64,000 bases of DNA from Trypanosoma brucei (lineage: Eukaryota). Below are positions 1 through 64,000 of this stretch, piece by piece (positions within the stretch are counted from its first letter, which is position 1; each line of letters begins with the position of its first letter). The translations under genes were made by a program, and so were the position numbers. The stretch is taken from NCBI GenBank assembly GCA_000002445.1, contig CP000068.1:672001-736000 (forward strand), read 5' to 3'. The notes beneath the pieces are model-generated. The model saw only the letters and a program-made list of their open reading frames with translations. It did no database searches and had not been told where the DNA came from.

Positions 1-1407
1 GCCCGTCACCGGACGATGATGTCCAGAACCCCCCCCTGCTACGACCGCAATTGTTGACTGTGGTTGGGCCTGCTGGATTGGAGAGGGTGGGAGTCCTAGC
101 GATTGCAGTAACTGTTTTGTGCTATGGGCTGGTATCGAGACTTCGGTACTTATCGGCTCCTCCTCGGAACTTTGTAGGAAGTTGCACGTTTCAGACGACC
201 AACTATCGTCGTTTGCTGATAAGTAGTTGTGTGATTCCCTCAACACCCTCAACCACAGAGGATGGTGAACAACTCGATCCACATCACTTTTCCGCCCCAC
301 AGCACCGCGTTCCCCTGGAACATCAATAAAGTCGATAAACCCCTTACCCTTAGCAGGTTTGTCCAGTGCGAGAAATTTCGTTTTCTGCTGGGTCGCCACC
401 GGGGAAGTGGTACCTGCAGTGGTGCATTTGCCGCTCGTGTTCTCATGTGGGACGGTAGCCTCAAATCGGCAGTGTAAATGGGCAGCTATCCAGTACCGCG
501 GTTTTATATCCTGCAGCAGCTTCACAGTGTGCGGATTGCCCAGGACACCGTGTCGTATATCTTCCCTGAAGTACGGCTTATATCGGAGTAATTGTTCTTC
601 ATCACCGTATTTTGTTACACCAGTAGGCCAGTCGTGGGAAACAAATATGTCAACAGGAGGGAGGGTAATATGGGAGTTGGTAGTGTCATTTCCCCCATCC
701 TGAGATACTTTCTGTGCCGGATTCGCGATGTTCGCAGCTGTAGCCAACGGTGATACTGACTGTGCACCCCATTTCCGGCCCCACTGCTGCATGTGCCGAA
801 GGGCACGCACAAAAGCCCTTAATTTTTCTACCTCAATGCGGCGCACGTGGTAGGCGGAGCGCTTTGAGGCCTCAGAGACATGAAACGGCCGGTTGGGATA
901 AGGCCGCACGTAGTCATGGGCCTTGAAAATCCCACTTATGCCTGCAACCGTAATGCAACCATCAACAACAACAACTCCTGAGTGACCTAAATAATAAATG
1001 TTGGGTGCGAGGAAGCCACCGTACGACTCTTCGGCGAGCCAATCGGAGCACTCGTGGTTTCCGCCAACGAACAATGTAAGGTACGGTGCCCGCTTTTCGC
1101 CCTGATAGTACTTTACAAAGTCGCCGAGAGAGCGATACTTCTCCGGCACAGCCATACACTTCAAGTCCTCCTCTCTGCGGAGGGCTTGGAAATCGCCAGC
1201 ACAGATGACAAAATCAATCTTTTTCCCCGATGAAACCTCGTGGTCGGAGCACGCTAGATATATTTTATCGAGTTCTCCGTGGCAACACCCCACCACGGCC
1301 ACGTGCAAATTAGCAAATGTCTCGGTTGCTCCACCACTGCTTGAGGGAGCCGTCCTCTCGGTTACGCCCCCCTTTACATTAAAAAAGTGATGCACCAGAC
1401 TCGACAT
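1..1407 (-). CDS. DBR1: Lariat debranching enzyme (metallophosphoesterase, DBR1 family), partial. The ORF runs off the window start and is not in the supplied ORF track.
   Basis: Hand translation of the minus strand from the ATG at 1407 gives MSSLVHHFFNVKGG...LHVAVVGCCHGELDKI...IDFVICAGDFQALRRE...LTLFVGGNHECSDWLAEESYGGFLAPNIYYLGHSGVVVVDG...SHDWPTG. It stays open to position 1. GCCHG (Cys replacing Asp), GDF and GGNHE motifs are the DBR1-type calcineurin-like phosphoesterase signature. Confidence 0.8.
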   Translation of the reverse strand, partial: MSSLVHHFFNVKGGVTERTAPSSSGGATETFANLHVAVVGCCHGELDKIYLACSDHEVSSGKKIDFVICAGDFQALRREEDLKCMAVPEKYRSLGDFVKYYQGEKRAPYLTLFVGGNHECSDWLAEESYGGFLAPNIYYLGHSGVVVVDGCITVAGISGIFKAHDYVRPYPNRPFHVSEASKRSAYHVRRIEVEKLRAFVRALRHMQQWGRKWGAQSVSPLATAANIANPAQKVSQDGGNDTTNSHITLPPVDIFVSHDWPTGVTKYGDEEQLLRYKPYFREDIRHGVLGNPHTVKLLQDIKPRYWIAAHLHCRFEATVPHENTSGKCTTAGTTSPVATQQKTKFLALDKPAKGKGFIDFIDVPGERGAVGRKSDVDRVVHHPLWLRVLRESHNYLSANDDSWSSETCNFLQSSEEEPISTEVSIPAHSTKQLLQSLGLPPSPIQQAQPQSTIAVVAGGGSGHHRPVTG

Positions 1408-2981
1408 TTTGAATAAACAAAGAGAGCAGACGAATATATCTGCACCTTCCCACCCCTTGGTCTCTCTCCTGTTGTCTCCCTTTGCCTGATTCCCCTCCCA
1501 GTCATACGGAACAAAGGGACAAAGAACAATACATTGCCAACCGAGAAAATAGACAAAAATGCAAGGCCAACATAAAACGAATGGGGAACAAACGGCAACC
1601 GCTGCTGCCACAAACATCGTCAGCAAGGAAGGATGAAACATCAGGGCTCCGTTCACAACATCTGCTATTTGATGCAAATTATTTATCCACAGTCGCTTTA
1701 TTATCATTATTATTGTTATTTAGTCATAGGTATTTACAACAAACCACTTTGCTGCCGGTGCGATTCCCCGCTACCTTCCTCACCACCGTCCCACTCGGTG
1801 CGCCTTTCCCCCTTTTCCACCCCGCGGCCCGTTCGATGGCGGTTATACATGTAGTTCAAACAAACAAAGACAAGCGAAGCTACTCCTTTTGTCCGCCACA
1901 GCAAAGCAAGCCATTTGGCGATCAAACAAGAGTCAGATGCAAGAAGGTGGACCCCACTGACCGTCACTAATCCCCGTCACTTCCAACCACACGAAAAAAA
2001 GCGTCAGGGGAGGGCACGCAACATCACCAAATTTACGTTTACTTCGCGTGTTAGTGGACGTCACGCAGCACCGAAAATAACGAAGAGAATGAGAGCAGAA
2101 CGGCAGCATGCTCCTATGGGATCAGCCACCGCACACACAACGCAATAGACCCCGTCAAGTGCACTCTTTCTAAACTTCCTTCCTGTGGTGTAGTGTTGCT
2201 AATTATAGCGTCGCTGCCATGGCCCTTTTGTGCTTCATGACTCATTTACACAACAACCAAACCCCCCATTTCCCCGTTCATCGCGCTCCATGACGGTGGC
2301 ACTCCTTGTATGCCAAACAAAACAAAGCCATCGGAAGCAACCCCTCTTGCGTCTGCCCTCCCCCTCCACTGTCGCGGGCGCTACCAATATTTGAATGCGG
2401 GCACGGGAATCGGCACCTGGAATACACACAAAACCCCAGGGAAATCACAGGGCTAATGCGGTTTTCGGAAAACAAAGAAAAGCAGCACTCCGCAAGACAT
2501 ACGGGCACTGCGGTTCGCGGTTCTCTGAAAACCACGAGGGGTAACAAAGCAACAGATCAACCCCCTCCCCTCACCAATGACGCGTCACCTCATTACCGTT
2601 CCGACACAGCGACAAGAAAACGTATGCCGCCACTTTACCCGGATGCCCAACCATCGTCGAGACCCTGAGTGTCTTCCTATCCCATGTCCACGGTTCCCCC
2701 TAGTGATCTGTAGACCAAAAGAGACCGACCATTGGGCGGCAACACGGCACCCCAGCAGCCCTCAAATATTTTTGGTAAATCATGGTTACAGGGAAGCGCC
2801 ACCGGTAGCTCAGATCCTTGGGGGTTAGCTCGTCAAGGTACTCTTTTAGACTGTTGATATCAACGCCGTCTTGCAGTAGAGCGTTGTTGGTGCGTCTCTT
2901 TCCGCATCAGACAAAGATTTTGAATTACGACTTCGCACCCCAGCACGAAGAACGCGATTCAAGTCAAGAGAAAAGAAGGCA

Positions 2982-5516
2982 TCAAGACTCACCAGGCAAG
3001 AACAATGGCGAGTCGGATTCTTCCCCTTTCAATTTACCACCTCTTTTCCGTGGTTTCTGCAGCACCACCGCCGAGGGAACGAGGTCGTCAATAGGGCCTT
3101 CCACGATCAACGACAAAGAATTCATATGCACAAGGAGTTCGTGCCAGCCCGGGTACCGTGAGAAAAGCTGCACATTGCCCATTATAATTAGCCCACGCTT
3201 CGCCCGGGTTAGCGAAACATTAAGCCTCCTCCCGTCCGTCACAAACCCCGCACCCTGACGGTGATTGCTCCGAACGCACGACAAAATTATGAATTCCTTT
3301 TCTCTTCCCTGAAACGCATCAACAGACGAAATTTCGACGCGATCATACACTTCCATAGGAAGACGACCACTACGTGAAAGATAGCTTCTCAAATATCGAC
3401 ATTGTGACCTATACGGAGTTATGACACCGATATCCCCGGGTTCCACTCCCCCCTGTATAAGCTTCGTTACAATCTGCTCAGTCAATGCAGCCTCCGCTCG
3501 ATTCAGATATGATCTTCCGTTTGACCCAAGTTCCTCATTCCCGGTTGCATTGTAGAAAAAAATGGGCTTCGTTACGTCCGGCCAGGGGAAGACTTCCGAC
3601 GCATCGCGTTGCTCAGCGGTAACGCCATTCTGAAGGGTCCCCTCATAATAATGATGAGAGGGGAAGAAAGAGAGAGAAGGATTCATCCGGTATTGCACGT
3701 CCAACCGCACTGGTCGGTGTCCCATCAACACTAGTCGTTCAAACAAACTTCGTTGGTATCCAGCTTTCTCTGCTGCGGTAGAGAAAACCAACGGACGTAA
3801 TTGACAGTGGTCCCCAACCAAAATAACTTGCTTCGCCCCTCGGACCAATGGAATCAACACTTCCGGCTCAGTTCCTTGGGTTGCCTCGTCTATAAGGACA
3901 TGTTTGAACTTCATAGTTTTCAATCTATAGTCGCCCGCTCCAATGCATGTGCAGCATACGACGTCTGCATTCCGAAGGATTAACCGCTCAATTTTCTCCA
4001 CACCATCTTTGTAAGTGCCGTAGTCTTTGTCATTTAAACTCTTACCTGTTTGCATCGAGTCCAGAAGTTCTTTCAATCTCTCGAGACCTGAACTCGCGTT
4101 AATGTAATCTCCTACCTGTCTTTCAAGCCCAATACTTTCCACAGAGCAAGGAATGTCGTTGCGGTACTTAGCTTGCAATCGAACAACTTTTAATCCAGTT
4201 CCACTAACTCTTTGTGCTAGGTGGTCGACTGCAACATTACTTGGAGCGCAAACCAAAATCCTCGACTTTACGTGACTGTGCAACTCCCGAATAATTGCCA
4301 CACTTGTTGACGTTTTCCCTGTGCCGGGCGGTCCTTGAATAAGGGTCAATGGATTTCTGAGGGCCACTCTCAAGGCCTGTTCTTGGGAATAATTCAAATT
4401 GTGGTGCCCCCTCGGCTCAGGTTCGGTATCAAACCCAGAATTCCTGTGCGCAGCACGTTCCTTCTGCCCAAGAATGGTGAAGTACAAATAAGCGGAGACC
4501 GAGCCTTCAGACCGTGCAAACTGCTGCAGTGCTTCCATCTTCCGTTTATCAGCAACCCCGTTGTACTCTGGAGAAATAGTTACAGTGGTTGCAGCAAGAA
4601 TCTCATTCACAGCCTTCTTATCCACCGAACGTGCTGTGGTATCAGTTACGAAAACAGCGTGTTCGTTGTCGACTGAAGTTGCACTAACTTCAGTGATAGT
4701 GCCAGATAGACTGCTTTCACTTCCCTTAACGCGGATTGATACGTTATCACCGCGATTTACACCTACGTCGAAGAGGGGGAACGGTTTCAACACGAAAAAA
4801 TGCCTACCGCCGATCTTCTTCTGTTGTGTGCACTGGATACCCTCAAAAGAAGTATCCTTTGAATCTCTTGCCCCTTGGGAATCAAGAGCAATTAAACTCG
4901 AAAATACTTCCACGTATTTCGTTCCACTCTCAAAATATAATGGAACCTCTGGGACACTCTCAACAGGATCAACAAATTCTTTGACCTTCTGTTCCCAACT
5001 CATTTCAAGTGCCTTAATGTCATGCAACGTCAGTGGTCGGCGCAGGGTACTGGGAATACTGCAAATCCATGGAAGCAACCTCCGCTCTTCTATCAGGGGT
5101 AGCCAAGTAGAAGAGTCCCAGTTTAGGTCACGTAGCGTCTTCGAATGAAGACACGGTTCGCGACAGACAAGTACAACGACAGCTTCCTCCTTTGAAGGCA
5201 TAAATCCCAAGGAAAAAATATTCGAAGATCGACATATGTAGCACTCTAAAGTGGAATCACCAAGCGAATTCTCTGCGTGCAGTTTCAGTGAATTATGCCC
5301 ACTTTTTACGAGGTGAAGAATAATGTGAGAACCGCTGGTACCATTTGACCCATTACAAAACCATTTTGAGCATCCATTGCAAAAGGCTAAGCAGGTCGGG
5401 CTCTCTTCGCTACAGTACGAGCAGCTGGGTTTCTTGTTCGTCTCCCCACTTGCAACCGGTGTGGTAGCAACACCGAGCGCTCGTTCATCACTAGCATGCT
5501 CACTGAACATAAACAA
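2982..5516 (-). CDS. UPF1: UPF1-like superfamily-1 RNA helicase (regulator of nonsense transcripts 1)
   Basis: 844-aa ORF. The N-terminal Cys/His-rich CH domain (CSYCSEESPTCLAFCNGCSKWFCNGSNGTSGSHIILHLVKSGH...LECYICRSSNIFSLGFMP...VVLVCREPC) matches the UPF1 zinc-knuckle pattern. Helicase motifs present: GPPGTGKT (Walker A), DEATQ (motif II) and VILVGDHCQL. Confidence 0.9.
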   Translation of the reverse strand: MFMFSEHASDERALGVATTPVASGETNKKPSCSYCSEESPTCLAFCNGCSKWFCNGSNGTSGSHIILHLVKSGHNSLKLHAENSLGDSTLECYICRSSNIFSLGFMPSKEEAVVVLVCREPCLHSKTLRDLNWDSSTWLPLIEERRLLPWICSIPSTLRRPLTLHDIKALEMSWEQKVKEFVDPVESVPEVPLYFESGTKYVEVFSSLIALDSQGARDSKDTSFEGIQCTQQKKIGGRHFFVLKPFPLFDVGVNRGDNVSIRVKGSESSLSGTITEVSATSVDNEHAVFVTDTTARSVDKKAVNEILAATTVTISPEYNGVADKRKMEALQQFARSEGSVSAYLYFTILGQKERAAHRNSGFDTEPEPRGHHNLNYSQEQALRVALRNPLTLIQGPPGTGKTSTSVAIIRELHSHVKSRILVCAPSNVAVDHLAQRVSGTGLKVVRLQAKYRNDIPCSVESIGLERQVGDYINASSGLERLKELLDSMQTGKSLNDKDYGTYKDGVEKIERLILRNADVVCCTCIGAGDYRLKTMKFKHVLIDEATQGTEPEVLIPLVRGAKQVILVGDHCQLRPLVFSTAAEKAGYQRSLFERLVLMGHRPVRLDVQYRMNPSLSFFPSHHYYEGTLQNGVTAEQRDASEVFPWPDVTKPIFFYNATGNEELGSNGRSYLNRAEAALTEQIVTKLIQGGVEPGDIGVITPYRSQCRYLRSYLSRSGRLPMEVYDRVEISSVDAFQGREKEFIILSCVRSNHRQGAGFVTDGRRLNVSLTRAKRGLIIMGNVQLFSRYPGWHELLVHMNSLSLIVEGPIDDLVPSAVVLQKPRKRGGKLKGEESDSPLFLPGES

Positions 5517-6504
5517 CTTTTCAGAAACACGGATTCAGCTTGGACTCAGAACGCTAACCAAAATAATTTTGATAAGGAAAGGACAAAAAATAATGAGAGT
5601 TTGACGTAACAACTCATTTTTTTTTTTGGAGGGGTGCGTATCATGGATGGAACAGTATTAACAAAAAAGGGAGTCGCAAAGCTTCAAAAAAAAAAAATGA
5701 GTGCATGTTCGAAAAGAGGATAGTAAAAAGAACAGTGATCACACGAGTTCAAACCTACATCGTGCACGCACATCTCTCCGGGATCCGTCATGATGTATTT
5801 ACTTGAAGTATCTAGTGAACTTCTGTAAAGATGGACAGGGACAAACCACAGACTTATGATATAGTATCGATTCCTCTAAACAAACATACGGCCGGTCGCC
5901 TTACGTGAGAGACCGCCACATGATCGCTGTGTAGTCCGTCTCAAAAAGGTAAAAACAGTTTGGTGCGCCAAGTGACACTAACAGTGATGATGATGCTATG
6001 GGTTTACAGACGCATTCGAACATGATTCTGTATGTTAACCAGCTGTAGTTGAAATGCCTCTCTACCGAAAGAAACCGACTGAAGTGTGAGAAAACGGACG
6101 AGGAGTTTCAAAATAAAAACTGATTTTCTGGATACCACTTAAACGGTGATAGCACGTTCATCAATAAATACGCTACACTTCAACACAAATATGTTCGCAG
6201 GTGAAGAGACCACTTTTCACATCCTGATAAGGCGAAATAATCAGAGGCGACGTAAAACATAAGTAAAACCAATGACAACAACAACTTCTCAGGAACAGCA
6301 CTGTATCTGGAAAAAAAAACCGATTATGGCACCACCTCGATGGGATAGGGCGCACCAAGTATGTTCCCTTGCGTTCATTTTATTAAATTGTAGACAGTTA
6401 CCACATGATTCGCGTAGTTTTATAAGAATTACAAAAGTAATAATAATTTTACCCTACCTGTTATGTGCTAGAATGAGAGACATAAAACAGCTCACCGTAC
6501 ATTA

Positions 6505-8100
6505 CTACCTGGCCGCGAGGCGGTACTCGTCCTCGAGTTGCCTCAGGAGAGTTGGGAAACTCTCCTTCTCGTAGTCGTCAGGACAACCTCCGCTCACCCA
6601 CCGAATAACACCCTCGTGGTCTACAAGTATCACATGGGGCGAAAGGTAATTGCGTAGGCCCACCGATTTGTAAAACGGTACAAGCAACTTACTTCCAACA
6701 AACGTGGACGACGAGGTTATGAATCCATTGAGAAGGGACCTATCGTCAGAGCTTTCAGCACCTGTCGCCGTGGGAAACAAGGATCCTGCAAACCGCCGCA
6801 CATAAAGTTTGTGCACCCATCGATACTTGTAGACATCCATGCTCCGAAGTGAAAGCACACTAATTGGCATGTTACGGTCAACGGGGCATGCTAAGGTTTC
6901 ATTTCGGCAACGTCTCAACCCCCTTCCATGTTGGGCCTCTTCTGAGTTTACATGTCCCTCACCTTTTGCATTTTCTTTCGGAAGATAAGAGAGAAGTTTG
7001 GGGTTCAACACCGAATATGCAAGACGCCGCCACTCCAAATCGGCCTGTGCGCCTAGTTTCTGACCCAATTGTGAATAAATAACTACAGCAGGTCGCCGAA
7101 ACATCACCCTAGAGATCTCAGTAAGTTGTTGAGTGTCCGTTTCATCAAAAGAACGATTCAAATATAGCTTGCCAAGTGATTCCTCTGTAAGTTCAGCAGT
7201 GTTGTTGAAAAACGTCTTTTGCTTCATCAAGATACACAGCCTCTTCTCTGCCTCTTCATTGAGGGAACAGTATTGACTTACCCTTGCCGCTTTTAGGGTT
7301 GGAAAGAAGGGTACTGTATCGAACCCCAAAGATTCACACACAGTGCGGACCTTCTTTTGGCTAAGGGCAGCAGGGCCCCTCATAAGTTTACTGTTCTGGA
7401 TTATCTTCAACTCATTAAGGGCATGTTCGTTAAAGTAACGTAGCATCCGCTCCAGCTCATTGTCAACCGCGTATTCAATACCATACCTAAAATACTTGAG
7501 GACGAGGAAAACATCCCTTGACAGTATCGGTTTGTCTAGATCCATACCAACATCGCGGAAAACAAGCATCTTCTTTCTTTCACCTAGAACTTTTTGCTCC
7601 GCAGCACGGTTGTGGCGTCGTGCTACTTGTGACGTGGCTGACGGTCGACTTAAGCCAGCCGTTTCCAGATCCGTGAGCTTGCGCAGAAATTTATTTCCCA
7701 TGTGGTTTCTATCCAAACTATAGCTAACACGGGAGGTAGCCTTTGCAGTACCATTAACACCAAACGCCGTGGAACTCTCCTTCCTCGACATAACCCTCTT
7801 GTCCGCGCCTTGGTGGTGGCTGTACTGGACCCTCGCATCGTAGCTTTCCCTGGTAGCAGCATCCTTGTCTCCGCGTTGGATCCCCAAAGTTGCAGAAGCG
7901 TTTGCAGTATCATCACCTGCAGTAATTCTTATGTCCCTCGTGCCACTGGTTGTGTTAGAACGTGAGCGTGTACTGCACAATCGTTTCGGTGTCACAAAAC
8001 ATTGAATTACACACCGACCGAGATCTGACCGCCTGCAACACAAATCCGCCTGGATGTGTACGTTTGCATTCATCAGCGCACGCCTCTCCAGCATGTTCAC
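6505..8100 (-). CDS. Conserved hypothetical protein. The N-terminal ~200 aa are low-complexity, so the true start may be an internal Met. The C-terminus (VILVDHEGVIRWVSGGCPDDYEKESF) weakly resembles the thioredoxin-like ATP10 assembly-factor family.
   Basis: 531-aa ORF in the same transcription direction as UPF1 and DBR1, with codon usage like its neighbours. No firm motif. Confidence 0.45.
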   Translation of the reverse strand: MNMLERRALMNANVHIQADLCCRRSDLGRCVIQCFVTPKRLCSTRSRSNTTSGTRDIRITAGDDTANASATLGIQRGDKDAATRESYDARVQYSHHQGADKRVMSRKESSTAFGVNGTAKATSRVSYSLDRNHMGNKFLRKLTDLETAGLSRPSATSQVARRHNRAAEQKVLGERKKMLVFRDVGMDLDKPILSRDVFLVLKYFRYGIEYAVDNELERMLRYFNEHALNELKIIQNSKLMRGPAALSQKKVRTVCESLGFDTVPFFPTLKAARVSQYCSLNEEAEKRLCILMKQKTFFNNTAELTEESLGKLYLNRSFDETDTQQLTEISRVMFRRPAVVIYSQLGQKLGAQADLEWRRLAYSVLNPKLLSYLPKENAKGEGHVNSEEAQHGRGLRRCRNETLACPVDRNMPISVLSLRSMDVYKYRWVHKLYVRRFAGSLFPTATGAESSDDRSLLNGFITSSSTFVGSKLLVPFYKSVGLRNYLSPHVILVDHEGVIRWVSGGCPDDYEKESFPTLLRQLEDEYRLAAR

Positions 8101-11100
8101 TTTCTCTATATGTGTTTGTTTGTGTGTTTGAGGATGACAAGTGGTAGTGTTTTCAATGCGTGACCATGTTAACGAATTACAGTTAAAGTGCTATCAACGA
8201 GGGCACTTCCAGCGATGTAACACGCACATCTTCTACGATAGATTGCTAAAAGGATTTTATTTTTAAGGGCACGACAATGATCATATAAAACGAGAAACAG
8301 CATGCTCTTTCAGATGATACTGACAGAATAAGTGGAGAGGAGTACCAAAAAAGTCACAGAAAGAGCGCTGACCAGCAAAGGATGACGAAAAAAATCAATA
8401 CAAACGACTAAGTACCGGAGAGATTCACAAATACACACGCAAAACGCGCTTTGTATCACTTATACGCTTTCATGCGTGCTTTGCTCGTGAGGTCCAGAAA
8501 TAAAGCAAAAATTATACGCGGTGACATCACTCAATAGGAAACAATCTGAAACGGCTGCTAATAGTGTTCACGACAGCGATAGCGAAGCAATGGCGTAACA
8601 ACCTTCACAAAGAGCGGTTGGGATCATTTAAAAATGCGCACAGACACACCAAATCATGGTGGTGAGGACCAGTGTAAAACCACCCACTCTGGTAATCACA
8701 CCAAGGAAATTTAGTTCCATGGGTAAAATACAATAACAGAACCATCACACCCCTCACGGTCACACTTCAAGGGGGTTACGTGGAGGAAACCATACTAGAA
8801 ACCGTGGTATGCGCAGAATGATGCTAATGAACAGTAGAACCAAAAAAAAAGTAGCACTCATGACCCGCCTCGAGGGTACACACCTTCTCGAAAACTCACG
8901 TGCCACGTTAGAATGACAGTGCAACTACCCACGGGGGCAGAACGGCAAACATAAATAAGTACAAGGAGTTCTATCGCAAAAAATTCCGAAATAACCCCTA
9001 ATGCACTATTTGACAAAAATAAACAATGATGCAGTAATTACAAAAAAAAACAGCAACACTCCCCATACACACTAGCTTAAGGAGCATTCGATTATAAACA
9101 CAGCGGTACAGTGGTCAAAAGGAACAAAAAGTGAAATACTACTTAGGGTCCGTTATAAGGAATAGTGGAAACGCACCGATATTTTAACCAATATACCAGA
9201 ACAAAAAACTTCAAAATAAAGAAAAAATACATCCAACAAACGCTTGGCACACCAAATGGAGAAATTGGAGATCGCAAGCAACCCTCTCATGCTTTTCTAA
9301 ATACGGCTAATCAATCAAAAAAGCAAACACCCCATAGTCCGTTTCTGGTCCCCTTACGTCTTGCAGAAGGAAATTATGAAGATCATCAAAATATTTACGA
9401 GGGTTGTCGGAAACCCCACGGTAATGACATCTTTAGGCACCAAAAACTCCTGGGAGCAGCACGCACTTGCCCCAAGAAATAACGAAAACGCAAAAAACAC
9501 AAAAGATTCTCAGACAACTACTCCCACAATTTTATAAGCCTTAAAACCTGCGATACGGAGAGGAAGGTCCTGGTCCACCCGCTCCCTGTCCCTTGAAAAA
9601 GCTGTTTACGTGACCACTTTCTTTGTACGCTCATATGCATAAGCTAACATTGCCCTTACTAACTCCATTAATCCACAGGCAATCGCCTCAGACCACACGG
9701 CCGCGAAAAGGAAAATGGTCGCAAGAACGGCAAAGCCAATAGGTACGCGGTGTATCTTGGGGGTTCAGCCACCGCGTAACCGCGGCTGATGCCCACATTC
9801 ACTACAGACGTGTGCCCAACCCTCCGAGCAATATGATAAGGAGACTACCTCTAACACGTCAGCCTGTTCGAACGGATCACCTTCAACTTCGCCAGCAACG
9901 AGACACAATGACCCTGGCGGAAAACAGCTGCCTTTTCATTTAAAGGGGTGCATCGGCCATAGCGCAGCACACCACCGCCTGTTCTCCCACTACTGCCCGC
10001 CTACTGAAGGACAGTCGCGTCCCGAGGCCACGCTCAGTCGACGATAATACCTCTGCGAAGAGAGCAAATCCACAGCCGGGCGGAGACCATCACACATCCC
10101 GTGCCCCCAGAGGGGCGGTCCTGCGACCAGCAACATCGAACCTGACCCCTGCACCGACCCCTGTTCCATTTCTCTCTGCCTTTCCACCCACACCCGTACC
10201 TCATGCGCGATACCTCGGTTTCCTAAAGGGGATCGCCCCGACCCCCAGGAACATCCGACTCCAAATGTGGCCCTAGGGCCCGGCACCTCCAGTTTTAGAG
10301 GAAGCGGATCATCGCAACGTTCAGAGGGCGAAAATAAAAAAAAAGTCACCAGCCTCGTCCCCCGGAAGATGTGGCCTTGAGCTCACGCTGAAAAAGACCC
10401 GCTACCTACGATAACTCAGCGCTTTCTTCGAACCCCACTAGCACACACCCGTTTCGCTCGGCAATCCTCACTGCTGATGTATCGAAAAGGAGTGCCTCCT
10501 CCAAAGAAAACACCACCACACCCTACTCTTTAAGACTTCGCCTTCCGGAGACATGATTTTTCCTGGATGGCGGACGCCGATTTGCCCACTGCATCGGCGC
10601 TATGGGGACGCGTGCTGGGGGCCCTAAGGCGGGTGAAAGTTCTGGGGAAACGGAAAGTTTGGCCTTCCGAAAAATGAAAGACGGCGGCGCCGGCACCCCG
10701 GGTTTGCCATAAGAAAACATCGAACCTTTATTTTTCTTTTAACCCCCGCATCATTGAGGGCGTTTCGCCGCACGACACCACCGGGGCGGCGCCGTGTCGG
10801 TGGTGAAATGTTAGTGGGGCGTTTAGCGCGTGCCAAGTGGGGTGAGGTTATCCAATTTGGAAAGGTGCATACCTGGTGGGGTGGGGTTGTCGATAGGCAG
10901 TCCTCGGAGGGTCTCGTTGTCCGCATCAGTCATGGCGTAGCATTGTGAGAATTTTTTTTTTTGAATTTTCTTCGTGCCTTCGTGAGAGTTTCCCCCCACT
11001 GGCGCGGCCATCAGCCACCACCGTAGAGCCCTGAGATGCTATCGGTCTGGCGACTGTGGCAGAGTCTCCCTTTTTTATTCATCCTAACACACCCTCTATA

Positions 11101-11222
11101 ATTTTTGTTGTATTTCCGCATTTGAACGGAATACAGCAGATGGGGCGAGAAGCCTCCCACCCCGGACTCTCCAAAAGATGTCAATTGGCAATCCTTTTTT
11201 TTTGATTTTTGTTATTCGTTTA

Positions 11223-12143
11223 TTATTCTCTCTCCCTCTTTCTGTTTCTGTTGCTTGTTGATTGCATACCTCCTCTGTCTCTGAGGGTGTCTGGACTATT
11301 CCTGCGTCCGGTGCTTTTCCTGCTAGCTCCACATTCGGCAATAAGGGGGAAAGTTGCAGAAGGGAGAGTGGGTTGTATGACTGTTACATTGAATGAGGAC
11401 TTCACCTGCGGCCGGCCCCGTTCAACCGCAATGAGAAACTGCGCCAGCCTTTTGGAGAAGCATATATCCTGCACACACTCACCTTCTACCGCAAACCTGA
11501 CACGTAACTCCTTCAAACCTAGACAGCTCATCGGGTGCAGCGACGTTTCTTCGCAGTCGCCGCGTTGGCTGGTAACAGCGCACTCTACCTTCATACCGTG
11601 CATCTTCTTTTGATGTAGGGTGAGGCCAGTTTTGCTAGCACACTGCCTTCCGCATGTCGTGCACACCAACATGGATGCGTTTGTATGTGAGGAATTAGTG
11701 GCACACAATTTTGTGCTTTTGCTGCATTTAAGCTCGACTCCCTCACCTTTGTGGAAAGCCTTACAGTGTCGGATGAAGGAGTCCCTGCAACTGAGCACTT
11801 TTTGGCACACACCACACCGCACCTCGCCTTTCCCCGGGACGTCAACATTTCCCTCACTGGCACGCTTACGAGGGAATTGCACCACCACCACGGTACCGTC
11901 TTCCGTCACTATGCTCTTATGTTTGAATTTCTGGTGTAGTGACAGGGAAGAGCGTGTACCGAAGCTCGCCTCGCACAGGTCACATTGAAACGGCAGCTTC
12001 CGTGTATCCTGAGGGGCTGGCGCTGCTGGGGCTCTACCATCTCCTTGTACTGAGTCCTCGTTCTCTCGCCCCCTTTTCACGCGGCAACTACCGCTGCCTA
12101 TGCCATGTATTGTTCTAAGGTGGTGTAATAGTCGGCCTGGCAC
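11223..12143 (-). CDS. Retroelement ORF fragment: C-terminal C2H2 zinc-finger nucleic-acid-binding domain (3 fingers)
   Basis: Three C-x2-C...H-x3/4-H fingers, ending 26 nt before the poly-A/T run. This matches the C-terminal C2H2 domain of the L1Tc/ingi polyprotein. Confidence 0.65.
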   Translation of the reverse strand: MPGRLLHHLRTIHGIGSGSCRVKRGRENEDSVQGDGRAPAAPAPQDTRKLPFQCDLCEASFGTRSSLSLHQKFKHKSIVTEDGTVVVVQFPRKRASEGNVDVPGKGEVRCGVCQKVLSCRDSFIRHCKAFHKGEGVELKCSKSTKLCATNSSHTNASMLVCTTCGRQCASKTGLTLHQKKMHGMKVECAVTSQRGDCEETSLHPMSCLGLKELRVRFAVEGECVQDICFSKRLAQFLIAVERGRPQVKSSFNVTVIQPTLPSATFPLIAECGASRKSTGRRNSPDTLRDRGGMQSTSNRNRKRERE

Positions 12144-13636
12144 ATTCTAATTTGGAGGCACAGAGGGTACAATGAAGCACCTGCGGTCTCATCAAAACTC
12201 GTGTGCTTCGATGGTAAAGGAACGATCGCCACCACTGGAGGGGGCTCCGGGGGGATGTCCACTGCAGGTGTTGCATCGCCGTATTTGATCCTCCGGATGG
12301 CATCAGCTCGCACAAAGCCATGTTTGTTTACCATATGCGTTACAGCACTCGAGCGGCATTGGTATGTGGCATCATATTCCGTACATTTGGTCGGTTCGGA
12401 GGTTCTCTGAAGAGTGCGTGTCGCAACAGATGGGGTTGTTTGTGTTTGTATTGTTGTTCCTATCACTGCATGTTGCGGATTGCACCATCGGCACTGTGGA
12501 GGCACACTCGGGTTGATCTTTCGCAACATCCATCCATAGTGTCTTGAAGACCCAACCCGAAAGCGTGCCAATACCGTTTCTTCTTCCCTCGTTAGTTCTT
12601 CCTTATGTTTTGTTGGAAAGTGATTGCCCGTGATACCAAACCTATGAGTGTTCTCATGGACTTCTTCCGACCTAAGCACTCGCTTCGCATAAGCAATGAT
12701 GTCGGGGATCCATGTGTCTCGCAACTGTGGTAAATCTGCGGCCTTTTTGGCCATGTCATCACAAACCTCATTCCGTTTCACGCCACAATGGCCAAACACA
12801 AATTGCAGTCGGATACGTATCTTCCTTCTCTGAACTTGAAGCAGAAGCCTCCATAGTCGTCTTAGAATTGGGTCCGTTACGGCTAGGGGGCCTGTCTGCA
12901 GTGCTGTTAACATTGACAGCGAGTCAGAGAAGATGGACAACCTGCTCGGTGTGCTTCTGTGTGCCGGAAGCCATTTCAGCAGCCGTTGCAGTCCTATCTC
13001 TAATGCTACGCATTCCGCTCTGTAACTGCATGAGAGTTCCCCTGCTCCGGTCTTGGGTGCGCAAATCAGCGTGTTGTTTCTATAGAGCAGGGCAGCTGCT
13101 CCGGACTTCTCACCGAGGGACACGGATCCATCAGTCCACAATTCGTAGTGCTCTCGCCGCGGTGGCTCCTTCCCCCTCCGTGCAAAATGCCGTGCAATCC
13201 ACTTTTCGGAAGCTTCCCTTTTGACATCGTCAGGGTCATCAGCGCACACAGGCCTAATCTGCGTGTGAAATATCGGTCGGCAGCTGTGGCGGAGCGTCGA
13301 TGTCTCTAGTTGGTGCTCGCGTGGCTCAATGCGGAGGTGGGGGTAGGACCGCATGATGCGGGAATGTAGGGCTCTGAGTGGATGTTTGCTGTGGTATACT
13401 TCCTCAGCACTGCGCCGCAAACATCCGCCTCGTGACTCACACATCAGCATGAACTTCATGCTGCGCACAAGAGTGGTCGTCTTGAGTGGGAGGAGGTTTG
13501 CTTCCAGCAGAGAGTCCTCTTCGCGCGTCCCATGCGGTATGCAAGCTATGATGCAACTACCCTTGTGTTGTGCTGCTGCAAGGAGGTCGCGACTTCGTTC
13601 CGAAGCGTCCCAGTACCATACCTCAATGCCATACAT
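12098..13636 (-). CDS. Retroelement ORF fragment: RNase H domain plus linker
   Basis: TDGSVSLGEKSGAAALLY...CSYRAECVALEIGLQ...HCGVKRNEVCDDMAKKAA is an RNase H-like catalytic pattern. Its end overlaps the next fragment in another frame. Confidence 0.7.
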   Translation of the reverse strand: MYGIEVWYWDASERSRDLLAAAQHKGSCIIACIPHGTREEDSLLEANLLPLKTTTLVRSMKFMLMCESRGGCLRRSAEEVYHSKHPLRALHSRIMRSYPHLRIEPREHQLETSTLRHSCRPIFHTQIRPVCADDPDDVKREASEKWIARHFARRGKEPPRREHYELWTDGSVSLGEKSGAAALLYRNNTLICAPKTGAGELSCSYRAECVALEIGLQRLLKWLPAHRSTPSRLSIFSDSLSMLTALQTGPLAVTDPILRRLWRLLLQVQRRKIRIRLQFVFGHCGVKRNEVCDDMAKKAADLPQLRDTWIPDIIAYAKRVLRSEEVHENTHRFGITGNHFPTKHKEELTREEETVLARFRVGSSRHYGWMLRKINPSVPPQCRWCNPQHAVIGTTIQTQTTPSVATRTLQRTSEPTKCTEYDATYQCRSSAVTHMVNKHGFVRADAIRRIKYGDATPAVDIPPEPPPVVAIVPLPSKHTSFDETAGASLYPLCLQIRMCQADYYTTLEQYMA

Positions 13637-13720
13637 GGTGTGTGCCTGTACGAGTGCTAGATAAAAAGCTCTCAGTACTTGTCGTCTTGGCCCCCATGTA
13701 TAAACTGAGATGGCTGTTAT

Positions 13721-15394
13721 CTACAGTAGTCGGAAGTCCATCTTGCGTCTCGTCTCGGCCGCATGTGTTGCCATCCCTTGCAGACACTGGAATGTTACTC
13801 CTAGAAGCTTCGGTGTCCTGTCAGCTCCTATTCTTTCGCCGTCCAGTCGTAATGTAAGGGGGTGGCGCTCTGTACACCCGAAGAGTGTGCACTTTGTTTT
13901 CGCTACATTGATAGACATGAAGTACTCTTTTGACCACTGTAACACCACGTTGAGGCCGCATTGTAGTGTGTGGTTGATGACATCCCTCTCTGTGTGCCTC
14001 GCAAGTAGCGTCAGGTCGTCTGCAAAGAATCCGTGCTGCAGTAACGGCACTTCTGCAAGGCGTTGGCTCAACGAGTTCATGACAATAATGAACATGATTG
14101 GGCCAAGGACAGTTCCTTGTGGCACTCCTCGCTCAAATGTTCTGCTTCTGGAAAGCCTTTCCCTGAGTCTCACTCTGCCAGTTCGGTTACTCAGAAATGA
14201 TACGCACCACTTCACAATGTGGGGTGATACCTTCATTTTGTGCATTTCCCTCGCAATTTTGTCGTGGTCTACTGTATCGAATGCCTTCTCGTAGTCGACG
14301 AATACAGCACCCGTACGATATTGGTGCGTGGGACGGCAGAGGGCAGCGCGGACGTGCAGCAGCTGTTCGAGCGTTGAGCATCCGGGGCGAAAGCCTGATT
14401 GCTGCGGCGTCAGCTGGGACTCAACAGTGTCTCTAAGTCTCGCGGCAATTATGCGCTCCATGACTTTGCAGAGACAGCTCGTGAGCGTCACAGGCCTGTA
14501 AGAATCGAGGTCCTCCGCCTTTTTTCCGGCCTTCAGGATGGGGATGATAACACCGGTCTTCCATGCAGGCGGCACGACTCCCGTTCGTAGGCTCTCACTG
14601 AATAGCCTCAGAACAACATTCAGCGCTGTTCTACCGAGATGTTGTATTGCCTCGTTGTATAAGCAATCAGGTCCGGCTGCGGATCCACTCGGTAGCAGTT
14701 TGATCGATCTCCGTAGTTCAGCCATCGTGATGGGACTGAACTCACTCGCTATCGTCTTTATGTGTGCTGGTGGGTGTGAGTTGGGGTGCCTTCTTGCGCG
14801 GGACGAGTACAGTTTAATGAACCTCTCAGCTTGACAGTAGTCCGTGATGGCCGCGTTATCAACAAGTACAGTCGGTGTGGTTAGTGGTCGTGGCGCATAT
14901 ACCTTCTTGACAATGTGCCAACTGCAGCGGTCTGACACCGCAAGTCTGGAGCATAGCGTGCTCCATCTCTTCTTTGTGGTACGGTCCAGAATCTGCTTAC
15001 GCGTGGCTACCAACTTTTCCCTTCGGTGGGAGGGTCCGCATCCAGCAATCTCTTCATCGAGTTTCGCGAGCGCAGGTATCCAATGTGGTGGCGTTGCTCT
15101 GCAGCCACGGGGGACGGATGCCTTCGTCGCAATGCGGATGGCGGAGCTCAATATCTGTTCCAGGGTGTTGACTTTCTTCTCTCTACCAATTTTCCTGCAG
15201 ACCTCGTCAACCTTGAGACGGAAATTCCTCCAGTCAGCTTTTAGCCATGCGTACATGGGCTTTTGAAGCCGCGGGCAACTCAGTGCATCTGTGTCGTCTC
15301 CAACGATAACGTCGAAAAATATGTGATGGTGATCGCTATCGGGAGAATACAGCGATGTCCACGTGTACACTGTGCAATTCCTTGACAGTGTCAC
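13721..15394 (-). CDS. Retroelement ORF fragment: reverse transcriptase (LINE RT, palm motifs 1-7)
   Basis: AVFVDYEKAFDTVDH, GVPQGTVLGPIMFIIVMNSL and FADDLTLLARH (YXDD-equivalent). Confidence 0.85.
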   Translation of the reverse strand: MTLSRNCTVYTWTSLYSPDSDHHHIFFDVIVGDDTDALSCPRLQKPMYAWLKADWRNFRLKVDEVCRKIGREKKVNTLEQILSSAIRIATKASVPRGCRATPPHWIPALAKLDEEIAGCGPSHRREKLVATRKQILDRTTKKRWSTLCSRLAVSDRCSWHIVKKVYAPRPLTTPTVLVDNAAITDYCQAERFIKLYSSRARRHPNSHPPAHIKTIASEFSPITMAELRRSIKLLPSGSAAGPDCLYNEAIQHLGRTALNVVLRLFSESLRTGVVPPAWKTGVIIPILKAGKKAEDLDSYRPVTLTSCLCKVMERIIAARLRDTVESQLTPQQSGFRPGCSTLEQLLHVRAALCRPTHQYRTGAVFVDYEKAFDTVDHDKIAREMHKMKVSPHIVKWCVSFLSNRTGRVRLRERLSRSRTFERGVPQGTVLGPIMFIIVMNSLSQRLAEVPLLQHGFFADDLTLLARHTERDVINHTLQCGLNVVLQWSKEYFMSINVAKTKCTLFGCTERHPLTLRLDGERIGADRTPKLLGVTFQCLQGMATHAAETRRKMDFRLL

Positions 15395-15460
15395 ATCAGG
15401 GGTGGACTCCCCGTGGTGGCGCGCGTACCTGGTGCACTCACCAGTGTTGCAGACCAGAAC

Positions 15461-16066
15461 CTAGTTGTCAATGCACCACTGTGTGAGGGTTTCATCCTTG
15501 GTATTTGATGGGCTCGCGCGATCCCATGCCAACGCGTGTGCGTTAGCGTCTGCACCGATGAGCTGGGCACTGTCAGTCGTCAGAAGCGTATCTAGGTCAG
15601 TTGCCGTGAAGGTGCGTTTTGGTGGGATGTATGCTGACGTGACGGTCAGCGCCGTTCCACGTGCAAGGTGAATTGTTGCATGCACTTGTTCAATGCGACC
15701 AACAACGGCCATACCGGTCTCGACTAGTAGGTCCTCCTTTACTAGTATTGGTACACCACCTTCTTTGCAGTTACGAGCTATTCCGTGATGTTGATAGCCA
15801 GCAACGCTAAAGCAAGCCGCCTCTCCAGGCGTCATCCTTGTCTCGCTCAACAGACAAAAGGCGATCCGCTCATCAACAAGGGTTTTGTGGAGTGCTAATC
15901 TCTTTCCTTGAGATAGCCCCGGCGCAGTTCCACTGCATCCCGCGCAACGACGGGCCGGGATTCTCTTCCACATCACCGGACAGCAGCATCTTACTGCGGA
16001 TGATACTGCTGATGGCACGCTGGCACGTGCCCAGGGGCCGACAAATGAAAAACGGTGTCCCAGCAA
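15461..16066 (-). CDS. Retroelement ORF fragment: apurinic/apyrimidinic endonuclease (EEP) domain
   Basis: LLSETRMTPGEA, GYQHHGIARNCKEGGVPILV and IGADANAHALAWD are APE-type motifs of LINE ORFs. Confidence 0.65.
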   Translation of the reverse strand: MLGHRFSFVGPWARASVPSAVSSAVRCCCPVMWKRIPARRCAGCSGTAPGLSQGKRLALHKTLVDERIAFCLLSETRMTPGEAACFSVAGYQHHGIARNCKEGGVPILVKEDLLVETGMAVVGRIEQVHATIHLARGTALTVTSAYIPPKRTFTATDLDTLLTTDSAQLIGADANAHALAWDRASPSNTKDETLTQWCIDN

Positions 16067-16235
16067 GACGCTGCTGATCCCTGTGCTGTATGATGCCGTA
16101 GCCGGAGCAAAGCAGTGTTCCCCATGAAAGGAACGCCGCTGGCTCTTGGCTTCCCCCGATGATACGGGGTACTGGACCCTGGCACCACGTGGAGGTGGCC
16201 GGCATCGCCAGGGGCATTGTGAGAATTAATCCCAC
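15873..16235 (-). CDS. Retroelement ORF fragment: N-terminal leader with 2A-like self-processing motif DVEENPGP
   Basis: Translation ...ISSIIRSKMLLSGDVEENPGPSLRG. A D-x-E-x-NPGP 2A-like motif is what I recall from the N-terminus of trypanosomatid L1Tc/ingi elements. Confidence 0.6.
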   Translation of the reverse strand: MGLILTMPLAMPATSTWCQGPVPRIIGGSQEPAAFLSWGTLLCSGYGIIQHRDQQRLAGTPFFICRPLGTCQRAISSIIRSKMLLSGDVEENPGPSLRGMQWNCAGAISRKEISTPQNPC

Positions 16236-16620
16236 GCCACCACCCCTTGCTTGGAATGCGTCTCTTCAGGGTCCCTCGGCACGTTTTTTTTTTGTGGCGC
16301 CCCATTCCGTCGCGTTACTCAGTAAGTGGTGATATAACTGTAGTCACTTCAGATGCTTCCATGTAGCTGCGCGTTTTTCTTCGGTACTTTTTGGTTGGCA
16401 CGCTTATCTTCTGCCTGTTTCACTGCACTGCGAGAATCTGCGTGCTTTGTTGTAATTTTTGTACGCCACCCTCTGTCAATGCGATTGTTCCTAAAGTGTG
16501 GAGAGGCTTCGTTGCACGTGTGTCGTGCGAACGCTCAGTGCAACCACGCGCCTGAAAAGTCTTTCATGCTTCTAGACTTTGGTGATCCTATGCAGGGGGT
16601 TTGCTCCAGTTCTGCTTCCG

Positions 16621-16641
16621 TATTATTATTATTATTATTAT
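16621..16641. repeat. (TTA)7 microsatellite
   Basis: tattattattattattattat. Confidence 0.9.
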
Positions 16642-17460
16642 GATCATTTGTTATGCCCTCTCTTTTGAATGTCGTTTCTTCATCATCTTGTCCTCGTTTC
16701 CTCGTTGCTCACAGTGTCTGCGGGCAGTTTCTGTCGACTCAAACGGCTACGTTGGAACTGACGTGCGTTCCGCACGCATTTAAGGTTCATGTAAGTCATT
16801 GGCACTTGTGCCATAGTCTCCTTCTCGTCGGTGAGGAAATTGAATGCTGTGCCCGTCTAGTGTGGCAGCCGTAGGGGGGCCCTGTTGTGACGTCGTATGT
16901 TGTTTACAACTGCTCTTTATGAGCCGCAACTGGAGTTCTTGAACCTCCGAGGGCTTGTGCGCTGTGGTGGCGACATAAAGAGGAGACCAAATTTCGCTCG
17001 GGGTTCAGTGTAGTTACCGTGTTCCAATGTAGCATCTCTGCTTGCGAATGGGGGAAAAGAACATGCGCCTCGTTTTCTCTCTCGCTCCGCACTAAAGCAT
17101 GAGGTGCTCTGACACCGGTGCCGTGCTATCCCTCTGTGCTTCTGCTTCCCTGAGCTATGCCCAGCTGCCTTTCCGTCTCGAGTTTTGGCACTGAAGCAGA
17201 CTTTCGCAAACCCTACAGCGTGCATGGCTTCCGCGCACCCATGCATAGCTATGCATTTTCTAGGGCTAGCGTTTCACTGTTCCTAGCTTGTCACCCCAAC
17301 TCCTTTTCCAGGGTCTAAACTAGGACGCGGGCGCGTGTTTGTTTTGATTTATGTGAGTGTTCGGGAGTGTCTGACGGAGGTTGCGTTGACGCGACGTGAC
17401 ATACTCCAAGTCAATGCTTTCAGGTTTTGATTCCCATTATTATCTAACCATGGAACCCGG

Positions 17461-17480
17461 GGAGGGAGGGGGGGGGGGCG
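17461..17480. promoter_or_regulatory. G10 homopolymer tract inside an ORF-poor divergent strand-switch region (16312..18550). Candidate Pol II start-region element.
   Basis: ggagggagggggggggggcg. The flanking minus-strand block (DBR1, UPF1, hypothetical, retroelement) and plus-strand block (array onward) diverge here. G-runs are reported at trypanosome divergent strand-switch regions. Confidence 0.3.
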
Positions 17481-18856
17481 TTTTGTCCCGCAACGATCGT
17501 GGAGCGGTAAAAAGCAAGGCGCTGCCATGGCGCCGCTGCGGGAGTGCGCCGTTGCGCGCTGTCTGGCACGCTCGTGGTGAATAGCGCGCGCTCATGAGCG
17601 CGTGAGGCCTTCTATTGTTCCGGCACCCCGCTACGCTGATACCAGCTGAATTCAGGGTTAGGAGCACCCATCAGCATGTCAAATGCTGCGGCGAGGTGGT
17701 GGGGAAAGTCTCTCCAGTTGGGGCTCCATCAGTTACAAGCTACCCGCTTACAGCGGCTGACTCCGTATAGAAAATTATCACTGCGTTTCCGCGCCGCGTT
17801 GGAAGCGTTGCCAACAGACATGGAGACGTCAAGTCTCTCCCAGATTCAGACAAAAAATCGAAAAAAAGAACAGCCAGGCTAAAAAAAAAAAAATTGGCAC
17901 ATTAATAGATAGGAGATAGGAGATAAATGCTGTCAACAATACACTCCATGTTAAACATTTCCTTCTCCACCCAGAAGAGGTGGGTAAAATACCAACGTTG
18001 CCCCTAACGACCCTATATGGGGGTGGCACCAACCGTGCAGTTGAAACCAATATCAACTTGATGGGAAGAGCCTTCCCTGAAATCGATATCTTAAAGAGTA
18101 AAAGGCTGTCGAGGCCGTACACGAGACTTACCAACGCAGCTAGTGTTGTCTCGTTTTATTCCGTGTCTCCCATCAATGCGAGATGTTCACATATGACATT
18201 CGATGCCACACTATTGACCGGTGGACGGTGCGAGATTGCATCACCACAGCCCTTCCCTCAATAAGTACACCAAGTCCAATACAAACAAGATAATGAAGCA
18301 CACCTTGCCTTTCCACATCACGGCCGATAGCGTTTGGTACCCAGTTTTCTTTCGATATAGCGAATTAAAGAAAGTAGCACCATCGTTGACCAGCACAAAA
18401 CGATCAGGAAGTTACAAAGACAGAATCAACTAAACAGCCCAAAAACGACAAAGTTCCTTATTTTCACATACAGCACAACCCAAAGAAAAGCACCCCTACT
18501 ACGTTTCCAGGAGCAGCAGAGGTTTGTTGCCGCCTACCGCTGTCAAAAGCATTCCATGTTATAATTTGTTTGCCGCGCTTGGTCTCGTGATGCTGAGTGA
18601 TTGTGCCTGTGTTTGTGGTTTCACCCCCTCTTGTCACGCCTTCCGCGGTTGGTGTGATTCCATTTGTGTTTGTTTCATGTGTTTTGTTTCCCTCACTACA
18701 TTGTGTGGTGAGGTTTGCTACTCTTATGATGAGTGCGCCTTGTGCCGCGTGCGTGTGTAGTGCTCATTTACCACTTGCTGCTTTCCCTTAACCTATTTCT
18801 GGATGAAAGAGACTTTACTCTTGTTTTTACCCACGTTCAAGCCGACACGGATAACA

Positions 18857-19207
18857 ATGGCCACCTGCCCTAAACACCTGTTCGGGAAGTACCATCTAAA
18901 GAGTTTTAATGGCAAAAGCGCCTTGGAGGGCGAACTGGCCGGTGTGACACTGGAGCTTGGTGAAGAAGACGGTCGTGTCACAGTACGCGCGAAGGCGGGA
19001 AATGCGATGAGTGGTGTGTTGAAGTATGAAGGTGGGATGCTCACCGGTCCCTTGATGTCTACAATGATGATGCCTCCCCCTGCTGTCTTGAAAGTAGAAC
19101 GAACCCTCGTGTCCGGTTTTTCCAGCGGTATGCATGCGCTCCGTGAAGGCTCTTCTCTTACGCTTTCGCATAAGACAGACACGATGGTGTTTGAGGCCGT
19201 GGAGTAA
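18857..19207 (+). CDS. Array gene C, copy 0 (diverged edge copy): 117-aa soluble protein with FABP/calycin-like N-terminal motif
   Basis: MATCPKHLFGKYHLKSFNGKSALEGELAGVTLELGEEDGRVTVRAKAGNAMSGVLKYEGGMLTG... A polypyrimidine tract and AG lie immediately upstream of this ATG. The listed 134-aa ORF starts 54 nt further upstream, inside the acceptor region. Confidence 0.6.
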   Translation: MATCPKHLFGKYHLKSFNGKSALEGELAGVTLELGEEDGRVTVRAKAGNAMSGVLKYEGGMLTGPLMSTMMMPPPAVLKVERTLVSGFSSGMHALREGSSLTLSHKTDTMVFEAVE

Positions 19208-20333
19208 ACTTGTTTCTCGACATGCAGTTACCCTTTTATTTTCTACTTGTGTTGCCACTACACTTTCGTGTTTGTGGTCGGTGTTAGCGAACACTACCTT
19301 TGTTTACCACTTAGTGTTATGTTATTTATTTTTGAAATCGGGTTATTATTTTTATTTTTTTTTTCCAGGGTGTAGATATTTGAACCCTAATAAACGTCAA
19401 CGTTTTGTTAATTTATACGGGGGTACGTGTTTTTTTATTTGTTATCGAGGTATAGGCCTTCTGTCATGGTGACTACTGGACATTTTCGCTTCCTCTTTGC
19501 TGGATGCTCCCTGAATACTCAACGTAATAGTATGAAGAAAAGTGAGATGGTAGGCGGGGAATAAGTGTATGTAAGGAGTATATATTGTACGGACATCGGT
19601 AGTGGTGATGATGTTGAGATTCTCTCTCTTAAAGGTTATATCTTTGTATCAACTGATTCGGTACATAAGATCAGATTTTAAATACTATCTTCTATTTATT
19701 ATTTATTATGGAGTGTGATAATTAAAATGTAAGGGCAAATTATCTAACTGCTTATGATCAGTTGATTAGGTAGCGAGTAGTTTAGATAGTATCTTATATT
19801 TAGGAGGTGAGGTGTCCATCTGTAGTAATGGAAGAAATTGTTTGTAAGGATCGACGGCAGTGCAGATAAAACAAATATCGAAGTATATATATATGTATAG
19901 AAGTTTGGCTCAGCGACAGAGATACAATATTCTGCAAAAATAAGATATAAATATTTCATCATTACCCTACCATGCACAGATTATCGATGTGTATCCAACA
20001 AGGTGGGCGCGTGCGACTCCTTCAAGCATTCCATGTTATAATTTGTTTGCCGCGCTTGGTCTCGTGATGCTGAGCGATTGTGCCTGTGTTTGTGGTTTCA
20101 CCCCCTCTTGTCACGCCTTCCGCGGTTGGTGTGATTCCATTTGTGTTTGTTTCATGTGTTTTGTTTCCCTCACTACATTGTGTGGTGAGGTTTGCTACTC
20201 TTATGATGAGTGCGCCTTGTGCCGCGTGCGTGTGTAGTGCTCATTTACCACTTGCTGCTTTCCCTTAACCTATTTCTGGATGAAAGAGACTTTACTCTTG
20301 TTTTTACCCACGTTCAAGCCGACACGGATAACA

Positions 20334-20684
20334 ATGGCCACCTGCCCTAAACACCTGTTCGGGAAGTACCATCTAAAGAGTTTTAATGGCAAAAGCGCCT
20401 TGGAGGGCGAACTGGCCGGTGTGACACTGGAGCTTGGTGAAGAAGACGGTCGTGTCACAGTACGCGCGAAGGCGGGAAATGCGATGAATGGTGTGTTGAA
20501 GTATGAAGGTGGGATGCTCACCGGTCCCTTGATATCCACTATTATGCTCTCGCCCCCTGCTTTGATGGAGGTGGAGAGTGCTTTCAGTTCTGGATTTTCC
20601 AGCGGTATGCATGCGCTCCGTGAAGGCTCTTCTCTTACGCTTTCGCATAAGACAGACACGATGGTGTTTGAGGCCGTGGAGTAA
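20334..20684 (+). CDS. Array gene C, copy 1: 117-aa FABP/calycin-like protein
   Basis: Same as 18857..19207 except for the variable patch GPLISTIMLSPPALMEVESAFSSG. Confidence 0.6.
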   Translation: MATCPKHLFGKYHLKSFNGKSALEGELAGVTLELGEEDGRVTVRAKAGNAMNGVLKYEGGMLTGPLISTIMLSPPALMEVESAFSSGFSSGMHALREGSSLTLSHKTDTMVFEAVE

Positions 20685-20984
20685 AGGTGACGGGCATACG
20701 TTAGTGTGTGTTTTGTTTATACGGTGATGTAAAAAATGACTTAAATTTTCATCTGTTTTTCGGTTATATTGTAGGTGCATATTCAACTTTCTCAATACCT
20801 AATGGCGGTACTATTAGTATTATTTTTTTTAAATACTTTCCTTGTTCACGAATATGTGATATCTACTGATTCGTATGAGCACTTTTGTTTTTTTATGCGT
20901 CTTCCTGTCTTCGCTAGCGTTTTGTTGTTGATGTATTTCTTGATTTGCTTTTCGTTTCTTTCTTTATGCTCTATACCTTTTTTT

Positions 20985-21042
20985 GCCTTTCCCTTGTATC
21001 CGCATATTCTCGTCCTCTGGTCTCTACTCCGCCATATTTATT
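20985..21042 (+). promoter_or_regulatory. Polypyrimidine tract / probable trans-splice acceptor region upstream of array gene A (recurs every 4182 bp)
   Basis: cctttttttgcctttcccttgtatccgcatattctcgtcctctggtctctactccgcc, then AG dinucleotides before the ATG at 21111. Confidence 0.4.
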
Positions 21043-21110
21043 CATGTAGTGCATGTAGTACTGGTTTGCATCCCGTGGAAACCTCTGCTTTTGTGTAGCA
21101 CCCGCGATTT

Positions 21111-22541
21111 ATGGCATCAGACAATGAGTCCACTGTCGAGGTGAGGGAGGCTCGTGACACCGAGGAGTACGATGCGCAGGCTGCTGCTCGTGGGCTGTGT
21201 GACAAGGCATGTGACATAAAGAGCCTTCTACATGGGCACGTTGAGTCGACGCGTGCCCTCGAAAGGGTTGTTGGGGAATTTTGCACTCGCGACATCGCTG
21301 AAGAGGATGCCTTCCGGAAAATCTCTCTCGACGTTATGCATGCCGAAATGCGGGCGCTACGGGACCTTCACTACGTTGCATTTTCCCAGCGGTGGGCAGA
21401 GGTAGAAAAGGGCTCCGCTGCAGAGGAGGTCACCAGCCTACCTTCAGCGGATAGGAGTGTTGGAAGTTGCGTGTCCCACCTTCTGACCTCGCTTTGTGAG
21501 GGAAAGCCTGATGCAACTTTTAGCCTTTCAGAGTATTTTGGTGTCGCTGACGTGCTTATGGAATGGCGCTCGTTAACTCCAGCATCACAGGAACAGTTGG
21601 ATATTCTTCTTCTGTCAATAACCAGGAGCGTGGAGGACATTTCATCATGTGTCCTGCTGCTGAATGGGGTTTTATATACACCATCTGATTCATTTGATTG
21701 TTGTGAACTCACTCGACGGGAGCTCACCGCGATAATTGGAAGTGGGGGACCCGCTTCCGCGGAAGAGGCACTTGTTGGATGGCTTAATTTTATTGTGAGA
21801 CGCTCGTTACTCAACCAGACCCTTCTCCAGAGGCTGATGAGTTCGACCATCGAGTTTCGGAGAAGTGATCTTTGCCTACAGGGCGACGGCGCAGACGTGC
21901 TGGTTGTAGTCGACCACAGGCGGTTGTTGAACTCCGCTGTCTTTCGTGGGTTTTTCTTTTCTGGGGAGTTGCGTGGTGTAGAGGCTATTGGGGCGCAGGT
22001 GAACTTGATGTCAGTATTATTTGCAGGCAACGGCAGCGGAGATCAGCTTGACATAGAGAAGTGTATCGCCGACATTTTCCGCGCTTTATGGGAGCAGCAG
22101 GAACTGCTTTCATGTAAGTGGAAGAACGTTACTGTGACCCTCGCTGTTCAAGCCAGGAAGGACGTCGGAGCCGGCGCTCAAACCAAGTTGATGGACTTCG
22201 TTGTGCTCGATCTTCGCCCCCTGTCGCCGAACATTCCTTTTCAGTGGCACTTTACATGGGGCGAGGTCTGTGCACTAGGCCAGCTCAGTACGAATGACGG
22301 AGATAGAGCACGACCCCTGGACATTCCTGTTTTCAAGACGACTCGTGTAGCTGTAGCCTCTCTGGGGCCTTATGATAAACTTTCACGCATAATGTTCCCT
22401 TCGATTAACGAGTATTTACGTCTTACGCGGAAAGAGCCACCATCTGTAGCCCCAGTCGCCTACGCTGCCGTCGCGGCGGCGCTTGTCGTCGGGGGATTTA
22501 TTGTTGGAAGCTGCATACTCGGTTCCCGGCGAAGACGATGA
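21111..22541 (+). CDS. Array gene A, copy 1: 476-aa tail-anchored membrane protein, no recognisable domain
   Basis: No N-terminal signal peptide (MASDNESTVEVREARD...). A single C-terminal hydrophobic helix (VAPVAYAAVAAALVVGGFIVGSCILG) is followed only by SRRRR-stop. A strong polypyrimidine tract lies upstream (20985..21042). Confidence 0.75.
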   Translation: MASDNESTVEVREARDTEEYDAQAAARGLCDKACDIKSLLHGHVESTRALERVVGEFCTRDIAEEDAFRKISLDVMHAEMRALRDLHYVAFSQRWAEVEKGSAAEEVTSLPSADRSVGSCVSHLLTSLCEGKPDATFSLSEYFGVADVLMEWRSLTPASQEQLDILLLSITRSVEDISSCVLLLNGVLYTPSDSFDCCELTRRELTAIIGSGGPASAEEALVGWLNFIVRRSLLNQTLLQRLMSSTIEFRRSDLCLQGDGADVLVVVDHRRLLNSAVFRGFFFSGELRGVEAIGAQVNLMSVLFAGNGSGDQLDIEKCIADIFRALWEQQELLSCKWKNVTVTLAVQARKDVGAGAQTKLMDFVVLDLRPLSPNIPFQWHFTWGEVCALGQLSTNDGDRARPLDIPVFKTTRVAVASLGPYDKLSRIMFPSINEYLRLTRKEPPSVAPVAYAAVAAALVVGGFIVGSCILGSRRRR

Positions 22542-22789
22542 GCAGTATCCGCCTCTGCTTTTTTCTGTTCATCTTGTTTTATTGACTTTAGAGCCATATT
22601 TAGGCTCCGCTATGCGTCCTTGTTGGTTAGAGGTTTAGTATTGTTGTACCTGACTCTGTGACTGATGGTGGGTGCCGCACCGTATCTGCGGCATGGGGTG
22701 CTTGCGTGAGTGAGGATCCACACTTATTTGACCGCTGTTTGCTATGAAATGTTTCCCTCCTTTCCTACTTGTAGCCAAGTTAATATTGC

Positions 22790-24130
22790 ATGATGGATAT
22801 TACTGCGTTGTGCGGAAACTATCGGTTGTGTGAGATTGACGGAAAGACGTGCTCCGAGGAAGTGTTTATTGCTCTAGAGGCGTCTGGTGGTGGTGTTGAG
22901 GTTGTTGCCATGGTGGGCAACACCCTGTGCGGGCGCGCTTGTGTGAATGGGGACAGGATTAGTGCGAACCTTACTAGCACTATGAGGCAGGTGGAAGAAG
23001 AGATGATGAGGATTGAAAGCCTGCTGACATGCGGGTTCAAGGCCGGGTTTACCTGTGAGCAGAGTGACATCATACTGACGCTGACTGGAGAGCAGAGTGT
23101 CTTCACATTGGAGCGTGATGTATTATGTGATATAAAGTTTGGTGAGTATACCCTCTGTGAGTTCAATGGGGAACCCGTGGCTTCGGACGAGATGGTGCTC
23201 ACCCTGCTCCCCGCTGTGGTAGATGGTGCCCTTGTGATTGCACAGTTCAAAAACTCTCTCCGCGGGGAGCTGGAGCTTCGCAATGGTCGTCTCCGCGGCG
23301 TTATTGCGTCGACGATGTGCGAGGTGGATGGTTCTTTGAAGTGCGCGGAGGAAGCGTTTTTGTCAGCTACCAGGGGTGATGGCATAAAAGTGTGCTCTGA
23401 CGACCACCGGCTTGTGCTTAAGGACGACCACAATGCGTTCGTTTATGTGCTGCGTCCAGCAATTCCAGAGAACCTTGTGAGCGAGTACTTACTGAAGAGC
23501 TTCAATGGCGAGTCTGTAGAGGCTGAGAGGCGTGTGATGTTCCGCTTTTCCCAATCAGCTGACGGTGTCGGTACGGATGTTGTGGCGAGTGTTGCCAATA
23601 CGATCAGGGGGAAGGTAAGAGTGGATGACGGAAAGTTAAAATCGAAGGTGATGTCATCACGAAGGAAAGGGAATGAGTCGGAGATGCGATTTGAGAATGC
23701 TCTGAAGGAAGGGTTCAAGGCTGGGTTTTCGTGGTCTCTGGACGACACGGTGCTGACTCTTGAGTGCGACGGGAACCGCCTCATCTTCGTGAAAGTTGCC
23801 GCTGTGCCGTGCGAAAATGGTAGGCCGGGGTATATTGGTGATAAGGTTTCAAGATGCTTTAAGGCCCACGACGATGCTCGAGTGTACCGTATCATCAACA
23901 CTGTGGAATCGAAGTGGGCATTTTACAATGACACGACCGAATACAATTTTAATGTGTCAGTGACTTTTGGGCGGAAATCAAAGGTACGCGGTCTGGCCAA
24001 CACGTCAATTGAGACAAATGAGGAAGGCTTGACGGTTGCCAGCGTGTCAGTCGCCCCTGGTGCGACGGAGATGTTCGTTGCTGGGGATGTAAACGGGTAC
24101 AAGTGCTCCTATGACGCAGTGCACCAGTAG
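22790..24130 (+). CDS. Array gene B, copy 1: 446-aa protein built of ~4 tandem FABP/calycin-like domains (~110 aa each)
   Basis: The internal repeats start CGNYRLCEIDGK, FGEYTLCEFNGE, SEYLLKSFNGE, plus a diverged fourth. The first and third repeats end with the motifs RIESLLTCGFKAGFTCEQSDIILTLTGEQ and RFENALKEGFKAGFSWSLDDTVLTLECDG. The start motifs are the same G-x-Y-x-L-x-S/E-F/I-N-G signature as gene C. Confidence 0.75.
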   Translation: MMDITALCGNYRLCEIDGKTCSEEVFIALEASGGGVEVVAMVGNTLCGRACVNGDRISANLTSTMRQVEEEMMRIESLLTCGFKAGFTCEQSDIILTLTGEQSVFTLERDVLCDIKFGEYTLCEFNGEPVASDEMVLTLLPAVVDGALVIAQFKNSLRGELELRNGRLRGVIASTMCEVDGSLKCAEEAFLSATRGDGIKVCSDDHRLVLKDDHNAFVYVLRPAIPENLVSEYLLKSFNGESVEAERRVMFRFSQSADGVGTDVVASVANTIRGKVRVDDGKLKSKVMSSRRKGNESEMRFENALKEGFKAGFSWSLDDTVLTLECDGNRLIFVKVAAVPCENGRPGYIGDKVSRCFKAHDDARVYRIINTVESKWAFYNDTTEYNFNVSVTFGRKSKVRGLANTSIETNEEGLTVASVSVAPGATEMFVAGDVNGYKCSYDAVHQ

Positions 24131-24515
24131 CCGACATTGCGTTGAGTGTTGATCCGGATGTAAGATACACATATGTATGCGGAGGTGGGCGCGTGCGACT
24201 CCTTCAAGCATTCCATGTTATAATTTGTTTGCCGCGCTTGGTCTCGTGATGCTGAGCGATTGTGCCTGTGTTTGTGGTTTCACCCCCTCTTGTCACGCCT
24301 TCCGCGGTTGGTGTGATTCCATTTGTGTTTGTTTCATGTGTTTTGTTTCCCTCACTACATTGTGTGGTGAGGTTTGCTACTCTTATGATGAGTGCGCCTT
24401 GTGCCGCGTGCGTGTGTAGTGCTCATTTACCACTTGCTGCTTTCCCTTAACCTATTTCTGGATGAAAGAGACTTTACTCTTGTTTTTACCCACGTTCAAG
24501 CCGACACGGATAACA

Positions 24516-24866
24516 ATGGCCACCTGCCCTAAACACCTGTTCGGGAAGTACCATCTAGAGAGTTTTAATGGCAAAAGCGCCTTGGAGGGCGAACTGGCCG
24601 GTGTGACACTGGAGCTTGGTGAAGAAGACGGTCGTGTCACAGTACGCGCGAAGGCGGGAAATGCGATGAATGGTGTGTTGAAGTATGAAGGTGGGATGCT
24701 CACCGGCGTCTTGATATCCACTATTATGCTCTCGCCCCCTGCTTTGATGGAGGTGGAGAGTGCTTTCAGTTCTGGATTTTCCAGCGGTATGCATGCGCTC
24801 CGTGAAGGCTCTTCTCTTACGCTTTCGCATAAGACAGACACGATGGTGTTTGAGGCCGTGGAGTAA
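24516..24866 (+). CDS. Array gene C, copy 2: 117-aa FABP/calycin-like protein
   Basis: Identical to copy 3. Differs from copy 1 at K->E (HLESFNG) and P->V (TGVLIST). Confidence 0.6.
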   Translation: MATCPKHLFGKYHLESFNGKSALEGELAGVTLELGEEDGRVTVRAKAGNAMNGVLKYEGGMLTGVLISTIMLSPPALMEVESAFSSGFSSGMHALREGSSLTLSHKTDTMVFEAVE

Positions 24867-25292
24867 AGGTGACGGGCATACGTTAGTGTGTGTTTTGTTT
24901 ATACGGTGATGTAAAAAATGACTTAAATTTTCATCTGTTTTTCGGTAATATTGTAGGTGCATATTCAACTCTTTGAATTTCTAATGGCGGTACTATTAGT
25001 ATTATTTTTTTTAAATACTTTCCTTGTTCACGAATATGTGATATCTACTGATTCGTATGAGCACTTTTGTTTTTTTATGCGTCTTCCTGTCTTCGCTAGC
25101 GTTTTGTTGTTGATGTATTTCTTGATTTGCTTTTCGTTTCTTTCTTTATGCTCTATACCTTTTTTTGCCTTTCCCTTGTATCCGCATATTCTCGTCCTCT
25201 GGTCTCTACTCCGCCATATTTATTCATGTAGTGCATGTAGTACTGGTTTGCATCCCGTGGAAACCTCTGCTTTTGTGTAGCACCCGCGATTT

Positions 25293-26723
25293 ATGGCATC
25301 AGACAATGAGTCCACTGTCGAGGTGAGGGAGGCTCGTGACACCGAGGAGTACGATGCGCAGGCTGCTGCTCGTGGGCTGTGTGACAAGGCATGTGACATA
25401 AAGAGCCTTCTACATGGGCACGTTGAGTCGACGCGTGCCCTCGAAAGGGTTGTTGGGGAATTTTGCACTCGCGACATCGCTGAAGAGGATGCCTTCCGGA
25501 AAATCTCTCTCGACGTTATGCATGCCGAAATGCGGGCGCTACGGGACCTTCACTACGTTGCATTTTCCCAGCGGTGGGCAGAGGTAGAAAAGGGCTCCGC
25601 TGCAGAGGAGGTCACCAGCCTACCTTCAGCGGATAGGAGTGTTGGAAGTTGCGTGTCCCACCTTCTGGCCTCGCTTTGTGAGGGAAAGCCTGATGCAACT
25701 TTTAGCCTTTCAGAGTATTTTGGTGTCGCTGACGTGCTTATGGAATGGCGCTCGTTAACTCCAGCATCACAGGAACAGTTGGATATTCTTCTTCTGTCAA
25801 TAACCAGGAGCGTGGAGGACATTTCATCATGTGTCCTGCTGCTGAATGGGGTTTTATATACACCATCTGATTCATTTGATTGTTGTGAACTCACTCGACG
25901 GGAGCTCACCGCGATAATTGGAAGTGGGGGACCCGCTTCCGCGGAAGAGGCACTTGTTGGATGGCTTAATTTTATTGTGAGACGCTCGTTACTCAACCAG
26001 ACCCTTCTCCAGAGGCTGATGAGTTCGACCATCGAGTTTCGGAGAAGTGATCTTTGCCTACAGGGCGACGGCGCAGACGTGCTGGTTGTAGTCGACCACA
26101 GGCGGTTGTTGAACTCCGCTGTCTTTCGTGGGTTTTTCTTTTCTGGGGAGTTGCGTGGTGTAGAGGCTATTGGGGCGCAGGTGAACTTGATGTCAGTATT
26201 ATTTGCAGGCAACGGCAGCGGAGATCAGCTTGACATAGAGAAGTGTATCGCCGACATTTTCCGCGCTTTATGGGAGCAGCAGGAACTGCTTTCATGTAAG
26301 TGGAAGAACGTTACTGTGACCCTCGCTGTTCAAGCCAGGAAGGACGTCGGAGCCGGCGCTCAAACCAAGTTGATGGACTTCGTTGTGCTCGATCTTCGCC
26401 CCCTGTCGCCGAACATTCCTTTTCAGTGGCACTTTACATGGGGCGAGGTCTGTGCACTAGGCCAGCTCAGTACGAATGACGGAGATAGAGCACGACCCCT
26501 GGACATTCCTGTTTTCAAGACGACTCGTGTAGCTGTAGCCTCTCTGGGGCCTTATGATAAACTTTCACGCATAATGTTCCCTTCGATTAACGAGTATTTA
26601 CGTCTTACGCGGAAAGAGCCACCATCTGTAGCCCCAGTCGCCTACGCTGCCGTCGCGGCGGCGCTTGTCGTCGGGGGATTTATTGTTGGAAGCTGCATAC
26701 TCGGTTCCCGGCGAAGACGATGA
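25293..26723 (+). CDS. Array gene A, copy 2 (T->A at HLLASLCEG relative to copy 1)
   Basis: Exact 4182-bp periodic copy. Confidence 0.75.
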   Translation: MASDNESTVEVREARDTEEYDAQAAARGLCDKACDIKSLLHGHVESTRALERVVGEFCTRDIAEEDAFRKISLDVMHAEMRALRDLHYVAFSQRWAEVEKGSAAEEVTSLPSADRSVGSCVSHLLASLCEGKPDATFSLSEYFGVADVLMEWRSLTPASQEQLDILLLSITRSVEDISSCVLLLNGVLYTPSDSFDCCELTRRELTAIIGSGGPASAEEALVGWLNFIVRRSLLNQTLLQRLMSSTIEFRRSDLCLQGDGADVLVVVDHRRLLNSAVFRGFFFSGELRGVEAIGAQVNLMSVLFAGNGSGDQLDIEKCIADIFRALWEQQELLSCKWKNVTVTLAVQARKDVGAGAQTKLMDFVVLDLRPLSPNIPFQWHFTWGEVCALGQLSTNDGDRARPLDIPVFKTTRVAVASLGPYDKLSRIMFPSINEYLRLTRKEPPSVAPVAYAAVAAALVVGGFIVGSCILGSRRRR

Positions 26724-26971
26724 GCAGTATCCGCCTCTGCTTTTTTCTGTTCATCTTGTTTTATTGACTTTAGAGCCATATTTAGGCTCCGCTATGCGTC
26801 CTTGTTGGTTAGAGGTTTAGTATTGTTGTACCTGACTCTGTGACTGATGGTGGGTGCCGCACCGTATCTGCGGCATGGGGTGCTTGCGTGAGTGAGGATC
26901 CACACTTATTTGACCGCTGTTTGCTATGAAATGTTTCCCTCCTTTCCTACTTGTAGCCAAGTTAATATTGC

Positions 26972-28312
26972 ATGATGGATATTACTGCGTTGTGCGGAAA
27001 CTATCGGTTGTGTGAGATTGACGGAAAGACGTGCTCCGAGGAAGTGTTTATTGCTCTAGAGGCGTCTGGTGGTGGTGTTGAGGTTGTTGCCATGGTGGGC
27101 AACACCCTGTGCGGGCGCGCTTGTGTGAATGGGGACAGGATTAGTGCGAACCTTACTAGCACTATGAGGCAGGTGGAAGAAGAGATGATGAGGATTGAAA
27201 GCCTGCTGACATGCGGGTTCAAGGCCGGGTTTACCTGTGAGCAGAGTGACATCATACTGACGCTGACTGGAGAGCAGAGTGTCTTCACATTGGAGCGTGA
27301 TGTATTATGTGATATAAAGTTTGGTGAGTATACCCTCTGTGAGTTCAATGGGGAACCCGTGGCTTCGGACGAGATGGTGCTCACCCTGCTCCCCGCTGTG
27401 GTAGATGGTGCCCTTGTGATTGCACAGTTCAAAAACTCTCTCCGCGGGGAGCTGGAGCTTCGCAATGGTCGTCTCCGCGGCGTTATTGCGTCGACGATGT
27501 GCGAGGTGGATGGTTCTTTGAAGTGCGCGGAGGAAGCGTTTTTGTCAGCTACCAGGGGTGATGGCATAAAAGTGTGCTCTGACGACCACCGGCTTGTGCT
27601 TAAGGACGACCACAATGCGTTCGTTTATGTGCTGCGTCCAGCAATTCCAGAGAACCTTGTGAGCGAGTACTTACTGAAGAGCTTCAATGGCGAGTCTGTA
27701 GAGGCTGAGAGGCGTGTGATGTTCCGCTTTTCCCAATCAGCTGACGGTGTCGGTACGGATGTTGTGGCGAGTGTTGCCAATACGATCAGGGGGAAGGTAA
27801 GAGTGGATGACGGAAAGTTAAAATCGAAGGTGATGTCATCACGAAGGAAAGGGAATGAGTCGGAGATGCGATTTGAGAATGCTCTGAAGGAAGGGTTCAA
27901 GGCTGGGTTTTCGTGGTCTCTGGACGACACGGTGCTGACTCTTGAGTGCGACGGGAACCGCCTCATCTTCGTGAAAGTTGCCGCTGTGCCGTGCGAAAAT
28001 GGTAGGCCGGGGTATATTGGTGATAAGGTTTCAAGATGCTTTAAGGCCCACGACGATGCTCGAGTGTACCGTATCATCAACACTGTGGAATCGAAGTGGG
28101 CATTTTACAATGACACGACCGAATACAATTTTAATGTGTCAGTGACTTTTGGGCGGAAATCAAAGGTACGCGGTCTGGCCAACACGTCAATTGAGACAAA
28201 TGAGGAAGGCTTGACGGTTGCCAGCGTGTCAGTCGCCCCTGGTGCGACGGAGATGTTCGTTGCTGGGGATGTAAACGGGTACAAGTGCTCCTATGACGCA
28301 GTGCACCAGTAG
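26972..28312 (+). CDS. Array gene B, copy 2
   Basis: Identical protein, 4182-bp period. Confidence 0.75.
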   Translation: MMDITALCGNYRLCEIDGKTCSEEVFIALEASGGGVEVVAMVGNTLCGRACVNGDRISANLTSTMRQVEEEMMRIESLLTCGFKAGFTCEQSDIILTLTGEQSVFTLERDVLCDIKFGEYTLCEFNGEPVASDEMVLTLLPAVVDGALVIAQFKNSLRGELELRNGRLRGVIASTMCEVDGSLKCAEEAFLSATRGDGIKVCSDDHRLVLKDDHNAFVYVLRPAIPENLVSEYLLKSFNGESVEAERRVMFRFSQSADGVGTDVVASVANTIRGKVRVDDGKLKSKVMSSRRKGNESEMRFENALKEGFKAGFSWSLDDTVLTLECDGNRLIFVKVAAVPCENGRPGYIGDKVSRCFKAHDDARVYRIINTVESKWAFYNDTTEYNFNVSVTFGRKSKVRGLANTSIETNEEGLTVASVSVAPGATEMFVAGDVNGYKCSYDAVHQ

Positions 28313-28697
28313 CCGACATTGCGTTGAGTGTTGATCCGGATGTAAGATACACATATGTATGCGGAGGTGGGCGCGTGCGACTCCTTCAAGCATTCCATGT
28401 TATAATTTGTTTGCCGCGCTTGGTCTCGTGATGCTGAGCGATTGTGCCTGTGTTTGTGGTTTCACCCCCTCTTGTCACGCCTTCCGCGGTTGGTGTGATT
28501 CCATTTGTGTTTGTTTCATGTGTTTTGTTTCCCTCACTACATTGTGTGGTGAGGTTTGCTACTCTTATGATGAGTGCGCCTTGTGCCGCGTGCGTGTGTA
28601 GTGCTCATTTACCACTTGCTGCTTTCCCTTAACCTATTTCTGGATGAAAGAGACTTTACTCTTGTTTTTACCCACGTTCAAGCCGACACGGATAACA

Positions 28698-29048
28698 ATG
28701 GCCACCTGCCCTAAACACCTGTTCGGGAAGTACCATCTAGAGAGTTTTAATGGCAAAAGCGCCTTGGAGGGCGAACTGGCCGGTGTGACACTGGAGCTTG
28801 GTGAAGAAGACGGTCGTGTCACAGTACGCGCGAAGGCGGGAAATGCGATGAATGGTGTGTTGAAGTATGAAGGTGGGATGCTCACCGGCGTCTTGATATC
28901 CACTATTATGCTCTCGCCCCCTGCTTTGATGGAGGTGGAGAGTGCTTTCAGTTCTGGATTTTCCAGCGGTATGCATGCGCTCCGTGAAGGCTCTTCTCTT
29001 ACGCTTTCGCATAAGACAGACACGATGGTGTTTGAGGCCGTGGAGTAA
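28698..29048 (+). CDS. Array gene C, copy 3: 117-aa FABP/calycin-like protein
   Basis: Identical to copy 2. Confidence 0.6.
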   Translation: MATCPKHLFGKYHLESFNGKSALEGELAGVTLELGEEDGRVTVRAKAGNAMNGVLKYEGGMLTGVLISTIMLSPPALMEVESAFSSGFSSGMHALREGSSLTLSHKTDTMVFEAVE

Positions 29049-29474
29049 AGGTGACGGGCATACGTTAGTGTGTGTTTTGTTTATACGGTGATGTAAAAAA
29101 TGACTTAAATTTTCATCTGTTTTTCGGTAATATTGTAGGTGCATATTCAACTCTTTGAATTTCTAATGGCGGTACTATTAGTATTATTTTTTTTAAATAC
29201 TTTCCTTGTTCACGAATATGTGATATCTACTGATTCGTATGAGCACTTTTGTTTTTTTATGCGTCTTCCTGTCTTCGCTAGCGTTTTGTTGTTGATGTAT
29301 TTCTTGATTTGCTTTTCGTTTCTTTCTTTATGCTCTATACCTTTTTTTGCCTTTCCCTTGTATCCGCATATTCTCGTCCTCTGGTCTCTACTCCGCCATA
29401 TTTATTCATGTAGTGCATGTAGTACTGGTTTGCATCCCGTGGAAACCTCTGCTTTTGTGTAGCACCCGCGATTT

Positions 29475-30905
29475 ATGGCATCAGACAATGAGTCCACTGT
29501 CGAGGTGAGGGAGGCTCGTGACACCGAGGAGTACGATGCGCAGGCTGCTGCTCGTGGGCTGTGTGACAAGGCATGTGACATAAAGAGCCTTCTACATGGG
29601 CACGTTGAGTCGACGCGTGCCCTCGAAAGGGTTGTTGGGGAATTTTGCACTCGCGACATCGCTGAAGAGGATGCCTTCCGGAAAATCTCTCTCGACGTTA
29701 TGCATGCCGAAATGCGGGCGCTACGGGACCTTCACTACGTTGCATTTTCCCAGCGGTGGGCAGAGGTAGAAAAGGGCTCCGCTGCAGAGGAGGTCACCAG
29801 CCTACCTTCAGCGGATAGGAGTGTTGGAAGTTGCGTGTCCCACCTTCTGGCCTCGCTTTGTGAGGGAAAGCCTGATGCAACTTTTAGCCTTTCAGAGTAT
29901 TTTGGTGTCGCTGACGTGCTTATGGAATGGCGCTCGTTAACTCCAGCATCACAGGAACAGTTGGATATTCTTCTTCTGTCAATAACCAGGAGCGTGGAGG
30001 ACATTTCATCATGTGTCCTGCTGCTGAATGGGGTTTTATATACACCATCTGATTCATTTGATTGTTGTGAACTCACTCGACGGGAGCTCACCGCGATAAT
30101 TGGAAGTGGGGGACCCGCTTCCGCGGAAGAGGCACTTGTTGGATGGCTTAATTTTATTGTGAGACGCTCGTTACTCAACCAGACCCTTCTCCAGAGGCTG
30201 ATGAGTTCGACCATCGAGTTTCGGAGAAGTGATCTTTGCCTACAGGGCGACGGCGCAGACGTGCTGGTTGTAGTCGACCACAGGCGGTTGTTGAACTCCG
30301 CTGTCTTTCGTGGGTTTTTCTTTTCTGGGGAGTTGCGTGGTGTAGAGGCTATTGGGGCGCAGGTGAACTTGATGTCAGTATTATTTGCAGGCAACGGCAG
30401 CGGAGATCAGCTTGACATAGAGAAGTGTATCGCCGACATTTTCCGCGCTTTATGGGAGCAGCAGGAACTGCTTTCATGTAAGTGGAAGAACGTTACTGTG
30501 ACCCTCGCTGTTCAAGCCAGGAAGGACGTCGGAGCCGGCGCTCAAACCAAGTTGATGGACTTCGTTGTGCTCGATCTTCGCCCCCTGTCGCCGAACATTC
30601 CTTTTCAGTGGCACTTTACATGGGGCGAGGTCTGTGCACTAGGCCAGCTCAGTACGAATGACGGAGATAGAGCACGACCCCTGGACATTCCTGTTTTCAA
30701 GACGACTCGTGTAGCTGTAGCCTCTCTGGGGCCTTATGATAAACTTTCACGCATAATGTTCCCTTCGATTAACGAGTATTTACGTCTTACGCGGAAAGAG
30801 CCACCATCTGTAGCCCCAGTCGCCTACGCTGCCGTCGCGGCGGCGCTTGTCGTCGGGGGATTTATTGTTGGAAGCTGCATACTCGGTTCCCGGCGAAGAC
30901 GATGA
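29475..30905 (+). CDS. Array gene A, copy 3
   Basis: Identical to copy 2. Confidence 0.75.
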   Translation: MASDNESTVEVREARDTEEYDAQAAARGLCDKACDIKSLLHGHVESTRALERVVGEFCTRDIAEEDAFRKISLDVMHAEMRALRDLHYVAFSQRWAEVEKGSAAEEVTSLPSADRSVGSCVSHLLASLCEGKPDATFSLSEYFGVADVLMEWRSLTPASQEQLDILLLSITRSVEDISSCVLLLNGVLYTPSDSFDCCELTRRELTAIIGSGGPASAEEALVGWLNFIVRRSLLNQTLLQRLMSSTIEFRRSDLCLQGDGADVLVVVDHRRLLNSAVFRGFFFSGELRGVEAIGAQVNLMSVLFAGNGSGDQLDIEKCIADIFRALWEQQELLSCKWKNVTVTLAVQARKDVGAGAQTKLMDFVVLDLRPLSPNIPFQWHFTWGEVCALGQLSTNDGDRARPLDIPVFKTTRVAVASLGPYDKLSRIMFPSINEYLRLTRKEPPSVAPVAYAAVAAALVVGGFIVGSCILGSRRRR

Positions 30906-31153
30906 GCAGTATCCGCCTCTGCTTTTTTCTGTTCATCTTGTTTTATTGACTTTAGAGCCATATTTAGGCTCCGCTATGCGTCCTTGTTGGTTAGAGGTTT
31001 AGTATTGTTGTACCTGACTCTGTGACTGATGGTGGGTGCCGCACCGTATCTGCGGCATGGGGTGCTTGCGTGAGTGAGGATCCACACTTATTTGACCGCT
31101 GTTTGCTATGAAATGTTTCCCTCCTTTCCTACTTGTAGCCAAGTTAATATTGC

Positions 31154-32494
31154 ATGATGGATATTACTGCGTTGTGCGGAAACTATCGGTTGTGTGAGAT
31201 TGACGGAAAGACGTGCTCCGAGGAAGTGTTTATTGCTCTAGAGGCGTCTGGTGGTGGTGTTGAGGTTGTTGCCATGGTGGGCAACACCCTGTGCGGGCGC
31301 GCTTGTGTGAATGGGGACAGGATTAGTGCGAACCTTACTAGCACTATGAGGCAGGTGGAAGAAGAGATGATGAGGATTGAAAGCCTGCTGACATGCGGGT
31401 TCAAGGCCGGGTTTACCTGTGAGCAGAGTGACATCATACTGACGCTGACTGGAGAGCAGAGTGTCTTCACATTGGAGCGTGATGTATTATGTGATATAAA
31501 GTTTGGTGAGTATACCCTCTGTGAGTTCAATGGGGAACCCGTGGCTTCGGACGAGATGGTGCTCACCCTGCTCCCCGCTGTGGTAGATGGTGCCCTTGTG
31601 ATTGCACAGTTCAAAAACTCTCTCCGCGGGGAGCTGGAGCTTCGCAATGGTCGTCTCCGCGGCGTTATTGCGTCGACGATGTGCGAGGTGGATGGTTCTT
31701 TGAAGTGCGCGGAGGAAGCGTTTTTGTCAGCTACCAGGGGTGATGGCATAAAAGTGTGCTCTGACGACCACCGGCTTGTGCTTAAGGACGACCACAATGC
31801 GTTCGTTTATGTGCTGCGTCCAGCAATTCCAGAGAACCTTGTGAGCGAGTACTTACTGAAGAGCTTCAATGGCGAGTCTGTAGAGGCTGAGAGGCGTGTG
31901 ATGTTCCGCTTTTCCCAATCAGCTGACGGTGTCGGTACGGATGTTGTGGCGAGTGTTGCCAATACGATCAGGGGGAAGGTAAGAGTGGATGACGGAAAGT
32001 TAAAATCGAAGGTGATGTCATCACGAAGGAAAGGGAATGAGTCGGAGATGCGATTTGAGAATGCTCTGAAGGAAGGGTTCAAGGCTGGGTTTTCGTGGTC
32101 TCTGGACGACACGGTGCTGACTCTTGAGTGCGACGGGAACCGCCTCATCTTCGTGAAAGTTGCCGCTGTGCCGTGCGAAAATGGTAGGCCGGGGTATATT
32201 GGTGATAAGGTTTCAAGATGCTTTAAGGCCCACGACGATGCTCGAGTGTACCGTATCATCAACACTGTGGAATCGAAGTGGGCATTTTACAATGACACGA
32301 CCGAATACAATTTTAATGTGTCAGTGACTTTTGGGCGGAAATCAAAGGTACGCGGTCTGGCCAACACGTCAATTGAGACAAATGAGGAAGGCTTGACGGT
32401 TGCCAGCGTGTCAGTCGCCCCTGGTGCGACGGAGATGTTCGTTGCTGGGGATGTAAACGGGTACAAGTGCTCCTATGACGCAGTGCACCAGTAG
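31154..32494 (+). CDS. Array gene B, copy 3
   Basis: Identical protein, 4182-bp period. Confidence 0.75.
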   Translation: MMDITALCGNYRLCEIDGKTCSEEVFIALEASGGGVEVVAMVGNTLCGRACVNGDRISANLTSTMRQVEEEMMRIESLLTCGFKAGFTCEQSDIILTLTGEQSVFTLERDVLCDIKFGEYTLCEFNGEPVASDEMVLTLLPAVVDGALVIAQFKNSLRGELELRNGRLRGVIASTMCEVDGSLKCAEEAFLSATRGDGIKVCSDDHRLVLKDDHNAFVYVLRPAIPENLVSEYLLKSFNGESVEAERRVMFRFSQSADGVGTDVVASVANTIRGKVRVDDGKLKSKVMSSRRKGNESEMRFENALKEGFKAGFSWSLDDTVLTLECDGNRLIFVKVAAVPCENGRPGYIGDKVSRCFKAHDDARVYRIINTVESKWAFYNDTTEYNFNVSVTFGRKSKVRGLANTSIETNEEGLTVASVSVAPGATEMFVAGDVNGYKCSYDAVHQ

Positions 32495-32879
32495 CCGACA
32501 TTGCGTTGAGTGTTGATCCGGATGTAAGATACACATATGTATGCGGAGGTGGGCGCGTGCGACTCCTTCAAGCATTCCATGTTATAATTTGTTTGCCGCG
32601 CTTGGTCTCGTGATGCTGAGCGATTGTGCCTGTGTTTGTGGTTTCACCCCCTCTTGTCACGCCTTCCGCGGTTGGTGTGATTCCATTTGTGTTTGTTTCA
32701 TGTGTTTTGTTTCCCTCACTACATTGTGTGGTGAGGTTTGCTACTCTTATGATGAGTGCGCCTTGTGCCGCGTGCGTGTGTAGTGCTCATTTACCACTTG
32801 CTGCTTTCCCTTAACCTATTTCTGGATGAAAGAGACTTTACTCTTGTTTTTACCCACGTTCAAGCCGACACGGATAACA

Positions 32880-33230
32880 ATGGCCACCTGCCCTAAACAC
32901 CTGTTCGGGAAGTACCATCTAAAGAGTTTTAATGGCAAAAGCGCCTTGGAGGGCGAACTGGCCGGTGTGACACTGGAGCTTGGTGAAGAAGACGGTCGTG
33001 TCACAGTACGCGCGAAGGCGGGAAATGCGATGAATGGTGTGTTGAAGTATGAAGGTGGGATGCTCACCGGTCCCTTGATGTCCACAAGAATGATGCCGCC
33101 CCCTGCTTTGATGGAGGTGGAGAGTGCTTTCAGTTCTGGATTTTCCAGCGGTATGCATGCGCTCCGTGAAGGCTCTTCTCTTACGCTTTCGCATAAGACA
33201 GACACGATGGTGTTTGAGGCCGTGGAGTAA
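32880..33230 (+). CDS. Array gene C, copy 4 (edge copy, mosaic variable patch): 117-aa FABP/calycin-like protein
   Basis: GPLMSTRMMPPPALMEVESAFSSG. The left part resembles copy 0 and the right part the internal copies. It is followed by the same tail sequence as copy 0. Confidence 0.6.
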   Translation: MATCPKHLFGKYHLKSFNGKSALEGELAGVTLELGEEDGRVTVRAKAGNAMNGVLKYEGGMLTGPLMSTRMMPPPALMEVESAFSSGFSSGMHALREGSSLTLSHKTDTMVFEAVE

Positions 33231-33751
33231 ACTTGTTTCTCGACATGCAGTTACCCTTTTATTTTCTACTTGTGTTGCCACTACACTTTCGTGTTTGTGG
33301 TCGGTGTTAGCGAACACTACCTTTGTTTACCACTTAGTGTTATGTTATTTATTTTTGAAATCGGGTTATTATTTTTATTTTTTTTTCCAGGGTGTAGATA
33401 TTTGAACCCTAATAAACGTAAACGTTTTGTTAATTTATACGGGGGTACGTGTTTTTTTATTTGTTATCGAGGTATAGGCCTTCTGTCATGGTGACTACTG
33501 GACATTTTCGCTTCCTCTTTGCTGGATGCTCCCTGAATACTCAACGTAATAGTATGAAGAAAAGTGAGATGGTAGGCGGGGAATAAGTATGAGCGAAAAC
33601 CATTAGTTATTGTGGTTATATATATATATATTTATTGTTTTTGTCTGTGTCTACCTTTTTTTTCCACAAAGAAATAATATATATTTTTTCGCCTCTTGTT
33701 TTTGGTAATTTGTAAGTTGCTACTTTATTATATATTTGGGAAGTAAATATT

Positions 33752-35191
33752 TTGATGAACACCGCGTCAACTGTTCCGAGGAAGGGGGCGCAGCGTAGCC
33801 AGTTCCATCGAGTGCGAGCTCAGGAACACGTTCGCTATGTTGAAAAGACATGCGAGTTGCTTGATTCGAAAAAGCAAGGAACTGAGTCGAGGGTGCCGTG
33901 TATTTCTTTTTTTGTTCCGAGCTTAGTTTCTTTGTGTGCTGACACAATCGCAGCTAACTTCGAGGTGATTCCTGAAGTGGATGCTTTGGCTGATAGCTAT
34001 CCTGAGTTGTACGAAATGGTTATTGAGAGGCTGTCGACGGAGTTACCACTGAAGGTAAGCGTTCAGCGCGTTCATTGTGAGAAGTTTTGGCGTCGGTGCA
34101 GCGAGTCTCGGTGGTCGTTTGGGCAGTTAAGTGAAGGAACTCGGGGAAAACTTGTGGGCGGCACCTACCGTGGGTGGAAGCAGTTCTTCCTGGAGCGTCT
34201 TCTCAGAGATTTTTTGATGGGTTTAAAGACTGCAAAACCTTCAGAAAATGATGAGCAGCAGCTTTTAGAACTTTGTAACATTGGCAGAGACTATATTTAC
34301 TCACTGGAGCTGCCCTGCCAAACTGCTCACCTAGACGTGTATGGAATGATTTTATCGCGCCTGCCCCATGTTTTGAACTTAAGCCTCACTTACAGCGTGA
34401 ATAATGTTGAGGTAGGCTTCGAATGGGATATGATCGGTTTTACAGAGGATGATGCTCTCTCTATACGTTATGTTCTCCGAAGGTACACACCCCTTGTTTC
34501 CTTGCGATTACCGAACAACCGCATTGACAGTTCCCTATTAAAGGGTATAATCAGCGGTATCGTGCAAAATACGTCGATTAAGGTGCTTGACTTCTCATTC
34601 AACCGTATTGATGATGAGGGCGCTAAGAGCCTTGCGCTGCTTCTGTGTAAGGAGGATCTTCCTCTTGAGGAGCTCTATTTGAATGACAACGGTATCCGTG
34701 GGGAAGGCGCTGCCGCCATCGCTGATGCTTTGACTCTAAACAAGAGGTTACGTTTGTTGAACCTGCGTCTTAACCGTATTCCTGATGATGTTGGTGGTGT
34801 AGCCCTTGTCGCCGGCCTTGCGTCACATAGTGCACTGGAGGCGCTCGACATTTCACATAATCTTTTAGGTGAGGCCACCGCAAGGGCGTTGGCGGAAATC
34901 CTGCCGAGTCAGAACTCTCTTCTATCATTGAACATCGCTGGTAACAGGGATCTTGGCGTCAACACAGGCGAATTGCTGCTGAAGGGACTGAAGGAGAACA
35001 AATCGCTCCGTTTTTTTGACTCGCGAGGCAGCGGATTATCACTAGAACACGTTGCTGCGATGGAAAGACAAATTCGGTCGGTGGTACAATCAGACAAAAT
35101 GAACGATATTCAAGCAAGAGACAAAAAGAGTCGTGAAATAATACACCGAGAGGTGGAGGAGAAATTATCAAAGATTGTCAGTGTTCGGTAG
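33752..35191 (+). CDS. Leucine-rich-repeat protein, ribonuclease-inhibitor (RNI)-like LRRs
   Basis: Repeating L-x-x-L-x-L-x-x-N-x-I units: LDFSFNRIDDEGAKSLALLL, LYLNDNGIRGEGAAAIADAL, LNLRLNRIPDDVGGVALVAGL, LDISHNLLGEATARALAEIL, LNIAGNRDLGVNTGELLLKGL. Confidence 0.65.
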   Translation: MMNTASTVPRKGAQRSQFHRVRAQEHVRYVEKTCELLDSKKQGTESRVPCISFFVPSLVSLCADTIAANFEVIPEVDALADSYPELYEMVIERLSTELPLKVSVQRVHCEKFWRRCSESRWSFGQLSEGTRGKLVGGTYRGWKQFFLERLLRDFLMGLKTAKPSENDEQQLLELCNIGRDYIYSLELPCQTAHLDVYGMILSRLPHVLNLSLTYSVNNVEVGFEWDMIGFTEDDALSIRYVLRRYTPLVSLRLPNNRIDSSLLKGIISGIVQNTSIKVLDFSFNRIDDEGAKSLALLLCKEDLPLEELYLNDNGIRGEGAAAIADALTLNKRLRLLNLRLNRIPDDVGGVALVAGLASHSALEALDISHNLLGEATARALAEILPSQNSLLSLNIAGNRDLGVNTGELLLKGLKENKSLRFFDSRGSGLSLEHVAAMERQIRSVVQSDKMNDIQARDKKSREIIHREVEEKLSKIVSVR

Positions 35192-35499
35192 GATTCATTT
35201 TTCATTATGTGATCCCCTCATGTCGCGGTGTTTTCAGGTTGTCTTGGTAAGTGTGATTGCAAGCAGCGGAAGGCATGTGATCTTTTCGTCCAGGGCGAGG
35301 GAAAACCTACTGAACTTAGTCGAATTTTTCATTGATGTAAACTAGAGCGGCCCGGCACGTTCTTTCCCACTTCTTAGAGAGATTCATGCATTAGTTTTTG
35401 AAGGAGGTGGTTTTGTGCATGCCTGTGGGTGCATTGCGTAACCATTCCTTTTAGCAAAACTAGAATGGGAAACATTATTTCTTCTTATCATCTACTTGT

Positions 35500-36867
35500 G
35501 TGCTTCCCCTTCCTTTCTACCAGTTTATAGGGTTTCGGTCGATCTTGGTGTTTTCGGTTGCGATGGCACTCACTGCACGTGGCCTATTTTTCGTTTGTGC
35601 CTTGGTCACAACATCGTCTACTTCGTTTTTCCTCTTTGCATGTTGGCCTGTGTTAATCGTTGCCGCTTTGCGGTTATGTACGGGATCAGCGCCGAAACGA
35701 GTGATATCGCTTGCAAACACGTACTACGACTTCGTTCAGCAGCTTTGGATATATATGATGGTACTTCTGCTAGAGGGAGTCCTGCGTGTACGTATTGCGT
35801 ACCACCTTGTGTCCAAGGGGGAAATGGCACGTGAGCAGAAGCTTGCTGATTTCTTTGCCCGACCCCCCCCGGGTAGGGTAAAGTTGATCATACTCAATCA
35901 CCGTTGTCACCTTGACTGGTTAGTGATGTTCCCCTTTCTTGCGCGAGCCGGAATCGCGAAGTCGCTTCGTATCGTACTTAAGGTTGGGCTGAGCCGCGTC
36001 CCCATATTCGGGTGGTCGATGCAGCTGTTTCGTTACCTATTTTTAACTCGCAAGTGGGCGTCCGATCGGAGCCATGTGGTACGCATGATGGATTACTACA
36101 AGAACAGTGACGGGACAGTTGTGTTTTTGTTTCCTGAGGGAACGGATTTGACCGAAAGTAGTGTGAAGAAGTCCAATGCCTATGCTCTTCGTAACAACCT
36201 GCCACAATTTTACCAGGTGCTGAATCCTCGCTCGACGGGCATGATAGAAATGAAGAATATGATAGGAGCGGAGAACATTGATGAAATTGTCGACGTGACA
36301 ATGGGGTATACGGACTTTGTGCGTGGGGAGCGCCCCAATGAGGCATCGCTGCTTAACGGTCGGACACCTTCAAAAATACATATAGTATGCACCCGGCACT
36401 GTTTTTCCAATGACCAACAAGATGGCTGGGAGGTGGGTGACCGCGTAAAGGGGTTAAGAGGCAAAGGATTATTCTCAGTTCCAGCGGATGATGAAGCGCT
36501 GAAGAACTGGTTAACAGACCGGTTCGCCAAAAAAGAGCTTTTGCTCTCCCGATTTTATACACGAAATCCCGTAGGATTCGATGAGGAGCATATTCGAAGC
36601 GTGTTTGGTCAGGACTGTGATATTGTTTCCTATGATGAAGATGAGGAAGCGGCGCGGTACCCTGAGATCACAAAATTTTCTCGCATTGCGAGGGATTTGG
36701 GAATGTGGTACGGTGTTGTATTTGTCATTTTGTACTGGACAGTACCGGTGGTACTAGTTCTACTTTTTGCTGGGTACTGGGTGTTGTTTTGGTTCGTCTT
36801 GTGCAGTATATTGTGCGTTTCGGCTGTACGTAAAGTAGGTAACTTGAGCTACTATTTAATACCCTAA
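35500..36867 (+). CDS. Lysophospholipid / 1-acylglycerol-3-phosphate acyltransferase (LPLAT/AGPAT family) with C-terminal transmembrane segments
   Basis: H-x4-D acyltransferase motif NHRCHLDW, motif III FPEGTDLTE, and hydrophobic helices at both ends. Confidence 0.7.
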   Translation: MLPLPFYQFIGFRSILVFSVAMALTARGLFFVCALVTTSSTSFFLFACWPVLIVAALRLCTGSAPKRVISLANTYYDFVQQLWIYMMVLLLEGVLRVRIAYHLVSKGEMAREQKLADFFARPPPGRVKLIILNHRCHLDWLVMFPFLARAGIAKSLRIVLKVGLSRVPIFGWSMQLFRYLFLTRKWASDRSHVVRMMDYYKNSDGTVVFLFPEGTDLTESSVKKSNAYALRNNLPQFYQVLNPRSTGMIEMKNMIGAENIDEIVDVTMGYTDFVRGERPNEASLLNGRTPSKIHIVCTRHCFSNDQQDGWEVGDRVKGLRGKGLFSVPADDEALKNWLTDRFAKKELLLSRFYTRNPVGFDEEHIRSVFGQDCDIVSYDEDEEAARYPEITKFSRIARDLGMWYGVVFVILYWTVPVVLVLLFAGYWVLFWFVLCSILCVSAVRKVGNLSYYLIP

Positions 36868-37339
36868 TGTAAATAGTTTTCAAGTTAATGATGGAACAAT
36901 GTTTCGGGGGGCACGGAGAACTGGTTGAGGGACCGACGCGATATTTATTGTGTCTTCTTTTATCCCGTAACGGTAAGCGTATGGCCGCGCACCTTTATTT
37001 TTACATTCCTCTTTTTTTTGTGTATTTTTACGTCAGCATGCTTTTGGACCAAAGCAAAAGCAGCTGAGTTGGTGCCGTGTAAGCGTAATTTTACTTTACT
37101 ACTCTTTTACCTGTTTATTTTATTTTTTTTCACATGTGGAACTTTTGTTATACGCTCTATTTTTTTTGCGTTTTTAAAAATAAAAATCATCCTAAAAATT
37201 TCCCCTTCACCTCTTTTAACTGTATGCCATATCAGTTTCATTTGAAAGAGGTAGCACCCACACCTGCCTTTCCAAGTACGCAAAAAAAAATAATCAGAAA
37301 GCGGCTGCGATCGCTTGGTACGGGGCGGGTGAAGAGGCT

Positions 37340-40300
37340 GTGACATACGGGTCCATGATGGCGGCCATCACACGCTATTCACCCCATTCAGAGCGGACAA
37401 GGGTTCATTACGAGCGCTTCCTACGTGATATTCGCCGTTGGTTGCCTCCAGGACTTGATGACAGCATAGGTGAAGTTGCAGAGGAGACTCTGTCCATTGT
37501 TTGCCGTGCAGGTAGTGGTGGTTTCAGTGGCTCTGGGGCAGCGACACAACTGCAGAATGTTCGTAAGCAACTCGAAACACTTTTTGATAGTCCACTGAGT
37601 GCGGAGACCCTTAACGAGGTGCTTCAGTACGGCCGGCTGATAGATGACTTCGTTTCGACAGAGGATGAACCTGGTGCTCACACCAACAACGTTGTCGCTG
37701 AAGATGGACTGAGTGATCTTTTGCTAATGCAGGAAGGCAAAGGCCAGCGGAAGCCGTCTGATATGTCGTCATCCGATTCAGATGGCGATACCCAAAAGGC
37801 CGACTATGGTAAGGGACGTGACCTGATGAAGTTTGCCGCAGATGTTGACAGTATCAACGATGGTTTCGATGATCAGAACGACGACGATGATGCAAACTGC
37901 ACGAACGCCATCCGTGTCACCTTCGAAGAGGTTGCGTGCAATCCGAACTATATTCGTGATTCTTTGCGTCGTCTGTTTCCCACGCAAACGATCGAGGAGT
38001 GCGATTTACAGGCAGAGCGCGTATTGCAGTACTGTGGAAAGCGGTCCGTGGATCAGCTAACACTGGAAACCCAGCTTACTGCATTTCTTGGCGGTTATGA
38101 CGACGAGGCGGTGACCGACTGGATCGCTACAGTGGCTGCATCTCGCTGGGATATCGTTTACGGCATGTCTTTCGCGTCGAAACAAACCCAGAAGGAAAAG
38201 TCTCTTGTGATGGATGCAGTAAAGGAGCATGCGCGTACTGACCGGGTTGTGGAGCGACTTTACCAAAGTATCACAGGGAAGGAGTTAGACAACAAGCCCC
38301 ATTCTGGTGAGCGGGGAAATGATGCCGATGGATCCAAACCACTGCGACGTGTTGATCTCCAGGCCTATGCATTTAAGGACGAACGCACACCGCATCAGTA
38401 CACGCACGCTGTTGTTCCCCAGGGGACAAAACGTGCGGTGTTTGAAACCCACGATGAAGTTATTCTCCCACCAACGGCTTCGGCGACAGAAAATCTTCCC
38501 TGCACGCCATTGGCCGTGTTCCCAGAGTGGGCACGACCCGCTTTTCCTGGAGTCACGCAACTGAATCCGATGCAGTCAAAGATTTTTGAGTGCGCTTTTA
38601 GGAGCGATGAAAATATGCTCGTTTGTGCGCCAACAGGGGCAGGAAAAACAAATGTTGCGATGATGGCAATACTGCGGGCCATATCAAACAACATGTCACG
38701 GACCGGTCTCGTTAACCTTCGAGAGTTGAAGGTGGTATATGTGGCTCCTATGAAGGCACTGGTCCAGGAGGTGGTGCGCACGTTCTCTGCGCGGTTGGAG
38801 CCGCTGGGACTTGCCGTCATTGAATTAACCGGAGATTCTGGTGCTAATCAGGCACAGGTGGGCGGTGCGCAACTCATCGTCACCACACCTGAGAAGTGGG
38901 ACGTTGTGACTCGAAAATCCGTCGAACTTGGTGTCGCGTCTCTGCTAAAGTTGCTTATTATCGATGAGGTCCACTTGCTGCATAACGAACGAGGACCTGT
39001 GCTAGAAGCTATCGTTGCCAGGACGCTACTGCAACAGCAACACCGATGTGAAGCGGGAATTCGCCTAGTAGGACTCAGTGCCACGCTGCCTAACTTTCAT
39101 GACGTGGCTAGTTTTTTGCAGGTCGATCGTCAGCGCGGGTTGTTTGTTTTTGATAGTTCTTACCGGCCAATACCTTTACAGCAAACATTCTGCGCTGTTA
39201 AAAAGGTTCGCGGAACGAACCAGGCGGCGGTGATGAACCTTGTGGTCTACGATAAAGTGTTAGAGGCGGCAACGGAGGGGGCTCAGTCGTTAGTATTTGT
39301 TCATTCTCGAAAAGATACAGATTACACCGCCCTATACATCGTGAGGCGCGTTGTCGATGACAAGCGGACGCATTACTTCGTGCGACCTGGAAGTGACTCG
39401 GAGCAGGTTCTGAGAGAGGCTGTGAGTGACCCATCAAATTCGCTGCGTCCGAGCATACAACAGATGCTTCCTTTTGGGTTTGCGGTCCACCACGCCGGCA
39501 TGAGCCGTGAGGAGCGCAGCCTCGTGGAATCATTATTTGCGGGTGGACATGTGCGAGTGCTCGTCTGTACATCAACACTTGCATGGGGCGTTAATTTACC
39601 AGCACACCAGGTGATTATCAAAGGAACACGGGTATTTAATGCTGCAAAGGGTGAAACTGAACTGCTCAATGCACTTGATGTTCTTCAGATGTTTGGCCGT
39701 GCGGGACGTGTCGGTTTCGGTTCTACGCTTGGAAGGGCAGCTGTGATAACGAGTGCCGAAGATCTACAGTATTACCTGAGTGTCCTCAACAATCAACTTC
39801 CAATTGAGTCGCAAATGATGCGCCGAGTTGTTGACATGTTAAATGCGGAGGTTGTCCTTGGACATATCACCAACTTGGATGAAGGCGTTCGGTGGCTCCA
39901 GCGCACGTACCTCTATATTCGTATGCGACGGGCTCCAGAGATTTATGGGGCACGTGCAAGTAGTAACGATCCTCTTCTTTTGCGTCACCTCGGGAATATT
40001 GTTCATACTGCGGCAGATGATTTGCGACGCTCACAAATGGTGGAGTACGACTCCAACACCCATCGCATTGCAACAACCTCACTGGGGCGCATTGCATCCC
40101 ATTATTACCTCACCACTACTTCTATGGCAACGTACCTTACCTACTTGTGTAACACTATGCACGATGTGGATCTGTTTCGCCTATTTTCAATGTCGAAGGA
40201 GTTTTCTCACATTATTGTTCGGCCGGAGGAGCAGTCCCAGCTACAGTATTTACTCGAGAACGCCCCCATTGCCGTTCGTGAGAGCCGCTACACTCCGTTA

Positions 40301-43300
40301 GCGAAAATCAATGTACTACTACAATGCTACATTAGTAATATGAACCTCCAGGGGTTGCCTTTGATGAGTGAAATGTCCTATGTGAAAGATTCCGCTCAGC
40401 GAATCCTTCGTGCTCTTTATGAGATTTCTTTGGTACGTGAGTATGGTCGTACAGCTCAGCAGATGTTGCAACTTTATCTCATGACTGTGCACCAACAATG
40501 GGCAGTACAGTCACCAGCGCGTCAACTTCGACACACGGTCCCACCTAAAGTTTTTGCTTCATTCATCCATGCTTTGGAGAGTCGTCGTGTTTCGTGGGAG
40601 GAGGTTCGTTCGTGGTCGTTGGAGGATTTGGTTGAGAAACTAAGCGATGAACGGCGAGCAGAAGCTGCTTATGCATGCATTCGTCGGGTGCCACACTTTA
40701 TTGTGGAAGCTGCGGTGCGCCCCCTTACACGTCGCATGTTGTATGTGGACGTAGACATAACCCCGGATTTTATGTTTGATGAAACGGTACACACTGGTAC
40801 ATCGGGTGAATTGGTCATTACAGTGGAACACACCAATGGACGCATTCTTCATTGTGAACGTATTAATCTTAGGGCAGCAGCTTTGCGTGGTTGTGAAACG
40901 GTCTCATCGCCGACTATTGTAGTGCCTGTAGTCGATCCCAAGCCCACACACTATTTTGTGCGATGTCACTCCATGAACTGGCTTGGTGTGGAGAGCAGCG
41001 TTGCGATATCCCTCATGAATGTTTTACTTCCGGATATTGCCCCACCTTTGCTGGAAGTGCACCACCGACCACCATCCGTGCGAAGTGAAGACGAGCGAGA
41101 TGTTTCCACTGCCATGCAACCTTACGGGATGGAAGCTGCGGCATCAAAGGTTTTCCCCTTCACAGAGTTTTTTCAAATACAGCACGACCTGGTTGCACCA
41201 ATAATGGAGAACAGGGGTGAAAGCTTCTTTGTCGCGTTCCCTCCTGGAAGCGGGAAAACGGCTGTTGCCGAGATTTTCATTTTGAAGTTCCTTCTGGAAT
41301 GCGCTCATTCACGGAGTGCCAATGGGGTTAGTTCCCCTGTTGGCGGGGGGAATGAAGAGGAAAACAATGACGGAGGGGAATCCATATTGAGAACCGAGCA
41401 AAAACTTCTGTATCTCACAGCCACCGAGGCGTGTGCTATGCGCCGCTATAACGAGTGGAGATACAAGTTTGGTGAGGAGCTCAACCAACGGGTGGCGAAG
41501 CTGGAGCCATACGGGGAAGAACTAGCGATCAAGGCTGAAAAAGTGAGAGGAGCAACAATAATCATTAGTTGTGGAAGTAGCTTTGCTCCTCTTCTCCGGC
41601 ACGGTGCCATGGATTTTCTTTCTGCAATCACGCATGTAATCGTTGATCATGTACACCTCCTACGTGCGCCGGAAGGTCGGTGGATGGAGGAATGCGTAGC
41701 GCGTTTGCAGTCGAAGCCCTATATAGTGAATAGGGGCCAAGGGCCGGCGCGTCTTCTTGCGCTGTCATACCCGTTGATCAGCTGCACTGAGGTATCGCGC
41801 TGGATGAAAGTGCCAACAGCGAGGCAGTACAACTACGGCAACTCCTACAGACAGCTTCGCGTTCGGCTTGAGGCTGTAGAGCAATTTAGCGCTCGCAGTC
41901 GCTATGCGGCGGCCACTATTTCAGTGTTGAAGCTACTGCAAAATGATCGGTATGCTGTATCACCCTGTGTGATTTTTGTTCCCACCGCACAAGATGCAGA
42001 GGAGCTTGCCCGCCGTATTGTTCTTCGCTGTCGTGATTTTGTTCCTACTGATGCCTGTGAAGATGTTGAGGACCGTCAACTCGCTCTTTTGTTGGCGTCA
42101 GGTGTTGCGTACATGCACCGCGGAAGCAGTTTGTTGGATGAACTTAACATAACGGAGAAGGTGGAACGACCCGCGCGACACCCTAAAACTGACGAGCCAC
42201 TACCTTTGTACCTTGTCTGCAGTTTTGAAGCCGCATGGAGGCTTCCCGCTGCATTGTTTGCCACTGCATTTGTGTGTGCTGCTGAGCGTATTGGTAATGT
42301 TTGTGAAGAAGATAAGGAGTCTGAGGTTGGTGATTTCGCTACCGACTGCTCCGTCTCGGAGTTGCTGCAAATGACGTCGCGGGCGCTCAATGAGGCTGTC
42401 GTGTACTGTCGGGCCGCCCGGCGTTGGGTGTGGAGCCGTCTCCTTAACGATCCGTTGCCGATAGAGTCACACCTTAGGTATCCTGAAGACTTCCGCGATA
42501 CGATCAACACCGCCGTTGCCCAGGGCCGGGCAAGAGATATGCCTGACGTACTGCGCATTCTTCAAAGCCACTACTTTTTGCACCACCTTCGCACAAACTT
42601 GCACTTCTACGGTGTACCCTCCAAGGAAGACATACCCGCTTACGCATCGGAGTTCGCGCGATCTGTCATAGCATCATTACAGCGGACTGGATGTGTCACT
42701 TCAAGTTCCAACTCAGCCTCATCAACAGGTTGTGACGGTGATGAACTGACTGCTCTTCAACCCACACCACGTGGTGTAGCGGCTATGCGCCACGGGATTT
42801 CCATCGAGTCTCTTGAGGCGATTGACGAAGCTGTGTCTGCTAACAGCAGATGTGGGGACTCAGTGACACGCATGTGGAGGGTGATAGCGTCATGCTGTGT
42901 GGAACTGACGCCGCAACATGTTGGAGATGCCGCGCGGATTGTAGACATCGCTGAGTTGAGTGCCCTTCACGTTGTGGCACGAGCTTTTCCCCATACCTAC
43001 GATGTCCAATATCTGGACATGGATTTCAGCAAAGGTTGGACGAAGGTGCATTTACTGGTTCTTGCACACTGTGCCCGGATGTTTGTACTGCCAGTCAGTT
43101 GTGACGATGGAGGTGTTGAGGCGGAGCGTGGGGAGATAGATGCACTTCATCCATTCGCATCGCGGTCTTCTTTGGCTGTCGAACCTCAACTGCTGCTGCA
43201 GATACCTCACAGTGTGGCCGAACGGCTTCTTGAAGACTTAAACGTCTTACTCCCCGTGGTGTTGGATTTAGTTCGTGGCGTGAGCGAAATTTTTGATGGG

Positions 43301-44068
43301 AGAACGCAATGGAGGCATGCCCGCTGTTTGATGCGGCTTCTTTCCCAAATCGAGCGTCGCGTGTGGGGGTTTGAGAACCCGATTATGGTGGTGCCTTGTG
43401 TGCAGGAGACTCCTGCACTCCAGCGACTGCTGCTGTCGGAGGACCCCAACTGTGTTTCATACTCGCTCGAACGTCTCCAAGAGCTGTGCGATGCTGGAGT
43501 CAAAGCCAGCAAAGAGTGGTGCGATCTAGCTAAGCGCTTGTGCGAAGAAGTTCCAGTGGTAAGTGATACCGCTGCCAGTGAAGCGTTGGTTCGTCGGTTG
43601 CGCTCCGAGGTCGCAGCTGTTCCCCGTGTCGTATCCCTTTCGTCCCGTGGAACGATCGAGTTAACTAAGGGCGGACAGGCCTTTGTTATCCGCGTAACAG
43701 GACGCGTTTTATGCGCGTGCTCAACAGTCGGCGGCTCATTGGGACCGTGGTGGATAGCTTGTGTCGTCCGGCACAGCGGTCGGGAACATGTCACAGAAAG
43801 GCTTATGGCGCTTCGCACTGTAGCGGCGGTAGTGGAGCCAACAACAAGGGACACTCAGGGCGGCAATACGCGTGATAAAGACGCCACTGGAAAGGACCTC
43901 ACAACTCCACCACCACTGCTCTCAGCCTGGAGTATAGAAGAAACACTTTCATTTCCTCTACACGCTGTGGATGGCGAGGATCTTGATACAATTACGATGG
44001 TTGCTATCGTGATTTCGGCGAGGTATCGTGCCGATGCGGAGGTGGACGTAACCTTTGCAGCGGGATAA
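37340..44068 (+). CDS. BRR2: Brr2 / U5 snRNP 200-kDa-type Ski2-like helicase with two helicase-Sec63 cassettes (ASCC3-like alternative not excluded)
   Basis: 2242 aa. Cassette 1: VCAPTGAGKTNVAMMAIL, IIDEVHLL, SATLPN, FHHAGMSREER. Cassette 2: VAFPPGSGKTAVAEIFIL, VIVDHVHLL (DHVH instead of DEVH, i.e. a degenerate second cassette as in Brr2). Confidence 0.7.
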   Translation: MTYGSMMAAITRYSPHSERTRVHYERFLRDIRRWLPPGLDDSIGEVAEETLSIVCRAGSGGFSGSGAATQLQNVRKQLETLFDSPLSAETLNEVLQYGRLIDDFVSTEDEPGAHTNNVVAEDGLSDLLLMQEGKGQRKPSDMSSSDSDGDTQKADYGKGRDLMKFAADVDSINDGFDDQNDDDDANCTNAIRVTFEEVACNPNYIRDSLRRLFPTQTIEECDLQAERVLQYCGKRSVDQLTLETQLTAFLGGYDDEAVTDWIATVAASRWDIVYGMSFASKQTQKEKSLVMDAVKEHARTDRVVERLYQSITGKELDNKPHSGERGNDADGSKPLRRVDLQAYAFKDERTPHQYTHAVVPQGTKRAVFETHDEVILPPTASATENLPCTPLAVFPEWARPAFPGVTQLNPMQSKIFECAFRSDENMLVCAPTGAGKTNVAMMAILRAISNNMSRTGLVNLRELKVVYVAPMKALVQEVVRTFSARLEPLGLAVIELTGDSGANQAQVGGAQLIVTTPEKWDVVTRKSVELGVASLLKLLIIDEVHLLHNERGPVLEAIVARTLLQQQHRCEAGIRLVGLSATLPNFHDVASFLQVDRQRGLFVFDSSYRPIPLQQTFCAVKKVRGTNQAAVMNLVVYDKVLEAATEGAQSLVFVHSRKDTDYTALYIVRRVVDDKRTHYFVRPGSDSEQVLREAVSDPSNSLRPSIQQMLPFGFAVHHAGMSREERSLVESLFAGGHVRVLVCTSTLAWGVNLPAHQVIIKGTRVFNAAKGETELLNALDVLQMFGRAGRVGFGSTLGRAAVITSAEDLQYYLSVLNNQLPIESQMMRRVVDMLNAEVVLGHITNLDEGVRWLQRTYLYIRMRRAPEIYGARASSNDPLLLRHLGNIVHTAADDLRRSQMVEYDSNTHRIATTSLGRIASHYYLTTTSMATYLTYLCNTMHDVDLFRLFSMSKEFSHIIVRPEEQSQLQYLLENAPIAVRESRYTPLAKINVLLQCYISNMNLQGLPLMSEMSYVKDSAQRILRALYEISLVREYGRTAQQMLQLYLMTVHQQWAVQSPARQLRHTVPPKVFASFIHALESRRVSWEEVRSWSLEDLVEKLSDERRAEAAYACIRRVPHFIVEAAVRPLTRRMLYVDVDITPDFMFDETVHTGTSGELVITVEHTNGRILHCERINLRAAALRGCETVSSPTIVVPVVDPKPTHYFVRCHSMNWLGVESSVAISLMNVLLPDIAPPLLEVHHRPPSVRSEDERDVSTAMQPYGMEAAASKVFPFTEFFQIQHDLVAPIMENRGESFFVAFPPGSGKTAVAEIFILKFLLECAHSRSANGVSSPVGGGNEEENNDGGESILRTEQKLLYLTATEACAMRRYNEWRYKFGEELNQRVAKLEPYGEELAIKAEKVRGATIIISCGSSFAPLLRHGAMDFLSAITHVIVDHVHLLRAPEGRWMEECVARLQSKPYIVNRGQGPARLLALSYPLISCTEVSRWMKVPTARQYNYGNSYRQLRVRLEAVEQFSARSRYAAATISVLKLLQNDRYAVSPCVIFVPTAQDAEELARRIVLRCRDFVPTDACEDVEDRQLALLLASGVAYMHRGSSLLDELNITEKVERPARHPKTDEPLPLYLVCSFEAAWRLPAALFATAFVCAAERIGNVCEEDKESEVGDFATDCSVSELLQMTSRALNEAVVYCRAARRWVWSRLLNDPLPIESHLRYPEDFRDTINTAVAQGRARDMPDVLRILQSHYFLHHLRTNLHFYGVPSKEDIPAYASEFARSVIASLQRTGCVTSSSNSASSTGCDGDELTALQPTPRGVAAMRHGISIESLEAIDEAVSANSRCGDSVTRMWRVIASCCVELTPQHVGDAARIVDIAELSALHVVARAFPHTYDVQYLDMDFSKGWTKVHLLVLAHCARMFVLPVSCDDGGVEAERGEIDALHPFASRSSLAVEPQLLLQIPHSVAERLLEDLNVLLPVVLDLVRGVSEIFDGRTQWRHARCLMRLLSQIERRVWGFENPIMVVPCVQETPALQRLLLSEDPNCVSYSLERLQELCDAGVKASKEWCDLAKRLCEEVPVVSDTAASEALVRRLRSEVAAVPRVVSLSSRGTIELTKGGQAFVIRVTGRVLCACSTVGGSLGPWWIACVVRHSGREHVTERLMALRTVAAVVEPTTRDTQGGNTRDKDATGKDLTTPPPLLSAWSIEETLSFPLHAVDGEDLDTITMVAIVISARYRADAEVDVTFAAG

Positions 44069-44968
44069 GGTCAACTGGAGGGACCAGTTGAGGGGCGTTT
44101 GGGCGAGGGAGGGTGGTGACGACGAAGATAAATAAATCGATAAACATTTTCTATGGGGGAGGAGATAATACATGTGGGTGTGAGCGTGTGTGTCAGTTTG
44201 TCATTTGAGGGGTGCTGACACGTATGAAACCTAGGAAATTCAGCAGGAGCGAAATTTGAATGTGTGCACTGACAGTGGTAAGTGGAGTCTCTCTAAACTG
44301 ATCCTCCTTTCGAAAGATAATGCTGAAAACACACTAACAGTTTCAACGGACTAATACTCCACTTGTGCTGCCCGTGCAATTTTTGAAAAAAACTCTCCCG
44401 GCGGCGCCCGGTGCTGCCCCCAGAGATACGAGGGGTTGTAGCCGTTTATTTTACAAGTCAATTGTGTTCCGACTGCTTTCTCTCACGGTTTTCTCTTTCC
44501 TTCCTGCTGCTTGGCTGGATCGTAAGATGTAGGACGAAGGGAAAGAAAGTGATAACCTATCCGACCTTTCGATTTCTTGTTGCGCGTGGCATATAAAAGG
44601 GGGTTGCATTCATATACCGACAGCGAAGCAGACGCGCGAGCAGACTTAGAGGTGGTTGTAAGTGTGCACGTGAACGCCCGCTGCTACCTTTGCAAACTAC
44701 AGCCACGGTATCTGATCTTTTTTTTGGCGTGTTGATTGATTAGATTCCCCGTTTATCGGTCGCGACGTTAGGCGCGCGGGCTTACGTTAGCGACTTAATC
44801 TCATATTCTTTGATCTTACCCCTTCCACTTCAGTAGGCTGGAAGGAAGAGGAGTTGAGAATAGGGTCGAGAAGGAAAGTGCTTAAGAGCTGTAAAACGCA
44901 AGGCGTCTGAAGGCTTTGCCTCTCTAGGGAGTATTTTGAACCTTGTTTAGCCGTGGCACCAAAATACC

Positions 44969-44984
44969 GTGTGTGTGTGTGTGC
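44969..44984. repeat. (GT)8 microsatellite
   Basis: gtgtgtgtgtgtgtgc. Confidence 0.85.
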
Positions 44985-45125
44985 ACGCGTCGTCATCATC
45001 ATCAGTTCATCGGTACACATCATTACTGCAGGCACGTGCCCCGACTGGGTGGCGTCATTTCCGTTACACACGACAACTCGTTCCCACTGTAGACCAACGC
45101 TCACCTGCGAGAGTGCAGGAGAGAG

Positions 45126-47957
45126 ATGCAACGTGCCCAGATTCTCAAAGCGGGCGCAGTTTGCGCCGGTCGTCGAGAGAAATGCTCGGCAACCTCCTCC
45201 GCATCCTCGGGCTCTTCACCGAAAACAAACAGTTCAGGTACTTTACAGGTTTGTCGAGGGCGGCAACGGACTGTTAGTGAAGCACCATCCACCCCAGGAA
45301 GCGAGGGTATACGGTTCGGGGTTCAAGGATCCCTTCGAAGATTTTGGAATAGTCGTTCACAGTCAGGGAAGCCCATTGCTACCGATGCTTCCGTTGATGG
45401 GAAGTGCACAAGCATAACGACCGATGAGGTGAAAGTGCCGTCTTCCGTCTCCGTTTCCTCGCCTATCCACGTGTGTGACGATGTGGTTACCACGAAGGGT
45501 GACTGTGGGTTAGTGTGCACTGGGACTCAAACTAGCGTGGAGTTTTGTCGACATCTCAGTTTGCAGCAATGCGGTGTGGCCGTTGAGCACGGCGTTGATT
45601 CAAGTCTTCACAGCGAGGGATTGCTCCCAAAGCTGCGGTACGGCTCGAGGCGAATGGTTAAGCGACTGATGAGACGTCTTCGGTTGCCAAGTACCTGGGA
45701 GGCAACACTCATTCACTCACTTAACGAGGCCAGAGGGAATCCACACACTGTCGCTGCCGCATTAACCAAGCAGCTGGATAGCAGTTGCGGGAAGTTAGTG
45801 TTACTTCCGCCTATAACGGCTGTGGGTGGGGAGAATCTGGAGTGTTGTAGAACACAATATAACACACAACGTACTGATGAAGTACCTCGTGTGCAGGGTG
45901 GGGAAGGTGTTTCGGATGAAATCACGCATAGTCCCGTGCGGCGTATGGATGGTGCCCCGCCATTGACTGTCGGAGAGGTAAGTGGTGCGCAGCCCAACAA
46001 GCAGAGGGCTTTCCCCTTGCAAACCACGAATGCATCGGCAGAGGACTCAAATTTATCGGCATGTGTATCCGGGAATACACCCGAAGGTCCGGCGCGTCCG
46101 TCGTTCGGTGGTCTTGACCTGGACACCGGCGTGGGTGCCGTGGGCAGGAAGGGTTCCATTGTGGGAACACCGTCGGGATCTAGCGAGAATCAGCCAGGGG
46201 ACGCGAACAAAACCTCGACCCTAAGGACGAAAGGTGCCTCCACCGCCGCCTCCGGGGGATTGCCGTTGAGAGCACCACGGGTAGGGGAAGACTTTCAGTT
46301 ACAGGAGGTGTGTAAAGTAAACGCACCGTTTGCGGATGGTTCGTTGCGGACTGACTCCATTTTTCAGTTGCCGGGCCTGTCGTGCAGGGAAACACCATCA
46401 TGTGAGCAGAGTTTGCCAAAGGCGGGCCTGGAGTTGTCGTTGTCAACTGACAATAAGGAAGCGAGTCGTATGGAGGGCGTCGGCGGCGCATACTTCTCCG
46501 GGGGGAAGGGGGGCGCATGTCCTTCAGAGAAGTTCTGGACATCGAGTCGCTCAGTTGATGAAGCAAACCCGGTGGACCCATTTGCAACGGACGGGACATT
46601 AAACCGTGCTGTTCTTCAGAAGACTGCGTTTGCTACACCCTTAACTCCTCCATTGATCAGTGCAGCAGCTACCGAAGAAGGATGTGTGCCTCCGCCACCC
46701 ACGCTCAGCGTAGGAACCACCGAGGACAAAGGCATTCCCTCATTACCGCCACCACCACCGCCGCCACCACCGCCTGTTCGAGGGAAAGTACCGGAAAACC
46801 GCCGGTGTTGTAAAACGCGCAGTGTTCCCATAGATAAAACACAATACATCGCGGGGAGCTCGGCGTTTTGCGCGAGTGAGCCTGTTAACCTGCCTGGAGA
46901 TTTTTTTCAAATTCTCGCGGAGGAATTCAAGCTTGCCGAATCCTCCTCCACAAGGAAAGCGCCGGGTTTGGTAGCAGAGACCATTGTCAGTACAGATCGC
47001 GAGAAAAACGTTGGCGTGGTGCTGCGTGTTCTTCGGCTTCCTGTGAGTACCATCGAAGAGTGCGTACGCAGTTTCGACGATGATACGCTATCGGAGGAGT
47101 GTGTAGCTAGTTTGGCCAAAGTAATTCCCACAAAGGAAGAGAGGCGTTTGGTTGAATCGTGGATTAATCAAGACCCTGCTGTTGAGGCATGTAAGTTGCA
47201 TCGATTGAGTACGGTGTCCCAGTTTTTCGTTATGTGCGTCTCAGTTGACTTGTACGCTGAGCGTATAGAATGCTGGAACATGCGAAACGAATTTAATTGC
47301 CGCGTTGAGGATCTTGAACAGAAACTGAAGCGTGCTCATGACGGCATTCGGGCGGCCCTGGACACTAAACGTCTGCCAAGGGTTCTTCAGTATATTTTAG
47401 CGATCGGCAACTTTCTAAACGCTGGTAGCAGGTATGAAGATGCAAAAGGATTTTCGATCTCCCAGCTTGACCAGATAATACAGTTCCCGACTACGGACAG
47501 AAAGCGTACTTTACTGGAGCATGCTGTGATGGTCATTGAGCGATGCGAACCAGACTTGCACCGATTTACACAAGAGTTGCTACCGAAGGTGGAGTACGCA
47601 GGTGGCTTTGACACGGTCGGCGTCACCAGTGAAATTCAGTACCTTCGAGAACGATTGGAAAAATGCGTGACGCTGGTTCATACTATTGCAGAAGATAATC
47701 CCTGGACTTCAAAACTTGACCCTTTTTTACGTAGTGCCCTACCTGCAATGGAACGTATCGAGCAGCATCACAGTGACTTAGAGGCTGTTAGCGAAGAATT
47801 GGCGATCTTCTTTTGCGAGGACCCAAAGACGTTCCCCATGAACAAAGTCATGCGATGCCTCTCGAGTTTTGCGAAAAGGTACGATGGGAAGAGGGCCCTA
47901 TTGCAGGGGAGGAAAATGAACCCTTCTAAGAACCCCCGTCGTGCAATTAGAAGTTAA
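45126..47957 (+). CDS. Formin (FH1 poly-proline tract + FH2 domain)
   Basis: FH1: SLPPPPPPPPPPPVRG (about 46740..46790). FH2: LAKVIPTKEERRLVESW...RLPRVLQYILAIGNFLNAGSRYEDAKGFSISQLDQI (GN-x-L/M-N formin motif). The true start may be a downstream Met. Confidence 0.7.
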   Translation: MQRAQILKAGAVCAGRREKCSATSSASSGSSPKTNSSGTLQVCRGRQRTVSEAPSTPGSEGIRFGVQGSLRRFWNSRSQSGKPIATDASVDGKCTSITTDEVKVPSSVSVSSPIHVCDDVVTTKGDCGLVCTGTQTSVEFCRHLSLQQCGVAVEHGVDSSLHSEGLLPKLRYGSRRMVKRLMRRLRLPSTWEATLIHSLNEARGNPHTVAAALTKQLDSSCGKLVLLPPITAVGGENLECCRTQYNTQRTDEVPRVQGGEGVSDEITHSPVRRMDGAPPLTVGEVSGAQPNKQRAFPLQTTNASAEDSNLSACVSGNTPEGPARPSFGGLDLDTGVGAVGRKGSIVGTPSGSSENQPGDANKTSTLRTKGASTAASGGLPLRAPRVGEDFQLQEVCKVNAPFADGSLRTDSIFQLPGLSCRETPSCEQSLPKAGLELSLSTDNKEASRMEGVGGAYFSGGKGGACPSEKFWTSSRSVDEANPVDPFATDGTLNRAVLQKTAFATPLTPPLISAAATEEGCVPPPPTLSVGTTEDKGIPSLPPPPPPPPPPVRGKVPENRRCCKTRSVPIDKTQYIAGSSAFCASEPVNLPGDFFQILAEEFKLAESSSTRKAPGLVAETIVSTDREKNVGVVLRVLRLPVSTIEECVRSFDDDTLSEECVASLAKVIPTKEERRLVESWINQDPAVEACKLHRLSTVSQFFVMCVSVDLYAERIECWNMRNEFNCRVEDLEQKLKRAHDGIRAALDTKRLPRVLQYILAIGNFLNAGSRYEDAKGFSISQLDQIIQFPTTDRKRTLLEHAVMVIERCEPDLHRFTQELLPKVEYAGGFDTVGVTSEIQYLRERLEKCVTLVHTIAEDNPWTSKLDPFLRSALPAMERIEQHHSDLEAVSEELAIFFCEDPKTFPMNKVMRCLSSFAKRYDGKRALLQGRKMNPSKNPRRAIRS

Positions 47958-49237
47958 AATGGGTGTGGAGAAGTGAAGGTTGAATTGGCCCCATGCCGCC
48001 GCCCGGAGAGACGTGAGTAAATGCTCTCTGTCACTTGCAGCGGAAGCGGACCGTCGCATATGTTCAGCTAGCGGTCGCGGTTTAGTGATATGACGTTTAC
48101 CAGGGTACGCGGAGTGCAACGTGAGCATGAGCATTTTTCGTTTCCGTGTCGACAACTATGGTTTGTAGAGGTCCTCATCCACATACACCACTGTTTTTTT
48201 TAAATTCTATATGTCTTTGTGGATGTTGTGGAGATGCTTACGTAGCGAGATAATTCGCCGCGAGGAACAGGGATGGATCCCGCAAGGAGTACATCACTCT
48301 TGAAGTTTGACAACAGTGTTTCATATTTGCTGCTAAGTGTGTGTGTGCATGTGTGGTAGTTGGAAAAATATGCAATGAAGGGAGAGGCGAGTGCCCAGAT
48401 TTTCAAATCAACTAGAAAAAGAGATAAAAAGCAAGAAACAACGTGAAAAGTTAAAAGTGGTCTTGTTGTAAATCCAAAAGTGTTGCAACCTTCGTATTTA
48501 CGCCTAAAGTGCATTTGTATTTCTATATTTGTTTCAACAGCGCAGCACTTGCTGCTGTTTTTTTTATTACTCCCCACTGGGTTTGGGACCCTTAAAGTCA
48601 TTGTCCACGTGTTCGCCATTTATTTTCATTCACTTTTCGCTTTGGTTATTTTCGTTCATACAAATGCAATTATTAATGTTGTTACATTGAGTGTCACCCT
48701 AACAACTTTTTCCATTATACATTCTCTTGTTATTCCGTGCATAATTTTTTTTTTTTGCGTATGGTTCGTGTGTGTGTAACCGCGTTATTTATACCGTTCT
48801 GTTTAAAGATCTATTAGCTCAGATTTCCGGTGACCAGTTGGACTCTAGGTTGTGCTGAAGGGTTAAACTTGCTTGTTTCACGGAGAAAAGAGCCCTTCCA
48901 TCCAGTTCCAACGAACACCCCATTTTCACAGAAACTTGATTTTTCTTTCACTTCACCGTGTACGTCAGTCTTGTTTTCATTTTAACTTTACTGACTTGCT
49001 TTGTCATGCATAGTTTCCCTTTGAGTGTAGAGTGCGCGCTAGGAAGAGTGGAGGTGGTGAACATGATACCTGTGGTTTCGAAATGTTGTCCTGCCATCAT
49101 GTTATTGAGGTAATGTTACGCTGTTACCCCAATTGGTGTACATTTGCGATAACACTGACTCATTGTGAAACTGCTTCCCCTTGCTTTATTTTCTTGTTCT
49201 TGTTCATCCTTTTTTTTTCTACTAATTTTTCTCGATT

Positions 49238-51478
49238 TTGCGAGGCAGTGGTTGGGTCGCCTGCGGGAAATACCGTTTAAGGGCCCAGGAGAGAAGGCAG
49301 GTTGTCCTCGGTTTACCTCTGTGCTTCATAAATCAGCAACTCATGCGCGTGCGAACAAAGCGAGAAGGCGTTAGCAACAACTTTGGAAGCGCTTATGTCA
49401 ACTGTGAAATCATCAGTGCCTTCATCAAGCAAAAAAGGGAGGAAAACTCCTCCTCTGGACTTTGTCCGTCCGCGCACACCGCTGTAGAGTGGAGTATCCG
49501 AGCTGGTTCCCGAACAGCATTTTTGCTTCACGAGGTTCCCATATCCTGTGGACCGTCATCTCCCGTTGGTAAGGAGTGTGGTGCACCTGAAAACAATGAC
49601 AATTCCGTCGAGAATGGCGACACCGGGACATATAAGTTGGTAATAGGTGACGAAGTTGTGTCTGCCATAATGAGTGCAGACGATGAGTTGGATCGGTCCG
49701 ATGCTTTGCGTCTCCTTTCGCAAAAGCTTTGTGAAGTCTTTCGCATACCTGTGGGGATCACCACGGGCGACAACAGCCACGGTAATTGCCTGTGGAGTGA
49801 GGAGGGTTCGTGTTCAGTGTTGACACCACAAGAATTACGGGAGCTACCCTCACGCTGGATAATGCAGAGCCTAAACGAAGCCACCGTGGCGAGTTCACAC
49901 CGTAACGGCGTTACACTTCTTGATTGTGGCGCAACAGTGTGTTTGAAGTCAGAGGTTCTCAATGACGAGCCAAAACGCGAACTCAGTAGCGAGCCTGTGC
50001 GTAAAAGGAACTATAAACCTGGTAATGCGCCACAGTATCGGGTGTGTGACGTCGCTGACATGGCTAACGGGCAATATTGGGTTGAGGTGGAGCCGTTAAT
50101 AACTGGTCCAGAATCAACAGGATCTGTAGCCCGAAGGCGGTTTGATCGGGATGAGTTGCTGTTAAGTCCACCCCAACCCGTATACTTTGATCCACTTCTT
50201 CCAGTTGATGAGATAAATAATTCTCGTGGGACGTCGGCATGTCTTTTTCTTTCGGCAGTGTTAGCAGTTGGTCGGATACGTTCTGAACGTGCGGCAATCG
50301 GTGATCTGTCGATGTGGGACATGTATCCGAAAAATGTTACGTTGCAAATGGGTTACGCTTCGCGAGATATAAGGCGCAAAGTGCACGAACTGTGTGCGGC
50401 ACGTCGCGACGCTCTCCACGTGGAGGGTGGCACTGAAGGTACAGACGTGAAAAAAGAGGAGTTGGAGTTGCGGTTAGTTACTGACTACGTAACTTTGCGC
50501 TACAAGGGGAAAACAATTGAAGTCCTGCAACGAACGGTGGAACGTCTGTCGTTGCTATGGGACGCGCGGTTGGCAGTGAGAAGAGTGAGGGGGGCTAGGA
50601 GGGCACACGAATTATGGCTTGACGCTGTAGAAACACAGGCCGCATCAGATTTTTCTGAGAAGATACACGTTTTCAGCACCGTTGAGCCGTTCTTTATGCG
50701 CCTGTTTACTTTGTTGCTGCGGTATAGTTCACTGTTCGGTGATTTAGGTTATAATCAAGGGCCGCATGCCGCTGTTCCACCGGCAATCATGCAACAGTTG
50801 TGTCAGGTATTTGATATTCAGTGTGAGGCATTTGCAAGCCCACTCAATGCTCAGTTGCCGCTATTTTGCTCCCTGTTCCCCGACACTGATTACTTTTTTG
50901 GGTCACTGGGTTCCTTTTTCGACATCGCGCTGACAGCAGGACATTTTGAGGTAAATCCACCTTTTGTAACTGCGGTGTTACAGCGGCTGGAAAAATTACT
51001 GCTGAAAGACACCCTACCTATTAACGACAGTGATGGTGCTGCATCTATGTTATTTGTTGTAGTGCTTCCGTCCCACGACCTAGATGAAACTGAGAGGAGT
51101 GATGGCCTGGAAGGGGGAGCGCCGGTTGCAGGGAACACCACTCTGAGGCAGAATAATAACTGCGATAGGAAGAGGGGCCGCTTTGAAAACGATGGGAGAG
51201 ATAAAGGTGGCGGAAATGCTGTAAGCACCGACCGGGCACTACGGGAGAGTCCGTACTGTCTTGCTCACGTTCTTTGTTCTGCCCATGAGTCCGTGTACGT
51301 TGACGGACATCAGCACATGCTTCGTGCACCCCTTTTTTGTATTGGGTCTCCAACACGACTTATTGTGCTGGGAAATCGAACGGCCCGCCTTCGTTACAGC
51401 GACGCCGCAACGCGGTTACAATCTGTGCGAGAGGCATGGCGGGGCTACACCTTGGAGAACAGAGTTGATAGCCCGTAG
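49238..51478 (+). CDS. Candidate PCIF1/CAPAM-like N6-adenosine methyltransferase (NPPF motif). N-terminal extent uncertain.
   Basis: NPPF tetrapeptide at 50954..50965 within ...CEAFASPLNAQLPLFCSLFPDTDYFFGSLGSFFDIALTAGHFEVNPPFVTAVLQRLEKLL. The FASPLN / FPDTD / (F)E(A/V)NPPF / EKLL arrangement matches my recollection of the PCIF1 catalytic region. No WW domain seen. Confidence 0.5.
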   Translation: MRGSGWVACGKYRLRAQERRQVVLGLPLCFINQQLMRVRTKREGVSNNFGSAYVNCEIISAFIKQKREENSSSGLCPSAHTAVEWSIRAGSRTAFLLHEVPISCGPSSPVGKECGAPENNDNSVENGDTGTYKLVIGDEVVSAIMSADDELDRSDALRLLSQKLCEVFRIPVGITTGDNSHGNCLWSEEGSCSVLTPQELRELPSRWIMQSLNEATVASSHRNGVTLLDCGATVCLKSEVLNDEPKRELSSEPVRKRNYKPGNAPQYRVCDVADMANGQYWVEVEPLITGPESTGSVARRRFDRDELLLSPPQPVYFDPLLPVDEINNSRGTSACLFLSAVLAVGRIRSERAAIGDLSMWDMYPKNVTLQMGYASRDIRRKVHELCAARRDALHVEGGTEGTDVKKEELELRLVTDYVTLRYKGKTIEVLQRTVERLSLLWDARLAVRRVRGARRAHELWLDAVETQAASDFSEKIHVFSTVEPFFMRLFTLLLRYSSLFGDLGYNQGPHAAVPPAIMQQLCQVFDIQCEAFASPLNAQLPLFCSLFPDTDYFFGSLGSFFDIALTAGHFEVNPPFVTAVLQRLEKLLLKDTLPINDSDGAASMLFVVVLPSHDLDETERSDGLEGGAPVAGNTTLRQNNNCDRKRGRFENDGRDKGGGNAVSTDRALRESPYCLAHVLCSAHESVYVDGHQHMLRAPLFCIGSPTRLIVLGNRTARLRYSDAATRLQSVREAWRGYTLENRVDSP

Positions 51479-52865
51479 TCTGCCCGTGCATACGTTTATT
51501 TGGAAAACATTTTTGCTTTTCCCTCCCAGACTGCTAGGCGAGTTTTCTTTCTTCTAGCGTTATTTCAAGTGCACTACCGACGCTCTGGTGCCAGGCTTCT
51601 CACTTATTCCAGTAGAAGCTCCACTTCTGTCCAACATCGCGGGTGGAGCCCCTGCTTTATCTAATTTTTTTTCTCCTCCCCTTTTCGCATGTTTGTTTTT
51701 GTGGCTCTCGGAGCCCCTCCTCCCGACTACTTTTTCATTGAGTTGATGCACCTGCGGGGATTTGTGTGCTGTCGGTGCAGGATGGTTGGTGAAAGTTATA
51801 ACCACAACTCGCTGATTTCAAGTGCTCCTCATCCCCACGTTAAAAAAAATATTTATACTGTGTTTTTTTTTTGAGCGCAGAGGCACATTTGGAATGAAAT
51901 CATCCATCAATGTTGGCCAACCCGTCCTTAAAACGCTTCGAACCCCCTCTGCAGTTCATACCCAGTTTAAGAGGTGCCAGCGACTCTGGAAATTTTATAA
52001 AGGGGTGGTGATGTGGCGGCGAGCAGTTTAATATATTTATTTCTTCTTTGGCTGCTTTACGTTGAGCTTGTCTCGTGAGGCGTAGCGACACACTTACGGG
52101 GGGAAGGGGGAGGGGGACAGATTAAACCGGTTAATATTTCCTTCCGCTCTACCAACATCTCGGGGGGGGGGGAGGTTGTGATGCATGTGCATGTGCTTGT
52201 GTGTGTGGAAATACTCCAGTTATGCAGCATGAGATGCATATAGAAGTAGGAGAATCCCTTTATTCCTGACGTTTGTACAGATCCACGCCTGCGTACAATC
52301 AATGGAGCCTGAGCCTCTCTTTAACCTCGAGGTGCCATATGTCCCGTTGTTGGTTTAATTTTATATGAGGCATGAAGAAGGTGCTTGTATGCATGGAAGT
52401 TCTTGCTGCTGTGGGCTGTTCGACGTAGGGGACACACACACAAAAAAAAGTAGCGACAACGAAAATATTAACCGAAACGGTGGCTAGTTGTGCTTAGTCC
52501 CTTGTTTTTTTTCTGTGATTTCTGTTGCAAACTACATCCTTTTACTCCTTCATTATCTTGCACCGTCAAAATGTCGAGGTTGGCAATTTTTGATCCTAGT
52601 ACTGCACCGCAACAGGCGGGGAAGGAGGTGTCATCGAAATAAAGAGGGAACGACACCAGGGCAATTCACAAAACAAGCGGTGGCAAAAATATTTATCCCT
52701 TAACATCTTAGCGGCATTTGAACTTTGGCAGTTGATATTGGGAGTAAGAGTTTAAAAGAAGGTAAGACCAAACCTCGATCCCACAATCTCTTTTACCTTG
52801 TAGTGTCAGCTGCTTATACTCGGCACTTCTCATCACCTACGGCATTCGTTCGAGGAAACTCGTAG

Positions 52866-55076
52866 ATGTTGTGCGCGTTGGATGACACTTGGGCAGATTG
52901 TCTTGATGAGTTTAAATTGGCCCTTTCCTCCACGGGAAATACGTGGAAATGTGAATCATTAGCGGGTGTCGATAAGGAGGCGATGCTCAGCGCTCCAGAG
53001 GTGATGGATGCCAAGACGGACCCAGGATGCGGATATGCTCAAATCCGCTCGCTCAACGACCTCCTCGCGAAAGGGGACATTCCTTCGGCTGCAACACTGC
53101 AGGGACAGGAATTACTGGACGTCATGGACCTCATTCTTGCTAAGGAACTACAATATCTTCAGGGATTTTCCCTTACTTCGGGTTGTCTTGCCTTCCCGTA
53201 TTTTTTCAAGATGGATTTACTAAAGGAGCAGAATCCTGTGTTGCATGCGTATTGCCGAGGTGTTGTGAGGACCGTAGAGATTGTGCTGCGTGCGGTCATG
53301 ACGACTGGGATCCGCAGCGATGAGGAGTTTGTGCCATGGATAAGGGAGATGGAAAGCGAGGAAAACGTGCCCGATGAGCAGATTCTTTGTCAACTTGAGG
53401 AGGCTGCATGCAAGGCAGACTCACCTGCCGTTGCGACGCGGTTGCGTTGGCGCATGGACTTTCTTTCTGCGCTCCGGTTGTTTGTTGTTGTTGAGGGAAA
53501 AGCGGCTGTTGAGGAGGCATGCGGTATATGCAGCGCGGCGCAGGAGCTGTTGAATTCAGATGACTATGCGCGTACTTTTGAGCCCGTGCAGGATGGCCGT
53601 TTTTTCCGCGAGACTGAGGTTGCGTATTGGGCGAGTGGTTTCACTCCAACAAAACCAATGCCCGTTGCTCCCTTTTGTGAGGTGGTGCAGTCGTACACGA
53701 CAACGCTGCAGCAGTTGGCTTCACTCAAAGATTTGTTCAGTTTACCGTCTATTCAAGCCATCTTGGAATATATCGAGTCTATCGGGGCGCAGAAGCCGCT
53801 GCTTCCAGTGCGAGCAATTGCAGTAATCGCACTATTTCGCAGTAATCCAAGTGAGTCTTTTCTTTATGGTCCTTCCTTGAGCCATCGCGTTCTTGAAGAC
53901 TTGTCAACAAGTTACGGCGCCCCCCTTTATCTTGGAATAATGGAGGGAAAGGAGGAATTACTCGAGGGTGTGGTGAAGTATCGCCTTCACAAGGGAATGG
54001 ACCACCGCAAAGTAACACCTCAACAAACCGAGTTCCTCCGCCAGCACACCGTAGATGCTGTACGTAGTTGGGCAAGAGAAATGGAAAAGGTATATCTTAT
54101 TCATATGGAGTGTATGCTCTGCAACCGGGGTCTTGCCCACCGCCGGCTTATGAATGTGCTGCCCCAACTAGGGGGACTGCAGGAAATGTCGTACAGCACT
54201 GACATTAACATTTTTCTTTCTCAGACCCCGGGGTTGGCTGCGGACTTGCAGAACGAAGCTATCAAGCGAACATCAATACTTACAATGTACGCTAACCAAC
54301 ATGTTTTGCATGTGATGGAGCTTATTTTCTCCCTTACGGTTGAACTTGATCTCTTTACGCAGGGAGAGCTTGTACCCGCACTTTGGTATATGAATTTTAT
54401 ACAGCGGCTGCAGGTGGAGAACCTCTTAAATTTATCTCCGCCATATGGCGCTTTAATTCCTGAAACCCGTATAAACCGGGTAACGAAGGTACCACTGTAT
54501 AATCTGGCCCTAAGCACTCGTACCTCAGGGAATGTGGACACACTTCGTGTTGCCATTTTGGAGACGGGTCGGCAGATTACTGATGCTCTTTTCCGTGCCG
54601 CATGCGTGATGGAGGCCAAGGGGCTTATCGACTTCAAAACTCAGGGAAAGTACTCACTTACTACGGTGGAGAGAGTGTTTAACAACCGCATGAAATGCTT
54701 GGGCCACATCCGCAGCCCAACCTTTGTGCCATACGGCTACTGTGTGTCTGCCAAACCTAACTTTTCCTCAACTAATGACGGGGATCCACCGAAAATTTCA
54801 CATTACGCTCACGAAGCAGGCGTGCAGGCGCTTAATGCGGCAGAGCGATTGAAACATCTGCTAGCGATGAAGGGCCTCGATGGGGCGCGCGGGAGAGCTT
54901 TGTACGAACACATCAAGGCAATGGAAAAGACAGCGCGGGCGATAAATGCGTCTTTGGCATCATTTGTTGGTGTGTGTGACGATGAGGAGGCATTGAAGGG
55001 GTATGCCGTGGAGGTTTGTCGACCCTTCCATTCCTGTATGATATGCCTCACCTTAAGGAAGAGGACAACCGCTTGA
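52866..55076 (+). CDS. Conserved hypothetical protein, possibly Mak10/NAA35-like (NatC auxiliary subunit)
   Basis: 736 aa, close to the size of human NAA35. The N-terminal stretch EAMLSAPEVMDAKTDPGCGYAQI resembles the recalled NAA35 N-terminus (EAMSAIEMMDPKMDAGM). Otherwise unassigned. Confidence 0.5.
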   Translation: MLCALDDTWADCLDEFKLALSSTGNTWKCESLAGVDKEAMLSAPEVMDAKTDPGCGYAQIRSLNDLLAKGDIPSAATLQGQELLDVMDLILAKELQYLQGFSLTSGCLAFPYFFKMDLLKEQNPVLHAYCRGVVRTVEIVLRAVMTTGIRSDEEFVPWIREMESEENVPDEQILCQLEEAACKADSPAVATRLRWRMDFLSALRLFVVVEGKAAVEEACGICSAAQELLNSDDYARTFEPVQDGRFFRETEVAYWASGFTPTKPMPVAPFCEVVQSYTTTLQQLASLKDLFSLPSIQAILEYIESIGAQKPLLPVRAIAVIALFRSNPSESFLYGPSLSHRVLEDLSTSYGAPLYLGIMEGKEELLEGVVKYRLHKGMDHRKVTPQQTEFLRQHTVDAVRSWAREMEKVYLIHMECMLCNRGLAHRRLMNVLPQLGGLQEMSYSTDINIFLSQTPGLAADLQNEAIKRTSILTMYANQHVLHVMELIFSLTVELDLFTQGELVPALWYMNFIQRLQVENLLNLSPPYGALIPETRINRVTKVPLYNLALSTRTSGNVDTLRVAILETGRQITDALFRAACVMEAKGLIDFKTQGKYSLTTVERVFNNRMKCLGHIRSPTFVPYGYCVSAKPNFSSTNDGDPPKISHYAHEAGVQALNAAERLKHLLAMKGLDGARGRALYEHIKAMEKTARAINASLASFVGVCDDEEALKGYAVEVCRPFHSCMICLTLRKRTTA

Positions 55077-56342
55077 CCTATACACGCAAAGAAAAAAAAT
55101 CCAGTTGGAATGGTATGCGACTTCCCACCGTTTTCATGCTATTCTTTGTTTTCCCCTATTTTTTTAAAAAAGTTTTCTTTTAATTTTTTTTTCTCTTCGC
55201 GTGCGAAACCAACGTTATGCTTTTTGTGGTTCTTTTCACTCACTGTCGGCACCGCCAGCGGATGGCGTCCGCTTTCTGTGGTTGTTTCTACAGTGTTTCG
55301 ACTCCCAGTTCTGGGGTGTACTTTTTGAGTGAGGTACTGAAAGGTTATTTATTAATTTATTTTTTGCACGTGAGAAGAAAAAATAAGAAAAGGAAATGAA
55401 AGGAAAAAGGGAGAAGATGTTTGGCGGTGTGAGCGTTGGTGTGATATGAATTTGAAAAAGGAACAGGAATGTTGTGGAGGAGCATATGGGATAAGGCACG
55501 TGGGAACTGTGGAGTTGTTTTATTCTCTTTTATGATCCTTCCTATCTTGAGGAACACTGGCAGGGATGCATAAACATTGTTTTACCTGTTTCTTCTTCTT
55601 CTTCTTTTTTTCTTTTTGTGGAGGACGCCACACTGTTATCGCTGCTAAAGTATGTTGTCACCACCGAGCGGCATTTGCGTTTAATGTGTGTGACCGCGGG
55701 ATATTTAATAGGGGGTGGATGCTCGAAGACCGAGTTAGTTAGGAACTGGGGATTAATATACGTACACATTAAAAGAATGATACAAAACGGAAGGGAGAAG
55801 TGGAGGAAAGGGATATTTAAGAAGAAAAGAAGAAAGAAGAAATATTTTCTCTCTTTTTTCTTGTTTTACATAGCGGCAGGACGTAACTCATTTTCTTAGT
55901 TTTCAAGTTATCACTGTCCTTTCAATACTTTTATTGATTTTTTGTATATTTTAGTTTTATATCACTGGCTGCACGTACAACTCTACCTCAAAAGAACCCT
56001 TCTTCTGTTTTCCCCCTTTCTTCTGAACGGTAAATATTCTTGTTTATAATTATATTCACACGCATGTTAGCAGTTGACGTTGACGGTACCACAGTCTTAG
56101 AAAATCGGGTCACGCTTTTTCCCACTTTTGCACAAGAGCGCTGGTGGAGAGAAGGGTAAGCGGACATATTCGTACGGTAATCGCGTAGCAAACTCAAATC
56201 AAAACAAAAAAAAAATAAAAAAAAGAGGAAAAGACAACACCAAACCGAAAAAGGTTGTAAAGGATACGGCTTTGAAGTCAACAGAAAGGGGGTGTATAGG
56301 TGTGAAGGAGGTAGAAATATACGTTTTATTGATCAGTTAACG

Positions 56343-56564
56343 ATGAGTGGCATTCGAGTGGCGATCTTCTCCAAATATTTTGCGGCGGGTGTCACAGTGG
56401 GGGCGCTGTTATGCTCACGGCACTGCTCATGGATGTTAGCAACACATCATGCGGATATTCAACAACACTACGGCAATATTATGAGGTACGCTGAGCAGGT
56501 CACATCACTGGAGGAGATGTTGGGCATACATGAAAAGACAACGGGGGATGCCAGGAACGGATGA
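56343..56564 (+). CDS. Possible small (73-aa) single-pass membrane protein in a long intergenic region
   Basis: MSGIRVAIFSKYFAAGVTVGALLCSRHCSWMLATHHADIQQHYGNIMRYAEQVTSLEEMLGIHEKTTGDARNG. One hydrophobic segment. Isolated, so could be spurious. Confidence 0.25.
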   Translation: MSGIRVAIFSKYFAAGVTVGALLCSRHCSWMLATHHADIQQHYGNIMRYAEQVTSLEEMLGIHEKTTGDARNG

Positions 56565-57073
56565 TGCGCGCCGTCAGTTTCCTCGGCGAAAAAAACAAAC
56601 GAAATTACACGTGAGATGGTTTCATGAATGTTCTTTTTCTCTTTTGTTGTTTTTTTTTTTTCCCTCCTATTACTTGTTTCCTTTCAATGCATACATGAGT
56701 ATATAGGTGGTAACCTTTTTTTTTGGTGGGGGGGGGGGTAAGAGGGGACACTGTTTTCATTTGATAGAGGAACTAATGTTTCTTGGTTCGTGCCGGGTAT
56801 TTGCGTGACTGTCTTTAGTTTTTATTGTTCTTATTTATTTTTTAAAAAAAAGGTACTGGTCATTTTGCTAGTGACAACAGCCAAGGAGGTGTGTGCGAGA
56901 GTTACTTTTTTTTTTTAGAAAAAAAGGGAGGAGGGGATGTTTCGAAAAGAGAATAATATGGACTGAAGAGTTCCGTTTACAAGGACGATTACGTTTTTAC
57001 GGGCGTTGTGGGGTTTAATAGATATACCACGAGTCGAAATCAAGGCTAGCGAGATATGCATAGTACTCACCCA

Positions 57074-57093
57074 CCTCTCTCTCTCTCTCTAAA
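57074..57093. repeat. (CT)9 microsatellite
   Basis: cctctctctctctctctcta. Confidence 0.9.
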
Positions 57094-57845
57094 AAGAAAT
57101 AATAATAAAAAAGCAGAAGCCTTTGTTGTTTTTGACACGTAGAGTATTTTCCATTTTTTTTACTTAATATTCTGCTATTCCTGTGCTATTTTTGTTTTTT
57201 TTGTCATTCCGCACTCAGTGCGTTTAACCAGCTTCTCCATTGTTCAGTAACTTCACTGGTTTTAAAGTATATAGTTATATAGAAAAGTGAAACGGTTCGC
57301 GCGACTATGAAAGGATCGTATAATATTTTCTGTTTCTCTCCATTGTTTTTTGTTTTTTTCTGCAGTCTGTGATTTCTTAAGTGCGCCCCTCTCCATTTCC
57401 CTTTATTTTGTTTTTAATGTTTGCTCGTCTTTCCTTTTCTATTTTTTCTCTTGTCTTTTTGGTGTTTTTCCCTCCGGGATCAGTTCCCCGACTACTCACG
57501 GTGAATAGGTGGAGCGAGTCGAAGGAAAGAGAAGGGGGAATACAAACGAAAAGCAACTTCAAACCAAACGGAAGGACAACAACAACAGAAAACAAATCAA
57601 AAGTTCAACATCCAGCACGTCGCTGTCGTTACCTCCTCAGCGGTGCACGAGAGTGAAGGTGGAAAGGTGGCGGTGGCGGTGGGACAAAACAAAAAGGAAA
57701 GGAAAGAAAAGTGAAACAAAAAGTGAATAATAATCGATAGTTTACTCCCCTCCGGGGAGAAAAAGGAGGGAAACAAAACAAAAACAAAAAACAAAAGTGA
57801 AAAGGAAAGGAAAAGGGAGAAGGGAAAACAAGAGAAAAAAGGTAG

Positions 57846-60800
57846 ATGGCTGCTCGGTTGGAGGCAATTGCAGCAGAATACTTTCTGCCTGCAAAACCTG
57901 AGAACCGTACGAGGGAAGGAGACAGCGTTAGCAGCAAGGGTGGTAAGATAACACACACCTCTGCTGAAGCAGCGGCAGGAAATAGCGGTCAATACCCACC
58001 AACTTCTTCACAGGAATCCGAAACGGATAAGAAGCGCGGTGGTGTTAGCGAAGATGACTGTGGAAAGTCTTCAACACCTTTAGCATTGCTTGACAGCGCA
58101 CATATTCTTCCCCCTCTCATGCTCTATTTTGAATGCCTACCAACGGAATGGGAAACAACGCCTGCTGTATCCGCAAATCAACCAGCGGTTCCAGGTTTAG
58201 TGCGGACATCGGCGTCAGGTGGCGTGCCAACAGGGTGTGAAGTTGCGTGGCAACGCCCAAGGCAATTCGGATCGGATCCTAGTGATAAATCTTTTTGTGC
58301 AAAGTGGTATGGAAAGCGTAGGAGGCAGGGCACTCAGAAAGAAATGGGAGCCGCGGTCTCATGTGAAGATAGGTATAGGGGAAGGCAGCGAGTACAATCG
58401 GACAATGGCCTCTGGAGGTGGTGTGATGACATGGATGTGTTTGCAAACTTTGCACAGCCCCCGTTGAGTGTTGTTTGCGCTTCGTATGAGATGCTGGACG
58501 AAAGGCACCAACGTGGTCTTAACGCGGTCACCACACTAGTAGAAAAGTGCAACGACTCTTTTCATCGCGAGCAGTGGGTCACGGCGACCTCGTTGTCCAT
58601 GCAGCGCCCACCATTTGGGTTCGGAAGCACTGAGGCAGGCACTTCTACTAATGCTGGTTCCATGCCTGCTTGTGCCTCAACCCCGACACCGACTCTTACA
58701 GACTATCGTAGTTCCATTGTAAACTCTCTTAACAGTTTTTTGCGTAGCTTGAGCAAGCGCGGTGACCAAGTTCTCGTGTTGCATATAATTATACGAGTGG
58801 CCACGTGGCGGTTTTGTAGTAGGAACGAGAGGGTTACTCTTTTATTTAATCACATCCACGCATGTTTGCCGACTGTTCACCCATCAACGGCAACTCTAGC
58901 AATGGAAGCGTGGGCGCAACTTCACGCGATAGGGGCAAGCTCCACGGTATACTTGAAAATTGCGACCGAGATGTTGCGACTGGCATGCACTTTTATAAGT
59001 GATGTGAGTGTGCCTGCGGGCCAAGTTAGTGGGTTTATTATGATCCACCACATAGCGCAGTGGCCTTACTTGCTATATCGTACTTTACTGCGTGACGAAA
59101 GAGATCGGCTCTTGCTCGTGATATGGAAATCATTGATGAGCACTCACCAGCCACACGTGCGCGAGTTGGCGGCAGTGGCGCTGCGAAGCTTGTTTATTCT
59201 GGATATCGTACGGGGAAGTTATTCTTGTATGCGCGAGTTGTTGGACCGAGCTGCTTTACTTGTACTATCACCCGGTGACCACCAAAAGGCACCTTTATCT
59301 TCTCCACGTACTGCACCAGTCACCAAAGGTGCCGCCCATAAGTCACAGCGTGCAACACCGTTAGGCACTTCGTTAAAACAGTTGGAAGCACCCCTTTTAG
59401 TGGGCGAAACCGCTTGTACTCCGAGGGCTGTTGTTGGCACTGAATCTGTCGGTACTGGACAATGTTGTCGAGAGGGCACCTCATGTACAATTACACTCCC
59501 GAGTATCCCTTTTTTTGGGTGCACGATAGCCCGTCAATATTGTTTGAACTGGAATTCATCATCTGGTGACGGTGGTGCGACTTTAGTTGCCACGGAAAGC
59601 GGTAGTAGTGGAGGGGACTTGCTGAGGCCGGCTGCAGAAGAGGCTGTTGTTGTCGCGAAGGGTGAACTGGGGAATGTAGAGGGGCGTTGTTTTGTACCGC
59701 GGTTATCCCCTCCTGCTAATGACGAACCATTTTTGTGCGGGTATATTAAACAAGTTGATCCGGCCAATAAGCGCTTTAAGAACCGGTTGGCAACGATCGC
59801 CCCGTCTCACAACGCGGATACCAACTTGCATGCTAGCACCCTCGTGATTGGAGCGTTCGTGAGTGCCCTGCGTTCCTGTGCTGCCTTCCTTGAAATTCCT
59901 CCCTTAGTTGGTGCAGAAGATACACAACCTGGTGTGGCCACAGGTCTACGAGGTGCTAACGGAGGCGAAACCGTGTCTGTCAGTGAAGCACAGGGAGGTC
60001 CTCCGTGTTCGTCTGAGAGTAGCGAGGAAACCGATTCATGCAGGAGATCAACCAGTCTTGCCGGTAGCAGCCCTTTGTATGACACTGCTGGCGGTGCCAA
60101 AACCACTTTGTCGATTGCAGCCGTGATGGAGCACCTTGACGAAACTTCACTAGGGCGGTCACCACCAAAAGGGGGAAAATATCACGCGGCGCCAAATACT
60201 GGGGATCGGCGATCGCTCGGTTATCCTTCTCGGAGTCAGGAGGGGCAGGGCTCTGCACCAGCGGTCCCTGATGATACCAGAAAGGTCAAAGAATTGGTGT
60301 TGTGGAGGTTATTCCCAGTGCAACCACTTCTCCAATGCTTAGCGCGTGAACGACAGGATAAATCAAGCTCTTTATGGCATGTCGAGCGACTGGTTGCTGT
60401 TTTGGCACTTTATGGTCTTCATACTCTGAAGGAGGGTGAAATTCGTGGAGCTTTAGACATGCTTTTAAGAAGGGCTAAGGTGGCGCATAGGAAGGCTGCG
60501 GCTGGTAAACAGCAGCAGGAGGCGTGTGTTCTACACGTAGCCCTTCCTGCATCTGCCGCTTTTGGTAACTCCACAGTTGGTGGTGGAGTCGGCAGTATTG
60601 CTGGAGACACAGTTGGGACCAGTGAGAAAGACATGTACACACTGTCTCTCGTCAACTTGTCTCTTTTTCTTTCAGCTATTGCAGTGAAGTATCCGCAACT
60701 GTTTGAGGTTACGTTTGTAAGCCATATTTACCCGATGCTTTTCTACGCTCTTCAGCAGGCAACACCAGCTTACTGTCCCGCCGCCAGTGCAGTTCTCGCT

Positions 60801-63800
60801 TTACTGGTACACAACTTTCCCGTATCAAGTCGTGACCGGTTGCAACCCATCGTAGAGCGACTCACTGGTATCGCTACTTCAATGCCTTTCAGCACACATA
60901 CACTGGGGGCTACCGCAAAAATTTGTGGTGTTTACAGAGAAATGCGGCTTCATTGCTGCCTCGCTTTGTTGCAGCGTATTGCTGAAGTATTGAACGATAA
61001 TGGGCCGGTGATCGTGCGGGGCGCCAGGGACACGGCGGTAAGCGATATGGAGAGGGAGTCCGTCTGCACCGATTTCCCCCTGAAGAGCGCATCCGACACC
61101 AGGAGGAAGATTGTTTGCTTTCGTGTGCTTCACACTGTATGCATGGAGTGGGAGGGCACCGCTCTATTTTTCCTTGAGGTGTGTGCTCCATATTTACATC
61201 ATCAGAACACCGTCCTCAGGCGTGCGTGCGTGCAATCATGTGTACGTCTGCTACTGTCGGATTGTTTCCTTTCAAGAGCCGAGAGAGTGGGCGGTTCACC
61301 ACTGAGTGATGCGCTGGATGGTGAAGTGGAGCAGATGGCAGCGTGCGCCGTGAAGTGCCTGTGGGATGGAGACTTGAAAATCGGGTCTCTCTGCGCTCCG
61401 TGCAATCCGACACTATACAGGAGCGAGAGAAACGGGATTATCACCTCCGAGACCCGAGCGTACCCCTTCCTTGCACATGCGTTTGATAACGTTAATTTGT
61501 GCGACGTAGGGAACGTCCGTCGTGGTTTCGGTGACGATGGCGACACCAACAGCGAAGATGAAAACAACCTTAATCTTGACCGAGCGCTAGAGTGCTCACC
61601 GCTTGAGTCGTCAAACCATGACGCAACCTTCACGTGCGAGCGCCACACAGGGCGGTCCCATAACAATATTTTGCGCGAAGTGTTGCATCGCCTCGTTGTG
61701 GTTGCGTTGTGCGACCCCGATGAAACCATACGTCACTCGGCACTCAATAGTCTTACCAAGGAGACGGATCAGTTTCTTTACACCCACAAGGAGATAGTTG
61801 ACCTAATTTTCTCAGCCCTCAACGATGAGTACCCACCTAATCGATTGCAGGCAGTAAGGATACTACGACGACTTGGACACTACATTCCGATGGTTGTGTA
61901 CCCACGGCTGCGAAAAGTATTTTCGCTAGTGATCCAAGATTTCCACAGCACAATGACCAGCTCGGTGAAAAAATCAAAGGTTGTTCAAAAAGGGGATGAG
62001 TGGGCGGGAGCTCGCGGTAACTGTGAGCTTTCTTATGGTAGTAGTCAGAGCCATAGAGTCAACGCAGATACCCCTACGAACGCATTTACCTCTAACAGCA
62101 CCAGTAATGTCGTGAAGTATAGTGCCGATGAGATGATGCTTCTTTTCGAACTTGTGCAGTCGGTACCAAACTTCATTCCAATTTACATCGATACTATGCT
62201 ACAACTCTTGCAGCAAGTGCTTGTACCCCACGATATGCTGGAACGCGGAACTGTCATTACCGCTCTTCACATTGTTTCTTTCCTCATGGACGAAACCACT
62301 CGGGTGGAATGGCCAAAATTTGAGGTATTACTTAGGCCACTTTCGCAGCAGTTACTGCTGCGTGACAATGACACCAATAGGCTACACGTGGCTATTGGCA
62401 CTTTGCAGAAGCTCATACAATATGTTGTCATTGGAAATCCTTTCGATCAAAGGGATGATTTGAAACTTACTGTTGAGAGCCTTTACTCACTTCTCTACCG
62501 TAGGCCACCTATTGACACTGAGCTTTCCCTCTCGGTGGTTAAGCTCCTGGGGACAATTAGTGCCATTTGCACTGACCGTAAGTTTGACGACCCACAGAGT
62601 ACCCCTCTTCTTACCCTTGCTACACTCAGCGGAAGTCGTGGAAATTTTGGAACCTTCGCTAGCACGTACCAGCTATCCATTCGACCAACTCCGGGCTACG
62701 CGATGTTTCTCAGGGCGGCTCGACCAGAAGCTCCTTTTTATGGTAATGAGGCAAAAAGTGGGCGCAGTTCGCAACTCACCGATTATTTGTGGCCTGATGT
62801 TATGTTGCGTGTGTTGCTCCGAACCCTTTCCGATGCACTTGACGATATTATTGCCTTTACTGACGAGGAACTACAAGCCTGCCTGCAGGCAGCAGTGGCG
62901 GTCCTGCGCAGCTCCGACGCACCTTCAAAGTTGCAACTGTACCTTCCTCCACTATTGAGTGTTCTTGCAGGCTTGCTGGAACGCACAGATGAGGATGCTC
63001 CCCTCCGTGTATATGTCACAGAAAGTATCGTTGAACTAGTAAAGCCGGCCGGACGAACTATTGCTCCGATGTTTGAGCTTCTTGTTGTCTTCCTGAGTGA
63101 GCACCTAATGTCTTCAATTTACACACTTCCAAGTTGTTGCAAGCTTCTGATCGGCCTTTGCGAGGCATCTCCAGATTTGGTTCAAGAGCACTGTGAATGG
63201 TTTGTTTTGCTACTGTTGGGAAAGCTAATGCACCACGTTGAAATGGCGACATCAGCTACAGCCTCCGCGACTATGCAGAGACAGAGACGTAATCAAAAAC
63301 AAGGAGCCCCGCAGCAGATTCCTAATGACTTCGATCCATCACCACAAGACACTATAGCAAGGTCTTATGTACCGGGTTCAGTTATAGGTGTTGTCCTCCA
63401 AGCCGTTCTGGCATTGCTTCCCATTGCCGATGGGTCGACGGTTCATTACGCATGCCTCATGTTTTCACAAATATTGAGGCGTGCGGGCGGCATATCGGAG
63501 CCGCTCATGGTGGGTGAGGAGACTGTAGAGGGTCACACATCGAACGTTACCGTTCCTACGGGACTTAGTGTTGAAGTTATAAGGGGCATTGTGCAAGCCT
63601 TGGTGGACCTTCTTGAAAATTTTGACCTGACAGCAATTTCTATGTTCGTGGTCGAGACGGCACTGCTGCTACTTCGAATCTACGCAAAAGCCGCCCATGG
63701 AGTGACCAACCAGCCTTCTACCAGATGCTCAGAAGAAGAATCGACACGGAGAAACATCTTGTTGGTACCCGCTGGTAACACTCCTAAGATACAGGAGACA

Positions 63801-63944
63801 CCTAAAATAACTTTGGGGAGCTTGCCTTACGGGCACCAAGAACCACCTAAAACATGGTTTAGTCAATCTCCGTTGTCTCGCTTGGTAGTGGAGGAAATTG
63901 TGAACAAGAACACAAGCATCACTTACCGTTTTCCCTTCGATGAA
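57846..63944 (+). CDS. Large (2032-aa) alpha-helical / HEAT-ARM-like repeat protein. Not present in the supplied ORF track.
   Basis: Codon-by-codon hand translation is stop-free from the ATG at 57846 (preceded by an in-frame TAG) to the TGA at 63942. The N-terminal ~600 aa are Ser/Pro/Gly-rich. The C-terminal ~1400 aa are Leu-rich with helical-repeat character (...LALLVHNFPVSSRDRLQPIVERLTGIA..., ...LQAVRILRRLGHYIPMVVYPRLRKVFSLVIQDF..., ...LPPLLSVLAGLLERTDEDAPLRVYVTESIVELVK...). Confidence 0.65.
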
Positions 63945-64000
63945 GTGACCACCTCGTGGGAGGCACAAGTGGAAATGGATCTCCTCGCATGCGTGTTCCT

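What the first reader, a model, noticed from the sequence alone, without database searches (positions are those of the whole stretch)
49238..51478. PCIF1/CAPAM-like NPPF methyltransferase candidate in an organism whose cap-adjacent adenosine is N6,N6-dimethylated
The ORF contains an NPPF tetrapeptide (50954..50965) in the context FASPLN...FPDTDYFFGSLG...FEVNPPF...EKLL. NPPF is the catalytic motif of the cap-specific m6Am writer PCIF1. In other N6-adenine methyltransferases the corresponding motif is DPPW or NPPY. Kinetoplastid cap-4 begins with m6,6Am, and the enzyme that installs the N6 methyls on the spliced-leader cap is not, to my knowledge, firmly assigned. A PCIF1-like protein is an obvious candidate. 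The trypanosome Pol II CTD lacks heptads, so the absence of a WW domain would be expected.
Basis: partly seen in the sequence, partly recalled or inferred. Interest (0 to 1): 0.7.

Follow-up and report, generated by a model that had tools for sequence, protein, structure and literature searches.

The report
Trypanosome PCIF1 cap adenosine methyltransferase gene

Summary
An intact ORF lies at 49238..51478 (+). The real CDS is 49343..51478 (711 aa), and NPPF sits exactly at 50954..50965.

The PCIF1 assignment holds on every test I could run:
- Pfam PF12237 scores 122.5 bits against a cut-off of 31.1 (E=1.8e-35).
- phmmer against human and zebrafish PCIF1/CAPAM gives E~1e-17, with NPPF aligned on NPPF.
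- No WW domain is present.

The window is T. brucei chromosome 5. The gene is the syntenic orthologue (BRR2-formin-PCIF1-NAA35) of the T. cruzi protein. A 2024 NAR paper, citing Pandey et al. 2020, states that T. cruzi PCIF1 converts m7GpppAm to m7Gpppm6Am.

The idea is therefore right but already published, and databases already label the protein 'PCIF1 WW domain-containing'. The same paper says no activity making N6,N6-dimethyladenosine has been reported, so the second methyl is still unassigned.

One new detail: all kinetoplastid-type homologues carry His (P-S-H-D) where most other PCIF1s have Trp (P-x-W) just after strand beta5. They also carry a ~50-aa insert there. The significance of both is untested.

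The parts
49175..49248 (+). Polypyrimidine tract followed by AG dinucleotides; the probable trans-splice acceptor region of the gene. Inferred, with no RNA data.
   Evidence: Read directly from the sequence. There is no ATG between here and 49343.
49343..51478 (+). Coding sequence of the T. brucei PCIF1/CAPAM orthologue (711 aa plus stop).
   Evidence: It is 99% identical to T. b. gambiense P0001 (711 aa), and the N-terminus is conserved in orthologues.
49343..50209 (+). Kinetoplastid-specific N-terminal region (aa 1-289). It has no WW domain and no Pfam family. Conserved blocks include ELPxRW(V/I)MQS, VT(L/P)LDxGATV, YWV(E/D) and RxDRD...DPLLPxDE.
   Evidence: Pfam scan at E<=10 found no family. 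Invariant columns are listed. The check for WW-like Trp spacing was negative. There are only weak Tudor/SH3-like fold hits, on a low-confidence model.
50210..50737 (+). Helical region with beta-hairpins (aa ~290-465), corresponding to the CAPAM helical domain. The boundary is approximate.
50738..51475 (+). Rossmann-type methyltransferase domain (aa ~466-711). The boundary is approximate.
50825..50848 (+). E-A-F-A-S-P-L-N block (aa 495-502), near-invariant across the whole PCIF1 family.
   Evidence: It aligns to human ECFASPLN.
50876..50890 (+). F-P-D-T-D block (aa 512-516), followed by FGSLGSFF; family-wide conserved acidic and glycine motifs.
   Evidence: It aligns to human FPDTDGYFGSRG.
50954..50965 (+). 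N-P-P-F catalytic motif (aa 538-541).
   Evidence: It aligns on the NPPF of human and zebrafish PCIF1. In alignment A1, Asn, Pro, Pro and Phe are invariant in all 15 trypanosomatid sequences. All 21 kinetoplastid-type sequences of A3 also have NPPF. Asn and the two Pro are at least 90% conserved over all 106 sequences of A3.
51068..51079 (+). P-S-H-D (aa 576-579), immediately after strand beta5. His578 replaces the Trp of the P-x-W motif found in most other PCIF1 homologues.
   Evidence: His is present in all 50 kinetoplastid-type sequences checked (cluster members included) and in no other PCIF1 homologue checked. Trp is present in 122 others.
51080..51226 (+). Clade-specific insert (aa 580-628) rich in acidic, basic and Gly residues, predicted disordered. 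It contains RKRGR at aa 609-613, a possible nuclear localisation signal (inference only).
   Evidence: Alignment gaps in non-kinetoplastid homologues. pLDDT is below 50 for model residues 307-329. Motif position.
51296..51316 (+). Y-V-D-G-H-Q-H block (aa 652-658) in the C-terminal strands of the MTase domain. It matches the family consensus YxxGxQH.

Best explanation
The CDS 49343..51478 encodes the single-copy Trypanosoma brucei orthologue of PCIF1/CAPAM, an S-adenosylmethionine-dependent, cap-specific adenosine-N6 RNA methyltransferase. It consists of a kinetoplastid-specific N-terminal region that replaces the WW domain, a CAPAM-type helical domain, and a Rossmann methyltransferase domain with an intact NPPF active site. 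The most likely mechanism is as follows. In the nucleus, the helical and MTase domains bind the m7G cap of spliced-leader RNA. The first transcribed nucleotide, already 2'-O-methylated (Am), is placed at the NPPF loop, and one methyl is transferred from SAM to N6, giving m6Am. This is the first of the two N6 methyls of the m6,6Am found in cap 4. Shown here: family membership, fold, conservation of the catalytic and family-wide motifs, absence of WW, and orthology by synteny to the T. cruzi protein. Taken from the literature: m7GpppAm to m7Gpppm6Am activity of the T. cruzi enzyme. Inferred: the same activity for the T. brucei protein, SL RNA as the in vivo substrate, nuclear location, and recruitment by something other than a phospho-CTD/WW interaction.
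For: - Pfam PF12237 gives E=1.8e-35, 122.5 bits against a cut-off of 31.1.
- phmmer against PDB sequences finds only human (6irv, E=1.2e-17) and zebrafish (6irx, E=1.8e-17) PCIF1/CAPAM, with FASPLN, FPDTD and NPPF aligned residue for residue. A profile of 15 trypanosomatid orthologues improves this to E=4.8e-26.
- The AlphaFold model of aa 290-711, built on a 106-sequence alignment, has pLDDT 84 and pTM 0.80.
- Foldseek against the PDB puts six CAPAM/PCIF1 entries on top (E=2.1e-19 to 4.8e-14; 399-451 aligned columns). The next hit has E=0.015.
- All residues that are at least 90% conserved across 106 diverse PCIF1 homologues are present: R460, Y461, E495, F497, A498, S499, P500, N502, S510, F512, D516, G520, S521, G523, F525, N538, P539, P540, P576.
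- Orthologues with 45-55% full-length identity exist in T. congolense, T. cruzi, T. vivax, T. rangeli and T. conorhini. Leishmania, Leptomonas and Lotmaria also have them, at 46-51% identity over the C-terminal region only. No species shows more than one cluster.
- Synteny with T. cruzi is conserved: BRR2, formin, PCIF1, (PDE), NAA35.
- Literature: PMC11417388 states that T. cruzi PCIF1 converts m7GpppAm RNA to m7Gpppm6Am RNA, citing Pandey et al. 2020. PMC12781443 repeats this.
Against: - There are no experimental data for the T. brucei protein in the literature I could search.
- The primary paper, Pandey et al. 2020, is not held, so its result is taken from citing papers and from my memory of its abstract.
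- The residues that contact m7G in the CAPAM crystal structures could not be compared, because neither model coordinates nor a contact list were available.
- The global TM-score to CAPAM is only 0.56. This may reflect a different arrangement of the helical and MTase domains (untested). The kinetoplastid clade has also changed a widely conserved Trp to His next to the active-site edge and gained an insert there, so substrate handling may differ from the animal enzyme.
Confidence: 0.8

Rival explanations
1. The protein is the complete cap-4 N6,N6-dimethyltransferase. The kinetoplastid PCIF1 clade adds both methyls to A1, possibly only on a substrate that already carries the other cap-4 methylations or is bound by SL RNP or cap-binding proteins. 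No second enzyme would then be needed.
For: - It is the only PCIF1-family protein recovered from each named kinetoplastid species, and no species shows more than one cluster.
- The exhaustive HMMER search shows one kinetoplastid-type clade of 24 clusters, with no species labels.
- No m6,6A-forming cap activity has been reported from any other enzyme.
- The clade has a private substitution, Trp to His at P-x-W two residues after beta5, in all 50 sequences checked and in no other lineage. By the standard class I MTase topology this position lies on the same sheet edge as the NPPF loop, so a smaller side chain there could make room for an N6-methylated adenine. That last step is inference.
Against: - Citing papers describe the T. 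cruzi enzyme as producing m6Am, and PMC11417388 lists the dimethyl activity as not yet reported.
- The catalytic tetrapeptide is the same NPPF as in the mono-methylating animal enzymes.
- Other PCIF1 lineages also lack the Trp, carrying S, T, A or K instead, so losing it is not unique to organisms with m6,6Am.
- The position of His578 relative to the target base was not measured.
Confidence: 0.2
2. The protein also, or instead, writes non-cap m6A in T. brucei, for example the m6A in poly(A) tails of VSG and other mRNAs, for which no writer is known.
For: - Kinetoplastids lack METTL3, METTL14 and METTL4 (PMC8868631). [quoted passage not shown]
- Human PCIF1 has low but measurable activity on internal A/Am and on uncapped 5'-Am RNA (PMC8931429 abstract).
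- This protein is one of the few recognisable N6-adenine RNA methyltransferases encoded in the genome. That statement is inference, since the whole genome was not searched here.
Against: - The fold includes the CAPAM helical domain, which in the animal enzyme helps form the groove that accommodates the 5' cap.
- The activity reported for the T. cruzi orthologue is on capped Am RNA.
- Nothing in the sequence points to poly(A) recognition.
Confidence: 0.1
3. The protein is a catalytically dead scaffold, like Drosophila Pcif1, retained for a non-enzymatic role.
For: There is precedent. Drosophila Pcif1 has NPPH instead of NPPF, and flies lack m6Am (PMC9479742).
Against: - In the 15-sequence trypanosomatid alignment A1, N538, P539, P540 and F541 are invariant, as are E495, F497, S499, P500, N502, D514, D516, G520 and G523.
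- All 21 kinetoplastid-type sequences of A3 also have N, P, P and F at 538-541.
- The T. cruzi orthologue is reported active.
Confidence: 0.02

Closest known systems
Human and zebrafish PCIF1/CAPAM (PDB 6IRV, 6IRW, 6IRX-6IS0), the cap-specific m6Am writer
   Different: There is no WW domain. A ~290-aa kinetoplastid-specific N-terminal region takes its place. His replaces Trp in the P-x-W motif after beta5, and a ~50-aa disordered insert follows it. Identity is only about 17-24% over the structural alignment. The presumed substrate is a single RNA species, SL RNA, whose A1 ends up dimethylated at N6.
Trypanosoma cruzi PCIF1 (P0004), reported as an m6Am methylase contributing to cap 4 (Pandey et al. 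2020 Cell Rep 32:108038, as cited in PMC11417388 and PMC12781443)
   Same: It is 47% identical over the full length. The domain layout, PSHD motif and insert are the same. The chromosomal neighbourhood is the same: BRR2, formin, PCIF1, NAA35.
   Different: The T. brucei protein itself has not been assayed in any paper I could find. T. cruzi has an extra phosphodiesterase gene between PCIF1 and NAA35.
Dim1/KsgA/Erm/TFB1M N6,N6-adenine dimethyltransferases
Drosophila Pcif1 (catalytically inactive, NPPH)
   Same: It belongs to the same family.
   Different: The fly protein keeps the WW domain but has lost the catalytic Phe (PMC9479742). The trypanosome protein shows the reverse: the catalytic motif is intact and the WW domain is absent.

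Membership tests
PCIF1/CAPAM cap-specific adenosine-N6 methyltransferase (Pfam PF12237) | Significant match to the family profile, above the curated gathering score | tested here: met
   PF12237 gives E=1.8e-35, 122.5 bits against a cut-off of 31.1, covering profile positions 17-147 of 176.
PCIF1/CAPAM cap-specific adenosine-N6 methyltransferase (Pfam PF12237) | NPPF catalytic tetrapeptide at the position homologous to human and zebrafish NPPF | tested here: met
   NPPF (aa 538-541) aligns on NPPF of 6irv_A and 6irx_A. It is invariant in the 15 trypanosomatid sequences of A1.
PCIF1/CAPAM cap-specific adenosine-N6 methyltransferase (Pfam PF12237) | Family-wide conserved motifs around the cofactor and substrate site (ExFASPLN, FPDTD, FGSxGSFF, P after beta5, YxxGxQH) | tested here: met
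   All columns that are at least 90% conserved in a 106-sequence alignment are retained. The exception worth noting is the commonly conserved Trp of P-x-W, which is His578 here.
PCIF1/CAPAM cap-specific adenosine-N6 methyltransferase (Pfam PF12237) | Three-dimensional architecture: helical domain packed on a Rossmann MTase domain, as in PDB 6IRV-6IS0 | tested here: met
PCIF1/CAPAM cap-specific adenosine-N6 methyltransferase (Pfam PF12237) | m7G-cap-binding pocket residues between the helical and MTase domains | not testable with these tools
Only family-wide conservation could be examined (R460 and Y461 of the LLRY helix are conserved).
PCIF1/CAPAM cap-specific adenosine-N6 methyltransferase (Pfam PF12237) | N-terminal WW domain that binds Ser5-phosphorylated Pol II CTD (a feature of the animal proteins, not of the catalytic family as a whole) | tested here: not met
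   There is no Pfam hit in aa 1-289 at E<=10. The only Trp pair with WW-like spacing (W151/W172) lacks the xxP, W151 is not conserved, and the low-confidence full-length model predicts a helix over aa 162-180, which includes W172.
PCIF1/CAPAM cap-specific adenosine-N6 methyltransferase (Pfam PF12237) | Enzymatic activity: SAM-dependent, cap-dependent conversion of m7GpppAm to m7Gpppm6Am | not testable with these tools
   This activity is reported for the T. cruzi orthologue, according to PMC11417388 and PMC12781443. Orthology is supported by 47% full-length identity and synteny.
Dim1/KsgA/Erm rRNA adenine N6,N6-dimethyltransferases | Sequence-family match (RrnaAD-type profile) and the characteristic C-terminal helical RNA-binding domain | tested here: not met
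MT-A70 (METTL3/METTL14/METTL4) N6-adenine methyltransferases | MT-A70 profile match with a DPPW-type motif | tested here: not met
   There is no MT-A70 hit in Pfam, and the motif is NPPF. Kinetoplastids are reported to lack all three enzymes (PMC8868631).

The most novel reading that the evidence does not exclude
The kinetoplastid PCIF1 clade is a true N6,N6-dimethyltransferase. It installs both methyls of cap-4 m6,6Am by itself, on the proper SL RNP substrate. The clade-private Trp-to-His change (P-S-H-D) next to the NPPF loop, possibly together with the adjacent insert, would be what converts a mono-methylating PCIF1 into a di-methylating one.
Probability: 0.2. Interest if true: 0.6.

Novelty: already known. 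Interest (0 to 1): 0.2.

Why it matters
Cap 4 is required for trans-splicing of every trypanosome mRNA, and its base methylations are the least understood part of the pathway. This finding does not open a new question. Databases already label the protein 'PCIF1 WW domain-containing', and activity of the T. cruzi orthologue was published in 2020. The remaining value is practical:
- It identifies the exact T. brucei gene to deplete. By gene numbering this is probably Tb927.5.2310, next to formin Tb927.5.2300, but that identifier is inferred.
- It flags a clade-specific active-site-edge substitution (His578) and an adjacent insert that can be mutated. Such experiments would test whether one enzyme makes both N6 methyls or whether a second, still unknown, methyltransferase exists.

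Tried and rejected
- The full-length AlphaFold model built on 15 orthologues was poor (pLDDT 54, MTase domain below 50). It was replaced by a model of aa 290-711 built on 106 sequences.
- A word-indexed homologue search with the C-terminal 272 aa returned only 10 distant hits and missed the orthologues. It was replaced by a profile search and an exhaustive HMMER search.
- A fold search of the poor full-length model for the N-terminal region gave only weak Tudor/SH3/Agenet-like barrel hits (E about 1). I make no domain assignment from these.
- The WW-domain hypothesis for W151/W172 was rejected.
- The primary papers were not held: Pandey 2020 and Boulias 2019. The list of cap-contact residues in human CAPAM therefore could not be obtained, and I did not trust my memory of it.
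- A cluster look-up to name the non-trypanosomatid 'kinetoplastid-type' sequences gave no organism names.
- Gene-ID searches found Tb927.5.2290 (BRR2) and Tb927.5.2300 (formin) but no paper naming the PCIF1 gene itself.
- Rfam and tRNA scans of the whole window found nothing.
- The Dim1/KsgA and MT-A70 families were considered and rejected as memberships.
Full report
**Observation.** The TTG at 49238 is only the mechanical start of the ORF. The first ATG is at 49343, and there is no other ATG between 49238 and 49343. It lies about 95 nt downstream of a ~60-nt polypyrimidine tract with AG dinucleotides (about 49175-49248), which is the usual layout of a kinetoplastid trans-splice acceptor (inferred, no RNA data). 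The resulting N-terminus MRVRTKREGV matches the MxVRTxREGV start of orthologues from Trypanosoma to Leishmania. The CDS is therefore 49343..51478 (711 aa). Its chance expectation from the protein's composition is 0.003.

**Organism and locus.**
- The protein is 99% identical (5 substitutions) to a T. brucei gambiense protein of the same length.
- Neighbouring ORFs are: UPF1 and ingi-type RT/RNase H ORFs on the minus strand; a tandem array; an LRR protein; an acyltransferase; BRR2; a formin; the PCIF1-like gene; and NAA35/Mak10.
- BRR2 is Tb927.5.2290 and the formin is Tb927.5.2300 in the literature. The window is therefore T. brucei chromosome 5.
- The gene is probably Tb927.5.2310. This is inferred from numbering only; no paper naming it was found.

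**Family membership.**
- Pfam gives one hit, PF12237 (PCIF1_WW), at E=1.8e-35 and 122.5 bits against a cut-off of 31.1.
- Against all PDB sequences, only human and zebrafish PCIF1/CAPAM are found (E=1.2e-17 and 1.8e-17). FASPLN, FPDTD, FGSxG and NPPF align residue for residue. A profile of 15 trypanosomatid orthologues raises this to E=4.8e-26 and finds nothing else.
- A first full-length AlphaFold model was too poor in the catalytic domain.
- After I collected 113 diverse PF12237 proteins with a profile search, a model of aa 290-711 reached pLDDT 84 and pTM 0.80.
- Foldseek against the PDB returns the six CAPAM/PCIF1 entries at E=2.1e-19 to 4.8e-14, over 399-451 alignment columns. The next hit is at E=0.015.
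- Every column that is at least 90% conserved across 106 homologues is retained.
- The exhaustive HMMER search finds 2541 representative clusters at E<=1e-3 and a clean kinetoplastid-type clade of 24 at E<=1e-30.

**What differs from the animal enzyme.**
- Residues 1-289 have no Pfam family at E<=10, so there is no WW domain. The one Trp pair with WW-like spacing fails the other WW criteria.
- This N-terminal region has strongly conserved blocks within trypanosomatids. A small beta-rich element around aa 225-280 gives only weak Tudor/SH3-like matches on a low-confidence model. I do not assign it.
- In the catalytic domain, the kinetoplastid-type clade has P-S-H-D where 86% of the 83 other homologues in the alignment with a residue at that column have P-x-W. 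In a wider set, His occurs in all 50 kinetoplastid-type sequences and in no other lineage. Trp occurs in 122 others, and a minority have S, T, A or K.
- The motif sits two residues after strand beta5. By the standard class I methyltransferase topology, that is on the same edge of the sheet as the NPPF loop after beta4. This placement is inference; I could not measure it.
- A ~50-aa low-complexity insert (aa 580-628) follows directly. It is predicted disordered and, in T. brucei, contains RKRGR.

**What is already known.**
[quoted passage not shown] 2020, Cell Rep 32:108038. [quoted passage not shown] A 2025 review repeats the T. cruzi assignment.
- I could not read the primary paper. From memory, its abstract says that Trypanosoma Pcif1 is an m6Am methylase that contributes to the m6,6Am of cap 4.
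- The T. cruzi protein in the databases (P0004) is 47% identical over its full length to the window protein. It lies in the same gene order, BRR2-formin-PCIF1-(PDE)-NAA35, so the two are orthologues.
- Public databases already label the T. brucei and related proteins 'PCIF1 WW domain-containing protein'.
- I found no paper that tests the T. brucei gene itself.

**Mechanism.** The best-supported reading is that this protein binds the m7G cap of SL RNA through its helical and MTase domains. It then transfers one methyl from SAM to N6 of the 2'-O-methylated first adenosine at the NPPF site, giving the first N6 methyl of cap 4.
- Shown here: membership, fold and motif conservation.
- Taken from the literature on the orthologue: the enzymatic activity.
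- Inferred: the in vivo substrate, nuclear location and recruitment route.

**Rivals.**
- It performs both methylations (about 0.2). Points in favour are the single gene per species, the lack of any other reported activity, and the clade-private His578. Points against are the m6Am-only description of the T. cruzi enzyme and the unchanged NPPF.
- It also writes the non-cap m6A of T. brucei, whose writer is unknown (about 0.1).
- It is catalytically dead, like the fly protein (about 0.02). The invariant catalytic motifs contradict this.

**Verdict.** The remaining open question is who adds the second N6 methyl. That question is real but not new, and the sequence alone does not settle it.

Noticed in passing
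window 51068-51226 (aa 576-628); also P0001-P0015, P0026-P0030, P0035, P0041, P0145-P0152: All kinetoplastid-type PCIF1 homologues have His (P-S-H-D) where most other PCIF1s have Trp (P-x-W) just after strand beta5. A ~50-aa disordered insert follows. His at this position was seen in no other lineage. The functional meaning is unknown; it might relate to N6,N6-dimethylation.
   Followed up: partly
window 49343-50209 (aa 1-289, especially aa ~225-280): The N-terminal region that replaces the WW domain is conserved within trypanosomatids but matches no Pfam family. A small beta-rich element gives only weak Tudor/SH3/Agenet-like fold matches (E about 1) on a low-confidence model.
   Followed up: partly
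window 19972-33244: There is a tandem array with a 4182-bp period and three copies. Copies 1 and 2 are 99.98% identical and copy 3 is about 93% identical. Each copy carries a 476-aa ORF with no Pfam family and a 446-aa ORF with META and DUF1935 domains.
   Followed up: partly
window 11223-15394 (minus strand): Three consecutive ORFs include one with a reverse transcriptase domain and one with an RNase H domain. This looks like an ingi-type retroelement with frame breaks. It lies just before the change of coding strand at about 16-21 kb (divergent strand-switch region).
   Followed up: no
window 2982-5516 (-), 37340-44068 (+), 45126-47957 (+), 52866-55076 (+): The neighbouring genes are UPF1, BRR2/U5-200K helicase (Tb927.5.2290), a formin (Tb927.5.2300) and the NatC auxiliary subunit NAA35/Mak10. 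The BRR2-formin-PCIF1-NAA35 order is conserved in T. cruzi, which has an extra phosphodiesterase gene between PCIF1 and NAA35 (locus L001).
   Followed up: yes
related proteins P0101, P0109 (PF12237+PF01728); P0068, P0108, P0120 (PF12237+PF01501); P0100 (PF12237 + kinase); P0148 (4332 aa): Some PCIF1-domain proteins from unnamed sources are fused to other domains. The partners are an FtsJ-type 2'-O-methyltransferase domain, a glycosyltransferase family 8 domain, and a protein kinase domain. In P0148 the PCIF1 domain sits at the end of a 4332-aa product. An FtsJ-PCIF1 fusion would combine the cap-1 and m6Am steps in one polypeptide. These may also be gene-model fusions.
   Followed up: no
PMC2753553: Tb927.5.2320, a 'hypothetical protein, conserved' that is either this gene's downstream neighbour or close to it, is listed among transcripts up-regulated in stumpy-form T. 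brucei. I could not establish which window ORF carries that identifier.
   Followed up: no

What the first reader, a model, noticed from the sequence alone, without database searches (positions are those of the whole stretch)
57846..63944. 2032-aa helical-repeat protein missing from the provided ORF track
I translated this frame by hand line by line from 57846 to the TGA at 63942 without encountering a stop. All plus-strand ORFs the track lists in this interval lie in a different frame. It is therefore the largest gene in the last 6 kb and would be overlooked if the track were trusted. The DBR1 frame at 1..1407 is also missing from the track, plausibly because it runs off the edge. The composition (low-complexity N-terminal third, Leu-rich helical-repeat C-terminal two thirds) is typical of large HEAT/ARM scaffold proteins such as nucleolar, cohesin-loader, proteasome-activator or PIKK-partner types. 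I cannot assign a family.
Basis: seen in the sequence. Interest (0 to 1): 0.6.

Follow-up and report, generated by a model that had tools for sequence, protein, structure and literature searches.

The report
Truncated giant TOR-like pseudokinase gene

Summary
The frame starting at ATG 57846 is open, coding-like and absent from the ORF list. The claimed stop is a misreading. TGA lies at 63941-63943, one base out of frame, and the frame stays open to base 64000.

The 2051 in-window residues are 100% identical to residues 1-2051 of T. b. brucei TREU927 XP_844907.1 (4417 aa, "hypothetical protein, conserved", chromosome 5). So the gene is already annotated.

Orthologues of 3.7-7.6 thousand residues occur in Trypanosoma, Leishmania and Leptomonas, and a 2446-residue relative occurs in Bodo.

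Ortholog profiles of the N-terminal, FAT-like and kinase regions each hit TOR first or exclusively among solved structures (2.4e-18, 0.005, 4.4e-6). A profile-profile alignment to true TORs is collinear from the HEAT repeats to the FATC tail (E 8.8e-36).

The catalytic Asp, Asn and DFG-Asp are not conserved, so it is most likely a pseudokinase scaffold.

The papers I read list only six T. brucei PIKKs and omit this gene.

As stated, the finding is an ordinary edge artefact. The gene itself is a moderately interesting, unstudied TOR-derived variant.

The parts
57846..64000 (+). Open reading frame, 5' part only: codons 1-2051 of a 4417-codon gene. It is cut by the window end.
   Evidence: No in-frame stop. 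2051 of 2051 residues are identical to P0074 = T. b. brucei TREU927 XP_844907.1, 4417 aa.
57843..57845 (+). In-frame TAG directly upstream of the start ATG (57846-57848).
   Evidence: The public protein starts with the same MAARLEAIAAEYF.
63941..63943 (+). It is out of frame by one base.
   Evidence: the in-frame codons are GAT 63939-41 and GAA 63942-44.
57326..57475 (+). Pyrimidine-rich tract in the intergenic region, followed by an A/G-rich stretch up to the ATG. This is the kind of tract that precedes trans-splice acceptor sites in trypanosomes (inference only).
   Evidence: Sequence read. The function is inferred from general knowledge of trypanosome mRNA processing and was not tested.
57846..58730 (+). 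Residues 1-295: poorly conserved N-terminal extension rich in small and polar residues, probably largely disordered.
   Evidence: Composition. Low identity to distant orthologues.
58731..59345 (+). Residues 296-500: first conserved helical block. It aligns weakly with TOR N-terminal HEAT repeats (about TOR 111-234).
   Evidence: Conserved in all orthologues. hhalign Tb 329-458 to TOR 111-234, low probability of 14.8%.
59346..60665 (+). Residues 501-940: lineage-variable insertion rich in Ser, Gly, Ala, Pro and Thr.
   Evidence: Its length differs greatly between orthologues.
60666..61325 (+). Residues 941-1160: conserved HEAT block, collinear with TOR at about 374-630.
   Evidence: hhalign alignment starts at Tb 956 = TOR 374. 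Profile A2 positions 67-193 match TOR 487-629.
61632..61970 (+). Residues 1263-1375: the TOR-signature HEAT segment (VLHRLVVVALCDPDETIRHSAL...NDEYPPNRLQAVRILRRLGHYIPMVVYPRLRK), equivalent to human mTOR 613-750.
   Evidence: phmmer against PDB hits TOR2/mTOR at 1.5e-6 to 4e-6. Profile A2 gives 2.4e-18. It is the shared match of all TOR hits.
62124..63245 (+). Residues 1427-1800: further conserved HEAT repeats, collinear with TOR at about 750-1075.
   Evidence: Helices in the AlphaFold2 model.
63846..63998 (+). Residues 2001-2051: conserved block (...WF.SPLSRL...FPFD.V.TSWE...MDLL) that continues beyond the window.
   Evidence: 40% identity to distant orthologues. Invariant F, P, W and E columns in alignment A2.

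Best explanation
Window 57846-64000 (+) is the 5' 46% of a single intron-less Trypanosoma brucei chromosome-5 gene. The public record is XP_844907.1, 4417 aa, 'hypothetical protein, conserved'.

The protein is a giant, kinetoplastid-conserved member of the PI3K-related kinase (PIKK) family that derives from, or is most closely related to, TOR. The part in the window is the N-terminal HEAT-repeat solenoid, interrupted by long, variable, probably disordered insertions. Beyond the window lie a FAT-like helical region, a degenerate PI3K/PI4K kinase fold and a conserved FATC tail.

The three residues that do the chemistry in PIKKs are not conserved in the family: the catalytic-loop Asp and Asn, and the DFG Asp. 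The structural motifs (FRLT, FATC tryptophans) are invariant. So the protein most likely does not phosphorylate anything. It most likely works as a very large non-catalytic scaffold, as TRRAP/Tra1 does, using a TOR-type solenoid for protein-protein contacts.

Shown: the gene's identity, its truncation by the window, the TOR-specific homology, and the loss of catalytic residues in the alignment.
Inferred: pseudokinase status and the scaffold role. Partners and pathway are unknown.
For: Identity:
- 2051 of 2051 residues are identical to TREU927 XP_844907.1.
- The gene order Brr2, formin, PCIF1_WW protein, Mak10, then this gene fits T. brucei chromosome 5. Brr2 is Tb927.5.2290 and formin is Tb927.5.2300.

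Family breadth:
- Orthologues occur in T. congolense, T. vivax, T. rangeli, T. cruzi (fragment), Leishmania tarentolae (7000 aa) and Leptomonas seymouri (7575 aa). A 2446-residue relative occurs in Bodo saltans.

TOR relationship:
- The in-window profile A2 hits only TOR in the PDB (2.4e-18, 1.1e-16, about 1.5e-13). The next hit is at 0.23.
- The FAT-region profile A3 hits only TOR2, at 0.0052.
- The kinase/FATC profile A1 hits TOR at 4.4e-6, ATR at 0.04 and Tel1/ATM at 0.08-0.3.
- hhalign of the family against 8 bona fide TORs gives probability 99.9 and E 8.8e-36. Tb 956-2810 aligns with TOR 374-1559, and the kinase and FATC pieces follow in order.
- The C-terminal half is collinear with TOR from FAT to FATC, E 2.6e-6.
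- Non-family hits are named TOR/FRAP by their sources and carry mTOR_dom, FAT, FRB, PI3K and FATC domains.

Kinase fold:
- Pfam PI3_PI4_kinase scores 29.2 bits against a cut-off of 27.1, on a partial match.

Loss of catalysis:
- mTOR GDRHPSN...HIDFG corresponds to TDRESTT...THCLG in T. brucei, TNRESTT...THVLG in T. congolense, TQRECTT...THHLG in T. vivax and HTRECGT...VHALG in Leishmania.
- No orthologue keeps all three residues, while FRLT and W..WAP[HQ]W are invariant.
Against: - The C-terminal 2366 residues are not in the window, so everything about the kinase fold rests on the public protein, not on the sequence given.
- Pfam does not find FAT, FRB, mTOR_dom or FATC in the T. brucei protein.
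- The kinase-domain match is short (about 60 residues) and barely above the Pfam cut-off.
- The N-lobe and ATP-binding lysine could only be aligned by eye. hhalign confidence there is near zero.
- T. brucei itself keeps the catalytic-loop Asp.
- HEAT repeats inflate profile scores, though the specificity for TOR argues against a repeat artefact.
- The only structure model is a low-confidence single-sequence one, pLDDT 50.6.
- No expression, localisation or interaction data were seen.
Confidence: 0.8

Rival explanations
1. One reading: a complete, stand-alone 2032-aa HEAT/ARM scaffold protein that ends at a TGA at 63942.
For: The ORF and its start are real. The in-window part is indeed a helical solenoid.
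Against: The TGA is out of frame and the frame stays open to base 64000. The identical public protein continues for 2366 more residues and ends in a kinase-like domain and FATC.
Confidence: 0.01
2. It is a fifth, catalytically active TOR-type kinase whose active site is merely divergent.
For: TOR is the closest relative in every region. T. brucei keeps the catalytic-loop Asp-Arg (TDRE), and the PI3_PI4_kinase model is matched above its cut-off.
Against: The Asn and the DFG Asp are replaced in T. brucei. None of the three catalytic positions is conserved across orthologues, whereas neighbouring structural residues are invariant. No FRB domain was detected.
Confidence: 0.1
3. It is the long-missing kinetoplastid orthologue of TRRAP/Tra1, so diverged that only generic PIKK features remain, and it serves histone-acetyltransferase complexes.
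For: It is a PIKK-fold protein without conserved catalytic residues, of about 4000 residues or more, like TRRAP. TRRAP is described as the only PIKK pseudokinase (abstract of PMC8926402, listed). The T. brucei PIKK lists in the papers read contain no TRRAP.
Against: No TRRAP/Tra1 chain appears in any of five PDB searches at E up to 1-10, although such structures exist. TOR is the only or the best hit. No Tra1-specific Pfam domain was found. The conserved N-HEAT segment is a TOR signature.
Confidence: 0.08
4. It is a chance open frame or a non-coding region.
For: None beyond its absence from the ORF list.
Against: The chance of 2051 stop-free codons is about 1e-43. Codon bias favours this frame throughout. 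Conserved orthologues exist across kinetoplastids.
Confidence: 0

Closest known systems
TOR / mTOR (FRAP) kinases, PIKK family
   Same: Overall order is the same: N-HEAT, M-HEAT, FAT, kinase, FATC, in a collinear alignment. The TOR-specific HEAT signature equivalent to mTOR 613-750 is present. The closest kinase C-lobe is TOR's, including the PFRLT-type motif and the FATC tail ending in W.
   Different: It is 1.8 to 3 times longer because of large variable insertions. The catalytic Asp, Asn and DFG-Asp are not conserved. Pfam detects no FRB, mTOR_dom, FAT or FATC. It is not among the four TOR paralogues (TOR1-4) listed for T. brucei.
TRRAP / Tra1 (PIKK pseudokinase scaffold of SAGA and NuA4/TIP60)
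   Same: It is a very large PIKK-fold protein with a degenerate active site, so a non-catalytic scaffold role is the natural functional analogy.
   Different: No detectable sequence relationship beyond the generic PIKK fold. TRRAP/Tra1 never appears among the PDB hits, and no Tra1 Pfam domains were found. The likely ancestry is TOR, not Tra1.
T. brucei TOR4 (TOR-like 2) and TOR3 (TOR-like 1), the divergent kinetoplastid TOR paralogues
   Same: They are kinetoplastid-specific elaborations of the TOR family.
   Different: Those are on chromosomes 1 and 4 (Tb927.1.1930, Tb927.4.800) and are treated as kinases in the literature. This gene is on chromosome 5, next to Brr2, formin and Mak10, and is not in those lists.

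Membership tests
PIKK family | Long N-terminal alpha-solenoid of HEAT repeats | tested here: met
   Weak Pfam HEAT/HEAT_2 hits at 1284-1345. The all-helical AlphaFold2 model has about 30 helices. Foldseek hits are mTOR, importins and CAND1.
PIKK family | PI3K/PI4K-type kinase fold near the C-terminus | tested here: met
   Seen in the full-length public protein, not in the window. PF00454 scores 29.2 bits against a cut-off of 27.1 at residues 3921-3983, a partial match. Profile A1 hits TOR, ATR and ATM catalytic loops. hhalign aligns Tb 3927-4065 with TOR 2201-2299.
PIKK family | FAT domain preceding the kinase domain | tested here: inconclusive
   Pfam FAT is not found in T. brucei. Sub-threshold hits occur in relatives P0012 (E 9.7e-4) and P0008 (E 0.27). 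hhalign is collinear with TOR FAT at E 2.6e-6 but with low per-column confidence.
PIKK family | FATC tail at the extreme C-terminus | tested here: inconclusive
   Pfam FATC is not reported. All full-length orthologues end in ...LI..A.....L.G....PH.W..WAP[HQ]W at the very C-terminus. hhalign pairs Tb 4373-4417 with TOR FATC at low probability.
PIKK family (active kinases) | Catalytic loop DRHxxN and DFG motif | tested here: not met
   T. brucei has TDRESTT...THCLG. The three positions vary freely among orthologues.
TOR subfamily | TOR-specific N-HEAT/M-HEAT sequence, collinear with TOR | tested here: met
   Profile A2 hits only TOR chains, at 2.4e-18 to 4e-13. hhalign gives E 8.8e-36 over 1151 columns.
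TOR subfamily | FRB (FKBP12-rapamycin binding) domain between FAT and kinase | tested here: not met
   PF08771 is not detected in P0001, P0002, P0008 or P0010. hhalign confidence in that stretch is about 0. A highly diverged FRB cannot be excluded.
TOR subfamily | mTOR_dom (PF11865) in the HEAT region | tested here: not met
   It is not reported by Pfam for the window protein or for P0001. Bona fide TOR hits have it.
TOR subfamily | Assembly with LST8 and Raptor- or Rictor-type partners | not testable with these tools
   This needs affinity purification and mass spectrometry.
TRRAP/Tra1 | Sequence similarity to Tra1/TRRAP (Tra1-specific regions) | tested here: not met
   No TRRAP/Tra1 chain appears in the PDB searches. 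No Tra1 Pfam family was found.
TRRAP/Tra1 | PIKK fold without catalytic residues | tested here: met
   This is the respect in which it 'works like' TRRAP.
TRRAP/Tra1 | Subunit of SAGA or NuA4-type acetyltransferase complexes | not testable with these tools
   One T. brucei chromatin paper mentions TRRAP only in its reference list.

The most novel reading that the evidence does not exclude
Kinetoplastids carry a seventh, so far unlisted PIKK: a giant (4.4 to 7.6 thousand residue) TOR-derived pseudokinase, conserved from Bodo to Leishmania and Trypanosoma. It would be a second, independently evolved PIKK pseudokinase besides TRRAP. It could act as a scaffold or decoy that organises or titrates TOR-complex partners or other signalling proteins in parasites that already have four TOR paralogues.
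Probability: 0.5. Interest if true: 0.6.

Novelty: new variant of a known kind. Interest (0 to 1): 0.4.

Why it matters
For the scan, it shows that a mechanical ORF list drops genes cut by the window edge. It also shows that a hand-read stop codon can be one base out of frame.

Biologically, TOR signalling controls growth, quiescence and differentiation in trypanosomes and Leishmania and is a drug-target area. The papers read count six PIKKs in T. brucei, and TRRAP is described as the only PIKK pseudokinase (abstract listed).

A conserved TOR-like pseudokinase that is among the largest proteins of these parasites would add an unstudied component to that family. It would also give a second example of a PIKK turned into a non-enzymatic scaffold. 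The gene itself is already in the databases, so the novelty lies in its classification and function, not in its existence.

Tried and rejected
- The search for homologous proteins was run twice, with the whole 2051 aa and with residues 1236-2051. Both runs returned nothing, although the identical protein is in the same collection. I therefore relied on the representative-library search.
The single-sequence model of residues 1266-2051 has pLDDT 50.6. Its Foldseek result, with mTOR on top at TM about 0.25, is only weak support.
- Single-sequence phmmer of the C-terminal 1117 residues against the PDB was nearly blank, with TOR2 at E 0.76. It needed the ortholog profile.
- Pfam finds no Tra1, FRB, FATC or mTOR_dom domains.
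- Literature searches for Tb927.5.23xx, LmjF.17.09xx, 'TOR5', 'TOR-like pseudokinase' and 'seven PIKK' found nothing about this gene.
- Supplement look-ups in two papers did not identify it. Its TriTrypDB identifier is probably about Tb927.5.2330, counting from Brr2 = 2290 and formin = 2300, but this was not verified.
- Short ORFs on other frames and strands inside the interval (175, 161 and 131 aa) have no Pfam match and are treated as spurious.
- I considered and rejected chance ORF, stand-alone HEAT scaffold and TRRAP orthologue (see rivals).

Full report
**1. The observation**

Translating 57846-63944 gives 2033 codons with no stop. Extending to 63998 keeps the frame open. A script found no in-frame stop from 57846 to the window end. 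The nearest upstream in-frame stop is TAG at 57843, directly before the ATG.

The bases at 63939-63947 are GAT GAA GTG. The ORF is therefore real but has no end in the window.

The ORF listing states that ORFs running off an end are not listed, which is why the ORF is missing. The six plus-strand ORFs listed inside it all sit in frame +1 relative to it.

The other five frames hold 54-139 stops. Codon usage trained on neighbouring genes prefers this frame in every 600-base window. By chance, 2051 stop-free codons would occur with probability about 1e-43.

**2. What the gene is**

A search of 1.84 billion representative proteins with residues 852-2051 found a 4418-aa protein at 99% identity (P0001, T. 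b. gambiense) and a series of very long relatives.

Cluster look-up gave the names. XP_844907.1 / Q582D2 of T. b. brucei TREU927 has 4417 aa, is annotated 'hypothetical protein, conserved', and lies on a 1,608,198-bp record. UniRef labels it 'PI3K/PI4K catalytic domain-containing protein'.

The window's 2051 residues are identical, without a gap, to residues 1-2051 of the TREU927 and T. equiperdum proteins.

The neighbours fit T. brucei chromosome 5:
- a three-copy tandem META+DUF1935 array
- Brr2 (37340-44068)
- formin (45126-47957)
- a PCIF1_WW protein (49238-51478)
- Mak10/NAA35 (52866-55076)

Brr2 is Tb927.5.2290 and formin is Tb927.5.2300 in the literature.

So the finding is the first 46% of an already annotated gene.

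**3. Family and anatomy**

Orthologues:
- T. congolense, 4416 aa
- T. vivax, 4553 aa
- T. rangeli and T. cruzi, fragments
- Leishmania tarentolae, 7000 aa
- Leptomonas seymouri, 7575 aa
- Bodo saltans, 2446 aa; the match stops in the HEAT region and the protein lacks the FATC ending, so the model may be incomplete
- several unnamed assemblies

Conserved blocks in T. brucei numbering are about 296-500, 941-1160, 1263-1375, 1427-1800 and 2001-2100, all within or straddling the window. Beyond it they are 2313-2820, 2870-3400, 3650-3700, 3900-4120 and 4380-4417. The stretches between them are variable in length and sequence and rich in small and polar residues.

One unnamed relative (P0012) has the same blocks without the insertions, at TOR-like coordinates.

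**4. Relationship to TOR**

- The single sequence already hits only TOR2/mTOR in the PDB, aligning residues 1236-1375 with mTOR 613-750 (E 1.5e-6 to 4e-6).
- A profile of eight orthologues for the in-window region 940-2051 hits only TOR chains (2.4e-18, 1.1e-16, about 1.5e-13). The next hit is at 0.23, and the sub-alignments are collinear.
- The profile of the FAT-like region hits only TOR2, at 0.0052.
- The profile of the kinase/FATC region hits TOR (4.4e-6), then ATR (0.04), then Tel1/ATM (0.08-0.3). It never hits TRRAP, DNA-PKcs or SMG1.
- A local profile-profile alignment of the family against eight bona fide TORs gives probability 99.9% and E 8.8e-36. Tb 956-2810 aligns with TOR 374-1559. 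The kinase piece (3927-4065 with 2201-2299), an N-HEAT piece and the FATC piece follow in the right order.
- The C-terminal half alone is collinear with TOR from FAT to FATC, E 2.6e-6.
- The bona fide TORs carry mTOR_dom, FAT, FRB, PI3K and FATC domains and are named TOR/FRAP by their sources.

**5. Catalytic site**

Pfam finds a short PI3_PI4_kinase match just above its cut-off (29.2 bits against 27.1, residues 3921-3983).

In the confidently aligned catalytic region, mTOR's GDRHPSN...HIDFG corresponds to:
- TDRESTT...THCLG in T. brucei
- TNRESTT...THVLG in T. congolense
- TQRECTT...THHLG in T. vivax
- HTRECGT...VHALG in Leishmania

The catalytic Asp, the Asn and the DFG Asp each vary freely, and no orthologue keeps all three. 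The flanking ELAEWS..EYLLD, the FRLT after the activation loop and the terminal W..WAP[HQ]W are conserved or invariant. That pattern is what a pseudokinase looks like.

By eye, the N-lobe (LLLSDG...F, AMExxIxxLL, PLVLPLGL..FI) can also be matched to TOR, without a conserved lysine. hhalign gives no confidence there, so this part is only an inference.

**6. Structure**

A single-sequence AlphaFold2 model of residues 1266-2051 is of low confidence (pLDDT 50.6) but is entirely helical, with about 30 helices. Foldseek puts mTOR first (7.8e-7), followed by importins, CAND1 and SF3B1 at low TM-scores. This supports 'HEAT solenoid' and little more.

**7. Mechanism**

The most likely reading is a non-catalytic, TOR-shaped scaffold. 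It would keep the PIKK architecture for folding and for protein-protein contacts, with lineage-specific disordered insertions.

This is an inference from the conservation pattern. Partners, localisation and phenotype are unknown. TRRAP/Tra1 is the functional analogy, but it is not supported as the ancestor.

**8. Literature**

Papers from 2005 to 2026 list six T. brucei PIKKs: ATM, ATR and TOR1-4, on chromosomes 2, 11, 10, 4, 4 and 1. None lists this chromosome-5 gene. Searches by gene-identifier prefix and by descriptive terms found nothing about it.

**9. Verdict**

As written, the finding is mostly an artefact of the ORF track plus a misread stop codon, and the gene is already annotated. 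What lies behind it is a little-noticed, conserved, giant TOR-like pseudokinase, a new variant within a known family. It deserves moderate interest.

Noticed in passing
window 1-1407, minus strand: This is the lariat debranching enzyme DBR1 (Metallophos plus the DBR1 C-terminal domain). Its ATG is near 1407 and it reads leftwards off the window edge.
   Followed up: yes
window 21111-32494, plus strand: There are three tandem copies of a 4182-base unit. Each holds a 476-aa ORF with no Pfam match and a 446-aa META + DUF1935 protein.
   Followed up: partly
window about 15400-21100: This looks like a divergent strand-switch region. All long ORFs to the left are on the minus strand and all to the right are on the plus strand. 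GC skew changes sign at about 13-16 kb.
   Followed up: no
window 37340-55076, plus strand: The gene order is Brr2/SNRNP200 helicase (2242 aa), formin (943 aa), a PCIF1_WW-domain protein (746 aa) and Mak10/NAA35 (736 aa). This matches T. brucei chromosome 5 around Tb927.5.2290-2300.
   Followed up: partly
window 57326-57845: The intergenic region upstream of the ATG is strongly strand-asymmetric. A pyrimidine-rich tract (57326-57475) is followed by a long A/G-rich stretch (about 57500-57845). It was not analysed further.
   Followed up: no
proteins P0006 and P0007 (Leptomonas seymouri, Leishmania tarentolae): The orthologues in Leishmaniinae are 7000-7575 residues, about 60-70% longer than in Trypanosoma. 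The difference comes entirely from expanded variable insertions between the same conserved blocks.
   Followed up: partly
protein P0012 (ENA metagenome contig, 2254 aa): This is a compact relative with the family's conserved blocks at TOR-like coordinates and no large insertions. The gene model stops at the kinase N-lobe. Its organism is unknown. It may show what the family looked like before the insertions, or extend the family beyond kinetoplastids.
   Followed up: partly
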